Source: Escherichia phage MRostami-2023b. Taken from it: 64,000 bases of DNA. The translations under genes were made by a program, and so were the position numbers. Location of the stretch: sequence record OQ031492. One strand, given 5' to 3'. The stretch's first letter is position 1, and the number at the start of each line of letters is the position of its first letter. Below, piece after piece: positions 1 to 64,000 of the stretch. The notes under the pieces are model-generated. The model was given only the letters and a program-made list of their open reading frames with translations, was not told the origin of the DNA and ran no database searches.

Positions 1-1
1 A

Positions 2-538
2 TCTAACAGATGGTCAGAAGTGTACGCATCTACAGGAACCATTAATACTTCAGATGGAACATTAAAAACTAAACCTACAGAGATTGAAGATATTTTACTG
101 AAAGCATGGGAAGATATTCATGTAATCTCTTACCAATGGCTTAGTGCTGTCGCGGAGAAAGGAGATTCTGCGCGTATTCATTTTGGTGTTATAGCTCAAG
201 ACGTAAGAGATATTCTGATTAATTATGGTTTAATGGATGAAAATAGCACTGATTGTAAGTATGCTTTTCTGTGTTATGATGAATACCCTGCTATGTACGA
301 TAGTGTTGTTACGGGACAAAAAGAAATCCCTTTATTTGATGATGAAGGGAATGTTGTAATTGATGAAGAAGGTAATCCAGTAACAATCGTAGAAGATGTT
401 GTAGAAACTATCGAAATAATTCCAGCAGGATCGCGATGGGGTATCCGCGCTGACCAAATGTTTTTTATTGAGATGGCTTATCAACGTAAAAAGTTAAAAG
501 CTCTTGAAGAAAGGCTTGCAACCCTAGAAAGTAAATAA
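2..538 (+). CDS. Tail fibre/spike C-terminal fragment with intramolecular chaperone-like domain (5' end outside window)
   Basis: Frame open to window edge; C-terminal region resembles auto-cleaving chaperone domains of phage fibres/endosialidase-type spikes (IHFGVIAQDV..., coiled-coil tail). Confidence 0.5.
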   Translation, partial: SNRWSEVYASTGTINTSDGTLKTKPTEIEDILLKAWEDIHVISYQWLSAVAEKGDSARIHFGVIAQDVRDILINYGLMDENSTDCKYAFLCYDEYPAMYDSVVTGQKEIPLFDDEGNVVIDEEGNPVTIVEDVVETIEIIPAGSRWGIRADQMFFIEMAYQRKKLKALEERLATLESK

Positions 539-586
539 TACCGCTTAGGCGGTATTTCAATCTTTATATCTCACTTAGAGGTACTC

Positions 587-850
587 ATGGCTAAAGAGAA
601 AAACGGTTTTAAAAAATTTATTCGCGGAATGTTCTGCACTTACCCCGGCAACGGGGTAAGCTCTACGAAAGTCTGGAACGCTGTAGGCATGTCTGTTATG
701 ACAGGTATGTTTATCTTTTTAGGAATAGAAAAAGAAATTCCTGAATGGATGGGTTGGGCTTTTGTTTTCATGATAACCCCTTCTCGCCTCATGAAAAATC
801 TTGTTGATTTACGTTGGGGCAGATCACAATCTACCAAAGAGGATGACTAA
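587..850 (+). CDS. Small membrane protein
   Basis: 87 aa ORF, hydrophobic segments, RBS agagg upstream, stop overlaps next start. Confidence 0.4.
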   Translation: MAKEKNGFKKFIRGMFCTYPGNGVSSTKVWNAVGMSVMTGMFIFLGIEKEIPEWMGWAFVFMITPSRLMKNLVDLRWGRSQSTKEDD

Positions 851-2337
851 TGGACGAATATGGTTTGACAGATGCGGGATTTGTAATCCCAACTTTTGAC
901 GATGTTTTAAACAACTACATGACAGCAGTAAAAAACACATTTGGTGCAGATGCAGCCACTTCGGAAGATACTGTGATCGGACAACTGTTTAGAATAATTG
1001 CATACACAGATTACACATTGTGGGAAGGTATGCAAGGGGTCTATAATACTCAAACACTGGATGGTGCAGAAGGTATTTATCTTGACGAAATCTTTTCTAA
1101 ACGCGGTTTCTATCGAGCAGGGGCAGCAGCAAGTACAGGCTATGCGTATGTTAAGAGTAATAACAAAGCAGCTTGGACTTATGAGCTAGGCACAGATATT
1201 TACTTCAACTCTGATAGTGATATGAACTACTATGTTAGCACACCAACTATGTTGAATGCTAAGATTGCGGCTTATCAAATCTCTCGTGCTAATGCAACTG
1301 CTACAGGTGTTCCAAATATTACTTTTTATGCACAAAGTGCGGTAGACGGAGGGCTAAACAGTAAAACACTTGCACCTGGTTCTTCTACATTTATAACCGA
1401 TCTTGAAACTTTTATCAAGGCGAATTTAACAGAAGCTGATCGTAGTCTTGTATTTTCTGATTCAGGTAACTTATCAATTGGTTTTACTTCTTTAACCAGT
1501 GATACTCCAGTGGGACTAGTAACTCCTATCAAATTTTATGCCAGTGTTCCAGTTGGAACCAAATGGAGTGAAATTCCAGTAGTTGCAGCAGAGAAAGGAT
1601 ACAATCCTGTTGGTGTGGAGTCTATTACAGGGATATCTTCTACCTTTACAGGTTATCTTGACAGTGGTAACTTTTATTCATTTTCTCCTGGTCGGGATGT
1701 TGAGACAGACGCAGAATTCCGCTCTCGTTTCAATGACAACGTTGATGAAGCTAATGCGGGGACACGAGCAGCTATTGTGAAAGCACTACTGCTTACAGAT
1801 GGTGTTACCAAAGTGAAAATCTACGATAACCCCACATTACACGATCAAGAACATGCTCCAGCTATGACTTTCCAGACCATAGTTTATGGTGGCAGTGCAG
1901 AAGAAATTGCAAATGTTATCTATAAAACCAAACCAATCAACACTTTGACACACGGAACAACTAACATAACAGTTACAACAGAAGATGGAGGACAAGAAAT
2001 TATTCGCTTCTCTCCTGGTGCTTCTGCTATGTATTCTGTAAAACTTGTTTATCAAACTGTCAACGGAACAACTTTAAGTGGAACAGAAAAACAAAACATT
2101 GTAGAAGCTTTACAAAACCTGCAAGCTTACTTTGAATTAGGTTCTTCAGTAACGAACGATCAAATCAAAGGTGTTATTTATGCAGCACTTGCTTTTGGAC
2201 GCTTGACTTCTCTTCGTGTTTATGTTAAACTTAATACTGAGGATGACAGTAAATATACAGAGAATAATATAGTTCCTGCTTATAATGTTGTCCCTTCTTT
2301 TGACCTTGATAACATTTCTTACGAGTATGGAGTGTAA
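850..2337 (+). CDS. Baseplate J-like structural protein
   Basis: 495 aa; order J-like/I-like/fibre/assembly-chaperone mirrors P2-type baseplate-fibre cassette; start overlaps upstream stop. Confidence 0.45.
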   Translation: MDEYGLTDAGFVIPTFDDVLNNYMTAVKNTFGADAATSEDTVIGQLFRIIAYTDYTLWEGMQGVYNTQTLDGAEGIYLDEIFSKRGFYRAGAAASTGYAYVKSNNKAAWTYELGTDIYFNSDSDMNYYVSTPTMLNAKIAAYQISRANATATGVPNITFYAQSAVDGGLNSKTLAPGSSTFITDLETFIKANLTEADRSLVFSDSGNLSIGFTSLTSDTPVGLVTPIKFYASVPVGTKWSEIPVVAAEKGYNPVGVESITGISSTFTGYLDSGNFYSFSPGRDVETDAEFRSRFNDNVDEANAGTRAAIVKALLLTDGVTKVKIYDNPTLHDQEHAPAMTFQTIVYGGSAEEIANVIYKTKPINTLTHGTTNITVTTEDGGQEIIRFSPGASAMYSVKLVYQTVNGTTLSGTEKQNIVEALQNLQAYFELGSSVTNDQIKGVIYAALAFGRLTSLRVYVKLNTEDDSKYTENNIVPAYNVVPSFDLDNISYEYGV

Positions 2338-2339
2338 AA

Positions 2340-2969
2340 ATGGCAGTGAGTGTTGACCATGTAACAACTTGGGCCAGTATCAATGAAGATGTTAAAAACC
2401 TTCTGATTGAAGATTTTAAATCTTCTCCTAACATTGTCAAGCTCCTCTACATCGTATCCAGTGAAAAGCAAAAGATAGATCAGGCAATGATCTATCTTGC
2501 TAAACACCGCTTGATCTCTACAGCCACAGGCAAATACCTAGATATTCTAGGGGAAGAAATGGGGATCGAACGGAATGGCTCTGATGATGAAGAGTATAGA
2601 ACAATATTAAAAATCAGGGCTTACCGCGTAGCCTCATCGGGGACTCGTGGTGACATAATTGATATCTTCGCCCGTTTCACAGGAACAGAGCGTGAAACGC
2701 TTAATACTTACGTAGGTTTGAATAAAACCTTTGATGTGTTTTTCTACAACCTGTGTCTTCAATCTGATCAAGCTTTAGAGCAGTTGCTAAGTGTTTTCCC
2801 TATTATTAGTAGCTACCGTCTTGGAGCAAAAGCAGGATCAGCTTTTGGTTTTAGTTCTTATTATGCTACCAAACCGCCTCATGGTATTGGTGGTTTAGGT
2901 TCCCTGTACATGGAATCTACTGGGGATGAAACAGGACGCATGTGTACGCTTCTCAAGCAAATAGATTAA
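2340..2969 (+). CDS. Baseplate/tail protein (P2 gpI-like position)
   Basis: 209 aa, positional analogy, tightly coupled to flanking structural genes. Confidence 0.4.
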   Translation: MAVSVDHVTTWASINEDVKNLLIEDFKSSPNIVKLLYIVSSEKQKIDQAMIYLAKHRLISTATGKYLDILGEEMGIERNGSDDEEYRTILKIRAYRVASSGTRGDIIDIFARFTGTERETLNTYVGLNKTFDVFFYNLCLQSDQALEQLLSVFPIISSYRLGAKAGSAFGFSSYYATKPPHGIGGLGSLYMESTGDETGRMCTLLKQID

Positions 2970-2978
2970 GGAGTTTAA

Positions 2979-4040
2979 ATGGCGAAGCCAATATATTATC
3001 CTGACTGGGCTACACAAACTGTAACGCTCCCAGGAACTTTAAACACAAACAAAATTAGACCTAAAGAAACCATCCGCACAATTGGTATGGATTATGGTCA
3101 AATCATGACTTGCGAAGAAATGAACTGGATTCTTAATAATATCGGTTTATGGATTCGCTATTTGGTGGATGACTTTCTTCCAACTTTACCTAATACCTAC
3201 TTGCCTTTAGTGGGAACTAAGATTACAATGGCAGGTGATGCTACTGGTGAGGCTACTTGGAACGGTAACAAAGAAGTTACTTTATCTATCCAGGTTCAAG
3301 ATAACAGTCATAATCACTTGTCGGCAAACATTACAGATGCCACTAGTTCAACAGTAACACCAAACGTGTTGGTAAAACGTGATGCGGGTGGTGCTATTTA
3401 TGGTGGCGATGTTTATGTTAACGGTACTTCCACAACAGATCCTGCAACACTGTTCTTCAAAAACTTTGCAGGACAAACAAATGGTGAGATTTCTGCCGAG
3501 TATCAAAGCGGAGGTCAGCTTTACATCTATCGTAGAAATCCTAGCACAGGTAGTGTATCGGCAGGTATTCGTTTATATGACGCAGGTTATGTTCTAATAG
3601 ATAATCCAAGATCAAACAGTGGACAAGATACTTCTAACGGAAATGCTTTAGTTCGTTTAGATTATCTGAACTCTCGTTTGACTTCCCTTCAGAACACATT
3701 GCAGACGAATATTAACACTGTTCAAAACAACTTGAATAATGTTAACAACAACCTCTCTTCTCGTATAAACAATGTAGAAAGTAATCATCAAAGTCAGATT
3801 ACAAATAACTACAACTATGCTAACGGAACCTTTGTAAGAGATATTCGTTATACTAGCCAAGGTGTGTATTATCCACCAGGGAACGAGGTTTCTTGGACTT
3901 ATATCTGTTCTTCTGGTTATGTTCTTTCTGGTATTATCGTACAGGAAACAGGACGTAGCTCTGCGGATAACATCGGTGGGGTTTACTTCAAACGCCTCCA
4001 GCGCAACGTTAACGGAAACTGGTACGACATTGGAGGCTAA
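2979..4040 (+). CDS. Tail fibre protein with coiled-coil segment
   Basis: 353 aa; N/Q-rich heptad-like stretch LNSRLTSLQNTLQTNINTVQNNLNNVNNNL typical of fibre shafts. Confidence 0.5.
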   Translation: MAKPIYYPDWATQTVTLPGTLNTNKIRPKETIRTIGMDYGQIMTCEEMNWILNNIGLWIRYLVDDFLPTLPNTYLPLVGTKITMAGDATGEATWNGNKEVTLSIQVQDNSHNHLSANITDATSSTVTPNVLVKRDAGGAIYGGDVYVNGTSTTDPATLFFKNFAGQTNGEISAEYQSGGQLYIYRRNPSTGSVSAGIRLYDAGYVLIDNPRSNSGQDTSNGNALVRLDYLNSRLTSLQNTLQTNINTVQNNLNNVNNNLSSRINNVESNHQSQITNNYNYANGTFVRDIRYTSQGVYYPPGNEVSWTYICSSGYVLSGIIVQETGRSSADNIGGVYFKRLQRNVNGNWYDIGG

Positions 4041-4586
4041 ATGATATTTACAAACTTTAAAAAATATATTCCTGAAGACCCTGAACTAAAAGAATTGGTA
4101 GAAGCAGAGAACATTCTTTTTCTTCGTTGCGATCAAGGTTACGATTGGTATGATTTACGTAGCACAGAATTCAATAACGATAAAATGAAAGTCGTTTTTG
4201 ATGATCAAAATCGTATTGTGTTTTGGAATACTGATCCTACACTACTTTGCCCTGAAGATCTTTCTATAGCACAAGTAGACTTTAATATAGATACTTTTGA
4301 GGATATTAGGAACAAGGTTCTGGATTTAGAAACCTTAACTCTTAAGGATAAAGAGTATTCCCGTGAAGAGTTGATGACACAAGCTAGTGCAAAAATTCGC
4401 TCTTTACAAGAAACAGCGGTAGCACTTATAACACCTTTACAGTATGCTAAAGATTTAGAAATGGCTACTGAAGACGAATTAGCTTATCTTAAAAATCTTC
4501 AAGTTTATGTAGTTAAACTAAATCGTGTTCCGCTTCAAAAAGACTATCCTTACGCTATAGATTGGCCTACATTACCGACAGAATAA
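4041..4586 (+). CDS. Tail fibre assembly chaperone-like protein
   Basis: 181 aa immediately downstream of fibre gene (stop/start abutting); size and position typical. Confidence 0.4.
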   Translation: MIFTNFKKYIPEDPELKELVEAENILFLRCDQGYDWYDLRSTEFNNDKMKVVFDDQNRIVFWNTDPTLLCPEDLSIAQVDFNIDTFEDIRNKVLDLETLTLKDKEYSREELMTQASAKIRSLQETAVALITPLQYAKDLEMATEDELAYLKNLQVYVVKLNRVPLQKDYPYAIDWPTLPTE

Positions 4587-4595
4587 GGGATCACT

Positions 4596-4931
4596 ATGGA
4601 ATTTCAAGAAGCATGGGGACTTGCAAAGGATGCAATAATCCCTTTAATCGGAGTCATCTGGTTCTTTTTCAAACAAAAAATGGATAAATTCGGCTCTGAT
4701 CTTGAGGAAATGGAGGAGAAAAGTCGAGAGCTAGAGAAGAAGTTGGTCTTTGTTGAATCAACTTATGCAACTAAAGCCGAACTTACCCAGATGCTAAATC
4801 AAATTAACTCTACATTAATGGCAAATAATAACACCCTTGAGCAAAAAATTGAAAAGATTATGGACCTCAAGAATGCGACTATCCAAATGATGCTAGATGA
4901 CATAGTTAAACGTACACAGAATAAGGGGTAA
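4596..4931 (+). CDS. Hypothetical protein with N-terminal TM segment and coiled coil
   Basis: 111 aa ORF, hydrophobic N-terminus. Confidence 0.4.
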   Translation: MEFQEAWGLAKDAIIPLIGVIWFFFKQKMDKFGSDLEEMEEKSRELEKKLVFVESTYATKAELTQMLNQINSTLMANNNTLEQKIEKIMDLKNATIQMMLDDIVKRTQNKG

Positions 4932-4934
4932 TTA

Positions 4935-7900
4935 ATGGCAACATTCCCAACATATCCAGCAACGTCTCTCGAACAGGGCGTAGACCTGGTTATTTTCTCA
5001 TCTAACCAACTCCATGATGTTATTAATGGAAGTGCTACAGAGAGTATTGAAACAGAATCAGGGTTGATACCAACCCTGAGAAAAGCCCTTGTTGACAACT
5101 TTTTCTTTAAAAGCCCATTGGATTGGGCGCAAGGCACAAACGAAACAGTTTTTAACCAACTTCGTTATTTCCAGAATGGAGTATTGAGCGGTTATTACTA
5201 TGCCCCTAACGCTACATTGGTTAACCCAATCCCTATGCAAGGGACTCCAGTAGGAGATAACAACTGGGTATTGTGGGGACTGAAGACAGAACAATTGGCA
5301 ACAGAAGTCACCCCTTGGGTATATTCTGGTGCAACTGGTTATGAAACAGTAATTAGTCCTCCTTACATCTTTGATAGTGCTATTGTTACGATCAATGGTG
5401 TTATTCAGGTTCTGGGGGAAGCTTTCCGTATAGAAGATAGTAAGATCATCTTATCTGAACCTTTGGGACACGATCCTGCAACAGGACTGCCAAACAAACT
5501 TTTTGCTTATATTGGCAAAATCGTAGCTTCAGCAGATACAGATCCTAATCTAGAGAACCGTCTTGTTAGTTTAGAAACAAAAACGGAAGAACTAACAGAA
5601 AGCATGGATAAAGTCCCTCTGCAAACTATTGCTCGTAAGTATGGTTTGTTAGATGATGAGGTGGCTTACGCAACAGCAGGTCAATCGTTAACAGGGATTA
5701 AAGCTCTGTATGATCCGGTAGCACAGTCTTCCTACACATTACCTCCTAACATCACAGGAACTTTAACATCCTTATCTGTTTCTGGAGTAATGACTTATTC
5801 TGGAGGATCTGTAGACCTTTCTGCACTGGCTGTTGAGCGTGGACAGTTTGTTCATTTGCCTACAAGCTTTGGTAATAACGTAACTCTGACAGCTAAAAAT
5901 CAGACGATTGGACGTGGTGCTGGTCGTTATCGTTGGGCTGGAAGTTTACCAAAAAGTATTTTGGCCTCTGATACATTGGAGACAAGCGGAGGATTAGGTC
6001 CAAATGCATGGGTTCTGACTAATACAGAAGGACTGTTAACTCCTCGTGGTGGAACATACAACGATCTATTCGATGTTGTCTACTTGTCAGAATTTGCTAA
6101 CAATACAACTACCTATACCACACCAGAAGCAGCTTTCCAGGCGGCACTGTTAGCAGCAAAAGCTTCGAAAAGCAAGATTCTCGATGCTTACGGTTGCGAC
6201 ATGACTTTCACGACAAGCTCTTTTGATATTCAAGATATCACTTTGCGTGGTGGTGTGTTCCGTGGTCAACGCGACTATCGTGTGCAGAATGCTACAGTAG
6301 AAGGCACAACTTTCCGTAACTCTCGTGTTATGTATTGGGGTGGTGCTGTGCGCATGTTCGATTGTTTGTGGGACGGTGCTCCTCGCGCAGGTCAAGTTGG
6401 TAGCTTGGTATTCCAAGGCAACCCAATATCAGGTACTTTTGAAATTGATAATTGTACTTTTAAAAACGGGTTATATGGCATTCTTCAACAAGGAACAGGG
6501 GAACCAGTAACACGCGGTGTCTTCCGTAACCTTACCTTCATGGACATGCAAGGTGATGCAATAGAACTGAACGTCATCAATAAACATTATGACGATGGTT
6601 GTGTGATTGAGAATATTTACCTGTCTAATATCGATGGGACTAACGCTCCTATTCCTCTGTCCAACTGGGGTATCGGTATCGGTGTAGCTGGTAAAGGACC
6701 ATATGGTTACGGAATCCCTGATGATCAATATTGTAAGAACATTACAATTCGTAACGTTTTTGCAAAACGTTGTCGTCAGATTGTCCACGTAGAAGTTGGT
6801 CGTAATATCTCTATCGAAAACATTCATGGCGATCCAGATCAAACCGTATCTGTTGGGACAGGTTTGGCAACTGGCGCAGTTGTAATGTATGGAAGTAAAG
6901 ACTTTACGATTGATGGTGTTTATGGAGAGCCTAAAACAGACGGTAGCACACTTGCAAGTAATATCCGTATGATTTACTTGGAGTGGGGAACTAACGCAGT
7001 TCTGGATGAAGAGGGTAATCCGGTAGTTCCGGCACAGGGCAGACCTTCAAACCCATGCTTTAACTATTCTGTTCGTAACATTCACACCAAAACTGGGCGT
7101 GTTTTTGCGGGAGTTTCCGCTGGGCCAGGTTATGAAAACAGAGTTAGCTTTGAAAATATTCGTTGCGCTGCCTTGCAGTTGTTCGGTATAGCTTCTTGGC
7201 TTTCAATGTCTAACATCACCTGTAATATCTTCGATTGTGTTGGTCAACCTGAATCTGGTCCAGGGACATTTTATGATGGATTCTTCCGTAGAGAAAAATC
7301 TGTTCTTGAAATGGTTAACGTAAACTGTTACCCAGATGGCAAGACGATGGTTACTGGTCGTCCACAGTGGAGCCGTTGCCGTTACTCGGATATTCATCGT
7401 GTCAACTGTAATGTTGAAGCTAATATGTATACCAATATCGCAGGTGGTATTGGAGCTATTGTAGGGACAACGGGCAAAGTTTATTACTTAGAGCCTAATC
7501 CTAGTCGAAACATTGATGGAATGCATTTCCCAACAGGGAAAGAGTTTGACAAAGGGGATATGATAGTCAAGGCGGATAATACGTTCTTCCTTGTAACAAC
7601 AAGTGGGGCATATATTCCAGATATCCCAGCTTTCGGTATTCGAGCTACACAGGCAGGAGATACCTTCCTGACACAGAACTTGACTCCTAACGGGACAGCA
7701 ACAAATGCTTCTTGGTTGTATCATTACCCTCTGTCAGCAGGGACACGTATCCGTATTCCTGGCGCTGGTGTAGGTGGAGCAGATTTGGACACAGTTATTA
7801 CTCGTGCACCTTATCAAGATAATGATACGTGGACTAACCCAGTTAAAATAGACATTGCAGATCCAATTGTAACGCCTACAAGTGCTGGAGTTAGAATTAA

Positions 7901-7988
7901 AACCATACCTAATGATTCCAGTAATGTTTCTGTAGGTAATACTGCGGTTATTCGCCCAACGCCAGTAGTAGATGTGCCAACAACCTAA
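4935..7988 (+). CDS. Tailspike/large receptor-binding protein with right-handed beta-helix (pectate-lyase-like) region
   Basis: 1017 aa; repeated N-I-x-I-x-N motifs (NITIRNVFAKRC...ISIENIHGD) characteristic of parallel beta-helix depolymerase spikes. Confidence 0.55.
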   Translation: MATFPTYPATSLEQGVDLVIFSSNQLHDVINGSATESIETESGLIPTLRKALVDNFFFKSPLDWAQGTNETVFNQLRYFQNGVLSGYYYAPNATLVNPIPMQGTPVGDNNWVLWGLKTEQLATEVTPWVYSGATGYETVISPPYIFDSAIVTINGVIQVLGEAFRIEDSKIILSEPLGHDPATGLPNKLFAYIGKIVASADTDPNLENRLVSLETKTEELTESMDKVPLQTIARKYGLLDDEVAYATAGQSLTGIKALYDPVAQSSYTLPPNITGTLTSLSVSGVMTYSGGSVDLSALAVERGQFVHLPTSFGNNVTLTAKNQTIGRGAGRYRWAGSLPKSILASDTLETSGGLGPNAWVLTNTEGLLTPRGGTYNDLFDVVYLSEFANNTTTYTTPEAAFQAALLAAKASKSKILDAYGCDMTFTTSSFDIQDITLRGGVFRGQRDYRVQNATVEGTTFRNSRVMYWGGAVRMFDCLWDGAPRAGQVGSLVFQGNPISGTFEIDNCTFKNGLYGILQQGTGEPVTRGVFRNLTFMDMQGDAIELNVINKHYDDGCVIENIYLSNIDGTNAPIPLSNWGIGIGVAGKGPYGYGIPDDQYCKNITIRNVFAKRCRQIVHVEVGRNISIENIHGDPDQTVSVGTGLATGAVVMYGSKDFTIDGVYGEPKTDGSTLASNIRMIYLEWGTNAVLDEEGNPVVPAQGRPSNPCFNYSVRNIHTKTGRVFAGVSAGPGYENRVSFENIRCAALQLFGIASWLSMSNITCNIFDCVGQPESGPGTFYDGFFRREKSVLEMVNVNCYPDGKTMVTGRPQWSRCRYSDIHRVNCNVEANMYTNIAGGIGAIVGTTGKVYYLEPNPSRNIDGMHFPTGKEFDKGDMIVKADNTFFLVTTSGAYIPDIPAFGIRATQAGDTFLTQNLTPNGTATNASWLYHYPLSAGTRIRIPGAGVGGADLDTVITRAPYQDNDTWTNPVKIDIADPIVTPTSAGVRIKTIPNDSSNVSVGNTAVIRPTPVVDVPTT

Positions 7989-7994
7989 TGGAAT

Positions 7995-8019
7995 AGAGGG
8001 GGGAATCCCCCTCTTCTTC
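7995..8019 (+). terminator. Hairpin terminator-like element
   Basis: gaggggg-gaat-ccccctc stem-loop followed by T-rich tract right after spike stop. Confidence 0.45.
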
Positions 8020-8050
8020 CAATAGAATGGTCTAATGATAGGAGAGATAA

Positions 8051-10075
8051 ATGAATTTAACAAGACCTAATAGTGCGATAGCCGATCTGGTAGAAGCTAC
8101 TTATCGAAAACGTCGCAGCTTTGAGGCAGGTTTTACATTACGTAATTCCCGTGAAGTTTTGCTGTTAGCAGCAGAAGGGAATTATTACCAATGGAAAGGA
8201 ACTTTTCCTAAAGTAGTTCCAGCAAACTCTACGCCAGCCACCACAGGTGGTATTTCTTCCCTTGCATGGCAAAATGTTGGGACCGCTGATGATATAGCAA
8301 TTATCAATGCCAAGTTTACGGCAATGCAGCAACAGATTGATGATCTGTCGGAAACAATACCTGAAGCTGGTAAATCGGCTTATCAGATCGCACTTGATAA
8401 TGGTTTTGTTGGAACAGAAGCACAATGGCTTGCTTCTTTGAAAGGGGATACTGGTGCTCAACTTAATATTAAAGGATCATTAGCAAACACTAGTGAACTA
8501 CCATCCACAGGTAACGTTGCAGGGGATGGTTATATCGTAGGTGATGTAATCTACGCTTGGGATGGTTCTGTTTGGAAACTTATTTCTTCTCTTGGGCCAG
8601 AAGGTAAATCAGCTTACGAGGTATGGTTGGCAGATGGTAATACAGGATCTGTTTATGATTTTCTTACCTCTATAAAAGGTGATAAAGGTGATGTTGGTCC
8701 TACAGGGCCACAGGGAGCACCTGGTGTTAACGCCAATGGTTTTGATTATCGTGGGGATTTGCCTTCTACAAGTAACTTACCACAACCAAACTCTGAAAAC
8801 GTAAGTCAAGCTTATTCTATCAATGGTAATCTTTATGTCTCTAATGGGACAGCTTGGGTCAACATGGGTAATATTGTTGGTCCTCAAGGTCCACAAGGTG
8901 AGGCAGGTAAAGACGGTCTTGATGGAACAGATGGAGATGAAGGGAAATCTGCATATCAAAGTTGGCTGGATGCTGGTAATGAAGGGACAGAAGTAGATTT
9001 TATTGCCTCACTTAAAGGTCCAAAAGGAGACAAAGGTGATCAAGGAGAGCGAGGTCCACAAGGTGAACTAGGTCCACAAGGACCAGTGGGTGCAACAGGA
9101 TCAGGCTTAGATATTATCGGGGTTCTGAACAGTGAAGCTGAACTTCCTCCTACCGGAGAAGTAGGTGATGCATATAAAATTAATAATGATTTATATGTTT
9201 GGGTTCAAGATGCTACGGAATGGATGAATGTTGGCAGTCTTGGAGGAACATCAATTACAGCTAAAGGTCATGTTCCGAACAGTGAAGCTCTCCCTGTTTA
9301 TAATAACTATGGCGATGCCTACTTAACTGAAGACACTAGTAATCTTTACATCTATACCTACGATCAAGACACCAATTCCGCATCTTTTGTTGACATGGGA
9401 AGTATTAAAGGCGACAAAGGTGAAAAAGGGGATAAAGGAGATAAGGGTGATCCTGGAACAAACGGAACCAACGGTACTGATGGGACCAACGGTAAGGACG
9501 GCGCACAGTGGTTTGTAGCAACAACTAATCCAGTTGCAGGAGACGGTGTTATCAATGATTACGCCTTCAATACTACCACTGGAGCAGTGTTTAAGAAAAC
9601 AGATTCTTCTACGTGGACGCTTATAGGCACTCTTCCTAGTATACCAGAAGCCCCTCAAGACGGCTTGACGTATGGTCGGTCTGATGGAAACTGGATCGAA
9701 ATATCAGGATCAGATCCTACGGAAGCTATAACACCAACTAGAGTTACAGCAGGTTTCATGGAACTTGAAACAACTACTGCCAACTCTGGAGCATCTTGGA
9801 CTCCTTCTGGAACTTCCAATATGTATGTTGTTACAGTGACTGATGCTCTGACAGTTGGAGCATGGCCTGGTGTCACTGGCTCTACTAAACCTAAAGCGTT
9901 TTCAGCAATGATTTATTTGATTCAAGATACAACGGGACACACGGTTACACTAGATGCGTCTTATGGAGCACTAAATGATACAGAAATAGCAACTACTGCT
10001 AACGCAGTAACAATTTTGCAATTAACGTATCCTGGTGTGGGTAATGTCGTGGACATGGTTGTTGTAACACGATAA
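8051..10075 (+). CDS. Tail fibre with collagen-like Gly-X-Y repeats
   Basis: 674 aa; several G-X-Y runs (GPQGPQGEAGKDGLDGTDGDEGK; GPKGDKGDQGERGPQGELGPQGPVG; KGDKGEKGDKGDKGDPGTNGTNGTDGTNGKDG). Confidence 0.6.
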   Translation: MNLTRPNSAIADLVEATYRKRRSFEAGFTLRNSREVLLLAAEGNYYQWKGTFPKVVPANSTPATTGGISSLAWQNVGTADDIAIINAKFTAMQQQIDDLSETIPEAGKSAYQIALDNGFVGTEAQWLASLKGDTGAQLNIKGSLANTSELPSTGNVAGDGYIVGDVIYAWDGSVWKLISSLGPEGKSAYEVWLADGNTGSVYDFLTSIKGDKGDVGPTGPQGAPGVNANGFDYRGDLPSTSNLPQPNSENVSQAYSINGNLYVSNGTAWVNMGNIVGPQGPQGEAGKDGLDGTDGDEGKSAYQSWLDAGNEGTEVDFIASLKGPKGDKGDQGERGPQGELGPQGPVGATGSGLDIIGVLNSEAELPPTGEVGDAYKINNDLYVWVQDATEWMNVGSLGGTSITAKGHVPNSEALPVYNNYGDAYLTEDTSNLYIYTYDQDTNSASFVDMGSIKGDKGEKGDKGDKGDPGTNGTNGTDGTNGKDGAQWFVATTNPVAGDGVINDYAFNTTTGAVFKKTDSSTWTLIGTLPSIPEAPQDGLTYGRSDGNWIEISGSDPTEAITPTRVTAGFMELETTTANSGASWTPSGTSNMYVVTVTDALTVGAWPGVTGSTKPKAFSAMIYLIQDTTGHTVTLDASYGALNDTEIATTANAVTILQLTYPGVGNVVDMVVVTR

Positions 10076-10078
10076 CAG

Positions 10079-10103
10079 AAGCCCCGAAAGGGGCTTTCTT
10101 TTT
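10079..10103 (+). terminator. Rho-independent terminator
   Basis: aagcccc-gaaa-ggggctt hairpin followed by tttctttttat. Confidence 0.75.
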
Positions 10104-10116
10104 ATGGAGGGTTTAA

Positions 10117-12789
10117 ATGTTTCCAATTCCAATATTTACTATTATGACCAGCACTGGTGTCGTTCCTCTGCCAGCAGGTATTGTTAAAAAAGTAATCACT
10201 TTAGATTACCCAGATAACGCTGGTAATTCTAACAGCAGTTTAGCAATTTTGCTTAATGATGGTAGATTGTTTACTCAAGGCGCAAACCTCTTTGGTGAGA
10301 TTGCAGATGGAACTCGTAGTGCACGATTCAATAATTTCTACTTAGCTTCTACTGTAGTAGCGGATGTGTTTACCGCAGATCGTTGTTTTGTTATTAAAAC
10401 TAACAGCGGGGGATGGCAATATTCAGGATTGACAGCAGGGTTGGTAGGATCTATAGCAGCAGGTGGTACGGATGCATGTGTAACTACTTGGACCAGCTTT
10501 CCATCTGTAATAACAGGGACTATCTCTTTAGCCAATCTTAAAGAGGTTAAGGGAGGATATAACAACACTCTCTGGTTAATGAATAGTGGTGTTCTTTATG
10601 GATCAGGTCAAAACACAGTAGGCAGTTTAGGTGCAAGTACTACTAACGAAGTTTCTACTCCTCGTCAGATAACAAGTTCAGCAGTTGCTTTTGATGCAGG
10701 TTACAACCAATGCTCTTATGTCAACAATGTGGGAACCTTGCGTGTTTGTGGAGCTAGTAAAGGTTTAGCAGGTAATAATAACACAACAACCGCTTTTGTC
10801 AATGCCACGATATCCACTACTGAAACAGTGTATGTCAAAGATTACATCAATACAGTTTCCCAGACAATAGTTGTAGGAGATACCTCCGGTGGCGCGGGTA
10901 CAGTAAACTACTTATATGTTAGATCTAATACAGAAACAACCTACACTAAACTGGACACCTTTGCAGCAGGTTTCTCAACATGGAAATTTCCACCAAGCCG
11001 CCACTCTTTTTTCGTTGGGATCAATAATTCCTTGTGGGCTATTGGTAAGAACTACACTGCAAACTTAGGTTTGGGATATGATTCTGCGAGCGGAGATCCA
11101 CTCCAAGTGGGAAAACCAGTTAAACCTGAAGGAGTGGGTTCCTGGGATATAAACAAGCTCACAAGCGTTCATACGTTGAATATGGATATTACTAACCAAT
11201 TAGGTTATCAAGGAACCTTTTTCGTTTATAACGGGGATATGTATTATTCCGGTATTTGGAAAGATGGGAAAGCCTCGTATCTGTTCAATAGTGGTCTAAA
11301 CTATAATAAATTCACACCAATAGCAAGCTCCGTGATTACGGGGGATGTTCTGGCAACTGGCTTAACTACAGATTCTTTAGGAATTTGTATTGTAGGTGGA
11401 ACTAAACAGTTGACACATTCTGTTAGCCCAGAAGGAGGTAAACTTTTCAATATTAAATACACTTCTTCTGCCCCTGCAAACATGACAATATCATCTACTG
11501 GTTTAATGACTTTCCATGCAGAAGGTGGTTTTGATGCAGGTATGACAGCCTTAAACGCTGAAGGAACAACTTTATCAGATACCTCTGGAGGATATGCTTC
11601 AACATTGAGTGTTTACACCCCTAGCTTATCTGCGATGGATGTAGGAACAACACAAACAATGGTAGCAGAAATAACGCCAACAGGAGCAGCAAGCTTACCT
11701 GGTATGGTTGTTGAGTATACAACTACAGATCCTAATGTTGCTACAGTAGATCCTACAACTGGTGTAATAACTGGTGTTGGTGATGGTGGTTGTAGAATTG
11801 GTTGCACAGCTACATATCAAGGTGTTGTTACCGCTTCTGATAGTTCTTATTTAACGGTGAACGCTGTTGCGGGAAAGGAGTTAGCTCCATCTCCGAGTAG
11901 TAGTTTAACGGTTCTAAACGGATATTTCAACCACTCGGCAGATGGGGCAATTACGTTCCCAATTTTATCGGGTACTGTCACACCAGCTAACTTTGTAGTT
12001 AAGGTGGATGACGTTGTAATACCTTCAAATAAAGTAATATTTAGAAATAAAGCTTTCTCTACAGTGGATAGTTATCCAGCAGGAGAATATAGACTGGCTA
12101 TTGAATTTGCAAGTGCTTCAGTAGTGAATAGTGTTGATGTGTCTATGGAAGCAAATCCAGATCTTTTAGAATTATGGGGCGGCAACAGAATTGGTTATTC
12201 TACAAGCCCAGCCTCACAATTCTTAAAAGGTTGTGCTAACTTAAGACGAATAACTTCTGATTGTTTTAGTAACACATCTTACACCGGAACATCTATAAGT
12301 GGTATCTTCTCTGGCTGTACAAGTTTGACAGCTATCCCTGAAGGATTATTCAGTGATGCTTTATTTCCTTCAATGACAACAATGTCAAGCACGTTTGAAG
12401 GTTGTACATCTTTAACATCTATTCCTTCAGATTTATTTAAAAATCTATCAAAAGTTACAAGATATTCTTACACCTTTAAAGATTGCACCTCTCTTGCAGA
12501 AGTTCCAGCAGGAATGTTTGATAATATTCCAACGAAAGTGACCTCTTTAACAGCTACATTCCAAGGTTGTTTAGCACTTACAGATTTTAATAAAATCTTT
12601 AATGACAACCCAGGGTTAACTGTTTGTGGTAAACGTGGAGCATTATCTTCTTTCTTTAGTGGATGCACAAATCTTACAGGAACAGGAACAACATTAACAA
12701 ATACATTAGGCGGAGTAGCTAATAGTTACCTATTCAGGTATTGCACAAAACTTTCTGATTATAACAATATTCCTTCGGGTTATAAATAA
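10117..12789 (+). CDS. Tail fibre/adhesin with Ig-like region and C-terminal BspA-type leucine-rich repeats
   Basis: 890 aa; C-terminal repeats GCTSLTAIPEGLF / GCTSLTSIPSDLF / DCTSLAEVPAGMF / GCLALTDF / GCTNLTG. Confidence 0.5.
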   Translation: MFPIPIFTIMTSTGVVPLPAGIVKKVITLDYPDNAGNSNSSLAILLNDGRLFTQGANLFGEIADGTRSARFNNFYLASTVVADVFTADRCFVIKTNSGGWQYSGLTAGLVGSIAAGGTDACVTTWTSFPSVITGTISLANLKEVKGGYNNTLWLMNSGVLYGSGQNTVGSLGASTTNEVSTPRQITSSAVAFDAGYNQCSYVNNVGTLRVCGASKGLAGNNNTTTAFVNATISTTETVYVKDYINTVSQTIVVGDTSGGAGTVNYLYVRSNTETTYTKLDTFAAGFSTWKFPPSRHSFFVGINNSLWAIGKNYTANLGLGYDSASGDPLQVGKPVKPEGVGSWDINKLTSVHTLNMDITNQLGYQGTFFVYNGDMYYSGIWKDGKASYLFNSGLNYNKFTPIASSVITGDVLATGLTTDSLGICIVGGTKQLTHSVSPEGGKLFNIKYTSSAPANMTISSTGLMTFHAEGGFDAGMTALNAEGTTLSDTSGGYASTLSVYTPSLSAMDVGTTQTMVAEITPTGAASLPGMVVEYTTTDPNVATVDPTTGVITGVGDGGCRIGCTATYQGVVTASDSSYLTVNAVAGKELAPSPSSSLTVLNGYFNHSADGAITFPILSGTVTPANFVVKVDDVVIPSNKVIFRNKAFSTVDSYPAGEYRLAIEFASASVVNSVDVSMEANPDLLELWGGNRIGYSTSPASQFLKGCANLRRITSDCFSNTSYTGTSISGIFSGCTSLTAIPEGLFSDALFPSMTTMSSTFEGCTSLTSIPSDLFKNLSKVTRYSYTFKDCTSLAEVPAGMFDNIPTKVTSLTATFQGCLALTDFNKIFNDNPGLTVCGKRGALSSFFSGCTNLTGTGTTLTNTLGGVANSYLFRYCTKLSDYNNIPSGYK

Positions 12790-12791
12790 GA

Positions 12792-12819
12792 AAAGGAGCC
12801 ATTTGGCTCCTTTCTTTTA
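12792..12819. terminator. Bidirectional rho-independent terminator between convergent gene blocks
   Basis: aaaggagcc-attt-ggctccttt hairpin flanked by A-run and T-run; genes converge here. Confidence 0.75.
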
Positions 12820-12845
12820 TAAAAACTCTTTATAGATCAATAAGA

Positions 12846-13733
12846 TCAGAATGGAATATCATCATCGAAGTCCATTGGAGGTTCTTCTTGATTACTTGGA
12901 GTTGGTTCTGGTTGTGGTTCAGGTTTTTTAACTTCTTTCTTCTCTTCTTTCTTAGGTTGTTCTGCGGAACCACGAATGGCAGCAGCAACTTTATCAGACA
13001 AAGCTAGAACTTTACGAGCAGAGTCAATCAAATCTTCTACAGATACAGTCTTAATGGTATGGTCTTTACAAGCATTGAGGATAGCGTGACCAACAGATGC
13101 CCCAAGATCATAATCATTAATGTCAACGCCACGAGATTCAGCAATTTCCGATTTCAGCGTGACAGTTGCAGATTGAACAACCCCAGCGATATCGAAAGCA
13201 TCACCTTTAACACCATTACGAATCAGTTCCAGTGCACCATTTACTGCGTGACCAGTTTCCAGACCTACAGTATCACGTTTTTTATAGGACTGCTTAGGAG
13301 CAGCATCGTTGGAACCTTTATTGCCAGAAGATTTGTTAGACTTCTGAACACCATCGGTAGACAATACTGTAATACGAGATTTTTTAGTATTGTAGTAAGT
13401 TTTACCGCCTTTATTATCAACGCGATCAATATCAATACTTACTTCTACACCTTTTTCAATAGTGATCCAATTATCACCTTCTTTGACTTGCAGGTTTTCA
13501 TAACCTTCTTTCAGTTCAATGTCACCAAGAGAAATCCAAACACCTTTCTCATCTGGTTTAGCACCTTTCTCTTTCAGAACAAGAGAAGCTCGGTGAGTTG
13601 AAACAATCGTTTTTCCTTCCCAATGAAAAGTTTTAGGTTCAGCGAATTTATCCAGTTTAACGTAGTCTACGATACCAGTTGCATAAGTTACGGTTTTGCC
13701 TTTACGATCAGTTTCAGTATTAATTACGGACAT
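12846..13733 (-). CDS. ssb: Single-stranded DNA-binding protein with E. coli SSB-type acidic C-terminal tail
   Basis: 295 aa; C-terminus ...PPMDFDDDIPF identical in type to bacterial SSB-Ct; Pro/Glu/Lys-rich linker before tail. Confidence 0.6.
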   Translation of the reverse strand: MSVINTETDRKGKTVTYATGIVDYVKLDKFAEPKTFHWEGKTIVSTHRASLVLKEKGAKPDEKGVWISLGDIELKEGYENLQVKEGDNWITIEKGVEVSIDIDRVDNKGGKTYYNTKKSRITVLSTDGVQKSNKSSGNKGSNDAAPKQSYKKRDTVGLETGHAVNGALELIRNGVKGDAFDIAGVVQSATVTLKSEIAESRGVDINDYDLGASVGHAILNACKDHTIKTVSVEDLIDSARKVLALSDKVAAAIRGSAEQPKKEEKKEVKKPEPQPEPTPSNQEEPPMDFDDDIPF

Positions 13734-13749
13734 TATTATCTCCTCTACA

Positions 13750-14142
13750 TTACATTAATTTTGCACAGAAAGAGCGGAGTCTTTCCATATCATCTTGCTC
13801 TAACAGGTATTTACCTTTACCTATTCCAACTCCAATTTCACCATTAGGGAAATGAACTATTTGCACTGGAAAACCTCCGAGTTTAATTGTGGCAGCTTTG
13901 CCTTCTTCGTCTATAACGTTTCGGATTGTATCTTGCAGTGAAATGAATTCTTTGTTTGTAACAGTGGTTTCAATTATTTCAGATGTTTCAACACGAGCAG
14001 TTAGCTTCTTGTTTCCACCTTGAATAACCAAAATTTGAAAATAAAAAGAGTTGTCAAGACCTACAACATTTTTCTCAACTAGTGTCAAACTGGTATAGTT
14101 TCCATAAACAGTTTCAACAGCTATCTTAGAACGTTCAGTCAT
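13750..14142 (-). CDS. Hypothetical protein
   Basis: 130 aa ORF in replication operon. Confidence 0.4.
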   Translation of the reverse strand: MTERSKIAVETVYGNYTSLTLVEKNVVGLDNSFYFQILVIQGGNKKLTARVETSEIIETTVTNKEFISLQDTIRNVIDEEGKAATIKLGGFPVQIVHFPNGEIGVGIGKGKYLLEQDDMERLRSFCAKLM

Positions 14143-14187
14143 TGAATGCTATCCTATCATAAAATGTTTAATATTGTCAAGCTTTAA

Positions 14188-14781
14188 TTACCAAGGAATA
14201 TCCTCTTCTTCCAATCTGGTATCTACTTGAGGTGGACGTGGAACCTTAACCTCTTTCACAAAACGAAGATATGGGAAACGTGTAGCAATTTTAATAACGT
14301 GTTTGGCATCTTCTCTAACGTCTTTGTGCAAGAAGCAGATCCCTGTTTCCAAGGTTGTTTCAAAATCTTTAGAATAATAACAATCCTTCCCATCAAATGC
14401 AGCCTGGCAGATGGACAGATCGAACTCATTTAGAAAGGTTGTCATTACGCTTGGTTCCATAATCATAAGGTTGCAAAGCTGACCATCACGTTCAAACTCA
14501 AAAACGTGTTTAAGACCAGTAACACCTTCATAATTGTCAGAAGCCTCTTTGTTTCCTAGTTTACGAATATTGGTTCCCATTAAAGCAGATGCAATTAATC
14601 CTTGTATTTGTTCTTCAGTCCGATGTGCAGGAAGGGATGTATAGAAATCAAGATCACGTCCAGCAATATCAAGAATACGCCAATCACGAACAGCACCGCC
14701 AGCCAAGACAGAATTAGGATCAGCGATCTTTAATACGGTAAGAATTTCTTTGGCAATATTGATTTGTTTTGATTTAGTCAT
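14188..14781 (-). CDS. Pol-beta-superfamily nucleotidyltransferase (CCA-adding-enzyme head-domain-like) with SSB-tail-like C-terminus
   Basis: VLAGGAVRDWRILDIAGRDLDFY matches GGxVRD...DxD nucleotidyltransferase motif of class II tRNA nucleotidyltransferases; ends ...EEEDIPW. Confidence 0.5.
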   Translation of the reverse strand: MTKSKQINIAKEILTVLKIADPNSVLAGGAVRDWRILDIAGRDLDFYTSLPAHRTEEQIQGLIASALMGTNIRKLGNKEASDNYEGVTGLKHVFEFERDGQLCNLMIMEPSVMTTFLNEFDLSICQAAFDGKDCYYSKDFETTLETGICFLHKDVREDAKHVIKIATRFPYLRFVKEVKVPRPPQVDTRLEEEDIPW

Positions 14782-14992
14782 TGATACGCTCCACAGTTAC
14801 TTTTACAACATCATCCATATTAATCTCATCCCCCAAGACCTCAATAACACCTTCCTCATAAAGTCGAGCACATTCTTCCCACACTTCAGCTTCCGTCATT
14901 CCACCTGCAATCTTATTTGCAAGACCTTTAATAACATCTTCATTTTGTTCATCAACAAGAATTGAAACATTAAAGCTCACTAATTTACGCAT
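14774..14992 (-). CDS. Hypothetical protein
   Basis: 72 aa ORF, start overlaps downstream gene. Confidence 0.35.
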   Translation of the reverse strand: MRKLVSFNVSILVDEQNEDVIKGLANKIAGGMTEAEVWEECARLYEEGVIEVLGDEINMDDVVKVTVERIND

Positions 14993-15169
14993 TGTTTTCT
15001 CCTTATACTTCTAAACGGAAAGTTTCTTTAGATACAAAATCGTATCCACCTTTTTCAAGCCAGTCATTGTAAACCTCATCGGCTTGAGACTCTATCATAA
15101 AATACCGAGTGGTAACTTCGTCTCCGACAATACGCACAATTTTATAGCAAATCATGATACCATTTCCCA

Positions 15170-15362
15170 TTAATCTTCCTCCAGATCAATTTCATTATAA
15201 CAATGTATACAGAAACCATCATTGTGCATATGTTGTTCATAAGACATATCTTTACCACAAGACCAACAACGGATATCCCCATCGTCCCATTCACGTTCTT
15301 CTTCGCCTTCAAATTCATCTGGTAGGTAAGGCATACCAAAATAATCTAAATCGTAACTCATA
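15170..15362 (-). CDS. Small zinc-ribbon protein
   Basis: Start re-set to ATG after RBS aggaga (MSYDLDYFG...); CWSCG...CIHC Cys pairs; 9 N just upstream. Confidence 0.4.
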
Positions 15363-15410
15363 TCTTCTCCTANNNNNNNNNAGAAACTCCTTAAAAAGCA
15401 ATAGGTTAGA

Positions 15411-18400
15411 CTAATGGCAACTGGCCCAGGAATTTCCCACGTCATATCCAGCAGTAAGCTGAACATTAAGATTGTAAAATTCTCCAGCCTTAGTAACAGC
15501 TAAAGCAGCAAGTTCACCTGCCCGACTATAAGCTGTAAACCATCCACCTTTGGGAGATTCATGAATGTTAGCCCAAATTTGCCCTGTCTCTTTTTCCTTA
15601 TTATGCTTCCATTCTTCGACTTTAGCAAGGCATTCTTTATCAATTTTCTTTTGTTCTTCAGGATCGTCTACTTTCTTCCAACCTAATGATTCAGGTGAAA
15701 ACCATTTGAATTCTACAAGGTTACGAGAAACTTCAAGCTGGGCTTCATCGTGGTATGCAATCATTTGTTGCACGAAGTCTTTATTCTTCCAGTCATCTTT
15801 AAAGAAGTCAACACTTAGCCCTTCTTCTTCGATCATGTCATCATAAATAACCATTGCACGTTTAGCACAGATAACCCCACCGCTTTGGAACAGAGAGTTA
15901 AGAATCGCGTGAGCAGAACGAGTAGGAACCTTACGACCGTCAATACCCAAAACATATTGTTTACCAGTCTTAACCCAAAAATCGTTTAAACGTTCTTTAA
16001 GACGCGCCAATGGGAATGCAGCTTCCCAGAAAGCATCAAACACCAATTGACCTGTAAACTTATCGCTACCAATTGTTTTAGCAACCTTGTCGGCTTGTGC
16101 ACCATAGGTAATACCATACTTAACAGATTTAGCAGGACTACGTTCAAATTTACGTCCAATAGTTTCAGTGATACGTTTTGCCATCATTGTGTGAACATCG
16201 TTAGGTTTCTCTAACAACAGAGCGTTACAATATTCGTGTGGCTCCGGCTCGTACCGCCAACAGTTNNNNNNNNNNNNNNNNNNNNNNNNNNNNNNNNNNN
16301 NNNNNNNNNNNNNNNNNNNNNNNNNNNNNNNNNNNNNNNNNNNNNNNNNNNNNNNNNNNNNNNNNNNNNNNNNNNNNNNNNNNNNNNNNNNNNNNNNNNN
16401 NNNNNNNNNNNNNNNNNNNNNNNNNNNNNNNNNNNNNNNNNNNNNNNNNNNNNNNNNNNNNNNNNNNNNNNNNNNNNNNNNNNNNNNNNNNNNNNNNNNN
16501 NNNNNNNNNNNNNNNNNNNNNNNNNNNNNNNNNNNNNNNNNNNNNNNNNNNNNNNNNNNNNNNNNNNNNNNNNNNNNNNNNNNNNNNNNNNNNNNNNNNN
16601 NNNNNNNNNNNNNNNNNNNNNNNNNNNNNNNNNNNNNNNNNNNNNNNNNNNNNNNNNNNNNNNNNNNNNNNNNNNNNNNNNNNNNNNNNNNNNNNNNNNN
16701 NNNNNNNNNNNNNNNNNNNNNNNNNNNNNNNNNNNNNNNNNNNNNNNNNNNNNNNNNNNNNNNNNNNNNNNNNNNNNNNNNNNNNNNNNNNNNNNNNNNN
16801 NNNNNNNNNNNNNNNNNNNNNNNNNNNNNNNNNNNNNNNNNNNNNNNNNNNNNNNNNNNNNNNNNNNNNNNNNNNNNNNNNNNNNNNNNNNNNNNNNNNN
16901 NNNNNNNNNNNNNNNNNNNNNNNNNNNNNNNNNNNNNNNNNNNNNNNNNNNNNNNNNNNNNNNNNNNNNNNNNNNNNNNNNNNNNNATCGCCAAACAGTA
17001 GTGTGATTCAATTTTTGCTTCCAAAGAGTCGAAGTCGTAGCCGATCTGGAAGTATTTAGGAACTTCTACACCAAACAAGTTACGCATCTCCCATCCAAAC
17101 AAAGATGTGACACGAGGAATATTAGCTACAGATCTATGCTTCATACGAGAGGTTGCAGCATCACATGTAGCGGCTGGGGTAGGAATACGCCCATCCGCCC
17201 TTACTGCGGCTAAGAAACCTTTGTCATATTCTTGATCTTCCTCATCTTCTTCCCAATCAGCACCACCGCCTAAAATAGAGTTTCTACGATGCTTATACGT
17301 TAAGTATTCTACAATCTGTGTAGCATAAGGGAATTTCTCACCTAAAGCTTGCAGGTTAGGACAGATTTCTTTTTCCTGACCTTTGGTAAAACATGGGTTA
17401 GTCAATACTTTAAGACCGCGACCCTTACCTTTTGCTATACGCTCTTGAATCTTCCTTTCCAAGGTTTCCGGTGTGCACTCCAGATGATCACAACGGTCCT
17501 GACAAAAATTAGAAGATAGAGTTTGCTCAACGTAAGCTCGAATACCTTTCTGAAGTTCTTCCTCGCTCTTTTTAATCTTGGTGCCAGATTTAAGAGTCAA
17601 GTCTTTATCTTTATATTCAGACGGTACCCAACCTAATCCTACAAGCCAGTTTTTAATATGGGTTGTATCGTTCAATGTTGCAGGGATGTTAGGATCACAC
17701 AGAGGCTCATCTGCTGCAACTGGCAGTTTCCACTCTTTCCCCAACATAACTAACCACCAATCGCCATCCCTCTCTTCCAAATGACCATCATGTTTCTTAG
17801 CAAAATTGATCATATGGTTAGTTGGCTCTAAGTTCTTTTTAATTTGCAACTTAGGTGGAATAAAAGCTTTAAGATAACCTTTTGTTGCTGGTTTAGGTGG
17901 CAAAATAGGCTCAACGAGTAAACGAAGACGCTCCATTTCTGCATCCAAAAAAGCAAGGTTCTCTTCTGCTTGTTTCATGTTAAAAGCAAACCCACGGTGT
18001 TCCTGGCGTGTAATAATGTCTGCTACACGTTGTTCAAGTTCAAATGGACCTTCCCATTTATCATAATCACCCCATTCTTCCATAAGGTAATTATATACGC
18101 TCGTATTGGCTTTGTTGTCATAGATACAGTAATAAAGCATATCCGCAGCAAAAGTCTTAAATCGATCTTCTTCTGGAATCTCTTTACGGAAATCTATTTT
18201 TACATCACCACCTGCTTTTCGAGAAAGTGCTGCCAAGCTATGTCCTGATTTGCCCTCAATCTTTCGATCTGGGTTTAACACTTTACTCAAAATCAAGGAG
18301 TCAATAAGTTTTACCTTATTTTTGCCCCACGTATTATATTTAACACTGTAATCTAATCCATAAAACAGTTTTGTAGCCAACCAGTCGTAGTTGATACCGT

Positions 18401-18743
18401 TGTGAGCCACAGCCATTTCAACCAGATATTCAGGCTTGTCTTTAAAATAACCTTCATGATTAATAAAATCTGGGAAATCTTTTAGTTGAAAATGTGTGTA
18501 ATCTTGCGCCACATACTCTTTAAGAACATATGTGTATTTACCATCTGACTCTTCATAAGGACGCCCATCAAAGATGTATTTAGGGCCATCGTGGAAAGCT
18601 ATTATTTCTCCTGTTTCATGGTTCTCTAAGACAATACAGTGCATTTGAAATGTGTCTTTGAGACGATAAGGACTAGCTAAATAATCAATAGTGTCATTAT
18701 TCAACAATCCGTTTGCTTCAATATCCCATGTAAACTTACTCAC
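15411..18743 (-). CDS. DNA polymerase, family A (PolI/T7-like) with N-terminal 3'-5' exonuclease; interior masked by 721 N
   Basis: Exo I motif WDIEANGL; motif B RSPAKSVKYGITYGAQ; motif C HDEAQLEV; 1110 codons including N run 16266-16986. Confidence 0.85.
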   Translation of the reverse strand: MSKFTWDIEANGLLNNDTIDYLASPYRLKDTFQMHCIVLENHETGEIIAFHDGPKYIFDGRPYEESDGKYTYVLKEYVAQDYTHFQLKDFPDFINHEGYFKDKPEYLVEMAVAHNGINYDWLATKLFYGLDYSVKYNTWGKNKVKLIDSLILSKVLNPDRKIEGKSGHSLAALSRKAGGDVKIDFRKEIPEEDRFKTFAADMLYYCIYDNKANTSVYNYLMEEWGDYDKWEGPFELEQRVADIITRQEHRGFAFNMKQAEENLAFLDAEMERLRLLVEPILPPKPATKGYLKAFIPPKLQIKKNLEPTNHMINFAKKHDGHLEERDGDWWLVMLGKEWKLPVAADEPLCDPNIPATLNDTTHIKNWLVGLGWVPSEYKDKDLTLKSGTKIKKSEEELQKGIRAYVEQTLSSNFCQDRCDHLECTPETLERKIQERIAKGKGRGLKVLTNPCFTKGQEKEICPNLQALGEKFPYATQIVEYLTYKHRRNSILGGGADWEEDEEDQEYDKGFLAAVRADGRIPTPAATCDAATSRMKHRSVANIPRVTSLFGWEMRNLFGVEVPKYFQIGYDFDSLEAKIESHYCLAXXXXXXXXXXXXXXXXXXXXXXXXXXXXXXXXXXXXXXXXXXXXXXXXXXXXXXXXXXXXXXXXXXXXXXXXXXXXXXXXXXXXXXXXXXXXXXXXXXXXXXXXXXXXXXXXXXXXXXXXXXXXXXXXXXXXXXXXXXXXXXXXXXXXXXXXXXXXXXXXXXXXXXXXXXXXXXXXXXXXXXXXXXXXXXXXXXXXXXXXXXXXXXXXXXXXXXXXXXXXXXXXXXXXXXXXXXXXXXXXXNCWRYEPEPHEYCNALLLEKPNDVHTMMAKRITETIGRKFERSPAKSVKYGITYGAQADKVAKTIGSDKFTGQLVFDAFWEAAFPLARLKERLNDFWVKTGKQYVLGIDGRKVPTRSAHAILNSLFQSGGVICAKRAMVIYDDMIEEEGLSVDFFKDDWKNKDFVQQMIAYHDEAQLEVSRNLVEFKWFSPESLGWKKVDDPEEQKKIDKECLAKVEEWKHNKEKETGQIWANIHESPKGGWFTAYSRAGELAALAVTKAGEFYNLNVQLTAGYDVGNSWASCH
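16266..16986. other. Masked sequence (721 N) inside DNA polymerase gene
   Basis: N run. Confidence 0.9.
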
Positions 18744-19537
18744 TATTCCTCCTTTCTAATGTTCTCCAGAACCCACTGAAGTTCTTTTAAACTTAAGCTT
18801 CTTACTCCCGCAGTTTTACTAGCTTCAGCTTTAAGTAACGGGTAAGCCTCAATGATACGTGTTTTAAGATCAGAAGTCAAGGCTTTTAAAAAGTAGGTAG
18901 ATGCTTCAGATAAAGAATCTTCTTCTGATAACACTTTACCTGCACTTGCTCCCGCTCTCCTAACGGCTATGTCGTAGTCTTTACTGTTGCCTAATACGAA
19001 TAGTCGATTTTCTCCTAAAACAACGGGAGAACGCTTCTCGTTGCGTTTAATCCATATCTGGAATACACAAGGAACATCCCAAGGTTCTCCATGAAGAATA
19101 AAAGATCCTTTTGGACATTCTTCTTCGTAAAGAAGATGCATGTGGGGATTTAGTTTGTGTGCAAAAAAGATTTTTTGAAATGTGCGAGGCAAGATAAAAC
19201 AAATACCACCTTCGTTATCCAACATTTCAGCACAATGGTTAAAGAACTTAATGGCAAGACTGGCATTTTTTCCAAACGGAGGATTACCGACAAAAGCAGT
19301 TACACTACCAACAGACTCAACAGATTGAGCTAAAAAATCTGCCTCAATACAATCTTCAAACTTAGGGTCAATATCAAAAGAAGTTATGTTTTTAAAACAA
19401 GAAGAGAAAGCTCCTTCTCCCGCAGATGGTTCTACGTAGTTAGCTTCCTCTCCAAAAATTTCTTTGATCTTATCACATAAGAACCCCGCATAAGCGGGGT
19501 TAGTGTAATATTGATCAAGTGTATTCAACTTGCTCAA
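18743..19537 (-). CDS. N6-adenine DNA methyltransferase-like protein
   Basis: SAM motif EPSAGEGAF followed by catalytic NPPFG motif; stop overlaps polymerase start. Confidence 0.55.
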   Translation of the reverse strand: MSKLNTLDQYYTNPAYAGFLCDKIKEIFGEEANYVEPSAGEGAFSSCFKNITSFDIDPKFEDCIEADFLAQSVESVGSVTAFVGNPPFGKNASLAIKFFNHCAEMLDNEGGICFILPRTFQKIFFAHKLNPHMHLLYEEECPKGSFILHGEPWDVPCVFQIWIKRNEKRSPVVLGENRLFVLGNSKDYDIAVRRAGASAGKVLSEEDSLSEASTYFLKALTSDLKTRIIEAYPLLKAEASKTAGVRSLSLKELQWVLENIRKEE

Positions 19538-19546
19538 TAGTCCTCC

Positions 19547-19978
19547 TTAGTTGTTAGCGAACTCAATAGTGAGGTCAACTTTACCATCGTCAGAAATAAC
19601 CATGTTTTTGGTATTTTTAAAGATGATATCTACTTTACCTTCACTTACACGACAGAATGCGACACCATCTGCAACTTTATCGATATAATATTTGTAAGAA
19701 AGAATACCCACTTTACTACGACCAGCACCTTTTGTGAAAGAAGGGCTTACATCGAAACGGAAACCTTTAGAAGAAACAACACGGTAAGAACGTCCAGTTG
19801 GAAGATGTTCAATAACAGAGACATTGTTCTCAACAACTTTTACAGCAAACTCTTCAGGATGATCCTCAACAATCATATGTGGGATGGCAAATGCCAACGC
19901 TTGTTTGTGTTTAATAACACCAGCACCCAGAGCACCAGCAGCTTTAACTTTTGCATTCAGATCGATTGTCATACGCAT
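19547..19978 (-). CDS. Hypothetical protein
   Basis: 143 aa ORF with RBS agaggaga. Confidence 0.4.
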   Translation of the reverse strand: MRMTIDLNAKVKAAGALGAGVIKHKQALAFAIPHMIVEDHPEEFAVKVVENNVSVIEHLPTGRSYRVVSSKGFRFDVSPSFTKGAGRSKVGILSYKYYIDKVADGVAFCRVSEGKVDIIFKNTKNMVISDDGKVDLTIEFANN

Positions 19979-20011
19979 TTTTACTTCTCCTCTTGTTTGG
20001 TTGATGAGACA

Positions 20012-20040
20012 AGTATAAGTCCCTTCCGTAAAGTTGTCAA
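20012..20040 (-). promoter_or_regulatory. Sigma70-like promoter (TTGACA-17-TATACT) on minus strand
   Basis: Reverse complement reads TTGACAactttacggaagggactTATACT upstream of gene at 19978. Confidence 0.45.
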
Positions 20041-20047
20041 CAGGTAT

Positions 20048-20072
20048 TTTTAATAAAAGGGCCGAAGCCCTT
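20048..20072 (-). terminator. Hairpin terminator after primase-helicase
   Basis: aagggc-cgaa-gccctt stem-loop followed on minus strand by U-rich tract. Confidence 0.5.
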
Positions 20073-21849
20073 AATAGTTGCTATCCGTAGGCAAATTAGC
20101 AGGATTGTTGAAATACTGCTCTTTGTCATGCAGGGTTGCAGTTCTAATGTCATAGTAAAACTGCCCTGCCGGACCAGTTTCCGAGAACTCACGGTTTTTT
20201 AGGATAAAACAATGAGTCGTATTGCGTTCTACAGGGTCTTCAGCGGCTTTATCTCGTTCCAAAGCCAAGGTAATACCAGCACCTTTAGCCAAGAAACTAC
20301 TACCCATTGCATCGTCCTCTGTTAAGTGTTCATTGCCACCATTAGCCGATTTCTTAACGTGTGAGATGACGATAATAGTTATAGCATACTCTTTCATGAT
20401 GCGCTTCAACCATGTTGCTAACTCTTCCTGGGCTTGAACATCCATACCAGAAAGCAAATCAGAATAAGGGTCGATAACAAGAATTGTTACTCCAAAATAG
20501 ATGATCATCTCCAAAACTTTTTCTTTGATAGACTCCACATCTGCTCCACGATCATCACACACATAAAAACGTGGTGATCCATCTTCTCTTTCGTAAAAAT
20601 CTAGGATTTTTTCTTTATTCTCTTCCAAGATTTGAAATTTCTCTTCCGGTGTTTTCCTGTGTAGAGGAATATGCAGGAACGAGGACAACAGGTTACGAGA
20701 ATATTTCTTATAAGTTGCTTCCAAGGATAAAATGCCTAGGGTATGTTCTGGGTGCGCAACAATAATATGTTTGGTGATCTCGTTCACCATCAAAGTTTTA
20801 CCGATACTGGTCTTTGCCAGGATGACGGTAATCTCTTCCTCTACTAAACCACCACCCAGCATATTTGCAGCAACACGCATAAAAGGAGGCAAGGTAATCA
20901 TCTTGGATTCCAAGCATTCTAATGCGGCTTCATACAAGACATTAGAAGCATAAACACCTGCTGGGGTGTATAGACGAGCACTCCAAAAAGCTTTTACGAA
21001 GTCTTTTGCACGACCTTCTTCCAGATATTGATTGGCATCCTTAAGATCCATCTGCATACGGTAGACTTTGTTACGAGGCAGCACCTTAACAATATTTTCA
21101 AATGCCTCATTACCAGCTTTGTCATTATCCATGCAAACAATAATCTTCTTAAATTTTTCAAAGAAGGGATATTGTGCCTGAACTTGTTTATACATACTGG
21201 TTTCACCAGTTGTGCCACTAACTACTGCTGGAAGTTCATATTTGTTGTCCAAGTTTTCAGACAGCATTTGATAAGCTGCCAGAGCATCGTGTTCACCACC
21301 TGTAATTACCACAGTATGAGAACGGTCTGCAAAACGAATTTGTCCAAAAAGATCTACATCTTTACCTACTTGACCAATAGGTTTACTGAAATCTTTAGGA
21401 TGAATACGACGCTTAAAACCAACCAATTCTTTACCGATAGTAGTTGGATATAAACAACTTTCTACTACCATCTGATCCCCTTCCTGACGGTATTCATAAC
21501 GAACACCATAGAAAGATGAAACTTTTTCTTTAATACCTCGATAACCACGTGGGTTGGTTGATGTTTCTTGAACAATTTTACGATGAATCTGTTTATTAAA
21601 TTCCGAACCCACAATCTCCTCCTCTTCTTCTAAAACTTCACCATTTTCTCGTAACCATTCTACGCTAGGAATAGTGTATTCACACGCAAAGCACTTAGCA
21701 CCTTTATGCTCTCCATTAGAATCTAATCCATAAACCATCAGGTTATTACGAGAGCGATCCTTGCCATTTTTCATGCAGCGCGGACAACCTGTATGCCCTT
21801 CCTTGCTAAGATCAACATCAAATCCATATTTAGTTATAATGTGCGACAC
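20071..21849 (-). CDS. Bifunctional primase-helicase (T7 gp4-like)
   Basis: N-terminal Cys4 zinc ribbon (CPRC...CFAC), TOPRIM-like CMDNDKAG, Walker A AKTSIGKT in C-terminal helicase domain. Confidence 0.8.
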   Translation of the reverse strand: MSHIITKYGFDVDLSKEGHTGCPRCMKNGKDRSRNNLMVYGLDSNGEHKGAKCFACEYTIPSVEWLRENGEVLEEEEEIVGSEFNKQIHRKIVQETSTNPRGYRGIKEKVSSFYGVRYEYRQEGDQMVVESCLYPTTIGKELVGFKRRIHPKDFSKPIGQVGKDVDLFGQIRFADRSHTVVITGGEHDALAAYQMLSENLDNKYELPAVVSGTTGETSMYKQVQAQYPFFEKFKKIIVCMDNDKAGNEAFENIVKVLPRNKVYRMQMDLKDANQYLEEGRAKDFVKAFWSARLYTPAGVYASNVLYEAALECLESKMITLPPFMRVAANMLGGGLVEEEITVILAKTSIGKTLMVNEITKHIIVAHPEHTLGILSLEATYKKYSRNLLSSFLHIPLHRKTPEEKFQILEENKEKILDFYEREDGSPRFYVCDDRGADVESIKEKVLEMIIYFGVTILVIDPYSDLLSGMDVQAQEELATWLKRIMKEYAITIIVISHVKKSANGGNEHLTEDDAMGSSFLAKGAGITLALERDKAAEDPVERNTTHCFILKNREFSETGPAGQFYYDIRTATLHDKEQYFNNPANLPTDSNY

Positions 21850-21861
21850 TTTGTTCTCCTG

Positions 21862-22140
21862 TTAAAATGGTTCGTTAGTCTCCATCATATATTCTGCTTC
21901 TAGTTCTTCCATATGCTTTCTAAATTGGAAAGCAATTTCTGCTACAGTTACATTTAAATCTTTTTCAAAAACTTCTGTAGAGCCTTCATAAAAACGAATA
22001 CCGTCAATTAAAAGCCCTCCGTGGTAATCCCAATCACTTTCACGAGAAAGCGGGTTAGGCTCTTCATAATAGTAATCCACCTCCACGACTAAAGCTTTCC
22101 CGTTACGAGTGGTGTATTCAAAATCAAAAGTGTTAATCAT
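21862..22140 (-). CDS. Hypothetical protein
   Basis: 92 aa ORF. Confidence 0.35.
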   Translation of the reverse strand: MINTFDFEYTTRNGKALVVEVDYYYEEPNPLSRESDWDYHGGLLIDGIRFYEGSTEVFEKDLNVTVAEIAFQFRKHMEELEAEYMMETNEPF

Positions 22141-23085
22141 TATAGCTCCTCAAATAAAAGTCTACGACGCTCATTCAACACATCAATGTGATAATGAGTC
22201 CTGACATACTTAGCTAATGCTAATCCTTTCTCCATGCAAACATCGGGAGCACTTAATAAGTATTCCGTAATATCTTTCCACTCGGAAGGTGTTTCAGCAA
22301 AGAATAACAAATCTTTAAACTCTTGTGTATGATAATTCTCACGAGGAGAACAGATCAAAGGTAAACCCTTAGCACCTGCCTCAAGAATTTTTAAGATTGC
22401 TTTTTGCATTATTAAACACGTTATCAATCAATGGCGCAAGACTGATTTGATGACCATCGTAAGATTCCATGTAGTTGGCATATGGTCTTACACCTTCATA
22501 AACACAAGTTGGTGCTACATTTTCTCTGATCACAGACCATTCACGACTACTTAAAACTTCAGAATCCCTACGAAAACCACATATTGTAAGATCTTTACCA
22601 AAATCGGGCAAGATAGCCAAATCTTGTTTATGTGTTTCACTTCCAGCCCAGACTAATGGAGTTTTGGAGTAGCGATCACGGGTCAACACAAATTGACCTT
22701 CATCGTAAGGAAGACCATTAGGGATTATGTGCACATTATCATTGTATTGTGAAAGTTCAACTTGCAAAGCAGGTGTCGTAGTTGTAACAAGATCGCTGTG
22801 CTCTAAAAACCATTTTAAATGTTCACGAATACCTGATTCAAAAATACCTTCTAACATGTGTCCTTTTGGAATAACTAAAGAGTCATCCAAATCCATAACC
22901 ATTTTAAAGCCTAGGTTTTTAAGGGCTAAAAAGCCCTCTTTACCTTTTGTTGGCACTCCGTTAAAAACGAAAACGTTGTGTTTAGGTTGTGAAGAGAACT
23001 GCCTTGAGTAAGGCAGCACTACCCTATGGAAATCGCAGACACTATAATTGATTCCGTTACGATTGTCAAGAATTATTTGTCCCAT
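22140..23085 (-). pseudogene. Glycosyltransferase paralogue interrupted by a frameshift (two overlapping ORFs 22381-23085 and 22140-22427)
   Basis: Both pieces align colinearly to the intact neighbour 23093-23920 (…DNVFNNAKSNLK | ILEAGAKGLPLICS…); frame changes within 22381-22427. Confidence 0.5.
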
Positions 23086-23092
23086 ACTTCAC

Positions 23093-23920
23093 CTACAAAC
23101 TTTCAATAACCTGGCGTCGCAACTCGTTTGCATCTGCCAGATTATAATGTGTTCGAACATGTTCAGCCAAGAACAAGCCACGATCTTCCCGATAGTTTGG
23201 ATTGCGAAGAAGCTTAACAATTTCGTAATGCCATTCTGCTTTATTCTCTGCGTAAGCAACAGCGCGAGCATCTACAGGGTTAAAATAAGGTAATACCTTA
23301 GAACAAACAATTGGAATACCTTTTGCTCCAGCTTCCAGGATTTTGAGATTACTTTTACAATTATTAAAATCATTATCTACCAAAGGAGCTATAGCAATAG
23401 CATGACTTTCGTAAACACTCATGTAATTATCTAAATCTTTTACAGCGGCTTTATATTTAGCATTTGGTAAATTTCTGCGAATCTTAATCCACTCTTGTCC
23501 CGTGATGCTTTGTGATGCTTCATATCCCGCAATAGTAAGAAGTTCATCATCGAAAGTATTAGAGACTAGTCGTAAGTCTGGTTCGTGACTAGCACCGCCA
23601 GCCCATACAACAGGGGTACCTGATGAACGATCATTTGACAAAGTGAATTGTCCGCTATCAAAAGGAAGTGCATTTCGGATCACAACAACATTCCTATTTA
23701 AGTGACGGATCTTATATGCCAAATATTCCGTAGTCACAATAACCACATCAGCAAGCTTAACCATAGCTACAATAGCATGAGTGTTTGACTCGTATAGACT
23801 TGCTAAATAATGTTCTGGATTAAGTTGGTAGAAATCATCTAAATCTACAACAATCTTAACACCTTGACGTTTCAAAGATAAAACGTATTCTGCACCTTTA
23901 GAATGGATACGGTTAAACAC
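23093..23920 (-). CDS. Glycosyltransferase (GT-B/GT4-like C-terminal motif)
   Basis: 275 aa; KILEAGAKGIPIVCS resembles the E-A-x-A-x-G-x-P-V-V donor-binding motif of GT1/GT4 enzymes; paralogue of adjacent gene. Confidence 0.45.
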   Translation of the reverse strand: MFNRIHSKGAEYVLSLKRQGVKIVVDLDDFYQLNPEHYLASLYESNTHAIVAMVKLADVVIVTTEYLAYKIRHLNRNVVVIRNALPFDSGQFTLSNDRSSGTPVVWAGGASHEPDLRLVSNTFDDELLTIAGYEASQSITGQEWIKIRRNLPNAKYKAAVKDLDNYMSVYESHAIAIAPLVDNDFNNCKSNLKILEAGAKGIPIVCSKVLPYFNPVDARAVAYAENKAEWHYEIVKLLRNPNYREDRGLFLAEHVRTHYNLADANELRRQVIESL

Positions 23921-24028
23921 AACAACATCTTTCTTAGGTTGAATATTATTGTTGTTAAATGGTATAACAATACGATGATAGTCACAACCGCTGTGAGGTT
24001 TTGCATCAATTTTAGTTTAGACCATTTT

Positions 24029-24712
24029 TTATTTGACATGTGCTAGTGCCTCCTCATAGGAAATTCGGATTTTCCCATTTTTAATATCTTCTAAAGATGC
24101 TTTATATTCTTCCCAGTTAATCCCAATAGCAGCCTCTTTCTCTTCTTTTGTCAGGTTAGCAAAAGGCATAGGATTGTTTCCAAAAACATCGTCTGGGTGG
24201 ATATAAGCCATGATACGAAGTGGACAAGGTGTTGCCTGAATACCATGATTCAAACCAGCAGCTTGCAAACGGTGTCCCCATTCAGCATCTTCAAAACCAT
24301 AACCGTGAGTGTAAGGACGGAAATAACCCATCTTCTCAACAACGGCACGAGAATACATTGCAAATTGACACATTGCAAGTTCCCAGAGAATAACTTCTCC
24401 TTTGCTTCCAACAACTTTATCTTTGAAGTACTCCGGCATACCAAAGAAATCCCATCCTCCAGAGACAGCTTGATCTACAAAATATGTTTCCCATCCCTCC
24501 ATGACTGGGTAGCAATCGTCGTCAAAAATAAACCAATAATCATAACCTTCTTCATAAAACTGGTGCATAAGTTCATTTCTGGCATAAGCTACACCTTTAC
24601 GATCTGGATCGTTGAATACTCGAAAATCTGCACGTGGATCTGTTACAAGGTAGTCTTTAAGTGGACGGACACCTACAGTGATAACACCCACTCCGATTTT
24701 AATATTTTCCAT
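24029..24712 (-). CDS. Glycosyltransferase (GT-A fold, DxD motif)
   Basis: 227 aa; hydrophobic strand followed by FIFDDDCYP. Confidence 0.45.
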   Translation of the reverse strand: MENIKIGVGVITVGVRPLKDYLVTDPRADFRVFNDPDRKGVAYARNELMHQFYEEGYDYWFIFDDDCYPVMEGWETYFVDQAVSGGWDFFGMPEYFKDKVVGSKGEVILWELAMCQFAMYSRAVVEKMGYFRPYTHGYGFEDAEWGHRLQAAGLNHGIQATPCPLRIMAYIHPDDVFGNNPMPFANLTKEEKEAAIGINWEEYKASLEDIKNGKIRISYEEALAHVK

Positions 24713-24720
24713 TTTCTCTC

Positions 24721-25284
24721 CTAAATAGTTTTACTGTGATCATGACAGTGTAATAAATGATGTATAGACCGTTGAGGATTTGTTTGACCTAATCTGTAAA
24801 TGTGAAACAGATACATTCCCCGCATCAATCCTAACCTCTTTCCTTTTTCATGTAAAGTGCGAGAGAAAATTAAGTCGAATTGGATAGATTTTTCTTCGAA
24901 AGGAATTTCATTCCACAATGATTTTCTAAAAAGCAAAAAGAAACCTGCCAGAGGTGTTCCGAAAGGAACTTCTTCAACACTTACTTTATGATATTCTCTT
25001 GCAATCTTAGCATATTCTATATGGTTTAGAATATCTGGATCATCGTTAATTTGGTTAGAGAAAAGCTGATAACCACTGCCTAACCTGTTACAAGTTGCAC
25101 CTATTACATCAAAAGGCGGGTTTGACATAACAAGCTCTTCAAGCATAGATGGTTGATCAGGTAGGAGGAACATTGTATCGGTATCTCTTAAACACACCCA
25201 ACTATCATCTGGAAGAACGGCAATGGCTTCATTGATAGCCTTGCCGATATTTCCTGTCAGATAGGGAGTAATATAATAAATCAT
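24721..25284 (-). CDS. Putative glycosyltransferase-like protein
   Basis: 187 aa; CLRDTDTMF DxD-like motif; weak. Confidence 0.3.
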   Translation of the reverse strand: MIYYITPYLTGNIGKAINEAIAVLPDDSWVCLRDTDTMFLLPDQPSMLEELVMSNPPFDVIGATCNRLGSGYQLFSNQINDDPDILNHIEYAKIAREYHKVSVEEVPFGTPLAGFFLLFRKSLWNEIPFEEKSIQFDLIFSRTLHEKGKRLGLMRGMYLFHIYRLGQTNPQRSIHHLLHCHDHSKTI

Positions 25285-25300
25285 TCTCCCCTCCGTTATA

Positions 25301-25492
25301 TTAACTGTCAGCTACAATCCCACGTTTAATCATTTCTTGTTGGATTTGGATCACACGATCTCGTGCTTCCATATATTCTTTAAAAGATTCTTGGAGATGG
25401 TCACGGGCTACGTCCCGTAGTTTAATCAGTTTGTCGTTTGTCACTTCTTGAAGTTCAATCTCGCCAGTTTCATTGGTCCCAAGCGTTTTCAT
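25301..25492 (-). CDS. Hypothetical small protein
   Basis: 63 aa ORF. Confidence 0.3.
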   Translation of the reverse strand: MKTLGTNETGEIELQEVTNDKLIKLRDVARDHLQESFKEYMEARDRVIQIQQEMIKRGIVADS

Positions 25493-25700
25493 TTACAACC
25501 TCCTTAATAGCTACTGCACAGTTCTTACAAATACATTGACCTTTGTTCTTAGAAATTTCAATGTAAGGTTCATTTTCGTTTTCTCCGCGTCGTGAGTCGT
25601 ATATTACTGTATTGAAGCAGACAACGCAAATGTTTTTAATAACGACATATTTTTGCACTTTCTGTTTAGTGCGAAAATTGACTTCAATGACTTCTCCCAT
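25470..25700 (-). CDS. Small Cys-rich (zinc-binding?) protein
   Basis: Start placed at internal ATG with RBS aggggag; CVVCFN...CICKNC. Confidence 0.35.
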   Translation of the reverse strand: MGEVIEVNFRTKQKVQKYVVIKNICVVCFNTVIYDSRRGENENEPYIEISKNKGQCICKNCAVAIKEVVNENAWDQ

Positions 25701-25984
25701 CAATGAATCTCCCCTAAAATGTTGTTTTGAGACATTACTGCGGAGCATTCTACAGCATCATGAGTCCTTGCAAAACGCTCCCACAACACAGCATCTACTT
25801 TAAGAACCATACAAGGATAAATACTGTCGTTGATCATGTCAATGCTATATTTATCTACATCCTTTTCATCTTCCATAAACAAAGTAGCGTATGCTTCTAA
25901 ATGCTTACGGGTGTAGTATACATCCTCTTCAGTAAGACCGACAACCAGGTAACTTGCTACAACAACAGTATTATCTTCTTGCAT
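25700..25984 (-). CDS. Hypothetical protein
   Basis: Start placed at ATG preceded by GGGGAG RBS; ATGA overlap with downstream gene. Confidence 0.35.
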   Translation of the reverse strand: MQEDNTVVVASYLVVGLTEEDVYYTRKHLEAYATLFMEDEKDVDKYSIDMINDSIYPCMVLKVDAVLWERFARTHDAVECSAVMSQNNILGEIH

Positions 25985-25985
25985 T

Positions 25986-26507
25986 TTAACTCCCCTTTGG
26001 TAGATAGAAACCATGCACTTTATCTCGATAAACAAGACGCATATCACGTTCCCAGTGTGTTCTTATATTCCGTTTCTTGAAGTATAGAGCACCTTTAGTA
26101 ACATCTAAAACAGACCGCAATTCAGGAAAATGTTTCTCTAAATAAAGTAAACGCTCCGCTATTGCTTTTGCTTCCTGCCACTTATCTTTCTCTGTTACGT
26201 TAAAAGTTTTCGCATATGAGAATTGCCCTTTCTGGAACAAGACTCCTCTGACTGTGTTAGGGAAGTAGGTATCATTTCTTCTGTTGATTACCACATTCCC
26301 AACGGCATTCATTCCTTTTTTACCCAGACCGCGACCTTCTGCGTAAATTGCACAAGCTAATAGAATTTTATCATTATATTGCTTTGTACATTTGTGAACT
26401 ACTTTAGCGGTTTTTACGTTTGCAGCTTCGGCTTTCGCCACAACAGGTGTAAATGTAAAAGCAGTTAAGGATAGTAACGCAACTGTTACAAAGTTTTTTA
26501 TCAGCAA
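25986..26507 (-). CDS. Secreted cell-wall hydrolase (SleB/Hydrolase_2-like), candidate endolysin
   Basis: N-terminal signal peptide (…PVVAKAEA); CAIYAEGRG…NAVGNVVINR…FPNTVRGVLFQKGQFS matches SleB-type motif. Confidence 0.65.
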   Translation of the reverse strand: MLIKNFVTVALLSLTAFTFTPVVAKAEAANVKTAKVVHKCTKQYNDKILLACAIYAEGRGLGKKGMNAVGNVVINRRNDTYFPNTVRGVLFQKGQFSYAKTFNVTEKDKWQEAKAIAERLLYLEKHFPELRSVLDVTKGALYFKKRNIRTHWERDMRLVYRDKVHGFYLPKGS

Positions 26508-26567
26508 ATTTTGCCTCCTTTTTAAGTTAACGAATTTCTAGTATAACACGATAGAGGCTTTATTGCA

Positions 26568-26587
26568 AGAGGGGGATTTCTCCCCCT
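26568..26587. other. G-run hairpin between TerD-like gene and hydrolase gene
   Basis: gaggggga-tttc-tccccctc perfect 8-bp stem; no clear U-tract. Confidence 0.3.
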
Positions 26588-26606
26588 CAAAATCATTTGT
26601 TAATTA

Positions 26607-27209
26607 TTACGGACATTCATACCATTCTTTTTTACCACCAAAGGCCATCACCACATCACAAATATCCAGACCAGCTTTACCTACACCATATGCTTTCAGC
26701 TTCCATTCCCCATCTTCACGAACCAAGGAAGCCACGTGGCAGATTGTGTTGCCAGCTACTTCAGGAGCCAGGAAGTCAAAATCCAGAATTTCCACATTGC
26801 GCTCGGAGTCGAAGATTTTAAGCATACCTTCAGAAGCATGACCAAAACGTTTCAGACCTGTATCATCATCAATGGTCAGAACAAAGGCAATCTCTTGTGC
26901 ATCAGGAGAGATTTTAGCCAGAGTAATATCAATCTGCTCCATGCTGCCAGTTCCATCACGAACATCGTCACCAGCGAAGGTAGAACGTTCAGGATCAAAC
27001 TTGTTAGCATAGCAAACCAGATGACGTGCAGACAGCATTTCAGGATTGCCAGCGGCATTGTGACGACAAACCAGTGCACTTACATCCAGATCTAGTTTAG
27101 AATCAGATTTCCAAGAGAATTCCAGGCGCAGTTCTTTCAGAGCCGGAGCAACTTTCTTCAGGGAAATTTTTTCGCTAGAGCCTTTTTTCAGGGAAATTTT
27201 ATCAGTCAT
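26607..27209 (-). CDS. TerD-domain protein
   Basis: 200 aa; N-terminus KISLKKGSSEKISLKK and GDDVRDGTGS Ca-binding-like motif typical of TerD/TerE family. Confidence 0.65.
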   Translation of the reverse strand: MTDKISLKKGSSEKISLKKVAPALKELRLEFSWKSDSKLDLDVSALVCRHNAAGNPEMLSARHLVCYANKFDPERSTFAGDDVRDGTGSMEQIDITLAKISPDAQEIAFVLTIDDDTGLKRFGHASEGMLKIFDSERNVEILDFDFLAPEVAGNTICHVASLVREDGEWKLKAYGVGKAGLDICDVVMAFGGKKEWYECP

Positions 27210-27224
27210 TTTTTGTCTCCTCTA

Positions 27225-27494
27225 TTATTTAAGTGTAATACCAGTTACAGTCAATTCTACTTCCAAAAGCTTAGATGTGTTTTGGATTGATACTAATTGT
27301 GCATGATGGTTTAGTTCTACAGCAGAATAATCATTTTCCCCATCATCTACTTTTAAATAAACAATGATTTCACTAAGGTCTAAACCATTTTCGTCAAATG
27401 CATTTTCATAGACGAAAGTATCTCCTACATCCAAATCTTTAATGGTAAGGCATCGTTTATTTACTTTTTGCTCATCAATTTCGAAGTTTAACAC
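27225..27494 (-). CDS. Hypothetical protein, paralogue of 28516-28794
   Basis: LDVGDTFVYENAFDENGLD…VELTVTGITLK parallels the other copy. Confidence 0.4.
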   Translation of the reverse strand: MLNFEIDEQKVNKRCLTIKDLDVGDTFVYENAFDENGLDLSEIIVYLKVDDGENDYSAVELNHHAQLVSIQNTSKLLEVELTVTGITLK

Positions 27495-27723
27495 TTCTTC
27501 CTCCTAATGTTATCTCCGGTTTGTATATACGAAGAATTATAGCATTTTCATTTTCTTTGTCAACCAATTCTTCATAATCAGGCCATACATGAATCTCTAC
27601 TCTACTTACAATATCTTCCATTCGCACAGTCCCAATGAAATACTCTTTGAGACTGCGCATAATGAAAGCTTCTCTCTCGCGCCAATAATTTTCTATGACT
27701 TGAGAGGCAAGCTCGTCGATCAT
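27475..27723 (-). CDS. Hypothetical protein
   Basis: 82 aa, translationally coupled. Confidence 0.35.
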   Translation of the reverse strand: MIDELASQVIENYWREREAFIMRSLKEYFIGTVRMEDIVSRVEIHVWPDYEELVDKENENAIILRIYKPEITLGGRSVKLRN

Positions 27724-28514
27724 TTTTTAGCACCTACTTTAACAACCCACTCTCCGAACTCTTCAGATAAGAGTTTGTCATAAAGCTCTGAATCTGTCAA
27801 GTCTAAATCTTTAATGCCAATAAAACCAACATTATCATAAGCATTTGCCAGTTCTTTCAGGAAGCCAAACTTCTCATTACCAACGCCAACCATGAACCAA
27901 TAAATAGGTTTATTCTTATTCTCTTCGATAAGACGACGAACAGCACTAGGATCACCATTCTCACCATCAGTCTGGAAGAATACAACACCAGGGGTAACGT
28001 CAGCACCTGGTTCAGATACAGCTACAACTTTTTCACGCTCTACAGACACTGTTTCAGTTTTACCAAGCAGACGATTAAAGAAGCCTTTCTTTGGAGCCTC
28101 CTCTTGTACCACTTGTTTAGTGGTAATATATTTAGTAACAGTGCCAAAATACTCATCGTAGATATCTGCCATTACAGGGGCGTAATTTGTTCCACCTCCG
28201 ATACGAACATTACGCATACATTTACCAACATAATCGTCGTAAACATTTGCTGTTGCTGGAGTAAGCTCTTGGGAACTCGTATTGAAGGCCCACATATCAA
28301 TTTGTTGATTATCGTCGAACAGCATACCAAAAGGAAGCAGTTTACCTACAAAATCACTCACTACCCCACTAGAATATAGACCATGCATACTACCAGAAAT
28401 ATCTAGAGCACATGCTACACGAAGAACAATCTTACCTTCATTCAGGTTCTTATTCTTTTTCAGAGAGAAAGCAAGGTTTTCTTGACGTTTTTTCAGGCTG
28501 ATTTTCTCGGACAT
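27720..28514 (-). CDS. von Willebrand factor A (vWA) domain protein with TerD-like N-terminal motif
   Basis: MIDAS motif DISGSM; N-terminus MSEKISLKK. Confidence 0.6.
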   Translation of the reverse strand: MSEKISLKKRQENLAFSLKKNKNLNEGKIVLRVACALDISGSMHGLYSSGVVSDFVGKLLPFGMLFDDNQQIDMWAFNTSSQELTPATANVYDDYVGKCMRNVRIGGGTNYAPVMADIYDEYFGTVTKYITTKQVVQEEAPKKGFFNRLLGKTETVSVEREKVVAVSEPGADVTPGVVFFQTDGENGDPSAVRRLIEENKNKPIYWFMVGVGNEKFGFLKELANAYDNVGFIGIKDLDLTDSELYDKLLSEEFGEWVVKVGAKK

Positions 28515-28515
28515 A

Positions 28516-28794
28516 TTATTTCTCCTTCTTAAGTGTAATATTGGTAACTTCTAAATCTACTTCCACCATATTTGTATCTGGTGGGATGCAATGAGTATAG
28601 CCTCGTTGTGCTAGTGATCCATTAATACAAATCGCACTGTTTGTGGAATTTTTAATGAACACCAAGTTACGGTAGGTATCCAACCCTGCGTCTTCATAGG
28701 CATCATAATACATGAATGTGGCCCCTACGTCAAGATCTTCGAAAGCAATAGGTAAATCCTGACTTTTTTCTTCTTGAATATTGAATCTAAACAC
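28516..28794 (-). CDS. Hypothetical protein, paralogue of 27225-27494 (GTG start)
   Basis: Start re-set to GTG after gaggagg RBS giving M-FRFNIQEE… matching MLNFEIDEQ… of paralogue. Confidence 0.4.
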   Translation of the reverse strand: MFRFNIQEEKSQDLPIAFEDLDVGATFMYYDAYEDAGLDTYRNLVFIKNSTNSAICINGSLAQRGYTHCIPPDTNMVEVDLEVTNITLKKEK

Positions 28795-29350
28795 ACATAC
28801 CTCCTCTACCAATTTTGAAGCCCAAATCGTAAGCTTCCTTAGTGATCTTTTGTAACTCACTTATAGGAAGTGTTACAAGAGGATCATCTTCTTCAATTTC
28901 CATCTTGTCATCTTCTGTTTCAATGAGAGTATTATGCACTTTGTGATAAGGGTTGTCAACACGTTTAAACTTATTCTTTTCTGTGCTGAAAAAACAATCT
29001 GGATCTTCTTCACCATCACCCCAACCTTGGTTAGGATCTCCGTCAGATTGTTCTGTAGGGATTTCACCTGTAAAGTACTCTTCCAGCACCATAGCGATAC
29101 CGTCCCTTGGATTTGAGGAATGCATCAAATCACAAACCTTACTCCAATCCATAGCCCATTCAAATCGTTCACGAACACCATTTTCATCCTCCTTTCCAGA
29201 GAAAACACAACCATAACTATCATAGTTGCCATACATCTCTTCAATAACAACACCATCCTTCAAAAGAAAGAGGTAGCAAGGCGATCCGTCGAAAGAAGTA
29301 GAAAGGGCAGCTTTGCCCGATTCTTTGCACAAAAAACTAAAACAACCCAT
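28787..29350 (-). CDS. Hypothetical acidic protein
   Basis: 187 aa ORF. Confidence 0.4.
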   Translation of the reverse strand: MGCFSFLCKESGKAALSTSFDGSPCYLFLLKDGVVIEEMYGNYDSYGCVFSGKEDENGVRERFEWAMDWSKVCDLMHSSNPRDGIAMVLEEYFTGEIPTEQSDGDPNQGWGDGEEDPDCFFSTEKNKFKRVDNPYHKVHNTLIETEDDKMEIEEDDPLVTLPISELQKITKEAYDLGFKIGRGGMCV

Positions 29351-29544
29351 TACAAACCCTCCTTCAGATTATCAAGAGCTACAGTGGTTTCACAAAATTC
29401 TCCATAAGCTTTATGATGTTCCAGAAAAGCTTCGGGTCCACCCCAGTCATTATCTTGTGTATTCCAGCCATCAATAAAAGCATCTTCAATGATTGTGATC
29501 AGTTCTTGTCGAGTCAACTGGANNNNNNNNNNNNNNNNNNNGTA

Positions 29545-29718
29545 TTATACATCTTCTTCCTCCTCTAAGATATGGAACCCGTAATTACAATAATCCTGAA
29601 AGGTTTCGTGTGCAAGATCTTCTATATCTTCTTGAGACATATCATCTTCAATTTCGATATCTACAACCTCATTGCATCCACACCAAGCAGTTTCAATATT
29701 CACTCGTAATATTTTCAT
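29545..29718 (-). CDS. Hypothetical small acidic protein
   Basis: 57 aa, RBS ggaggagg, ATG; not in ORF table (<60 aa). Confidence 0.35.
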   Translation of the reverse strand: MKILRVNIETAWCGCNEVVDIEIEDDMSQEDIEDLAHETFQDYCNYGFHILEEEEDV

Positions 29719-29915
29719 TACTCCTCCTCCTCATTGAAGTCAATATCTGCAAGGAGTTCGAATTTACGGAAGTTACGACAACCTTCATAAATATAACAAT
29801 CACGACAAACTGCTAGAACACTTGGGGGATATATGCCTCCCATCGGTGCGAATCGTTTTTCGTCATCATAACGGACACCAATGTCTTCATCAATTATATA
29901 GATACGGATTCTCAT
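29718..29915 (-). CDS. Hypothetical small protein
   Basis: 65 aa, overlaps neighbours by 1-4 nt. Confidence 0.35.
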   Translation of the reverse strand: MRIRIYIIDEDIGVRYDDEKRFAPMGGIYPPSVLAVCRDCYIYEGCRNFRKFELLADIDFNEEEE

Positions 29916-31024
29916 TTACCAAGCCCTCGTTTCACAGCAGCTACCATCCCGTCTTCCAGAGATTGAACTTCATTAATATAATCAACACGAGCAGCACGGG
30001 CTTCCGTATTGATGCGGTTAGTTTCTTCCAACATCTTAACCAAGTTTTCCTGATCGTGACGCAGAGTTTCAATATCCAACACTTGACGGTTAGCCAGTGC
30101 TGCTGCTTCGATCTGATTCTGTGTGGCAAGATCGCTACCCAGTTTAATTGCCAGGTTAAATTCATCAAGAACGTTATTCTGCGTCTCTGCTGCTTTCATT
30201 TGACGTAAGCTCTCGATATACATTGAGAAGTTAGCAGAGTAAGCAGGAATAACATTATTTACTATGTTACGCGCAGATCGCATTAAGCTTGCAGAAACTT
30301 TTTGCATACCTTGTACACGCGGTCCCATTTGGACACACAGTAGGCGCAATGCTTTTAAATCTGCAATACGAATCTCCAGAAGATCCAAAGTATCTCGGAT
30401 CACTTGTCGCTGTTCTACTGCATCTTCTGGAAGAGCAGCCAAAGCTTGTTCTTCTTTTTCATAGGTTGCTGTTAGAAGCTGCATATCTCGGTTCAAACTT
30501 GCAGCATATTGTCCAATAGCTTGATGTAGCTTTTCAAGATATACCAAGGAATCTTCTTCTTTGCGAATATCCATTTGAAGGTTCTTTACCAACTCTTCAA
30601 TACGGTTATTAACATTATCAAACTCCCCAAACAGATCTTCTTTCATACCCATAACTTTTTTAATGAGTTTAGTAATACCCTTGCTTTGTTTAATAGAGTT
30701 TGGATCAAGTTGTTTTGCCTGTTTAATCAAAGCTGTGAGTCGTTCACTCATCTGATCGCCTTGATTACTACGTTGATGTTTTAATACCTCGGCATTCAAG
30801 GAACGCAAGGTTGTTCCTGCCTCTGCCCCAATCTCTTCAATCTCTTGTCGGGTCATAGAAGGCAAAACTGGAACTTCTTGCGGTGCCGCTGGTGCATAAA
30901 CAGGACTGGCATCTAACACGCTTGGAGCGAATACAGATTTACTTGCATCGGTTGTTGCAGCAAATACGCTCATTTCAGGCTTCTTCTGACCACCAGTAGC
31001 TGCTTTTAAAAATGGACTTGTCAT
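29912..31024 (-). CDS. TelA-like (toxic anion resistance / KlaA family) protein
   Basis: 370 aa, alpha-helical composition; size and Ter-gene context; by-eye only. Confidence 0.4.
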   Translation of the reverse strand: MTSPFLKAATGGQKKPEMSVFAATTDASKSVFAPSVLDASPVYAPAAPQEVPVLPSMTRQEIEEIGAEAGTTLRSLNAEVLKHQRSNQGDQMSERLTALIKQAKQLDPNSIKQSKGITKLIKKVMGMKEDLFGEFDNVNNRIEELVKNLQMDIRKEEDSLVYLEKLHQAIGQYAASLNRDMQLLTATYEKEEQALAALPEDAVEQRQVIRDTLDLLEIRIADLKALRLLCVQMGPRVQGMQKVSASLMRSARNIVNNVIPAYSANFSMYIESLRQMKAAETQNNVLDEFNLAIKLGSDLATQNQIEAAALANRQVLDIETLRHDQENLVKMLEETNRINTEARAARVDYINEVQSLEDGMVAAVKRGLGK

Positions 31025-31611
31025 TCTTCATTCTCCTCTTCTGCATCTCTTATATATGGTGAAACACCGTACTCTTTAGCTACTTTAACCCAATCGTCCC
31101 ATTTATACAACCATAATTTTCCTTCGGTCCCTTCTTTATCTGATTTCAACCACATATTAGGTTGCTTACCTGGGTGCATGCGATTAGGTTTACGATTATA
31201 ACCTCTAACACATCTTGTCGCAAACCTATCTACCAGAACAAGAACATATTTATATTCGTGGTTCAACGGCTCTTTGGAAGTGGCTTTAGGATTAGCCCCT
31301 AATTCTGCTGCCAGTTTTTGCCAATGAGCACCGTGCCTACTAAACTTACCCATACAACCATCAATAGCATGAGCAATTTCGTGCTTCATTGTATCCACGA
31401 TCATATCTCTTGTGGAGTTCTTATGCAAGTGCCAATTTACAACAACAATTTTATCTCGGTAGTTGCACCAACCGAAAGAGTTATTCACTTTGTTTCTAAC
31501 ACAAGCTTTATATCCTGCTTCACGTAACATGTTGTAGTAAACAGGAAAATCTTCTTTTATTTCCTGCATCACTTCCCACCACAAGAGTTGCAAGTCTCTC
31601 TCGGTATACAT
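31021..31611 (-). CDS. SprT-like zinc metalloprotease domain protein
   Basis: HEIAHAI (HExxH) followed by SRHGAHWQKLAAELG as in SprT-like domains. Confidence 0.55.
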   Translation of the reverse strand: MYTERDLQLLWWEVMQEIKEDFPVYYNMLREAGYKACVRNKVNNSFGWCNYRDKIVVVNWHLHKNSTRDMIVDTMKHEIAHAIDGCMGKFSRHGAHWQKLAAELGANPKATSKEPLNHEYKYVLVLVDRFATRCVRGYNRKPNRMHPGKQPNMWLKSDKEGTEGKLWLYKWDDWVKVAKEYGVSPYIRDAEEENEE

Positions 31612-31614
31612 AAC

Positions 31615-32208
31615 TTACACCTTAAAAGTGAAATGCGTGGTCGTGGCTTCAAAATCAGGGCCAGATAAACGTGCACTGAAATCTGAAATATTTGTAATTA
31701 AAAAGCTTTTATGCATACCTAACACAGCCACGCTTTCAATATCTTCTACTAACATTTCAATCATGTTAGAAACATGGCTGAACGTAGAGTTTTGTTTTTT
31801 GATGGTGTAGAAAGAAAGATTCCCACCTGCTGTATAAGATACCTCTTCAAAATCTTTAATCGTATATTGTGTACCATCAGTAAAGAAAATGGTAGCTTTA
31901 TTAGTAGCACGTTTCTTGTTTTTTGGTCCTTTTTTACGTTTACTGCGAGTAGGCAAACCGTTTGGGAACACCGTAGCTACAAATTCTTCAGGGGAAACCT
32001 CCTTACCGAAATCATAATCGTAAGAAACAGCGTCTATACACTCGTCGTCTTCATTTTTAAAATAATGAAAATAGGGCCAATTTGAGAGATTATCGAGCAT
32101 CTTATGCGCATCCACAACAGAGAACGTATCCCTCAAAGCACGTGTGATTTGCAAAGCATTAGGCAAACTTTTAACACCTGTAATGGAAGTACGAATAGAA
32201 ATTGTCAT
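31615..32208 (-). CDS. Hypothetical protein
   Basis: 197 aa ORF. Confidence 0.4.
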   Translation of the reverse strand: MTISIRTSITGVKSLPNALQITRALRDTFSVVDAHKMLDNLSNWPYFHYFKNEDDECIDAVSYDYDFGKEVSPEEFVATVFPNGLPTRSKRKKGPKNKKRATNKATIFFTDGTQYTIKDFEEVSYTAGGNLSFYTIKKQNSTFSHVSNMIEMLVEDIESVAVLGMHKSFLITNISDFSARLSGPDFEATTTHFTFKV

Positions 32209-32222
32209 TGTTTTTCTCCTTA

Positions 32223-32660
32223 TTAACGTCGCTTGCTACGAGATGAACTCTTTTTACTTAAAGGGCTATTGTAAGATTTACGAGTTGTATAGCTACTATT
32301 TGTTTTAAAAGTTTGTCTCGGCTTTTCATAAGTTTTTATCTCTTGTTTAGGCTTACCATAAAAATTAGTTTTCGGTTTAGGTGTATTATAATGCTTATTA
32401 ATAATCGTTCTGTTATCGTTATAATCCCCACTGCTACGATTACTACCACCACTCATCATATGCCCTAACAACATACCTGTAGCAAACTCACCAACACCGC
32501 TACTACTAGAACCGCCACCATTGTTGATAATAGTTGTATCTCCGTCAGATCCTTGTTGAGCGTATTGTTGAGGAGGTTGTTGGTATTGTGCAGGATTTGT
32601 TTCATCCTCGCAAGCTGTTAAAAAGATACAACCAATTAAAATCAGGGCTAGTTTTTTCAT
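32223..32660 (-). CDS. Lipoprotein
   Basis: Start at MKKLALILIGCIFLTAC (lipobox LTAC) after RBS aggaaa; Gly/Ser-rich. Confidence 0.5.
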   Translation of the reverse strand: MKKLALILIGCIFLTACEDETNPAQYQQPPQQYAQQGSDGDTTIINNGGGSSSSGVGEFATGMLLGHMMSGGSNRSSGDYNDNRTIINKHYNTPKPKTNFYGKPKQEIKTYEKPRQTFKTNSSYTTRKSYNSPLSKKSSSRSKRR

Positions 32661-32847
32661 ATTTGCTTTCCTCATTTTGACTATTAATACATCTGTGTTT
32701 GAAATCTCCAGAGAAGCAATAAAGTTGCTCTCCATCTCGGTATAAACTCACTTTACTGCCGTTGATTACGCTTGTCAATACAAAAATTACAACAAACAAC
32801 CCTATTGCAAAACAAATATTTTCAAACACAACCAACAAGTATTTCAT
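32602..32847 (-). CDS. Putative small membrane protein (overlaps lipoprotein start)
   Basis: 81 aa, hydrophobic segment, RBS gaggt. Confidence 0.3.
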   Translation of the reverse strand: MKYLLVVFENICFAIGLFVVIFVLTSVINGSKVSLYRDGEQLYCFSGDFKHRCINSQNEESKYEKTSPDFNWLYLFNSLRG

Positions 32848-33194
32848 TTTAAAAATACCTCATCATCAGTCTCATTATCCCAGAAGAACAAATCCCAACC
32901 ATTCGGATCATTCCATTTGGCTGCTGGAGAAGTCCATATTTGTTCGATATCAATATTCAAAACTTCACCGTTTCGTTTTGAAACAGCTTTAGTTAATTCC
33001 CAACGAGATACAGGCTCTACTTCCCCTGAACCACTCCCACAACAAGCTACCACGTTAGGAGGCAAATTAATTGGATCTTTGGTCACGATCATAACGCTTA
33101 CCCCAGGGTAAACTTTTGAAAGATAATCTAAAACGTAATCCACATCACCAGATAAATCCCAAACAAGTTCTTGAATTTCATCAAAATTATTCAT
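32844..33194 (-). CDS. Hypothetical acidic protein
   Basis: 116 aa ORF. Confidence 0.4.
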   Translation of the reverse strand: MNNFDEIQELVWDLSGDVDYVLDYLSKVYPGVSVMIVTKDPINLPPNVVACCGSGSGEVEPVSRWELTKAVSKRNGEVLNIDIEQIWTSPAAKWNDPNGWDLFFWDNETDDEVFLK

Positions 33195-33212
33195 AAGTCT
33201 CTCCTATAAAAT

Positions 33213-33230
33213 AGCCTCCCGAAGGAGGCT
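33213..33230 (-). terminator. Hairpin (terminator-like) after TerC
   Basis: agcctcc-cgaa-ggaggct; U-rich on minus strand. Confidence 0.45.
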
Positions 33231-33236
33231 CATCTA

Positions 33237-34211
33237 TTAAACAGCAGCTTCTTCTTTTTCAGGGAAGATAAAGCTTGCAATAACACCAAGAGCTAATGTG
33301 CCTAGAACAATCATCAGGCTTACGTTAGGGGAAATATCATGCGGGAGGAATGACCACTTGGCATGAAGTGTTTCACCGAACGGGTGATACATAAGTTTAG
33401 CACCAACAAACACCAGAACCACAGCAACAGCTTTCTCTAAGTGAACCAGATATTTCACAGCTACACTTAACACAAAGAAAAGTGCACGTAAACCAAGAAC
33501 AGCCATCAGCATTGCAGAATAAACTAGCAGAGGTTCTTGTGTCACACCGATCACAGCCGGAACTGAATCAAAAGAGAAGACAATATCTGTAAGCTCAATA
33601 ACAAACACACAAAGAATAGCAGGAGTTGCATATTTAATACCATTCTTAATGGTGATGAACTTTTCACCATCCAGTGCATTGTGCACAGGCAGAACTTTAC
33701 CTACTAAACGAACAGCCCAATGCTTAGAGTAATCAATATCCTCTTCTTCGTCACCACCTTTGATGATAGCCACGGCAGACCAAGCTACAATCAAACCGAA
33801 CAACACTTGGACCGACCAATGAAGGTTAAACAAAGCGGTCCCTGCTGCAACAAAAATACCTCGGAAGACAATGGCTCCTGCAATCCCCCAAAGTAAAATC
33901 TTATGTTGGAGATGTGTGCTCTTAATTCCAAAGCTTGCAAAAATTGCCATGAACACCATCAGGTTATCTACAGAAAGACTCTTTTCCAACACATAGCCAC
34001 TTAGGAAAAGCGCGGCAAACTCTTTACCATGTTCTACCCAAATGAATGCGTAATATCCTAAAGCTAAAGCAATCCAAAAAACAGACCAAAGCAAAGCAGA
34101 TTTAATTCCAATTTCTTTATTCTCTTTGTGACCAAAGAAATCAATACCAATAGACAATGCTAAAATACCAACTAAAACAACTACATCAATAATTGGGAAA
34201 CCAAGTTGCAT
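33237..34211 (-). CDS. TerC-family integral membrane protein
   Basis: 324 aa multi-TM protein with EKSLSVDN signature typical of TerC/Alx family. Confidence 0.7.
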   Translation of the reverse strand: MQLGFPIIDVVVLVGILALSIGIDFFGHKENKEIGIKSALLWSVFWIALALGYYAFIWVEHGKEFAALFLSGYVLEKSLSVDNLMVFMAIFASFGIKSTHLQHKILLWGIAGAIVFRGIFVAAGTALFNLHWSVQVLFGLIVAWSAVAIIKGGDEEEDIDYSKHWAVRLVGKVLPVHNALDGEKFITIKNGIKYATPAILCVFVIELTDIVFSFDSVPAVIGVTQEPLLVYSAMLMAVLGLRALFFVLSVAVKYLVHLEKAVAVVLVFVGAKLMYHPFGETLHAKWSFLPHDISPNVSLMIVLGTLALGVIASFIFPEKEEAAV

Positions 34212-34228
34212 TCTTTTCTCCTCTCTTT

Positions 34229-34288
34229 GCGGGGAACTATTCCCCGCTTCATGTGATATATCTTACTCTTTTTAAGAACTATGTCAAC
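34229..34288 (-). promoter_or_regulatory. Promoter plus leader hairpin of the same class as the 55.8-62.4 kb array, upstream of TerC
   Basis: Minus strand reads TTGACA-N17-TAAGAT-atatcac-…GCGGGGAAtagTTCCCCGC then RBS and ATG. Confidence 0.5.
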
Positions 34289-34290
34289 AC

Positions 34291-34512
34291 TTATTTTGTT
34301 GAATGAGAGGAAAAGATTCCTCGTAATACAGCCAGAATAAACGAAACACAAACCACGGTCCAGAAGGTTACTGGGACAGTGATATCTGCATGACCCATAA
34401 CTTCAGCAACATAGTTGTAAGCCAGCAACAGTAACCAAGCTGGAATCAAACTAAGCATAAAAGCAATAACAAAAAAGCTTACCACTGCAACAATACCTGC
34501 AAAAACACCCAT
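34291..34512 (-). CDS. Small membrane protein
   Basis: 73 aa, two hydrophobic helices. Confidence 0.4.
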   Translation of the reverse strand: MGVFAGIVAVVSFFVIAFMLSLIPAWLLLLAYNYVAEVMGHADITVPVTFWTVVCVSFILAVLRGIFSSHSTK

Positions 34513-34524
34513 ACTAATCTCCTC

Positions 34525-34998
34525 TTAAAGTTTATAAATAGTCACATCGTGACCTGTTTTTACTAAAGTTTCTTCAATCATCACTTGGATGATAGCCCAA
34601 TTACCTCCAGCATATCCAGCGCCAATCATAGGTAAGCCGATCTTACATTTTTGGTCACGGAGAAGCAAATCGTTAGCCATAGCTATTAGTGCATCGTAAA
34701 GTGCATCATAGTCCAACTGACGACCTTTAGCATTGTATCCGTAACGGTATTGCCCGTATAGATTATATACCAAAGGGTCTGATTGTTCGTCTGGCACCCC
34801 TAAACTAAAACAACCTAGTTTACTTTGATCACCAGCCATTGTGTCTAAGTCTGCTGCATATGCGTAAGGAAATGCTTGTTTGATTTGTGGGGCAATACCT
34901 GCCCCCATATTACACATACAGTTGCAACAATGAGCAATAACAGTTACTTCACCTGCTTTAGCGGCATCAATAAGATTACCTGTTTTCATTTTAAGCAT
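34525..34998 (-). CDS. Macro-domain (ADP-ribose binding/processing) protein
   Basis: Start set at MLKMKTG after RBS; VIAHCCNCMCNMGAGIA…LPMIGAGYAGGNW pattern. Confidence 0.55.
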   Translation of the reverse strand: MLKMKTGNLIDAAKAGEVTVIAHCCNCMCNMGAGIAPQIKQAFPYAYAADLDTMAGDQSKLGCFSLGVPDEQSDPLVYNLYGQYRYGYNAKGRQLDYDALYDALIAMANDLLLRDQKCKIGLPMIGAGYAGGNWAIIQVMIEETLVKTGHDVTIYKL

Positions 34999-35011
34999 TT
35001 TTAGCTCCTTA

Positions 35012-35839
35012 TTACAGAATGTGTTGTTTTGTGTAACGATCCAAGAATTCAAAGTTTTCAGCATACTTTGAAATTCGGTTGTAACCTTCTCCCAAGCATC
35101 CAAAGAAAAGTTGCTCTACATAGTAATGTGGCAATTGGCTAAGAATGATTTTGAAGTCTTCATGATTTTGGCCCATAAGATACTTAATAGGACGAACAAG
35201 ACACTGTGCATCACGTTCTTCATTAATCATTTTAACAAACGCTTCTGGTGTATTAATGTAGTTAAAATTCAGTTTAGCTTCGGTATCTGCTTGATTACCT
35301 TCGTATTTTGCAAAATACAAGAAGTAAACATCATTTTTAACTTGATTTTCATCAAGGATCTCAATCAGTTTGTCTTCATGCGTTCCAGTGATATTTACAT
35401 CATCAATGAATACAAGCTTCTTATCACCCCAGAATTCTTTGTTGCAGTAGAATGTATCCCCATCAATAAGTTTCTTACGACTAGCTTTATCCAAGAAGCC
35501 ATAATCGTTAATATAGCTAACTTTACGATGAATAATATCCAGTTCTGCTGAACGACCTTGATCATATTGTGCTTGCAACATATTAAAGTAATTAATAAAA
35601 TGATCTGTCATCATTGTTGCAGCATTATGCACATGGTTGTAAGGAGAAGGAATGATAACAAATTGTTCCCCAATATGTTTCATTGCCACTTGAGCAAAAA
35701 ACTGAAGTGCCAATTCTTTACCCATACGACGCGCGGCTTGGTTACTACCAAATTTCAATTTTGAATAATCTTGGATATCAAAAGTAGCAGTTTCCAGGTC
35801 ATCAAATTTATTTGCAAAAATTTGAGTTTGATTACGCAT
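35012..35839 (-). CDS. Type I phosphoribosyltransferase-like protein
   Basis: PRPP-binding motif KLVFIDDVNITGTHE. Confidence 0.5.
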   Translation of the reverse strand: MRNQTQIFANKFDDLETATFDIQDYSKLKFGSNQAARRMGKELALQFFAQVAMKHIGEQFVIIPSPYNHVHNAATMMTDHFINYFNMLQAQYDQGRSAELDIIHRKVSYINDYGFLDKASRKKLIDGDTFYCNKEFWGDKKLVFIDDVNITGTHEDKLIEILDENQVKNDVYFLYFAKYEGNQADTEAKLNFNYINTPEAFVKMINEERDAQCLVRPIKYLMGQNHEDFKIILSQLPHYYVEQLFFGCLGEGYNRISKYAENFEFLDRYTKQHIL

Positions 35840-36488
35840 TTACAATTTCTCCTCTTTTAAGTTTCTCTAGTAAGTCGTTAGGGTTCTTAATATGACAGAA
35901 GTTAAATCCTAAGTCAACACATTTTCCATCATATTCTTCACTATCGCCTACGTGCAACACTTCGTGCCCTAACAGAGGGATCGGAGAATACGTGAGCGTG
36001 CGAGCAAAGAATCGCGGATCTGGTTTACAAAGTAAAGCTTCATCCGAGAAATGGGTGAACTCAAAACAATTCCAACTATCAAACTTACAAGCACGACGCA
36101 GGATATCCCCTGATATGAAGTTGGTATTGCTCTTAATACTCAAATCATAACGCCCCGAAAGATACAGCAAGTACATCGGTAGATCCACAGCTACATGAGG
36201 TGGAAACTTAAGGAACCATTGTTCACACTCGAAACGNNNNNNNNNNNNNNNNNNNNNNNNNNNNNNNNNNNNNNNNNNNNNNNNNNNNNNNNNNNNNNNN
36301 NNNNNNNNNNNNNNNNNNNNNNNNNNNNNNNNNNNNNNNNNNNNNNNNNNNNNNNNNNNNNNNNNNNNNNNNNNNNNNNNNNNNNNNNNNNNNNNNNNNN
36401 NNNNNNNNNNNNNNNNNNNNNNNNNNNNNNNNNNNTTTGCAGTGATCAGTGTGTTCCATACATCAAAAGAGATATGTTTAATAGTCAT
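35832..36488 (-). CDS. HAD-superfamily hydrolase-like protein (interior masked by N)
   Basis: N-terminal ISFDVWNTLI (motif I-like), later KPDP and GDS; 199 N inside. Confidence 0.4.
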   Translation of the reverse strand: MTIKHISFDVWNTLITAXXXXXXXXXXXXXXXXXXXXXXXXXXXXXXXXXXXXXXXXXXXXXXXXXXXXXXXXXXXXXXXXXXXRFECEQWFLKFPPHVAVDLPMYLLYLSGRYDLSIKSNTNFISGDILRRACKFDSWNCFEFTHFSDEALLCKPDPRFFARTLTYSPIPLLGHEVLHVGDSEEYDGKCVDLGFNFCHIKNPNDLLEKLKRGEIVNA

Positions 36489-36489
36489 A

Positions 36490-37095
36490 TTAAGCCCACC
36501 ATGCGTCTAAGTTAAGATTACTGTCCACTACCACTTGTTCTATGTGGTAGCCTTTTATCTGTATCCCACTGTTCAAGAGCATATCATACGCTTCATTGAA
36601 ACGCAACTTATCTTCTGCGGAATATAAGCGAGCATTATAAAATCGGTAATCAACTTCTTCAGCATTAGAAGAAATACGGAAGAAGTTTGTTTCTACTTCG
36701 GGATCACTTGCTGAAGTCTTAATGTGAACTTCTCCGTAATTTTCTTTACTTAGATCCATGAAAAGAACACAGGCAACATGTTTAAACATTCGTTCCAGTT
36801 TGTAACGAACAACATTGAAACCTGCATTCTCAAGTTTTTCTACACACTGCAACATTAAAGTAGTGTCGAGATCGCTTTGATATTTTGTTAACATACGATC
36901 ACGTTGAGACTTTGTATCCCGATGTAAATCAATTGTTGTGCATTTGGCACCAATAATCTTAGCTGCTTTCATCAACTCTCCAGAACTAACGTTAGATAAA
37001 GTAAGATGAAAATGGGCTTTCCACACTTTTTTAGCAGGGACACCAAAAGATTTATCCCCACTATTCGGCATGTTGACTACTACACTATGTTGCAT
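36490..37095 (-). CDS. Hypothetical protein (weak H-x-T-x motif)
   Basis: 201 aa; HFHLTL motif; weak. Confidence 0.35.
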   Translation of the reverse strand: MQHSVVVNMPNSGDKSFGVPAKKVWKAHFHLTLSNVSSGELMKAAKIIGAKCTTIDLHRDTKSQRDRMLTKYQSDLDTTLMLQCVEKLENAGFNVVRYKLERMFKHVACVLFMDLSKENYGEVHIKTSASDPEVETNFFRISSNAEEVDYRFYNARLYSAEDKLRFNEAYDMLLNSGIQIKGYHIEQVVVDSNLNLDAWWA

Positions 37096-37110
37096 TACTT
37101 ATCTCCTCAC

Positions 37111-37335
37111 TTAAAATGGAAGTCTTTGAAGTTCATCTCCTCCGATATCAAGTAATTTAGCAACATCTCGATCAGAAAGCAACTCTTTTCTTTGTAAAAT
37201 ATCCACAAGGGTTGCAAGAATGTCCTTAACGTCCCGATCACTGTTCTTCAAAAGTTCTCCTGCCGTCCCTACTCTATCTCCTACAGCAAAATATGTAACC
37301 ATGAAACCTCCTAAGTTAATCTGATTGCCAACCAC
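37111..37335 (-). CDS. Hypothetical small protein
   Basis: 74 aa ORF overlapping nrdG start. Confidence 0.3.
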   Translation of the reverse strand: MVGNQINLGGFMVTYFAVGDRVGTAGELLKNSDRDVKDILATLVDILQRKELLSDRDVAKLLDIGGDELQRLPF

Positions 37336-37786
37336 TTGCCGTTTTGGTCCATAATCTTTGATTATCTGACCCTCTGAAAGGTTTTGTAGTTGGATTGTTT
37401 ATTTCATACTTTCCGTCTACAATAATGTCAACAAGATTTTTAATATACAAAGGCACTTCCTCAAAAGTATATCCTGTATACACCATTATATCTTTGCTTG
37501 ACCCATAAACGTCTCTAACCTTTTCTATAAGGTTTTTAACATTGTAAATATTCTGCGGATCTAATGGCTCTCCTCCTAAAATTGTTAAACCTTTTACAAA
37601 CGGTCTTGACAAATCTTTTAAAACTTGCTCTACATTTTCGTGAGTAAACGGTTTCCCATAAGAATAAGACCAGGCTTTTTGGTTAAAACAGCCACGACAA
37701 CCGTGGCTACAACCACTAACCCAGAGGGAGCACCTAACTCCCTCACCATTAATAAGATCTACAGGTTCGTATCCTGCAAAATTCAA
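37316..37786 (-). CDS. nrdG: Anaerobic ribonucleotide reductase activating protein (radical SAM)
   Basis: CSHGCRGCFN (CxxxCxxC) motif; overlaps nrdD stop. Confidence 0.8.
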   Translation of the reverse strand: MNFAGYEPVDLINGEGVRCSLWVSGCSHGCRGCFNQKAWSYSYGKPFTHENVEQVLKDLSRPFVKGLTILGGEPLDPQNIYNVKNLIEKVRDVYGSSKDIMVYTGYTFEEVPLYIKNLVDIIVDGKYEINNPTTKPFRGSDNQRLWTKTASGWQSD

Positions 37787-39597
37787 AAATGTTTCTCCCT
37801 TTGCAAAACTTCCTGCATTTTACCTTTGTTATAAGGCCGTGAATTAGGGGCAGAAAGATACCCTGATACACGTCTAACTACAGAAATAGTTTCTTCTTCA
37901 TGGTTGCCACAATCAGGACACTCAAACCCTTTAGCCGTTGCCTTAAATTCCCCATGAAAACCACACTTAAAGCATTGATCCACGGGCTGATTAATACCAA
38001 AATAGTGAATATGTTCATAAGCGTAGTCTACTAAAGTCTCCAAAGCTTCTAAGTTATTCTTTAAGTTTGGTGTTTCGACATAACTTATGTTACCACCATT
38101 ACTAATCTGTGCAAAACCTGCTTCATAATCCCATTTTTCAAAAGGGTTTGTTACCAACCACACAGGTTGATGAAAAGAGTTAGTAAGATAGTCTCTTTCT
38201 ACCAAACCTGGGTATTTTTCATTTAAAGCTGTTGCAAACTTATAGCACAAAGATTCTGCTGGAGTTCCATAGAGACTAAACGCCAAATTAGATCGTTCTT
38301 TAAACACAGCACACACATCTTTCATATGTTGCAGAATGTTTTTACCAAGTTCCTTTTTATCTTTTTCTTCTGGATAAAGGATTTCCAAAGCTTCGGCAAG
38401 ACCTACATAACCAATACTAATAGAAGCATAACCACCTTCAAACAAAACACCAATTTCATCGTTGGCATTTAAACGCGCTAAAGCCCCTTCCATGAAAAGA
38501 ATAGGGTTTTCAGATGCTTTGGTATGTCTGATACGGTTTACACGTAGCATGTGAGCATCGTAGGCTATCTCCATATGTTTATTAAGAAGATCGGTGAAAG
38601 ATTCTCCTTTACTTCTCGCTTCCGCAGCGATCAGAGGTAAGTTGATAGAAACTACTCCAAGGTTGAATCGTCCATCGTATTTTTCTCCTTGTTCTGTGAC
38701 ATAGTACGACAAAAAGGAACGACAACCCATACTCGTAACAGTGCCATCTGCTGATCCCGTAACTTCTTTGTTCAAAGGAACAGAAATAAAATCTGGATAA
38801 ATACGATCAGCACAACATGCCAAAGCTTGTTGCTTAAGGTCATAGTTAGGATCACTAGGTTTCATGTTAACACCTTCTTGTAAAAAGAAAATAACTTTAG
38901 GGAATACAGGCGTTACATGATCTTTGCCTAGACCATTACTATGCACTTTAAGATAGTTAGCTGTGATCATTCTGCCAAAAACAGAGGTATCCAGACCCAT
39001 ACTGATTGTAATAAAAGGAGATTGTCCATTAACACTCATTAAAGTATTAACCTGATACAAGAGAGTTTGCATAGCATCATATACATCTTGTTCGGTCATT
39101 TTTAGGGCTTCTTTCCTTGCATAACAACCGTAGCGACGTTTGGTTATCTCCATGTTTTTAAGGAAACTAGCTTCAACATAAGGACTAAGACCTTTATCAA
39201 TGTGCGCACACGTCTGACCTCCATACTGACTGGAGGCAACAGCTTGGATGATTTGAGTTAGCACTGTGGTAGCTACTCCAATAGATTTTGGTTTTTCTAT
39301 CTGTGCGGCACCGATTTTAAAACCATTTTCTAACATATCTTGATAATTAACAAGACAACAGTTTGTAAGAGGAGAGAGCAGATAATCCAAGTCGTGAATA
39401 TGTCCAAAACCTTCTGTATGCCACTCTGACAAGTTTTTTGGCAGTATCTGTGTCATTGCCATATGTTTGCTTAAAATCCCCGCCAAGAGATCCCTATGCG
39501 TGTTAACGAGGTGGGAAGGTTTGTTTGCATTCTCTCTAGTGTATGTTTCTGAAGTACGATCTAAAAAAGAAAAAACATCTTGGTACAAATCTTTCAT
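37783..39597 (-). CDS. nrdD: Anaerobic ribonucleoside-triphosphate reductase
   Basis: 604 aa; C-terminal Zn ribbon CFKCG…CPDCG and glycyl-radical motif RRVSGYL. Confidence 0.9.
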   Translation of the reverse strand: MKDLYQDVFSFLDRTSETYTRENANKPSHLVNTHRDLLAGILSKHMAMTQILPKNLSEWHTEGFGHIHDLDYLLSPLTNCCLVNYQDMLENGFKIGAAQIEKPKSIGVATTVLTQIIQAVASSQYGGQTCAHIDKGLSPYVEASFLKNMEITKRRYGCYARKEALKMTEQDVYDAMQTLLYQVNTLMSVNGQSPFITISMGLDTSVFGRMITANYLKVHSNGLGKDHVTPVFPKVIFFLQEGVNMKPSDPNYDLKQQALACCADRIYPDFISVPLNKEVTGSADGTVTSMGCRSFLSYYVTEQGEKYDGRFNLGVVSINLPLIAAEARSKGESFTDLLNKHMEIAYDAHMLRVNRIRHTKASENPILFMEGALARLNANDEIGVLFEGGYASISIGYVGLAEALEILYPEEKDKKELGKNILQHMKDVCAVFKERSNLAFSLYGTPAESLCYKFATALNEKYPGLVERDYLTNSFHQPVWLVTNPFEKWDYEAGFAQISNGGNISYVETPNLKNNLEALETLVDYAYEHIHYFGINQPVDQCFKCGFHGEFKATAKGFECPDCGNHEEETISVVRRVSGYLSAPNSRPYNKGKMQEVLQREKHF

Positions 39598-39667
39598 TAT
39601 TAATCCTTATTTTGTGAGTAGAACTATTATTCTACCTCTTCCAACCGAAAAAAGCTTTGAGGAAAAT

Positions 39668-39693
39668 CAAAAAAAGGCGCAAAGTGCGCCTTT
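39668..39693 (-). terminator. Rho-independent terminator
   Basis: ggcgca-aag-tgcgcc hairpin flanked by A8 (U-run on minus transcript). Confidence 0.75.
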
Positions 39694-39698
39694 AAGTT

Positions 39699-41087
39699 TT
39701 ATCGTTTGGAGAGGAATTGTCTTCCCATGATCTTACCGTTCTTTACAGCGGTCCCATCGTGTCCATTATAATCCCAAGTTCCATCAATGTTACGCAAGAA
39801 GCTATCACGAACAGTGTAGGCTTTACCGTTCTCTACTTTACTTTCTTCAACAATGATTGCCATAACAAGCTTATTTTCAATTTCGGTAGTAACCGATTCT
39901 TTAATACCCTCTGTAACTTCACGATCATATTGGATATAAACTCGCTCCTCGGTTACTTGCACATCAACCACATTTTTAAATGTGTATGTCTGTTGTGTAG
40001 TGTAGAGGACACGAACGACACTCTTCTTACCTACCGGAGGCTTCTTACGAGGCTTACGGTAACGTGGTTTAGGGTTGTTAGTTGGAAGCCAACCAACAAT
40101 ATCCCGATCATATCCAACATGACCCCAAGTGAAATGCGTAGCCGATCCACTATCCGTAGTTCCGTCACGAAAGAGAACTTCTACGTGACCACCACAAGGG
40201 CGGTGTCCACCATTATTATAGTTGTATTTTGCCGTGCGCGGGAGAATGAAGTATTCTTTAATCGCCCACTCTTCCAGATTGTCGATATTCCAAGTGAATA
40301 CTGTTCCCTTAGCAACATCTGTTTGACCATTGTTGAAGCGAACCTGCACGAAATCTTCTGAAGGCATAACACCTGTGTTCGGCAGATATTCAAATGCAGT
40401 ATCTTCCGCTACAAACTGTTCTTCCTCTTGCTCCTCAATACTTGGCACAGGCGCAGCTTCATCGTATTTCGCAGCAAACATATTTTTAAATTCTTGAGCC
40501 GTGACTTCTACAAGGCCGCGATCACCAGTAGCAGCAGAGTGTGGGCGTGGTAAATCCCCAACTTCAATATGCATTGCATCTAAGCCTGCTTGACGATCAA
40601 AGAAGATAACCTTGCGGAATTGTTTATCTTTATATTGTGGCAGTTCATACATACTTGGGTCGATTGTCTTCAAACGTTCAGCATCTTCTGGCTTCCAGAA
40701 GCTTTTACCTGTTGCAAATCTAAAGTCTACCAGTAGTTTAATAACATCTCCTAATGATAACCTATCTGCATCTACGAAAACGTCTTCGATTCCCAATAAC
40801 CCTGATTTCTTAAGAATCAGATCTAACATGTAACCTCCTGTGGTTTGTTCTGCGTCTGGATAACGATCAACACTGGTGCTGGTTACACCGTTTATTTCAC
40901 CAGTGGAGGCATTGTAGGAAATATATGGGAAGGTCATATCGTTCATTGCAAAATCACCTGAACAGGTTGGATCATCTTCTCCCTCCCAGCCATACACCTT
41001 CACAATACCTTCACACAATTTGTCATACACACCAGCGCGACGTGCTGCTTCAGCAACTTCCTGTTTACGGGCAAATTTATTAATCAT
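39699..41087 (-). CDS. Large hypothetical protein
   Basis: Start set at MINKFARK after AGGAGG RBS; ~462 aa. Confidence 0.45.
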   Translation of the reverse strand: MINKFARKQEVAEAARRAGVYDKLCEGIVKVYGWEGEDDPTCSGDFAMNDMTFPYISYNASTGEINGVTSTSVDRYPDAEQTTGGYMLDLILKKSGLLGIEDVFVDADRLSLGDVIKLLVDFRFATGKSFWKPEDAERLKTIDPSMYELPQYKDKQFRKVIFFDRQAGLDAMHIEVGDLPRPHSAATGDRGLVEVTAQEFKNMFAAKYDEAAPVPSIEEQEEEQFVAEDTAFEYLPNTGVMPSEDFVQVRFNNGQTDVAKGTVFTWNIDNLEEWAIKEYFILPRTAKYNYNNGGHRPCGGHVEVLFRDGTTDSGSATHFTWGHVGYDRDIVGWLPTNNPKPRYRKPRKKPPVGKKSVVRVLYTTQQTYTFKNVVDVQVTEERVYIQYDREVTEGIKESVTTEIENKLVMAIIVEESKVENGKAYTVRDSFLRNIDGTWDYNGHDGTAVKNGKIMGRQFLSKR

Positions 41088-41637
41088 GATTCCTCCTGTT
41101 AATTGCCATAGATGCACGAGGTTCGGCTATGGCTGTTGCATAAATATATGGATGACCTTGTGGGGACAATCTTGTTCCGAATGACCCTAATTCTAAACCA
41201 TTCATGTCTTCCACGTCAAGCCCTATTTCTGTTTCTACAATTCTTGTTTGGACTTTGTAGTAGGTCCAGAAGAAGTATCGCATTTCTTCGGCATACTCTT
41301 TCACTTCACCAAAGCTGGGATAGAACTCAATCAACTCCAGCTTCAAGAAGATGTTGAAGTGAGAATCATCCAACACTTCCTCTGTGCGGTAACATGGTGT
41401 CAGGGCCATGTAGGGATGACCAGCGATAAACTCGTAGCCATCCTTTTCCATTTGCAAGAATGATTGCTCGGCACTGGCAACATAAAACTTCCCATTAGGA
41501 TGCCCCAAAGGAGCATCTTCTTTGCCAGGTGGCAGTGTGAATGCCAAAATATCTGCATCCACTAAATAAGGAACATCTAACATTTCAGCAAAGCGTCCAT
41601 AACTCTGGATGGCTTCGGCAATCACACCTGTGTTCAT
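41080..41637 (-). CDS. Hypothetical protein
   Basis: 185 aa ORF. Confidence 0.4.
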   Translation of the reverse strand: MNTGVIAEAIQSYGRFAEMLDVPYLVDADILAFTLPPGKEDAPLGHPNGKFYVASAEQSFLQMEKDGYEFIAGHPYMALTPCYRTEEVLDDSHFNIFLKLELIEFYPSFGEVKEYAEEMRYFFWTYYKVQTRIVETEIGLDVEDMNGLELGSFGTRLSPQGHPYIYATAIAEPRASMAINRRNHD

Positions 41638-41885
41638 GACCTTCCTCCTGTGCGAAACGCACGTTTAGTAATGTTGGACATAATGATTAAATCTTGTAAA
41701 GTCATATCTGGGAACTGTTGTTCTAAAACTCCCTCAACAGCACCTATAATATCCGATAATTCAACAAGTTGCATTATTTTGCAATCCTGTTCAACAGCAT
41801 CAAAAAGTTCTTCTACTTCCTCTTTAATCTTTTCTATGCTGCCATAAGGTTGTTTCTTAATGTCTGTTATGTGATACCCCGCCAT
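41634..41885 (-). CDS. MazG-like nucleotide pyrophosphohydrolase (all-alpha NTP-PPase)
   Basis: 83 aa; EKIKEEVEELFDAVE…ELSDIIGAVEGVLEQ resembles EExxE / ELxDxL MazG motifs. Confidence 0.4.
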   Translation of the reverse strand: MAGYHITDIKKQPYGSIEKIKEEVEELFDAVEQDCKIMQLVELSDIIGAVEGVLEQQFPDMTLQDLIIMSNITKRAFRTGGRS

Positions 41886-43478
41886 TTAACGATCCTCTCT
41901 GATTTGATTAATCTTACGAGCAAGGGCAGCTATAAGCTTATCTTCTTCGGATACAGGAGCCGTGCTCTTACCTAAACGATGCATGTCTAGAATCTCTTGA
42001 ACAGTCCGGTTCCATTGTAGACATTTAATACAACGTGTATGTGCAACATACAGAAGATTTCGTTCTGATTCTTCAAGACCTACCCATTCACCCTTCTTAT
42101 CATAATTAGAAGGGAAGTCATTTGCAACAATAACCTGATCCCATTCCAAACCTTTTGATTTGTGGGCTGTAGTTAAAGTAACTTTAGCCGTTGGAGAGTT
42201 ACGGTGCATACGTAAAGTGTATGCAATATTATTAGCTTTACCAGAAACAACAATGTTTAAAAGTCGTTTTGCATCAGGATCTGATTCTGCACACTCTACA
42301 AATTCTTCCCAAGAAGTGTAAGGGAGAACTGTCTCATGCTTAACTTTGTCCAAATCACCTCTACGTAAAGCATTAACACTATCAACCATAGAAATGAAAT
42401 CTTTGGTATCTACGTTAATAATAATCTCTTCTCCGTTAGCGATTCGGTCCATAGCTTCGAGCAACAGAGTCAAATTCTTACGGAAAATAATGGTGTAAGG
42501 TTTACTATAATCTACCACATCAGAATGAAAACTTCCAGTGACAGTATCATAACCTTTGCCTACCAGCGGATGCTTCAGAGGTGAACGATCAGAAAGGATC
42601 GCATTAGCAATGTCCGCAACTTTAGGACCAAAACGAAAACAAGCTGTCAGAGGCAACTCAACCCCATATGTAGCTGTTTGCTTCATCATGTTCTGGCTTC
42701 CACGGAACTGATAAATACTCTGAAATTCATCACCCACAACAACAATACGTTTAGCCGATTTAGCATTACGAAGGATAGACAGGAATGCAGGGTTAACATC
42801 CTGGAATTCATCTCCAAAAATAATATCGTATCCTAAATCTTCTTTGCTCAATTCAAAGAGTTTCACATAGGTGTCATGAGTCATAATGGTTTCTGATTTA
42901 GGATCAATACGCTCACGCCAAAGTTGCTTCGCATATTTAACAACTTCGTTAATAAGTTTTTGTTCGTTGATGTTTTTACGTTTTAGGTCTGACATGTGCA
43001 CTTTAGGAAAATGTTTATGTCCGATATGTTCATCGTCAGAAAACTCATATTTAGCTAAAGTTTGTTTTACCATTAACCCGATCATTGCACGAGTCAGTAG
43101 CACTTTACCATTCTTATCGATCAAGTTCTGAATCTTGAATTTCTTGGCAATCTCACTACCAGTTCCAGCTACGTTAACATATTGACCTTCTGGACGAGAT
43201 AATTTGTGTCGAAGGTTTTGTGGAAGACGCTGGTAACAGATAGAATGTAGCGTTCGGCACATAACATTAGGCGGCATTTTACGTCGAGCTTCCTCTGCCA
43301 TACTTTTGTTAAATGCCAAGTATAGAATACTATCATTTGTGCCATTAGCCAACATATACAGTGTTGACGTTTTACCTGATCCAGATTTAGCTTGAATTGT
43401 AACGAAACGATTTTCTTTATACCCGCTTTCAATAGCGTATTGTTCCTCGGTAGGTGTAAAACTCAATTGTGTAGACAC
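41886..43478 (-). CDS. UvrD/Rep-type SF1 DNA helicase
   Basis: Walker A AKSGSGKT; motif III VVVGDEFQSIYQFRG; motif VI TAHKSKGLEWDQV. Confidence 0.75.
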   Translation of the reverse strand: MSTQLSFTPTEEQYAIESGYKENRFVTIQAKSGSGKTSTLYMLANGTNDSILYLAFNKSMAEEARRKMPPNVMCRTLHSICYQRLPQNLRHKLSRPEGQYVNVAGTGSEIAKKFKIQNLIDKNGKVLLTRAMIGLMVKQTLAKYEFSDDEHIGHKHFPKVHMSDLKRKNINEQKLINEVVKYAKQLWRERIDPKSETIMTHDTYVKLFELSKEDLGYDIIFGDEFQDVNPAFLSILRNAKSAKRIVVVGDEFQSIYQFRGSQNMMKQTATYGVELPLTACFRFGPKVADIANAILSDRSPLKHPLVGKGYDTVTGSFHSDVVDYSKPYTIIFRKNLTLLLEAMDRIANGEEIIINVDTKDFISMVDSVNALRRGDLDKVKHETVLPYTSWEEFVECAESDPDAKRLLNIVVSGKANNIAYTLRMHRNSPTAKVTLTTAHKSKGLEWDQVIVANDFPSNYDKKGEWVGLEESERNLLYVAHTRCIKCLQWNRTVQEILDMHRLGKSTAPVSEEDKLIAALARKINQIREDR

Positions 43479-43492
43479 GTATTTCTCCTCTC

Positions 43493-44008
43493 TTAATAAA
43501 AACTCTTGACAATCCTCATCATTTCCTTAGCTCTGCTGGCATAAGGTTCTTTTAGATTAGGTGGCAAATGTGCATTAATGTACCCCATTTGTTTTTCCCA
43601 TGTCCACTTATCTTTAAATCTTGGCATGGTGTCTCCTGCTAAACTGTTTTCTTTTCGTGTTTGAATAATCCAATTGCATGGAAAATGCACACCACCCTTA
43701 CGGAAGGGAATATAATGTCCCAATGTGAATGCCTTATTGTTCTTTAAACGTCCAGCTAAATTAAGATTAACAATAAGACTACGAAACACGTAGTATTGAT
43801 AAAGATTGTCAACAGTATATACAGAGTAGTATGCTCTAAGTGCATTATCTCTACTAAGATTACCAACATCCAAACTGCACCAGTTTAAATTACTTGGATC
43901 GTAGTTGTGATTATCAATCCATTCTTCTCTTTCCTCAAATTCTGCATTAACAGCAGACTGCCCTGCTGTAGATACAAAAAGAGAATTTGCATCAAAGAAC
44001 ATACTCAC
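43493..44008 (-). CDS. Hypothetical protein (possible degenerate HNH-like segment)
   Basis: 171 aa; GHYIPFRKGGVHFPCNW; weak. Confidence 0.35.
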   Translation of the reverse strand: MSMFFDANSLFVSTAGQSAVNAEFEEREEWIDNHNYDPSNLNWCSLDVGNLSRDNALRAYYSVYTVDNLYQYYVFRSLIVNLNLAGRLKNNKAFTLGHYIPFRKGGVHFPCNWIIQTRKENSLAGDTMPRFKDKWTWEKQMGYINAHLPPNLKEPYASRAKEMMRIVKSFY

Positions 44009-44015
44009 TCCCCCT

Positions 44016-44426
44016 TTAGTTTACATCGTTTAGAGCATTACCAATCTTTAAGATAATAACATCATTAAGAGCTTCTTCTCCATTAAGGCCAGAGAAAGCA
44101 GGAGTAACGAAAGTTACCATATAATAATGGTCTTCTTGTAGAATTGCGATAACGCCGTCTAGTTTAACATCTCCTGTGAAACGAAAAACTTTCAACTTTT
44201 GTTCTAAAGGAAGATCTCCTTCAACATTTAAAACCATATCTCCGACACCAAACTTTTCTGCCCCGATGTAGATGTAAGCTTGGTCCTCTTTTTTATGATA
44301 ATACAGTGTTGCTTGTTTGTCTTGTAGTGTTGTGATACCAAACACATCTACATCAATAATATTTTTCAAAAATTCTCCTCCCAAATCCAATAATTGTCTA
44401 CATAAGTAGGATGCTTTTTGTCCCAC
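44016..44426 (-). CDS. Hypothetical protein
   Basis: 136 aa ORF (start uncertain). Confidence 0.3.
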   Translation of the reverse strand: MGQKASYLCRQLLDLGGEFLKNIIDVDVFGITTLQDKQATLYYHKKEDQAYIYIGAEKFGVGDMVLNVEGDLPLEQKLKVFRFTGDVKLDGVIAILQEDHYYMVTFVTPAFSGLNGEEALNDVIILKIGNALNDVN

Positions 44427-44734
44427 TCTTTTCTAGCCCAAGCTACGGCTGCTACCAATACATCTCCATGACAAGGTTGAGGTGAGCAGAAGCAAACTAA
44501 ATCTTTCCCTTCTAACTCTAATAAATCTTCAAGAGTGATCTTACCACAACGAATTTGCTCCCACAACCACTCTTTATACCTTTTTATGGTTGATCCTCGT
44601 GGTTCATCATCTTTTAACTTAAAAGGATTTGCAAACTTAGAGGCTTTTAGTCCCATATGTGGCATTGCTCTACCAATATAAACAGCACCCTCTGGGATTG
44701 TTTTGCCTAAATGGTAAAAGTTTAATACCTTCAT
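44366..44734 (-). CDS. Hypothetical protein (Cys/His-containing, DUF4326-like)
   Basis: 122 aa; CFCSPQPCHGDVL motif. Confidence 0.35.
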   Translation of the reverse strand: MKVLNFYHLGKTIPEGAVYIGRAMPHMGLKASKFANPFKLKDDEPRGSTIKRYKEWLWEQIRCGKITLEDLLELEGKDLVCFCSPQPCHGDVLVAAVAWARKEWDKKHPTYVDNYWIWEENF

Positions 44735-44735
44735 A

Positions 44736-45098
44736 TTAACCTAAACACATACGTGCGATCAGACCCTGGATGAGTTTATCTGCTTCTTCGCGATCATAGT
44801 CGGTATCTTCTATACCACCATCTTCGTCACGATAAACTTTACCTTCCAGGTACCCAGCATCGATCAAACCAATAATCAAATCGAACTGCCAGCAAGAGTT
44901 ACCGAAAGGGCGTTTTCCACTGAAGCTATCTTCTTCTTCCCAAAGCGTAGAGAGCAGTCGTCTGAAATATTCACGCACAGTAACAGTGCCAAGATCATCG
45001 TCTTCAAAAACAACATCTAAAGCATCTGGTTCAGCTTTCTCTACAACAGGCACATAACGTTGACCATTAATAACAACATCTACGATTGTTTCTCTCAT
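44736..45098 (-). CDS. Hypothetical acidic protein
   Basis: 120 aa ORF. Confidence 0.4.
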   Translation of the reverse strand: MRETIVDVVINGQRYVPVVEKAEPDALDVVFEDDDLGTVTVREYFRRLLSTLWEEEDSFSGKRPFGNSCWQFDLIIGLIDAGYLEGKVYRDEDGGIEDTDYDREEADKLIQGLIARMCLG

Positions 45099-45454
45099 TT
45101 TTCCTCCTTTTTGTATTCAATGAACATATCTGCATAGTAAGCTTTACGTTCTTCAAATTTAGCAGGGTTTACCACAATGAAAANNNNNNNNNNNNNNNNN
45201 NNNNNNNNNNNNNNNNNNNNNNNNNNNNNNNNNNNNNNNNNNNNNNNNNNNNNNNNNNNNNNNNNNNNNNNNNNNNNNNNNNNNNNNNNNNNNNNNNNNN
45301 NNNNNNNNNNNNNNNNNNNNNNNNNNNNNNNNNNNNNNNNNNNNNNNNNNNNNNNNNNNNNNNNNNNNNNNNNNNNNNNNNNNNNNNNNNNNNNNNNNNN
45401 NNNNNNNNNNNNNNNNNNNNNNNNNNNNNNNNNNNNNNNNNNNNCTTTGCTCAT
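45095..45454 (-). CDS. Hypothetical protein, mostly masked by N
   Basis: Only termini readable. Confidence 0.25.
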   Translation of the reverse strand: MSKXXXXXXXXXXXXXXXXXXXXXXXXXXXXXXXXXXXXXXXXXXXXXXXXXXXXXXXXXXXXXXXXXXXXXXXXXXXXXXXXXXXXXXXXFIVVNPAKFEERKAYYADMFIEYKKEEK

Positions 45455-45762
45455 TACATCTCCTCGTCGGACTTCAAGGCTTTAGAGAATACTACGTTAA
45501 ACGTTTCACCGCAACCATTATTAACATAATACATGATGTAATTGTCATCTTCGTCTACAGGCGCACGATACTCCAGTTCATAACTGTATAAATTAGAATT
45601 ACTTGTGCAACCTTGTGGATACCAAAAGTAGAGTTCATCCCCAGATTCTACCCATTTAAGACCAGTCCGATCTTCAAATACTAATGTAGATGGATTTTCT
45701 GAATCTTTTACAGCTTCTTCGTAATACTGGTGCACCGTAACTGCTAATGATAATGTACTCAT
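45454..45762 (-). CDS. Hypothetical protein
   Basis: ATG start one codon inside the listed GTG start. Confidence 0.4.
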   Translation of the reverse strand: MSTLSLAVTVHQYYEEAVKDSENPSTLVFEDRTGLKWVESGDELYFWYPQGCTSNSNLYSYELEYRAPVDEDDNYIMYYVNNGCGETFNVVFSKALKSDEEM

Positions 45763-45935
45763 CACGCCTCCAAATAGTGTTTACAAATGACAAAACGCCA
45801 TGTTTGTTTATAATAGTCTCTTTTTTCAAGAGCCTCTTTGTAAGAGGGTATACGTTGCGACAGAAGCATCCATTCACAATCTGCACCCATTCTTCCATAA
45901 AGCGCGTAACGGATGTTACTTTGTTTATCTCCCAT
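45762..45935 (-). CDS. Hypothetical small protein (not in ORF table)
   Basis: 57 aa MGDKQSNIRYALYGRMGADCEWMLLSQ… with AAGGAGG RBS. Confidence 0.35.
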   Translation of the reverse strand: MGDKQSNIRYALYGRMGADCEWMLLSQRIPSYKEALEKRDYYKQTWRFVICKHYLEA

Positions 45936-45978
45936 AAACGCCTCCTTAATCTTGTTTACAAGTATACCCTCTAATTAG

Positions 45979-46176
45979 TTACACTTTTTCCCAAGTACCA
46001 AAAGCACAGGAAGGGTAGATTCCAACTTGAGGGTTTCCGTTATCATCTTTGAAAGTAAAACTGTTGTTGTCTTTATCAAGAACTGTAGAATAAATCTTAC
46101 CAACAGTAACGCAGTTGGAAGCTTGACCCAGTTCAGTGAGAGTAAGACATTTCATTTTCTGTTTCTTTGTAGCCAT
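45979..46176 (-). CDS. Hypothetical small protein
   Basis: 65 aa ORF. Confidence 0.3.
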   Translation of the reverse strand: MATKKQKMKCLTLTELGQASNCVTVGKIYSTVLDKDNNSFTFKDDNGNPQVGIYPSCAFGTWEKV

Positions 46177-46258
46177 TTATAAAATCTCCTTAGTAAGTGA
46201 ATCTTTATTCTACACAAAGAGCTTTGCACATGTCAAGTAACTCTTTGTCAGATTAGTC

Positions 46259-46528
46259 TTAATGATTGGTGATGTTGATGACAATCTTAGTTTCAACCTT
46301 AGCCCAACAGTAATCTGCTTCATTAAAACGACTAGTCACAATGTATTCTCCTGCACGAGAACCTGTTAAGCACACTGCACCTGTATCTGTAGCTAAGTAG
46401 TAGTCCCGTTCTTGTTCACTTACTTCTGAATCGTAGTAGTAGAAAACAGACATAGGTTCAATTTCAGATAAACGGTATAACTTTGGAACAGGGGATTTCT
46501 CGATAAACTCAACAGAAGTTTTACTCAT
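46259..46528 (-). CDS. Hypothetical protein
   Basis: 89 aa ORF. Confidence 0.35.
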   Translation of the reverse strand: MSKTSVEFIEKSPVPKLYRLSEIEPMSVFYYYDSEVSEQERDYYLATDTGAVCLTGSRAGEYIVTSRFNEADYCWAKVETKIVINITNH

Positions 46529-46761
46529 TTGTTTTCTCCTAGATCTAAACTAATTAAGAAGTCACGAAGGATGATCATTTGTTCTGTAGACAATGATAAT
46601 ACACCTTCTCCATAAATATCACCAGACCATTCAGCAGTTAGATCTAGTGTACCAGTACCAGGAAACCAATCAACAGTGATCTGATTACCATTAGAGTCAG
46701 GTAGTATTTCACTGACTAACATAACACACTCTCCTATTATTGTTCTTGATCTTACGATCAT
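46525..46761 (-). CDS. Hypothetical protein
   Basis: 78 aa ORF, ATGA overlap with downstream gene. Confidence 0.35.
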   Translation of the reverse strand: MIVRSRTIIGECVMLVSEILPDSNGNQITVDWFPGTGTLDLTAEWSGDIYGEGVLSLSTEQMIILRDFLISLDLGENK

Positions 46762-46898
46762 CTACCGATAAGAACAAGTACTTAAATCTCTGTTCTTCGA
46801 ACATCTAACGATAGAGATTAATCTATTACATAATCTATACTCGCTATCGCTCGACCCTTCGGGGTTAGGGTAGCATATTTTTTGAAAAAAGTCAACAC

Positions 46899-47249
46899 TT
46901 ATTTTTTGGTAAGTAGATAAATCAATTGTTCACCTGCTTCTGGTGCATATAGTGTTTTAGTATCGAAGTCAAAGAAGTGAGTGACTCCTGTTACTTTGGA
47001 TGCATGAATAGATAATCGTGCAAGCTTAAGCAGATTATCCATTTCCGCAATCTTTGCACGAAATACTGCACGTGTAGCGTCAAAAGCTGCATGTGGCATG
47101 TATTTACGATTTAGACTACTACGTTTAAATTTACGATAATCTGCAATGATCCTGTTACGTTCTTTGTTCAAGTGCTTTACCAGTGCAGTATATACATGTG
47201 GTTCTTTGTTAGCCATTGTTAATCTCCTCTTCATATGTTGGTAGTGCAT
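46899..47249 (-). CDS. Hypothetical basic protein
   Basis: 116 aa ORF. Confidence 0.35.
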   Translation of the reverse strand: MHYQHMKRRLTMANKEPHVYTALVKHLNKERNRIIADYRKFKRSSLNRKYMPHAAFDATRAVFRAKIAEMDNLLKLARLSIHASKVTGVTHFFDFDTKTLYAPEAGEQLIYLLTKK

Positions 47250-47421
47250 GGTATGCTATCACAGGTGCCAAGTCAAAATAAAAATGACCATTGATAACAG
47301 CTATCGTGCCATTGCGTGTTTTGTTAACTTCACAGAATCCCTTCTTGCCGTTTGCCATGATTACAAGCCACTCTCCGATAGGAACATCCTCGGTACCAGA
47401 TACTTTAATCCATCCACTCAC
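47209..47421 (-). CDS. Hypothetical protein
   Basis: 70 aa ORF. Confidence 0.3.
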   Translation of the reverse strand: MSGWIKVSGTEDVPIGEWLVIMANGKKGFCEVNKTRNGTIAVINGHFYFDLAPVIAYHALPTYEEEINNG

Positions 47422-47678
47422 TTTACTTCCCCTTTGTAATCGGACACTATACCAGGTCTTACTTTTGCCTTAAGATGTTTCAACTCTGCCATAGGAGTTG
47501 CTACTTGTATAAGGTTAATAATTTCAACCTCGTAGATAGTATACTCATAACCCGCATACTTCCCGATGGAATGCAGGTATTTGATAGCATGTTCAGGTGA
47601 ATCTGCTTCAACATACCCCAAATCTTTTGTAGTGCGGCCTTCACAGTCGCCTTCTGTAGTTACGTGATAAAGTGTCAT
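47418..47678 (-). CDS. Hypothetical protein
   Basis: 86 aa ORF. Confidence 0.35.
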   Translation of the reverse strand: MTLYHVTTEGDCEGRTTKDLGYVEADSPEHAIKYLHSIGKYAGYEYTIYEVEIINLIQVATPMAELKHLKAKVRPGIVSDYKGEVK

Positions 47679-47998
47679 AAAACCTCCTCCTTGTTGGCTG
47701 CTTCAATCATAGCGTTAAGAGTCTCCATACCACTTTCAACTGCTTGAGCAATCTCTTGGAACACAGTTTTCTTAAAGATGTATAAAGATCCTGCCTGTAA
47801 GCGTTGCACACAGCATAAGATGGTTTGGTGATCCATAACAAAATCACCATAAGCACAATCAATTTTCCCTGTGATTNNNNNNNNNNNNNNNNNNNNNNNN
47901 NNNNNNNNNNNNNNNNNNNNNNNNNNNNNNNNNNNNNNNNNNNNNNNNNNNNNNNNNNNNNNNNNNNNAATTGACACGCTAAACAGACTGTTTGACAT
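47675..47998 (-). CDS. Hypothetical protein (92 N inside)
   Basis: 107 codons incl. masked part. Confidence 0.3.
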   Translation of the reverse strand: MSNSLFSVSIXXXXXXXXXXXXXXXXXXXXXXXXXXXXXXXITGKIDCAYGDFVMDHQTILCCVQRLQAGSLYIFKKTVFQEIAQAVESGMETLNAMIEAANKEEVL

Positions 47999-48144
47999 TA
48001 AACCTCCTCATAGTAAGGTAAAGCCTTGATCAGTTGTTCTGAAGTGCCATTTTGCACCCACGTAACACCCTTGTCAAGAGAAACATACCCTTTCTTATTG
48101 ATAAATTTACGGAGACAACCAGTGAACTTGTTTTTGTAGATCAT
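47998..48144 (-). CDS. Hypothetical small protein (not in ORF table)
   Basis: 48 aa MIYKNKFTGCLRKFINKKGYVSLDKGVTWVQNG…; TAATG and ATGA overlaps. Confidence 0.3.
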   Translation of the reverse strand: MIYKNKFTGCLRKFINKKGYVSLDKGVTWVQNGTSEQLIKALPYYEEV

Positions 48145-48575
48145 TTCTTCTTTCCTTTCTTTAATTTGTTGTGACCTTTACCCTTATAAAGCTTGTGATT
48201 ACGAGCAGACGGGTTATTTTGGTTCTCCAGTCGGCTAACAGGTGTATTCCAAAGGTTTCCTGCTACAAAAGATGCTGCCACAAGTTCTTCCAGGTATACA
48301 AAATCCAAAGCAGGTATCTTTGTTTCCCTCCTCTCGTGTTCTACATTAGACAACACACCTTCTTCCTTACTGTCTTCTTTTTCAATTACAGACCAACCCT
48401 CTTCCTGCCAAGCTTCCCCTCTGAACCAAGTTTCCATGTTATAACCTTGTTCGTCGAGAATAACACCATCTCGCATTTCAAACCATTCGCCACCACAAAA
48501 ATGGCGGTGCTCAACACGTCTACCTTCCTTCATTGCTTCTTTAGCTTCGGGCCAAGTCAGTTTGATGTTTTGCAT
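48141..48575 (-). CDS. DUF2829-like protein with Lys-rich C-terminal tail
   Basis: N-terminal LTWPEAKEAMKEGRRVEHRHFCGGEWF resembles FxEAlxalKxGKRVxRxxW motif of DUF2829 phage proteins. Confidence 0.4.
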   Translation of the reverse strand: MQNIKLTWPEAKEAMKEGRRVEHRHFCGGEWFEMRDGVILDEQGYNMETWFRGEAWQEEGWSVIEKEDSKEEGVLSNVEHERRETKIPALDFVYLEELVAASFVAGNLWNTPVSRLENQNNPSARNHKLYKGKGHNKLKKGKKK

Positions 48576-48689
48576 TTGTTTTCTCCTTTTGTTTGGTAGG
48601 AGTTGATCTTAACAAGATTAAAAAGTATGTCAATACTTGATCTGAAATTATTTTCAGGTATCATGTATGAACATTAACAAGAGAGGTAG

Positions 48690-48983
48690 ATGATGAACAT
48701 TACTTTAGCAACTAAGAATATTTCTGAAACAATTAACGGTTTTGGTGTGATTGTAGCCTTGCACGGTAACAATGAGAAATGGTTGGCTTCTTTTGAAGAG
48801 GATCGTCAACACAACATTATTTTAGATGCTCCTATAAAAGTTATGCATATCGTTGGTGAAAGCAAAGTGCTTACTTCCTCCCGTTCAAAAGAACAAATTA
48901 CAAATGAATTAGTAAAACTGCTTGACAATGTTCTTAACATGTTTGATAATGCACCCATCGACACAAAACGTGTCTTAATGTGA
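48690..48983 (+). CDS. Hypothetical protein
   Basis: 97 aa, first gene of plus-strand block. Confidence 0.4.
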   Translation: MMNITLATKNISETINGFGVIVALHGNNEKWLASFEEDRQHNIILDAPIKVMHIVGESKVLTSSRSKEQITNELVKLLDNVLNMFDNAPIDTKRVLM

Positions 48984-48995
48984 AAGGAGAACCAA

Positions 48996-49283
48996 ATGTA
49001 TTATTCACAAGACGAAGTAGCAAACATTAAACTGGCAGTTGGCGATCTTATTGTGTCACCTAACTACTATTGGGATAACACAGATTTGGTTGAAGTAGTA
49101 ACCTATGTTGGAGTTGAAGGTATTGTGCTCTACACACTAGGTGGAGGTGTTGTTGGGGAAATGGAACGTTATACGACAACGAAGAAACTGGTAAGCTCTT
49201 ATCACATGTTTTTACACCAAGGTTCGGAAGAGTATACAGCTTTCTTGTTGAAATTAGATGCAGATCGGGAGAAGGCACGATGA
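48996..49283 (+). CDS. Hypothetical protein
   Basis: 95 aa, RBS aaaggaga. Confidence 0.4.
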   Translation: MYYSQDEVANIKLAVGDLIVSPNYYWDNTDLVEVVTYVGVEGIVLYTLGGGVVGEMERYTTTKKLVSSYHMFLHQGSEEYTAFLLKLDADREKAR

Positions 49284-49636
49284 AAATTGTACACGATGAA
49301 ATTCAAATAGAAGAAAGTGACCTGATGGATTTGGATGCAGCTTTGGGGAAGGTAATCTATGCAGGAATTAAAGCCTTCCGTGAGAAGGCAAACAATAGCA
49401 CGTTTGTCATGATCCCCACTAAACTGATGCGTGTTTTGTATCCAAATAGAAGTGCGCCGTATACAGATGAAGAAGAGGAGACAGGTAGAAGAGAGTGGTT
49501 AAATATTTTAGAAAAGATGGAGAATGCTTTTATTGATAGTGGTAATCCAGAAATCGTGTATGCTGAAGATCAAAGGAAGGCACGATTAGAAGGCCGTCTT
49601 TTATTCGCTAGTTATTTTGATAATCTTTGGAGCTAA
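49280..49636 (+). CDS. Hypothetical protein
   Basis: 118 aa, ATGA overlap. Confidence 0.4.
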   Translation: MKIVHDEIQIEESDLMDLDAALGKVIYAGIKAFREKANNSTFVMIPTKLMRVLYPNRSAPYTDEEEETGRREWLNILEKMENAFIDSGNPEIVYAEDQRKARLEGRLLFASYFDNLWS

Positions 49637-49638
49637 AT

Positions 49639-49815
49639 ATGTCTGAATTCTTCACAATGGCTTTCTTAGGGATCTATTTGATTATTAGTGCTGTTGGCTT
49701 AATCATGTCTCTAATAGAGGAAATGGGAATTAAGTGGAACTGTGCATTCGGTATAGCTCTTATGCTCACTCCGGTTTGGATCTACATCTGCAAATCGGTT
49801 GAACTAATTGGTTAA
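49639..49815 (+). CDS. Small membrane protein
   Basis: Start at MSEFFT; two hydrophobic helices. Confidence 0.35.
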   Translation: MSEFFTMAFLGIYLIISAVGLIMSLIEEMGIKWNCAFGIALMLTPVWIYICKSVELIG

Positions 49816-49825
49816 TGGAGGTAAT

Positions 49826-50164
49826 ATGTTTAGTAAAGAAATGAGAGAGGTGATCGCTACTCTGGTAGTTGATCATGGTGTTGAAGTTGAGCGTCACGTT
49901 TGGAAAGATGAGCCTCCTTTCTTTGATTTGGCATCACGGGCTAAAAGTCACATGTATCTCCTTGAAGATGATAAGGATTTTATTCTGCGTATGCGTTATG
50001 ATCGAGAGTTTAGAATTCCTCTTGACACAGATCCTGATGATGTAGTATTGTGGTTGGCAGAGCATTTCGCATTTAACGCTCTACATGGAAGAAGTTTTGG
50101 TAATGAACGTTGGGATACCATTTGTCGTAAACATAATATTGAACCAGAATACGGGAGTATGTAA
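49826..50164 (+). CDS. Hypothetical protein
   Basis: Start at ATG after ggaggt RBS. Confidence 0.4.
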   Translation: MFSKEMREVIATLVVDHGVEVERHVWKDEPPFFDLASRAKSHMYLLEDDKDFILRMRYDREFRIPLDTDPDDVVLWLAEHFAFNALHGRSFGNERWDTICRKHNIEPEYGSM

Positions 50165-50415
50165 TGTTAAGCGTTAAGCCTAAGATGATCAGTGAAGACC
50201 AGAAAGATTTCATTTACAAGTGTGGACGAATCTGGAGAGAGTATACCAAGGGTAACGAGGTCGTGGTGGTTACTGAACACCAGATTGAAATCTCTGATCT
50301 TTTCGGTGATTATTTGCAAGTGATCAAATTAGGCATTGACAGAGGTTTGGTGCAGGTGTTAACATTATCCCAAGTTGAAGCAGAACACTTAGACAAAATC
50401 ATTGTCGAGTTCTAA
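50164..50415 (+). CDS. Hypothetical protein
   Basis: 83 aa. Confidence 0.4.
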   Translation: MLSVKPKMISEDQKDFIYKCGRIWREYTKGNEVVVVTEHQIEISDLFGDYLQVIKLGIDRGLVQVLTLSQVEAEHLDKIIVEF

Positions 50416-50428
50416 GAGGAGAAAGAAT

Positions 50429-50593
50429 ATGATCTCTTTAGAATCAATAGCTTTTAAGAAAGGGTATACCGCAGGGTTCAAGTTTGGTATGTTTAATAAA
50501 GTAAATCCATATTGTCCAAAGACACACAAAAAGGAATTCGAAGAATGGGAAGATGGATTTTCTAAAGGCTACCAGGCAAAGGGTTGGTTGTAA
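50429..50593 (+). CDS. Hypothetical small protein
   Basis: Start at MISLESIAF after agaggaga RBS. Confidence 0.35.
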   Translation: MISLESIAFKKGYTAGFKFGMFNKVNPYCPKTHKKEFEEWEDGFSKGYQAKGWL

Positions 50594-50602
50594 GGAGAGA
50601 AT

Positions 50603-50767
50603 ATGATTTTAAACTTCATCATCAATTTGTGTTTGACATTGGGACTACTTTGTGCAATAGTATCCCCTCTGGTTGGTGAATATTGTTCAGAACTGGCGAT
50701 GTTTATAGTTCTTGGTGCGGCTATTGCTAATATGTTTGTCGCTGCGATTTGTATGTTGTGGGAATAG
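50603..50767 (+). CDS. Small hydrophobic membrane peptide (not in ORF table)
   Basis: 54 aa MILNFIINLCLTLGLLCAIVSPLVGEY… with aaggagag RBS. Confidence 0.35.
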   Translation: MILNFIINLCLTLGLLCAIVSPLVGEYCSELAMFIVLGAAIANMFVAAICMLWE

Positions 50768-50778
50768 GAGGGAAGTTT

Positions 50779-51135
50779 ATGAAAAAATTAATCTTAGCCA
50801 CATTGCTGGCTACCGTAAGCTTCACCACTTACGCTCAAAAATTTGTAGCAGTTAAAACGGATATTGGTAAAGATGTTGTGATCACAGGCAACAAATTTTA
50901 CTATACACCTGGAAATGGTGTTCTGGAAGAGTGCCAAGATGTTGAGGCATATACAGGAAAAGAAGATAACACGGAACGTCCTTTTTATTCGATTATAGCT
51001 ACTTGCAAAAATGAAATAGTAGCTATTAAACAATACAAAGATGCACCTGGAGGAGAGTACTTATTAATCAAGAATATTAAGAGTGAAAAAACTGCAAAGT
51101 TTACAGTAATTATTTTAAAAGGAGAAACGTTCTAA
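50779..51135 (+). CDS. Secreted/periplasmic protein with signal peptide
   Basis: MKKLILATLLATVSFTTYAQK… after ggaggg RBS. Confidence 0.45.
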   Translation: MKKLILATLLATVSFTTYAQKFVAVKTDIGKDVVITGNKFYYTPGNGVLEECQDVEAYTGKEDNTERPFYSIIATCKNEIVAIKQYKDAPGGEYLLIKNIKSEKTAKFTVIILKGETF

Positions 51136-52274
51136 TGAAATACACTATTTTTGGAGATGTGGCTGTTGTAAATAAGGAATATGGTGTTGAAGCTAATAAA
51201 CTTCCTGCTGGAGTTTGGGTTGTCAACTGCGATCCGCACGGTAACTACTCTTTAGTGCGTGGCGAAAGTTTCTCTCTTCCGAACACTCTTTATGGGGAAA
51301 CTAAAGACCGCGCCGCACATGTTATTAAAACATTTGCTCGTCGTAGTAAAGAAGGTAAAAATACTGGGGTGTTACTGACAGGGACAAAGGGCAGTGGTAA
51401 GACGATGTTAGCTAAACTGATTAGCATGTCCCTAATGTCCACAGAAGGTTTAGGTATTCCAACCATTTTGGTGACACAGCCTTACACAGATGCTGGATTC
51501 TTAGAATTTATGAGTAAAATTACAGATCGTGCTGTTGTTTTATTTGACGAGTTTGATAAAGTGTACGCTAAGAAAGAAGATCAGGAAGCACTGTTGACCT
51601 TGTTGGATGGAACAGGAAGTGGGAATAAACTTTACATCCTCACTAAAAATAGTGGTTATATCTCGGAATATTTTGTAAACCGTCCTAGTCGTATCTACTA
51701 CAGTTTCAATTACGATAAACTGTCTAGTGAAACTATGTTAGATTATTTGGATAAGAACTTGGTAAATAAAAAGCACGTAGATAACTTCCAACGTTTATGG
51801 GATGTTAGCACAGAGTTGTCTTTCGATGTTATTCAAGGCATTGTAGAAGAATTGAATTTCTATCCAAAAATGACTTTTAAAGAATGTCTTGAAATGATGG
51901 GTATTTCTTTAGGCAACGATGCTAAATGGAATGTGGCTTCTATCGTAGCTAATGGCAAAACGCTGAAGGTGAATTGGATCAATAACTGGCACGACTTCAC
52001 CCCTACTAAGTTTTTGTCGGGTGCTTGTTCCCTGAACATCTATCTGCAAAGCTTGAAAGATGATGAAGTGGAAGCAATGGAAACCAACAGTTATGTTATC
52101 CTGGATGAAGATGGCGATGCACATATTGATCTATGTGCAACTGCTGATGGTCTAACTTGTGATCTGATTGAAGGTGGTAAGATTCTGGTGATGAGCACTA
52201 CACCAGGAAACACTCTGCGAGTGGTGCTGGAGCCTGTAACACAACGTTCCACCACATTAGGTAGCGTGTTCTAA
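51135..52274 (+). CDS. AAA-type P-loop ATPase
   Basis: Walker A GTKGSGKTMLAK, Walker B-like VVLFDEFDK. Confidence 0.55.
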   Translation: MKYTIFGDVAVVNKEYGVEANKLPAGVWVVNCDPHGNYSLVRGESFSLPNTLYGETKDRAAHVIKTFARRSKEGKNTGVLLTGTKGSGKTMLAKLISMSLMSTEGLGIPTILVTQPYTDAGFLEFMSKITDRAVVLFDEFDKVYAKKEDQEALLTLLDGTGSGNKLYILTKNSGYISEYFVNRPSRIYYSFNYDKLSSETMLDYLDKNLVNKKHVDNFQRLWDVSTELSFDVIQGIVEELNFYPKMTFKECLEMMGISLGNDAKWNVASIVANGKTLKVNWINNWHDFTPTKFLSGACSLNIYLQSLKDDEVEAMETNSYVILDEDGDAHIDLCATADGLTCDLIEGGKILVMSTTPGNTLRVVLEPVTQRSTTLGSVF

Positions 52275-52282
52275 TAAAGATG

Positions 52283-53191
52283 NNNNNNNNNNNNNNNNNN
52301 NNNNNNNNNNNNNNNNNNNNNNNNNNNNNNNNNNNNNNNNNNNNNNNNNNNNNNNNNNNNNNNNNNNNNNNNNNNNNNNNNNNNNNNNNNNNNNNNNNNN
52401 NNNNNNNNNNNNNNNNNNNNNNNNNNNNNNNNNNNNNNNNNNNNNNNNNNNNNNNNNNNNNNNNNNNNNNNNNNNNNNNNNNNNNNNNNNNNNNNNNNNN
52501 NNNNNNNNNNNNNNNNNNNNNNNNNNNNNNNNNNNNNNNNNNNNNNNNNNNNNNNNNNNNNNNNNNNNNNNNNNNNNNNNNNNNNNNNNNNNNNNNNNNN
52601 NNNNNNNNNNNNNNNNNNNNNNNNNNNNNNNNNNNNNNNNNNNNNNNNNNNNNNNNNNNNNNNNNNNNNNNNNNNNNNNNNNNNNNNNNNNNNNNNNNNN
52701 NNNNNNNNNNNNNNNNNNNNNNNNNNNNNNNNNNNNNNNNNNNNNNNNNNNNNNNNNNNNNNNNNNNNNNNNNNNNNNNNNNNNNNNNNNNNNNNNNNNN
52801 NNNNNNNNNNNNNNNNNNNNNNNNNNNNNNNNNNNNNNNNNNNNNNNNNNNNNNNNNNNNNNNNNNNNNNNNNNNNNNNNNNNNNNNNNNNNNNNNNNNN
52901 NNNNNNNNNNNNNNNNNNNNNNNNNNNNNNNNNNNNNNNNNNNNNNNNNNNNNNNNNNNNNNNNNNNNNNNNNNNNNNNNNNNNNNNNNNNNNNNNNNNN
53001 NNNNNNNNNNNNNNNNNNNNNNNNNNNNNNNNNNNNNNNNNNNNNNNNNNNNNNNNNNNNNNNNNNNNNNNNNNNNNNNNNNNNNNNNNNNNNNNNNNNN
53101 NNNNNNNNNNNNNNNNNNNNNNNNNNNNNNNNNNNNNNNNNNNNNNNNNNNNNNNNNNNNNNNNNNNNNNNNNNNNNNNNNNNNNNNNNNN
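52283..53191. other. Masked sequence (909 N)
   Basis: N run; content unknowable. Confidence 0.9.
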
Positions 53192-53524
53192 AATCAACAG
53201 CAATGTTACATTAACTATGTCTATGATGAACAAGGTGTTCTCTGTGCCTTGAAATTTGGCATTACTAAAGATAGCGATAGGCGTATTAAAGAACAAAATA
53301 GCCATAATGTGTTAACTATGAAACAACACCAAGTGTGGCACTTCCCTACTGTTAAGCAGTGCAAAGATGCAGAGAGTCGTTGTAAGCGTATTCTTGATAC
53401 GGAAGCAGTGAGCAAATATGCTATGCCAGATGGCTACACAGAAACAGTAGAGTTATCTTGCATGGCATCAATACAAAACATTTATAAACTTTATGGTGGA
53501 ACATTACAGGAGGAAACATGTTAG
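53192..53524 (+). CDS. C-terminal part of a protein with T5orf172/GIY-YIG-like segment (5' part masked)
   Basis: YINYVYDEQGVLCALKFGITKDSDRRIKEQN; frame continuity across N unverifiable. Confidence 0.3.
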   Translation, partial: NQQQCYINYVYDEQGVLCALKFGITKDSDRRIKEQNSHNVLTMKQHQVWHFPTVKQCKDAESRCKRILDTEAVSKYAMPDGYTETVELSCMASIQNIYKLYGGTLQEETC

Positions 53525-53883
53525 TTGATGTTCAAATTATGCGCAATGAAAGGATGGACTTCTTTGAAGCAGTAGAGAAACATCTGATCCGATGGGACTA
53601 TGAATTTGTTCCTGCTGGATGTGGACCAGTAGAGCATTTAGCGGAAGACGACGATGTATACATGATCATTCGTCAAGTGTACCAGACAGACCAGTGCGAA
53701 GAAACTCCCGAACTGATTTTGTTTGAGTGTAAAGATCTTGCAAAATATTTTGACTATGGCGGAAAAGAGGGTCATAATCTCTCCAGATACAATAAACGTC
53801 TACTTATCTTAGACTACATGCGGAACAACAAACACAAACTCATCGACGCAGACGCAGTTTATGGCTACTGGTGGATGGATTAA
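53518..53883 (+). CDS. Hypothetical protein
   Basis: 121 aa, RBS aggagg. Confidence 0.4.
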   Translation: MLVDVQIMRNERMDFFEAVEKHLIRWDYEFVPAGCGPVEHLAEDDDVYMIIRQVYQTDQCEETPELILFECKDLAKYFDYGGKEGHNLSRYNKRLLILDYMRNNKHKLIDADAVYGYWWMD

Positions 53884-53896
53884 CAAAGGAGAAACT

Positions 53897-54085
53897 ATGG
53901 CACGTTTAGCAGATCATGAAATCTTTAAACCTATTCTGAACCACTATGATGAACTTAAAGCAGTGTTGGATTGTTATAGAGAGGATGAAGAACTCTTGGA
54001 GACAAACCTTAAAGTAGTTCTGATGAAAGCCTATCAGCAAGGGCAACGTGAAATTTTGGAGAGTATGAAAAATGCGAATAACTGA
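53897..54085 (+). CDS. Hypothetical small protein
   Basis: Start at MARLADHE after aaggaga RBS. Confidence 0.35.
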   Translation: MARLADHEIFKPILNHYDELKAVLDCYREDEELLETNLKVVLMKAYQQGQREILESMKNANN

Positions 54086-54614
54086 TGATTATGTATTCTT
54101 CTTTTCACATAAAGATGTTTTTAGTAATTGGTATATTGCACCCTTTACAGAAACCGAACCAGGTTACAATCAGACATTTAATTGTGTCGAACAATACATG
54201 ATGTGGCGTAAAGCTTTGCTTTTTAATGATCACAACACTGCACAGGCTATTCTGACTCATAGTTTGATACGGAAAGATGAGAAGATCCAAGCTTATTACA
54301 AACGTATGGGTAGGGCAGTGTCGGATTTTGATAACAATGTATGGGAAGAGAACCGTGAGCGTATTGTTATGCGAGGTTTATGCTTGAAATATGTACAGAA
54401 TCCAGATTTGTATGCAGACTTACACCTTTACCAATACAAAACGTTTGTTGAAGCAAGCCCCTACGATAAGGTTTACGGAATTGGAATGGGGATGTATGAA
54501 CCAGGGGTGCTAAACCCTGCCACCTGGAAAGGGCAGAATCTTTTAGGTAAATATCATAATAAACTGATCGAAATACTTTTCCCAGACAGAATACCGCAAA
54601 GACGATATTTGTGA
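54072..54614 (+). CDS. NADAR-domain protein (YbiA-like)
   Basis: FFFSHKDVFSNWY…EQYMMWRKALLF…DKVYGIGMG…GQNLLGKYHNKL matches NADAR/DUF1768 landmarks. Confidence 0.65.
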   Translation: MRITDDYVFFFSHKDVFSNWYIAPFTETEPGYNQTFNCVEQYMMWRKALLFNDHNTAQAILTHSLIRKDEKIQAYYKRMGRAVSDFDNNVWEENRERIVMRGLCLKYVQNPDLYADLHLYQYKTFVEASPYDKVYGIGMGMYEPGVLNPATWKGQNLLGKYHNKLIEILFPDRIPQRRYL

Positions 54615-54857
54615 TATTTTAACTTTTTTCATTTTTAGAACAAAGGTGTCACTTTGTAGCACAGAAATAAGGCTCCTACAGCACCGTAGAGAGCCTGTTA
54701 TTTTGTCCTATACAAACCCTTATCTTTTTCAGTTTGCATCACTAGGATTCGATCTAAGTGGGTTCCTGAAGGTCTACTAATAAGATTAAAGGTTATCTCA
54801 AATTCCCATTACCTATTATCTCAAAAATCCCTCAAATTATTTAAACTTTTTAAGAAT

Positions 54858-54895
54858 TTACAAAAGTGAAAGTTGAAAACCAAAATTTAAAGTTT
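54858..54895. repeat. A-rich direct repeat copy 1 in non-coding control region
   Basis: tacaaaagtgaaagttgaaaaccaaaatttaaagttta; near-copies at 54998-55035 and partial at 54937-54966. Confidence 0.5.
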
Positions 54896-54997
54896 AGGAA
54901 AATTATCTTAAAATGTTAGATACAAAACAAAACTCAAAAGTCAAGGAAAATTTTAAAAATTTTGCGCGCCCACAGTATTTAAAGTTTTTTTGCTTTT

Positions 54998-55035
54998 ACA
55001 AAAATGAAAGTACAAAAGCAAAATTTAAAGTTTAC
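54998..55035. repeat. A-rich direct repeat copy 2
   Basis: tacaaaaatgaaagtacaaaagcaaaatttaaagttta. Confidence 0.5.
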
Positions 55036-55039
55036 AAAA

Positions 55040-55175
55040 ATTTTTATGCAGGTGAGAATGAGAAGAGTTCTCATATGGAAATGCAAATGATAATGATTCG
55101 CATTTAAGTTTATAAATGAGATTGATTCTTATTTAATAAGGTAAATGATAACCATTCTCATTTAGAGAATGACGC
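55040..55175. promoter_or_regulatory. Cluster of palindromic operator-like sites
   Basis: gagaatgagaagagttctcat; aaatgc-aaatgataatgatt-cgcattt (Fur-box-like GATAATGAT core); cattctcatttagagaatg. Confidence 0.4.
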
Positions 55176-55420
55176 GCAGGGGCGGTGTTTGTCTCGCGCT
55201 CCCGTGTCCCCTCGCCATGTAATAAGAATAACAGATCCAGCCAGGAAAGCAAGCGATTATTTTATCTTTACATTTCTTTACAAATATATAGCGCCCAGCC
55301 TACCGGCGATCAACCTTCCAACCAGCGCCCTGGTATGTTAGCCCCGCCTTTACGCCGTGGGGTGGCGCTTCCTCTTCTGTATGTAAAACAGTATAAGCCC
55401 TATCCCTGGGCTTGTCAAGA

Positions 55421-55687
55421 TTATTTTTTGTTTTCTTGCCAGGTCAGGACACCTAGCCAAAAATGAATATCACCTTTTCCCCAATGTGGTATATTGCTTT
55501 CNNNNNNNNNACTGCAAGCCCATAGATAACCATTTGCGAACGTATCAAAATGATCTATATCCTCGACCTTATAATCTGATAGGTTGAGAACGGTTTCAAC
55601 CTTTAAGCCCGTTGCGCTTGCTACCTGGTGCACCGTGCCGCCTTGCCAGCCCAATGAGTGCATAAGGTGTAATGTAGTATTTGTCAT
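55421..55687 (-). CDS. Hypothetical protein divergent from the early-gene array (8 N inside)
   Basis: 88 aa ORF; possible TTGCTA-17-TATCAT promoter upstream. Confidence 0.3.
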   Translation of the reverse strand: MTNTTLHLMHSLGWQGGTVHQVASATGLKVETVLNLSDYKVEDIDHFDTFANGYLWACSXXXESNIPHWGKGDIHFWLGVLTWQENKK

Positions 55688-55796
55688 GGTATCGCCCTTT
55701 CTTTGATGTGCGCCCTGGTTGGCGCGGTAGAAAGATGATAGCCCTTTCTTTTATATATAGCAAGCAAAAAGAAAATAAAAAAGATTGAAAAAGTGA

Positions 55797-55854
55797 TTGA
55801 CGTTCGCCAGGTGGCGGCATAATATTTACCACGTAGGGCGGCAATGGTGCCGCT
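55797..55854 (+). promoter_or_regulatory. Sigma70-type promoter (TTGACG-17-TAATAT) plus conserved leader hairpin
   Basis: -10 followed by ttaccacGTAGGGCGGCAatggTGCCGC. Confidence 0.6.
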
Positions 55855-55874
55855 CATTATTTGGAGTTAAAATC

Positions 55875-56072
55875 ATGGCAACATTGCACATTGTGGCGAA
55901 AGCTGGACAAATAAACGTGGTAGTAAACGGTTTTACTGAGTTCAGTCATCCCCAGGATGATCATGAAACGGTTTTATCTTTCATTGATTCACTGTTAGAA
56001 ATGGGAGTAATTACAGAAGACCAGCACGCTACAAAATGCAAACGCGTTAATCAAATTGCAGGGATAGAATAA
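55875..56072 (+). CDS. Small early-type protein
   Basis: 65 aa from ATG after ggagtt RBS. Confidence 0.4.
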   Translation: MATLHIVAKAGQINVVVNGFTEFSHPQDDHETVLSFIDSLLEMGVITEDQHATKCKRVNQIAGIE

Positions 56073-56078
56073 AAAGTA

Positions 56079-56137
56079 TTGACAACAAACAACAACCTGA
56101 TAAGATGTATCACATAGGGCGGGAAGTGGTTTCCCGC
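56079..56137 (+). promoter_or_regulatory. Promoter (TTGACA-16-TAAGAT) plus leader hairpin
   Basis: gtatcacATAGGGCGGGAAgtggtTTCCCGC. Confidence 0.55.
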
Positions 56138-56162
56138 TCGTAACAGAAGAGAGATTATCATC

Positions 56163-56435
56163 ATGGCATCATATAGCGCAACAATGATCGTAGCTGGCAC
56201 CACTGGTAAACCTATGTGCGGTGGCGGATCTTTCGCAAATATCAACATTGACGGGCGTTTATCCCTGGACGCAGCGATCACCGTGGCGCGGGAAACATTT
56301 AAGAAAGAATGTAAATTCAATAAACAAGATTATCTCGGTTTTGCTATTGAAAAAACCGCGCGCTTTGTTGATTATAAAAGCCCGAAAATGGTTGACACTA
56401 CATTAAAAGCGCAAGATGTAGCGTTTTTGCTTTAA
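56163..56435 (+). CDS. Small early-type protein
   Basis: 90 aa, RBS agaagagag. Confidence 0.4.
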   Translation: MASYSATMIVAGTTGKPMCGGGSFANINIDGRLSLDAAITVARETFKKECKFNKQDYLGFAIEKTARFVDYKSPKMVDTTLKAQDVAFLL

Positions 56436-56438
56436 GGC

Positions 56439-56494
56439 TTGACATTAACGACTAATTTGTTAATATGTTACATAAAGCGGGAATAGTTCCCGCT
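56439..56494 (+). promoter_or_regulatory. Promoter (TTGACA-16-TAATAT) plus leader hairpin
   Basis: AGCGGGAAtagTTCCCGCT after -10. Confidence 0.55.
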
Positions 56495-56511
56495 ATTTGT
56501 AAGGTGGTAGA

Positions 56512-56769
56512 ATGTTTTACATCAAATTAAAAGGTCACGTGATCGCGTTCAAAGATAACGCTTTTTACAGATTAGCAAAATATGCGTTAATACATCCCCA
56601 CTATGTTTATATAAGGGGGCGTGATGAAATAAATATCTTTGATCAAACAACATGCGAGAACATCGAGATCCGCAAGGTTGGCGTACGTGATTATCGTACA
56701 TCTTTCTACCCTTGCAAGGATTCAGCAAGTCTTTTCAAAGTATGCCAATTGTTGAAAAAAGGTGGTTAA
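56512..56769 (+). CDS. Small early-type protein
   Basis: 85 aa, RBS aaggtgg. Confidence 0.4.
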   Translation: MFYIKLKGHVIAFKDNAFYRLAKYALIHPHYVYIRGRDEINIFDQTTCENIEIRKVGVRDYRTSFYPCKDSASLFKVCQLLKKGG

Positions 56770-56770
56770 T

Positions 56771-57328
56771 ATGGGCCGCGAATATGTGATCCAGTCTTGG
56801 GTAAAACATGAAGCAGATGATCCGCGCATCATTCCCGATCATCTTATCGATGAATCCACGGGATATAGCGGTGAGCAAATAGGTAACAGATTAGCACGTA
56901 GTAACGGCAACGTAAAAGCACGTTATGTGCGCCCTGGCTGGCTGGCAAATGGTAACGCTGATTTATCCAGTGCGGAAGATGCGAGCGACGGCGCGAAAGA
57001 TAATCCTTTGTACAAAGTTGATCCGGCTTTTCGTGTCCTGGATGAATACCCCAGCAAGATAGCGGCGCTCGATCAGGCCCTGGAAAGTAAGCGCATCACC
57101 TGGACCGCTTACAACATGGCAAAAAACGTACTTGATGGTAAATTGATTCAAGCTGAAAGAAAATTAGCCAAAATTGCAGCTATAGCCCAGGAGGAAGACG
57201 AGGAGACAACGGAAGAGGAAGAGTACGAAGAGATCCCGCCGTTGTTGTGTGTTGATGCTTTTCCTGATTATCAGCCGACAGAGGAAGAAAAAAGGATCGC
57301 ACTAGAAAACTTTGAAAATAGTCTTTGA
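56771..57328 (+). CDS. Acidic hypothetical protein
   Basis: 185 aa from MGREYVIQ; Glu-rich C-terminal tract. Confidence 0.4.
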   Translation: MGREYVIQSWVKHEADDPRIIPDHLIDESTGYSGEQIGNRLARSNGNVKARYVRPGWLANGNADLSSAEDASDGAKDNPLYKVDPAFRVLDEYPSKIAALDQALESKRITWTAYNMAKNVLDGKLIQAERKLAKIAAIAQEEDEETTEEEEYEEIPPLLCVDAFPDYQPTEEEKRIALENFENSL

Positions 57329-57382
57329 CATATCGCCGCCACTGGCATAATATTTACCACGTAGGGCGGCAATGGTGCCGCT
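57325..57382 (+). promoter_or_regulatory. Promoter (TTGACA-17-TAATAT) plus leader hairpin
   Basis: Near-identical to 55797-55854 element. Confidence 0.55.
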
Positions 57383-57410
57383 CATAGTAAAATTATGCAA
57401 GAGGTTTGCA

Positions 57411-57506
57411 ATGATTAATAAAGAAAATAGCTTGACGGTTGGAACGATTAACGCTATCATTTTCGCCGTTCCATTTTGGGTTGTAGTAGCGGCTATTATT
57501 TTCTAA
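57411..57506 (+). CDS. Tiny hydrophobic peptide (31 aa)
   Basis: MINKENSLTVGTINAIIFAVPFWVVVAAIIF; own promoter-hairpin. Confidence 0.3.
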   Translation: MINKENSLTVGTINAIIFAVPFWVVVAAIIF

Positions 57507-57515
57507 AAAATATTC

Positions 57516-57576
57516 TTGACAACGTTTTTTAATCTGATAAGATGTATCACATAGGGCGGCGGAATACTTCCCCGCC
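57516..57576 (+). promoter_or_regulatory. Promoter (TTGACA-16-TAAGAT) plus leader hairpin
   Basis: gtatcacATAGGGCGGCGGAAtacTTCCCCGCC. Confidence 0.55.
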
Positions 57577-57597
57577 AAAACAAAAAAGGGTAACACA

Positions 57598-57960
57598 ATG
57601 AGCAAGCAAATCAGTACTATCATGTTTAATCTGGTATCTTTCCGCGATGATATGAAAAATTTACCACGTGAAACGGTTGATATTCATGTTTCAGCTTATC
57701 GCGCCCTTATTGACATGTTACCGCTAAAACGTGATCAACATGCCGCTAATATGATGCTTAATGCTATGCTTAAAAAGATGATTCAAACTGATCTCACCCT
57801 GGCATATGAGTATCAAGGGCGCTTATATGCAACTTACAACAAAACGGTACCTGGTTTGGGAAGTACCGAAGAGTTGCACGGCTTAAACCTGGATCAAAAC
57901 ACTTGGGATAGTATGCGCCGCGTTATGGTATGGGCCGAAAGCGGTAAAATTTACGAATAA
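57598..57960 (+). CDS. Small early-type protein
   Basis: 120 aa. Confidence 0.4.
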   Translation: MSKQISTIMFNLVSFRDDMKNLPRETVDIHVSAYRALIDMLPLKRDQHAANMMLNAMLKKMIQTDLTLAYEYQGRLYATYNKTVPGLGSTEELHGLNLDQNTWDSMRRVMVWAESGKIYE

Positions 57961-57966
57961 AAACGG

Positions 57967-58023
57967 TTGACACTGTTTAAACTTCTGGTATAGTTTATCA
58001 CGTAGGGCGGCAATGGTGCCGCC
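57967..58023 (+). promoter_or_regulatory. Promoter (TTGACA-16-TATAGT) plus leader hairpin
   Basis: ttatcacGTAGGGCGGCAatggTGCCGCC. Confidence 0.55.
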
Positions 58024-58043
58024 AACAATAAAAGGTTAACACC

Positions 58044-58409
58044 ATGGCTATTAATATCAATGTTTCCGCTTATGCTACCCTGGCTAACACGGCTAAAATC
58101 GAATTATCCAGCATTGAGGCGGTGCATATTAGCGCCCGTCGCTGGTTTCAAAAGTCTTATGGTAATACTTATTTCTCTTTGATGGTTGACGTTGAGATCG
58201 GCGGTAAATTGATCGAAGTGGTTAACGTTCCGTTTCAATATGGCTATGGTGATCATTTTGATACCGTCGCCCTGGAAGAATTTAGCAAGGTTATCAACCT
58301 TGAGGGCAAGGAATTTTCACGCGGCGCGTATCTTTCCCGTTTTTGCCGTGACAATGGGATCACTGTATACAGTCATGCAAGCGATGTTAAACGTAAAAAA
58401 GATCTATAA
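58044..58409 (+). CDS. Small early-type protein
   Basis: 121 aa. Confidence 0.4.
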   Translation: MAININVSAYATLANTAKIELSSIEAVHISARRWFQKSYGNTYFSLMVDVEIGGKLIEVVNVPFQYGYGDHFDTVALEEFSKVINLEGKEFSRGAYLSRFCRDNGITVYSHASDVKRKKDL

Positions 58410-58415
58410 AAAGCA

Positions 58416-58475
58416 TTGACAGCACGAATAAAAAGCGTAAAATGTTTTATATCGAGAGCGGGAACACTTCCCGCC
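58416..58475 (+). promoter_or_regulatory. Promoter (TTGACA-16-TAAAAT) plus leader hairpin
   Basis: GCGGGAAcacTTCCCGC after -10. Confidence 0.5.
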
Positions 58476-58498
58476 TCACTGAAAAAGAGAGAAAAATC

Positions 58499-58738
58499 AT
58501 GGCTAAATCTAAAATGTACAACGGTCACAAAAACAAAACTCATTGGAATGTAAGCCTTTGGATTAATAACGATGAATCGTTATACCGGTTGGCCCAAGAT
58601 TTTATTAACGCTAATGCTAATCGTAATGATGCGGCGCGGGATATGATGCTTTTTCTGGAACAAACTGGACAAGATAAAACGCCAGACGGTTTCAAATATA
58701 GCACTACTGCGATCCGTGCCGCGATGGTTGGAATGTAA
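58499..58738 (+). CDS. Small early-type protein
   Basis: 79 aa from MAKSKMY. Confidence 0.4.
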   Translation: MAKSKMYNGHKNKTHWNVSLWINNDESLYRLAQDFINANANRNDAARDMMLFLEQTGQDKTPDGFKYSTTAIRAAMVGM

Positions 58739-58746
58739 TAAAAACA

Positions 58747-58805
58747 GTTGACAACGTTTAAAATTAGTGTAAGATGTATCACATAGGGCGGGAAGTGGTT
58801 TCCCG
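58747..58805 (+). promoter_or_regulatory. Promoter (TTGACA-16-TAAGAT) plus leader hairpin
   Basis: Near-identical to 56079-56137 element. Confidence 0.55.
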
Positions 58806-58828
58806 CCAAAACAGAGAGATTAAAGATT

Positions 58829-59056
58829 ATGGCTATCAATATTGTTCGCGTATCCGGCACCGTTGGCACTTCACAGGTTATTGCAGTCGTCACNNNNNNN
58901 NNNNNNNNNNNNNNNNNNNNNNCCTTGAATAAGTGGGCTATTGCTAATTTTGGGGAATATGCAAGCGTCGAGTACATCGAATCCTACCAGGTGCCAACCA
59001 TCAGCCTAACCGATCTCAACGTTGATCGCCTGTTATGCCTGGATGAATTAATCTGA
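58829..59056 (+). CDS. Small early-type protein (39 N inside)
   Basis: 75 codons incl. masked part. Confidence 0.3.
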   Translation: MAINIVRVSGTVGTSQVIAVVXXXXXXXXXXXLNKWAIANFGEYASVEYIESYQVPTISLTDLNVDRLLCLDELI

Positions 59057-59065
59057 AAAAGATTG

Positions 59066-59122
59066 TTGACACGGGAAAGAAAAAGAGTAAACTATATTAC
59101 GTAGGGCGGCAATGGTGCCGCT
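59066..59122 (+). promoter_or_regulatory. Promoter (TTGACA-16-TAAACT) plus leader hairpin
   Basis: atattacGTAGGGCGGCAatggTGCCGC. Confidence 0.5.
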
Positions 59123-59143
59123 CACAACAGAAGAGAGATTATC

Positions 59144-59339
59144 ATGNNNNNNNNNNNNNNNNNNNNNNNNNNNNNNNNNNNNNNNNNNNNNNNNNNNNNN
59201 NNNNNNNNNNNNNNNNNNNNNNNNNNNNNNNNNNNNNNNNNNNNNNNNNNNNNNNNNNNNNNNNNNNNNNNNNNNNNNNNNNNNNNNNNNNNNNNNNNNN
59301 NNNNNNNNNNNNNNNNNNNNNNNNNTTATAAAATAAAGC
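59144..59339 (+). CDS. Small ORF, start only; remainder masked
   Basis: ATG after agaagagagattatc RBS; 179 N follow. Confidence 0.2.
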
Positions 59340-59401
59340 TTGACAATAATTTGTTATCTAGTAAAGTGTACGACATAGGGCGGGGCAATAAGGCAACGCC
59401 C
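59340..59401 (+). promoter_or_regulatory. Promoter (TTGACA-16-TAAAGT) plus leader hairpin variant
   Basis: gtacgacATAGGGCGGGG…CGCCC. Confidence 0.45.
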
Positions 59402-59419
59402 ACTAATGAGGGTAAAATC

Positions 59420-59524
59420 ATGTTAGAGAAAATTTTCACGGTTGCAGTGGTTGGCCTGGCGTTATCGGTTGGAGTGGTTGCAACTATGGCTAACATGATC
59501 CTATCTTCCCACGGTATCGGCTAA
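59420..59524 (+). CDS. Tiny hydrophobic peptide (34 aa)
   Basis: MLEKIFTVAVVGLALSVGVVATMANMILSSHGIG. Confidence 0.3.
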   Translation: MLEKIFTVAVVGLALSVGVVATMANMILSSHGIG

Positions 59525-59534
59525 GGTGAAACAA

Positions 59535-59750
59535 ATGATCACGAATAAGACAGGTAAAACGGAATTTTTACGCGGCTTGCAAGTTGGTAAACCTGAGATC
59601 TGGCATTGTACTAAATCCGCACACAATGAAATGAAAGACTTTACCGCTAGTTTACAACGTGTTAAAATATCTATTACGCAGAAAAAAGCCTTGATAGTTG
59701 CAGAAAACGAGATCCCGCAAACCATTATTATTGTCGAGCGTACAGCATGA
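59535..59750 (+). CDS. Small early-type protein
   Basis: Start at ATG after aaggtg. Confidence 0.35.
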   Translation: MITNKTGKTEFLRGLQVGKPEIWHCTKSAHNEMKDFTASLQRVKISITQKKALIVAENEIPQTIIIVERTA

Positions 59751-60133
59751 AAACAGAAATCATTAACGAAATCATCAACGGCTATAAAGAAGCCTTTATT
59801 TTTGCTGAATCAGCAAGGGATCATGAAGGTAATTTTATTGATAACTTAGACGATTATGATTTTTCTCCTAGCGCGGACAAACGGATCGCCCAGGATGTAA
59901 CAGCCTTTATTAATGCTAATCTTGCCGCTATCTCTGAGGCAATGAGCGACGGCGCAACAGCCAACCAGATCGGCAATGATTTACATTTTACCCGTAACGG
60001 TCACGGCGTAGGCTTTTGGGATCGCCTTGAAATCTACACCACTAACACGGCGAACCGCCTAACCAATGCAGCTAAGTTTATGCCGAACGTGTCGGCTTAC
60101 ATTGGTGAAGATAATTTGATTTATATTGAATAA
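59747..60133 (+). CDS. Small early-type protein
   Basis: 128 aa, ATGA overlap. Confidence 0.4.
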   Translation: MKTEIINEIINGYKEAFIFAESARDHEGNFIDNLDDYDFSPSADKRIAQDVTAFINANLAAISEAMSDGATANQIGNDLHFTRNGHGVGFWDRLEIYTTNTANRLTNAAKFMPNVSAYIGEDNLIYIE

Positions 60134-60139
60134 AAAGTA

Positions 60140-60252
60140 TTGACACAGATCGCCAGTGTGATAATATTTACCACGTAGGGCGGCAATGGTGCCGCTGACA
60201 CAGATCGCCAGTGTGCTTATATTTAATGCGTAGGGCGGCAATGGTGCCGCCG
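60140..60252 (+). repeat. Tandem duplication of promoter plus leader hairpin unit (two ~56-bp copies)
   Basis: ttgacacagatcgccagtgtg…gtagggcggcaatggtgccgc followed by ctgacacagatcgccagtgtg…gtagggcggcaatggtgccgcc. Confidence 0.6.
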
Positions 60253-60269
60253 ATAATGAGGAAAGTAAA

Positions 60270-60569
60270 ATGGAAACTATCGCTATTGTTACCGTAGAAA
60301 AACTGGTTGTTGGTGATGTATTCGCGTTAATGGTGCCTAACAGCAGCAAGCTGGGCGCTTATGAAGTAATGGATCATAAAAATGAATCATTTGGCGACGG
60401 TTGCACAATGGCGGTAAAATCTTTAAAGGATGGAATCATCCGCCAGGCTAACTGGCACAAAGGGAATCAAGTCGGATTAATATCAGCTAATTTCTTGCCA
60501 GAAGAGCAAACGTTAGACCAACTATCAGGCGGTAAGACGTTAGCCGAACTACTGGAAACAGCGATCTAA
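60270..60569 (+). CDS. Small early-type protein
   Basis: 99 aa. Confidence 0.4.
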   Translation: METIAIVTVEKLVVGDVFALMVPNSSKLGAYEVMDHKNESFGDGCTMAVKSLKDGIIRQANWHKGNQVGLISANFLPEEQTLDQLSGGKTLAELLETAI

Positions 60570-60577
60570 TCAACAAA

Positions 60578-60593
60578 GGGGCGGCAACGCCCC
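60578..60593 (+). other. GNRA-loop hairpin in intergenic leader
   Basis: GGGGCG-gcaa-CGCCCC; no U-tract. Confidence 0.4.
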
Positions 60594-60613
60594 ACGTCAG
60601 AAAGGAAAAGATT

Positions 60614-60850
60614 ATGAGTATTGCAACAGTATTAAACGCCGTTAAAACCGCTGAATCATCCGGCTTACATGTTGAGCTTATAGATCAACCAGGTGGCGAT
60701 CTCCTTGTCCAGGTTTACCCGCCGAAAGTAGGGGATGATCATTATTGGTGCTATTCTGATACGTTCGAACAAGTAGACACGAAAGCGATCACGGCTTTTA
60801 TTTTAAAAGCTATTGAAGAAAATAACTTTCATTATAACATCAATCAATAA
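60614..60850 (+). CDS. Small early-type protein
   Basis: 78 aa. Confidence 0.4.
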   Translation: MSIATVLNAVKTAESSGLHVELIDQPGGDLLVQVYPPKVGDDHYWCYSDTFEQVDTKAITAFILKAIEENNFHYNINQ

Positions 60851-60859
60851 ACCATAAGC

Positions 60860-60875
60860 GGGGCGGTAACGCCCC
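60860..60875 (+). other. GNRA-loop hairpin in intergenic leader
   Basis: GGGGCG-gtaa-CGCCCC. Confidence 0.4.
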
Positions 60876-60905
60876 ATTAAACGCAATAGGAAGAGGCTAG
60901 AAAGC

Positions 60906-61190
60906 ATGAAAAAGATGATCGCAGTAGTTGCCCTGGTTGTTGGTATTAACGCGCCTGTACTGGCTAATGAGTTGCCAGAATCCATCACGTTAACCGATAT
61001 TAACGCAGTGAATCGGATCGGTGTTAATTATCGCCTATGCCTTGCCGCTAAAACTTTCCAGGACGGCACAACAGAGTACTACGGATTCGAGGGTATCCGC
61101 TGCGGTGAGCTTTCACGCGACCTTAAGGAAGATCCAGACCTTGAGGCCATACCGATGACCGTAAACGGTAAAGCCCACGTAAACCGCTAA
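60906..61190 (+). CDS. Small secreted protein with signal peptide
   Basis: MKKMIAVVALVVGINAPVLA…. Confidence 0.4.
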   Translation: MKKMIAVVALVVGINAPVLANELPESITLTDINAVNRIGVNYRLCLAAKTFQDGTTEYYGFEGIRCGELSRDLKEDPDLEAIPMTVNGKAHVNR

Positions 61191-61192
61191 CC

Positions 61193-61327
61193 ATGAGAAA
61201 GGTAATCATCACAATGGGGATCGTAGTAGCAACGCTGGCGCTTATCCCTTTCATGGTTGAACATGTGCTGATCAATGTTGTCCTGGTAGTCAGTGACCTA
61301 TTGGAAACGGTTGGCAACTGGTTTTAA
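61193..61327 (+). CDS. Small hydrophobic membrane peptide (not in ORF table)
   Basis: 44 aa MRKVIITMGIVVATLALIPFMVEHVLINVV…. Confidence 0.3.
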   Translation: MRKVIITMGIVVATLALIPFMVEHVLINVVLVVSDLLETVGNWF

Positions 61328-61335
61328 GATAATAA

Positions 61336-61362
61336 ATAGGGCTTGCAATAGTCCTATTTTTT
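61336..61362 (+). terminator. Rho-independent terminator
   Basis: atagggc…gtcctat stem followed by tttttt. Confidence 0.5.
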
Positions 61363-61501
61363 GTTATACTTATTGAACGGGCGGCACCTGGGAGCAGGGG
61401 AAGATAATCACCAGAAGACCCCGCTATATATTGATAACTAACGCCTATCAAACAACAAAACATCAAAGGAACAAACTATCAAATCTTTACAATTCTACCT
61501 A

Positions 61502-61551
61502 TTGACACCGGATCACGCTTACATTATTATTTATCACGTAGGGCGAGAATG
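61502..61551 (+). promoter_or_regulatory. Promoter (TTGACA-17-TATTAT) plus start of leader, truncated by N run
   Basis: ttatcacGTAGGGCGAG then masked. Confidence 0.45.
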
Positions 61552-61825
61552 NNNNNNNNNNNNNNNNNNNNNNNNNNNNNNNNNNNNNNNNNNNNNNNNN
61601 NNNNNNNNNNNNNNNNNNNNNNNNNNNNNNNNNNNNNNNNNNNNNNNNNNNNNNNNNNNNNNNNNNNNNNNNNNNNNNNNNNNNNNNNNNNNNNNNNNNN
61701 NNNNNNNNNNNNNNNNNNNNNNNNNNNNNNNNNNNNNNNNNNNNNNNNNNNNNNNNNNNNNNNNNNNNNNNNNNNNNNNNNNNNNNNNNNNNNNNNNNNN
61801 NNNNNNNNNNNNNNNNNNNNNNNNN
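61552..61825. other. Masked sequence (274 N) bounded by near-identical promoter-leader copies
   Basis: Both flanks read attattatttatcacgtagggcgag. Confidence 0.8.
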
Positions 61826-61874
61826 TCATGTTAAATTATTATTTATCACGTAGGGCGAGCAATACAGCAAGCCC
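61826..61874 (+). promoter_or_regulatory. Second copy of -10 plus leader element (-35 masked)
   Basis: tattat-ttatcac-gtagggcgagcaatacagcaagccc. Confidence 0.4.
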
Positions 61875-61891
61875 ACAAAGAGGAAAAGAAG

Positions 61892-62260
61892 ATGAGCAAA
61901 TCAGCAATTAAAGCAGTTGAAAAAGCGCAAGAAGTGATCGCAACGTCCACCACTGGCGCAAAGGTTAATCTCGTTGGTTATCTGACAGATGAAACTATCC
62001 GTAAAAATTGGCGTAATGCTGATTTACTGGCTTGCTTATTGATTAATAGTGTCGCTAATGCTTTCCAGTGTGAAACAGCCGAGAGCCTGGAGGAAAACTT
62101 GTTTGATAATATGGATCAAGCCATTGAAACCTATATACAATCAAACCTGGATAGCTGGAACAGTAAAACATGGCCCGACAATTTACGCGATACAACTGAT
62201 CAACTGATCCGCCTTGCTGTGATGGTTGAACGCGATAACGTTTACAACAGCACAAAGTAA
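61892..62260 (+). CDS. Small early-type protein
   Basis: 122 aa. Confidence 0.4.
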   Translation: MSKSAIKAVEKAQEVIATSTTGAKVNLVGYLTDETIRKNWRNADLLACLLINSVANAFQCETAESLEENLFDNMDQAIETYIQSNLDSWNSKTWPDNLRDTTDQLIRLAVMVERDNVYNSTK

Positions 62261-62269
62261 GATTATACA

Positions 62270-62290
62270 AGGGCGCACCAAGCGCCCTTT
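62270..62290 (+). terminator. Hairpin terminator (weak U-tract), same stem as 62828-62861
   Basis: agggcgc-accaa-gcgccct. Confidence 0.4.
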
Positions 62291-62325
62291 AACGTAAAGA
62301 AATGTAAATAATGCGCTATCCCCTA

Positions 62326-62354
62326 TTGACAGGGGATCGGCGTTATATTATATT
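62326..62354 (+). promoter_or_regulatory. Sigma70-type promoter (TTGACA-17-TATATT) with -35 embedded in palindrome
   Basis: atcccctaTTGACAggggat inverted repeat around -35. Confidence 0.45.
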
Positions 62355-62399
62355 TAACTCACTGGCAGCAAACAACGAAACGAAACAAAGGACAATACC

Positions 62400-62819
62400 A
62401 TGAACATTAAATCAAATAATCCAGCTTACTCCTTCGATAACGCTTTTTGTCACGGTAGCGCCGCCAAAGGCTTCGAAATCGATGGTAAATTGGTTATCGT
62501 GAACGTTGACGGGGAAGAGGTTGCAGTATATCCGGTAAACGATGTTAAAAGCCGTTTACAATGCCGCATGGATGTTACCGCGTATCAGCTTGATCCGATC
62601 CGTGTAGTTGCCCTGGTCCTGGAAGAAGAGATCAAAGCAATGCATCATAGTAACAAGTTTATTGGTGACGCGCAGGACAATATGAAAGTATGCCGCAGTA
62701 AAGTTAATGAAGCCTTGAAAGAATGCGGTTTTAAGGATCTGATGATTAAACGTGATGAAAAATTCCGCTTTCGTAATGACCTGGCGAACCGGATCTACTC
62801 AATATATGAAGCGTTATAA
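62400..62819 (+). CDS. Small early-type protein
   Basis: 139 aa. Confidence 0.4.
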   Translation: MNIKSNNPAYSFDNAFCHGSAAKGFEIDGKLVIVNVDGEEVAVYPVNDVKSRLQCRMDVTAYQLDPIRVVALVLEEEIKAMHHSNKFIGDAQDNMKVCRSKVNEALKECGFKDLMIKRDEKFRFRNDLANRIYSIYEAL

Positions 62820-62827
62820 TTGACAAC

Positions 62828-62861
62828 AAAAAAAGGGGCGCACCAAGCGCCCTTTCTTTTT
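62828..62861 (+). terminator. Rho-independent terminator
   Basis: aaaggggcgc-accaa-gcgccctttcttttt. Confidence 0.75.
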
Positions 62862-62879
62862 GCCCGAATAATGTTGATA

Positions 62880-63440
62880 GCTTTCGCCTATGAAAAACCG
62901 ACACAGAACAAAACTGAATAGATCGCGGTATCGAGCTAATCAACCATTAAACGAATAACCATACCTCCCAGGGTAACAGGTTGTTAGAGAGCCATTTAGA
63001 GCGGTTAAAATCGATCAACAACCAACAACAAACCATCAAAAACACCCTTTTACCTCCTTTCTAGTGCAATGATAACCATTATCATCTATCCATGTTTATC
63101 TATGCAATATAAGTGCATAACTATAATGTTGATAATAGTTCGCAACAACTAACTAACCAACAACCTAAAACAATAAGCAAACTAATCATAATCAAAGGAA
63201 TAATAGCAAGATGATTGATAACGACAAACAATCAAACCATGATGAATACTAAGCAAGATAACGATAACACGACAAAACAACCAACTAACGAACAATAACA
63301 AACGAAACCATTAAAATAATAACTATTGCCATAATAGTGACTGAATGAAATCATTACAAAACGAATCATTCCCAGGATCATCATTAGCACGCTATGCCGG
63401 ACACATAGCGAGCTAATAATAAGCCAACTACACCCCAACA
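62880..63440. other. ORF-free A/C-skewed low-complexity tract
   Basis: Plus strand almost devoid of G runs; repeated aacaa/ccaacaa/ataacga units; no credible ORF. Confidence 0.5.
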
Positions 63441-64000
63441 ATCATAACCATCGGTGACGGTTATTTCTTGTTATTGCGTAGCTTGCAATAATTGCAAGCG
63501 TAATTACGCTTACACTTATTGCGCTGGCTTATTATTAGCATTATATGTAATTACCAAGATCATAACATTAGCGCAATAACAATAATCATTGTGATAATTA
63601 CATAAGGAAATAATTAGCATGGCAATAATTATGGGGGCAATGGGAGGATGATTATCATCATTCCGATACATTGCACACTATGCACATAATAGAATAAAAG
63701 TCAATAATTTTGGGGGCGAAATGTTACCGCCACAGGCGGGAATGTTGAGCATCTTCTCTTAAACGTAAATAAAATCAGAAAATTCTTGATTTATTCTAGT
63801 TTTTATGTTAATAAACGTTTAAATAATAATCATTCTCATATAAATAATAGTCTGCTTGTCATGAGTGGGATTAGTTGACAGTGTTCCGTCATATGATGAA
63901 GTTGCCAAACCATTGATAAATAAGTGTTTGTGTGATTTATAATCAAGTGGCCCACCTTGTCGCTATGTTGGCATGAGCCTTGCATAAGTCATTGAATACG

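Follow-up and report, generated by a model that had tools for sequence, protein, structure and literature searches.

A conserved non-coding region beside the direct terminal repeat of a phAPEC8-like myovirus carries a strand-specific predicted fold, a putative cut-site module and operator-like boxes

Results

Identity and coding content of the gene-free region

We analyzed a 64,000-nt stretch of DNA from Escherichia phage MRostami-2023b (record OQ031492), hereafter called the window. An intrinsic terminator closes its last gene, and behind this terminator a gene-free stretch starts at 62856 and continues past the window end. The features described below are collected in Table 1.

Table 1. Features of the terminal part of the window and its surroundings
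Feature	Position	Strand	Details or basis
Last gene upstream of the tract	62400-62819		
Intrinsic terminator of the last gene, bidirectional in this phage	62833-62855		9-bp stem
Untranslated A+C-rich, G-poor (plus strand) tract with little conserved secondary structure	62856-63379		composition, folding and coding tests
Conserved block A (AAAACTGAATAGATCGCGGTATCGAGCTAATCAA)	62903-62941		near-identical in Phapecoctavirus and Justusliebigvirus despite diverged flanks
Conserved block B, with Fur-box-like palindromes	63065-63140		
Fur-box-like palindrome TGATAACCATTATCA	63070-63084		in block B; 63065-63083 matches the Fur consensus at 15/19 positions
Palindrome TATGCA..TGCATA	63101-63119		in block B
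Weaker Fur-box-like match TGATAATAGTTCGCA	63130-63144		3 mismatches; overruns block B by 4 nt
Predicted Y-shaped element of ~170 nt: 15-bp outer stem around two hairpin arms, then a 3′ hairpin	63380-63549	-	covariation, MFE
Variable AT-rich spacer with the words ATTAGC, CAATAAT and GGGGGC and the palindrome GATGATTATCATC	63550-63711		word enrichment
Putative cut-site module: GGGGGCGAA, N6, hairpin CCGCC-ACA-GGCGG (63727-63739), GAATGTTG up to the repeat boundary	63712-63747	+	
First 253 nt of a ~329-bp direct terminal repeat (DTR)	63748-64000	+	record ends of relatives
Fur-box-like palindrome TAATAATCATTCTCA inside the DTR	63824-63838		
Predicted sigma-70-like promoter in the DTR, directed toward the first genes: TTGATA, 19 nt, TATAAT	63913-63943	+	

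A similarity search with 62820-64000 returned 122 phage records, including 64 full-length matches of 94-98% identity. The 122 records all belong to phAPEC8-like myoviruses (Stephanstirmvirinae, mostly Phapecoctavirus), and these matches assign the window to the same group. In the close relative tuntematon, the gap between the last gene and the next one measures about 1.6 kb, and the corresponding gap is 1.5-2.0 kb long in phiWec179, muut, inny, Citrobacter Tr1 and Klebsiella phi1_175008. Because so many phage records match, the tract must be a real, recurring sequence and not an assembly artefact. The window contains 11 masked N-runs, none of them inside the gene-free tract.

A first-pass annotation, made from the letters alone, had described this end of the window as free of ORFs, and our analysis agrees. 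The longest ORF overlapping 62820-64000 encodes 69 aa (TTG start, minus strand). ORF length is not in excess in the full 1.6-kb gap of tuntematon either, where the longest ORF reaches 64 aa versus 71 +/- 17 aa in shuffled sequences, and ORF positions within the gap are not conserved between lineages. The period-3 signal of the tract is 1.85, compared with 6.1 and 3.9 in two upstream genes. A scan for tRNA and tmRNA genes found none. The proteins encoded next to the gap have no recognizable function, and no initiator gene could be recognized among its neighbors.

Behind the terminator hairpin of the last gene, the plus strand reads TTTCTTTTT and the minus strand CTTTTTTTGT. All lineages keep the hairpin with its plus-strand T-run, whereas the minus-strand U-run is less conserved and weak in several of them.

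The start of the direct terminal repeat lies within the region

Among several readings, the first-pass annotation had offered a packaging or terminal region, and it proposed a comparison with the genome ends of related phages. This comparison located a repeat boundary inside the tract and supports that alternative, as does the module found just upstream of the boundary. In relatives with mapped ends, the DTR starts at the equivalent of window position 63748, so that the boundary falls between 63747 and 63748 (GAATGTTG/AGCATC, with the slash marking the boundary). Projected on the window, the junction reads …GGGAATGTTG/AGCATCTTCTCTTAAACG…, and the right end of the repeat would fall 76 nt past the window end. 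Since the mapped repeats of relatives begin at this equivalent position, we take 63748-64000 to be the first 253 nt of the DTR. The window holds one copy of it, and its terminal redundancy is deduced from relatives that are 94-98% identical.

Several records of relatives agree on this boundary. The Schickermooser record carries an identical 329-bp sequence at both ends, starting at the equivalent of 63748 (reported as 328 bp; PMC6563267), and the ends of the BI-EHEC record share 328 bp. The BME3 record ends at the same boundary, and its repeat was determined as 342 bp by PhageTerm (PMC12210895). In phi92, the annotated DTR-L and DTR-R span 343 bp and show the same boundary motif. Read-based mapping of ends has been published for BME3 and LL12 (PMC12210895, PMC6658697), and members of the subfamily have been described as ending in direct terminal repeats (PMC12695924).

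One oriented motif, GTTR/AGCA, is found at both boundaries of the DTR, as GTTG/AGCM on the left and as GCGTTA/AGCA on the right. The DTR length predicted from the two boundary motifs is 321-344 bp in all lineages examined. Taken alone, the octamer GTTRAGCA is nonspecific, with 7 copies in the window versus 5 expected, so recognition must need more than the octamer.

A candidate for this additional information is the module that ends at the left boundary. In every lineage other than Justusliebigvirus it consists of GGGCGAA, a few bases and a GC-rich hairpin (stem of 4-7 bp, loop of 3-4 nt), followed by 6-8 nt that end in TGTTG at the cut, with AGCA after it. The stems of the hairpin have nine different sequences across lineages at a fixed position 6-8 nt before the cut. 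There is one copy of the module in the window, two in tuntematon, Citrobacter Tr1 and KP2025, and three in FKP3, with copies spaced 58-69 nt apart. In Justusliebigvirus, the module is replaced by TATTTGTTG repeats. In other phages, terminase-binding regions take the form of repeated modules arrayed next to a cleavage site.

Upstream of the module lies a spacer with low identity across lineages. Its short words are enriched, with 13 occurrences of AATAAT versus 1.7 expected and 6 of ATTAGC versus 0.7. By the projection from relatives, the DTR starts inside the gene-free tract, and the remainder forms a conserved non-coding flank that holds the module, the fold and the boxes described below.

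The A/C-rich tract is depleted of G in all lineages

The strong A/C strand skew reported in the first-pass annotation is well founded. With a value of 0.651, the A+C content of 62862-63460 is the highest among all 600-nt windows of the 64 kb (mean 0.510, sd 0.032), and the skews within the tract are about −0.28 for GC and about +0.32 for AT. Plus-strand depletion of G is present in all 11 lineages (C/G 1.2-2.0, G 9-14%), and A exceeds T only in the Phapecoctavirus group. The conserved compositional feature is the depletion of G. In the window it includes a G-free run of 50 nt at 63014.

The same annotation also described AACAA and ARN-type repeats, which we could confirm only in part. AACAA is over-represented (12 occurrences versus 4.3 +/- 2.1 in shuffled sequences), but (ARN)n runs are not more frequent than base composition predicts: there are 2 runs of at least four units versus 1.3 expected (p about 0.4) and 6 of at least three units versus 5.2. 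The search for tandem repeats revealed just one weak 11-nt array, at 63016-63043.

Conservation of the tract between genera equals or exceeds that of the end of the adjacent gene. Its consensus structure is weak, with local hairpins only, on the minus strand. On the plus strand, the composition is of the rut type: C-rich, G-poor, little structured and untranslated. A plus-strand read-through RNA from this tract would be an ideal Rho substrate, given its richness in C and paucity of G, and the tract would then act as an insulator. An untranslated RNA from the minus strand would be C-poor and hence Rho-resistant.

A folded element is supported on the minus strand

A cluster of palindromes had been noted in the first-pass annotation. 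All of them sit within the element at 63380-63549. Two, GCGTAATTACGC (63498) and TTGCAATAATTGCAA (63483), are exact and form parts of longer palindromes of 16 and 19 nt, but the third, TGTAATTACA, is inexact, as the window at 63546 reads TGTAATTACC, which is off by one base.

The consensus fold was derived from an alignment of 18 sequences covering 63372-63549 and representing six or more lineages. RNAalifold yielded a consensus energy of −66.7 kcal/mol for the minus strand versus −45.9 kcal/mol for the plus strand. On the minus strand, 99.9% of 949 cells are in standard pairs, and 14 pairs have changed on both sides. The covariation score reaches 0.256, compared with 0.108 +/- 0.008 in shuffled alignments (0 of 500 reach the observed value) and at most 0.055 for slid partners. 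The window sequence itself reaches an MFE of −77.5 kcal/mol (z −9.3) when its minus strand is folded and of −56.3 kcal/mol (z −5.75) for the plus strand; with DNA parameters, the z-score of the minus strand is −9.2.

We also counted mismatches of the two transition types in 26 distinct sequences, using an alignment fitted to the covariance model. Watson-Crick pairs filled 1224 cells and G·U pairs 133 cells, the latter at 13 pair positions, and A·C occurred in none. This indicates that the minus strand folds as a single strand, be it RNA or DNA. If the pairing reflected only double-stranded protein sites or cruciforms, both mismatches would be equally common. The two sides of the outer stem are inverted copies of one word (GCTAATAATA), which also recurs nearby, so the covariation may in part come from co-evolving protein sites.

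A covariance model built on the 18 sequences assigned 140-200 bits to held-out lineages and at most 35 bits to the opposite strand. Neither blastn nor the model found a second copy of the element in the window. A pattern scan of IMG/VR returned 4 loci only, and a metagenome scan yielded 9 true relatives together with 5 chance matches in unrelated sequence. A search of 62000-64000 against Rfam 15, which includes the phi29 pRNA, gave at E<=1 a plant microRNA model only, at 20 bits versus a gathering score of 117.

Together, these models show a predicted fold that is strand-specific, conserved and accompanied by compensatory changes, as is expected of a structured non-coding RNA. The first-pass annotation had considered a non-coding RNA as well. 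Such an RNA may be encoded on the minus strand, centered on the palindrome cluster, and not on the A/C-rich plus strand. Promoter-like scores on the minus strand are raised just upstream of the element (mean 6.3 versus a background median of 3.2). No sigma-70 promoter for a minus-strand RNA is conserved at a fixed position across lineages. In the literature searched, we found no transcriptome papers on this group of phages.

Fur-box-like palindromes and a predicted promoter in the repeat

As a reference for the palindromic boxes we used the 19-bp Fur consensus GATAATGATAATCATTATC (PMC3788343). Of its 19 positions, the boxes share 14-15 in the window and up to 17 in relatives; in muut and inny, the site syntenic to 63824-63838 is a perfect TGATAATCATTATCA with 17/19 matches. 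There are 17 matches of at least 14/19 in the whole window, and 5 of them fall into the last 1145 nt, where 0.3 are expected. The palindrome TGATAATNATTATCA (TGATAAT-N-ATT(A/C)TCA) has 19 matches in the window versus 8.3 +/- 2.8 expected, with 6 of them in the last kilobase.

Syntenic boxes are located at the same places in all lineages: block B has one or two, and the DTR has two, about 75 nt behind its start and about 70 nt before its right end. The third box begins 3 nt beyond the window end. Elsewhere in the window, another ORF-poor region, at 55.05-55.16 kb, contains three further boxes.

In most, but not all, of the lineages examined, a promoter-like site occurs whose predicted start is 160-200 nt inside the DTR, and the two boxes of the DTR flank this site. 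The T4-type late promoter TATAAATA and the late-promoter motif of rV5 showed no informative placement.

The boxes match the pattern of Fur operators. Judged by this match, possible binders are the host Fur and, equally, a phage protein. In contrast to the usual Fur boxes, they are situated in a phage terminal region and in the one intergenic region at 55 kb, not at iron genes. Most of them also read ATTCTCA in one half, which differs from the Fur consensus, and Fur binding is putative. We found no papers linking Fur boxes to lytic phages in the literature searched.

The same architecture is present in rV5

In rV5 (Vequintavirinae), a 139-aa gene that is 92% identical to the last gene of the window is followed by a 2,604-bp ORF-free gap, which corresponds to the 'non-coding' box of PMC3606486. 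The first 500 nt of this gap show the same G-poor bias as the window, and the local skew switch is likewise seen in rV5.

On the corresponding strand of the rV5 gap, the covariance model finds a match of 21.9 bits (E about 1e-4, a rough estimate). The matching region has a predicted fold of similar shape, at −87.9 kcal/mol (z −10.4) versus −75.9 kcal/mol for the other strand. By these model scores, rV5 probably holds a counterpart of the folded element at the same relative place. An alignment of the two gaps puts the short repeat of rV5 about 290 nt from the element.

Thus, the evidence from rV5 points to the same order in both subfamilies, at the same locus: the gene, a G-poor spacer of 0.5-0.7 kb, a fold on the antisense strand, a short spacer of 200-300 nt and the short repeat. 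The published accounts that we found of the ends of Stephanstirmvirinae and Vequintavirinae mention only the existence of a repeat or the lack of ORFs; the modules, the fold and the boxes are absent there.

Discussion

A probable role in end processing and packaging

As projected from relatives, the tract forms the conserved non-coding flank to the right-hand copy of a short DTR, and it probably acts in cis in the processing of genome ends or in packaging. The packaging enzyme would dock on the repeated modules in replicative concatemers and would then cut or nick at both DTR boundaries, so that the repeat is duplicated and packaging starts, following the pattern of T7 and T3. In these phages, packaging specificity lies within the genome termini, and pausing of RNA polymerase at the concatemer junction starts packaging (PMC3276506).

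The minus-strand fold, which lies 200-370 nt upstream of the DTR boundary, would act as a single-stranded nucleic acid. Most likely, it would be the 5′ domain of an untranslated minus-strand transcript running through the C-poor tract to the bidirectional terminator. Alternatively, the fold may arise in single-stranded DNA as the ends are processed or the genome is replicated. The palindromic boxes may serve as operators, bound by host Fur or by a phage protein, which bracket an early promoter within the DTR.

Several known systems resemble this arrangement in part. The concatemer junction of T7 has repeat arrays and hairpin intermediates. As in T7 and T3, the present region has a short direct repeat, non-coding flanks with repeats and putative promoters, and putative early promoters at the entering end. 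Here, however, a phage RNA polymerase and any sequence similarity are lacking, both boundaries carry one oriented motif, and the flank contains a 170-nt covarying fold. We therefore claim only an analogous way of working, not membership in the T7/T3 class.

The short repeated modules right beside the cleavage site, with a copy number that varies between relatives, resemble lambda cosB. Unlike there, the product would be a duplicated repeat and not cohesive ends, the module contains a hairpin of free sequence, and terminase binding is putative. The folded element resembles the phi29 pRNA in its size of about 170 nt, its predicted three-way junction and its location near a genome end. The differences are that there is no Rfam match, that phi29 genomes are protein-primed and not terminally repeated, and that transcription and portal binding are hypothetical for the present element.

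A more specific proposal is that an element of about 170-220 nt constitutes an undescribed structured RNA common to rV5-like and phi92/phAPEC8-like myoviruses (about 120-130 database records each), working at the genome end either in cis or in trans. On present evidence we regard this as unlikely, although such an RNA could be a packaging RNA, comparable to the phi29 pRNA in role and not in ancestry, or a primer RNA for replication that starts from the terminal region.

Other explanations of the region

Other explanations start from the same features. The minus strand might encode a trans-acting non-coding RNA with a structured 5′ domain of about 170 nt and a C-poor tail, whose job, such as host takeover or anti-defence, is unrelated to the genome ends. 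The strand-specific fold with its G·U pairs and lack of A·C, the raised promoter-like scores and the bidirectional terminator all agree with such a gene, as does a minus strand that is C-poor in all lineages, which we would expect of an untranslated RNA escaping Rho. An rV5-like phage, phiTE, moreover provides a precedent with its anti-defence RNA pseudo-ToxI (PMC3475682). That phiTE locus is a 59-bp intergenic repeat located elsewhere in a headful-packaging genome and is therefore not homologous to the element. We still consider a trans-acting gene rather improbable, given that it has neither a conserved promoter nor an Rfam family and that the place of the element beside the repeat is fixed in two subfamilies, which suggests a role in cis. 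We give a similarly low, though not negligible, chance to a replication origin, in which a transcript or a single-stranded fold beside the DTR would prime DNA synthesis; a minus-strand RNA with more G than C would favor R-loop formation. Precedents for such priming are the promoter-linked secondary origins near the genome ends of T7, RNA II of ColE1 and the R-loop primers of T4. An origin would fit the strand-skew switch near 63500, where GC skew changes from −0.28 to +0.1 at a local minimum of the cumulative skew, likewise in rV5, as well as the repeated words and palindromes, and the strand-specific fold could be a priming signal on the lagging-strand template. However, DnaA boxes are not enriched (one 8/9 match in the tract; 19 in the window versus 21 expected), A-tracts lack helical phasing, with no 10-11-nt periodicity in any lineage, no initiator gene is recognizable beside the gap, and a mutational cause cannot account for a skew this strong and this local. 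Nothing separates an origin from a packaging site here, and the two are not mutually exclusive.

Less probable than these two is a Rho-dependent terminator or insulator, which would keep transcription out of the cut site and the DTR and would be compatible with a function in packaging. The position of the tract directly behind the terminator of the last gene, the G-poor composition shared by all lineages and by rV5, the 50-nt G-free run and the scarcity of conserved structure are what such an insulator calls for, but conservation extends beyond composition to the sequence itself, and 530 nt far exceed what Rho needs for loading. The first-pass annotation had suggested a protein-binding sponge, which would here be a plus-strand A/C-rich RNA whose ARN or CA motifs sequester Hfq or a different RNA-binding protein. 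The excess of AACAA and the A+C content of 0.65 are in line with it. This idea does not survive well, and we hold it to be very improbable: ARN runs stay at the level set by composition, A exceeds T in one genus only, the tract comes right after a strong terminator, with weak and non-conserved promoter-like matches inside it on the plus strand, and the supported fold belongs to the opposite strand. The least credible explanation, which we practically discard, is a decayed or unrecognized protein-coding gene or an assembly artefact. A few automated annotations do call ORFs of 30-70 aa within the tract, but these are of the length found in shuffled sequence and are not conserved, there is no period-3 signal, and the sequence recurs in over 100 independent assemblies. 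We thus return to a cis-acting function in end processing or packaging as the preferred explanation.

Significance for this group of phages

For relatives of this phage, the DTR has been recorded before, as has the presence of a non-coding region. We found no description of the modules, the covarying fold or the operator-like boxes in the literature searched.

Phages of this kind are among the most often isolated coliphages and are used in therapy cocktails. Our analysis offers a map of the region, with an exact cut position projected from relatives, a module composed of a hairpin and a motif, a strand-specific fold in two subfamilies and Fur-like boxes. The map can be used to open and annotate genomes correctly, as many records are opened arbitrarily or carry spurious small ORFs in the tract, and also to design packaging-competent vectors. 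If the folded element proves to be an RNA, it would represent a new family of phage RNAs with a role at the genome end.

Flanking gene and its counterpart in rV5

The gene adjoining the tract (62400–62819) encodes a 139-aa protein assigned to phrog_12277, whose 92% identity between two subfamilies is unusually high. Pfam gave nothing beyond a sub-threshold hit (E 0.024) on an OB-fold dimerisation domain. In the Justusliebigvirus, Citrobacter, and Klebsiella relatives, the tract is flanked by a different gene.

The gene with 92% identity to 62400–62819 in rV5, a member of Vequintavirinae, adjoins an ORF-free gap of 2.6 kb (NC_011041: 104014–106617). This gap repeats the skew pattern of the tract and carries similar boxes. 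Positions 4232–4459 of L037, which covers the rV5 gap, are the probable counterpart of the folded element. The cut motif GTTGAGCA was also looked for within this gap and was not found there.

Variation among close relatives

The number of copies of the cut-site module differs among close relatives (tuntematon, L001 5929–5987, and the relatives' sequences L018, L019, and L008). In tuntematon and many other records we observed a 58-nt duplication, which splits the BLAST match in two pieces. The extra module in tuntematon is flanked by the inverted repeat TAAGAGAAG / CTTCTCTTA. Additionally, the Justusliebigvirus tract carries an insertion, located at 2106–2167 in muut (L006) and at 2105–2151 in inny (L007). 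It holds short tandem repeats of ~16 nt resembling ACAGTAATCATTTCAT, whose sole annotation is "repeat_region".

Quality of the records

In the BME3 record (PP239276; L021 / L022), the annotated terminal repeat lies 73 nt off the record end; the intervening stretch includes an N, and it is the record end itself that matches the phi92-type boundary. Annotation or assembly looks shifted at this end of the record. The similarity searches also matched near-identical genomes whose deposited host is Campylobacter, Acinetobacter, Pseudomonas, or Klebsiella. For some of them, the named host is probably a product of contamination or mislabelling and not a sign of true host range. The window itself has 11 masked N-runs of 9–909 nt (e.g., 16266–16986, 52283–53191, and 61552–61825), none of which falls inside the gene-free tract and one of which is located ~1 kb upstream of it.

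Promoters and operator-like sites upstream of the tract

The plus strand of 48000–62400 is dense in near-consensus sigma-70 promoters (TTGACA, 16–17 nt, TAnnAT). Each precedes a small gene, in several cases one with its own terminator. This looks like an early region that would be read by the host polymerase and that runs up to the tract.

A second ORF-poor region (54615–55800) contains three copies of the operator-like palindrome of the terminal tract, as well as a 40-nt stretch resembling 63800–63839.

Operator-like palindromes within the second ORF-poor region
Sequence	Window position
TGAGAAGAGTTCTCA	55059
TGATAATGATTCGCA	55088
TGATAACCATTCTCA	55146

The palindrome common to this region and the terminal tract suggests a single regulator acting at several promoters.
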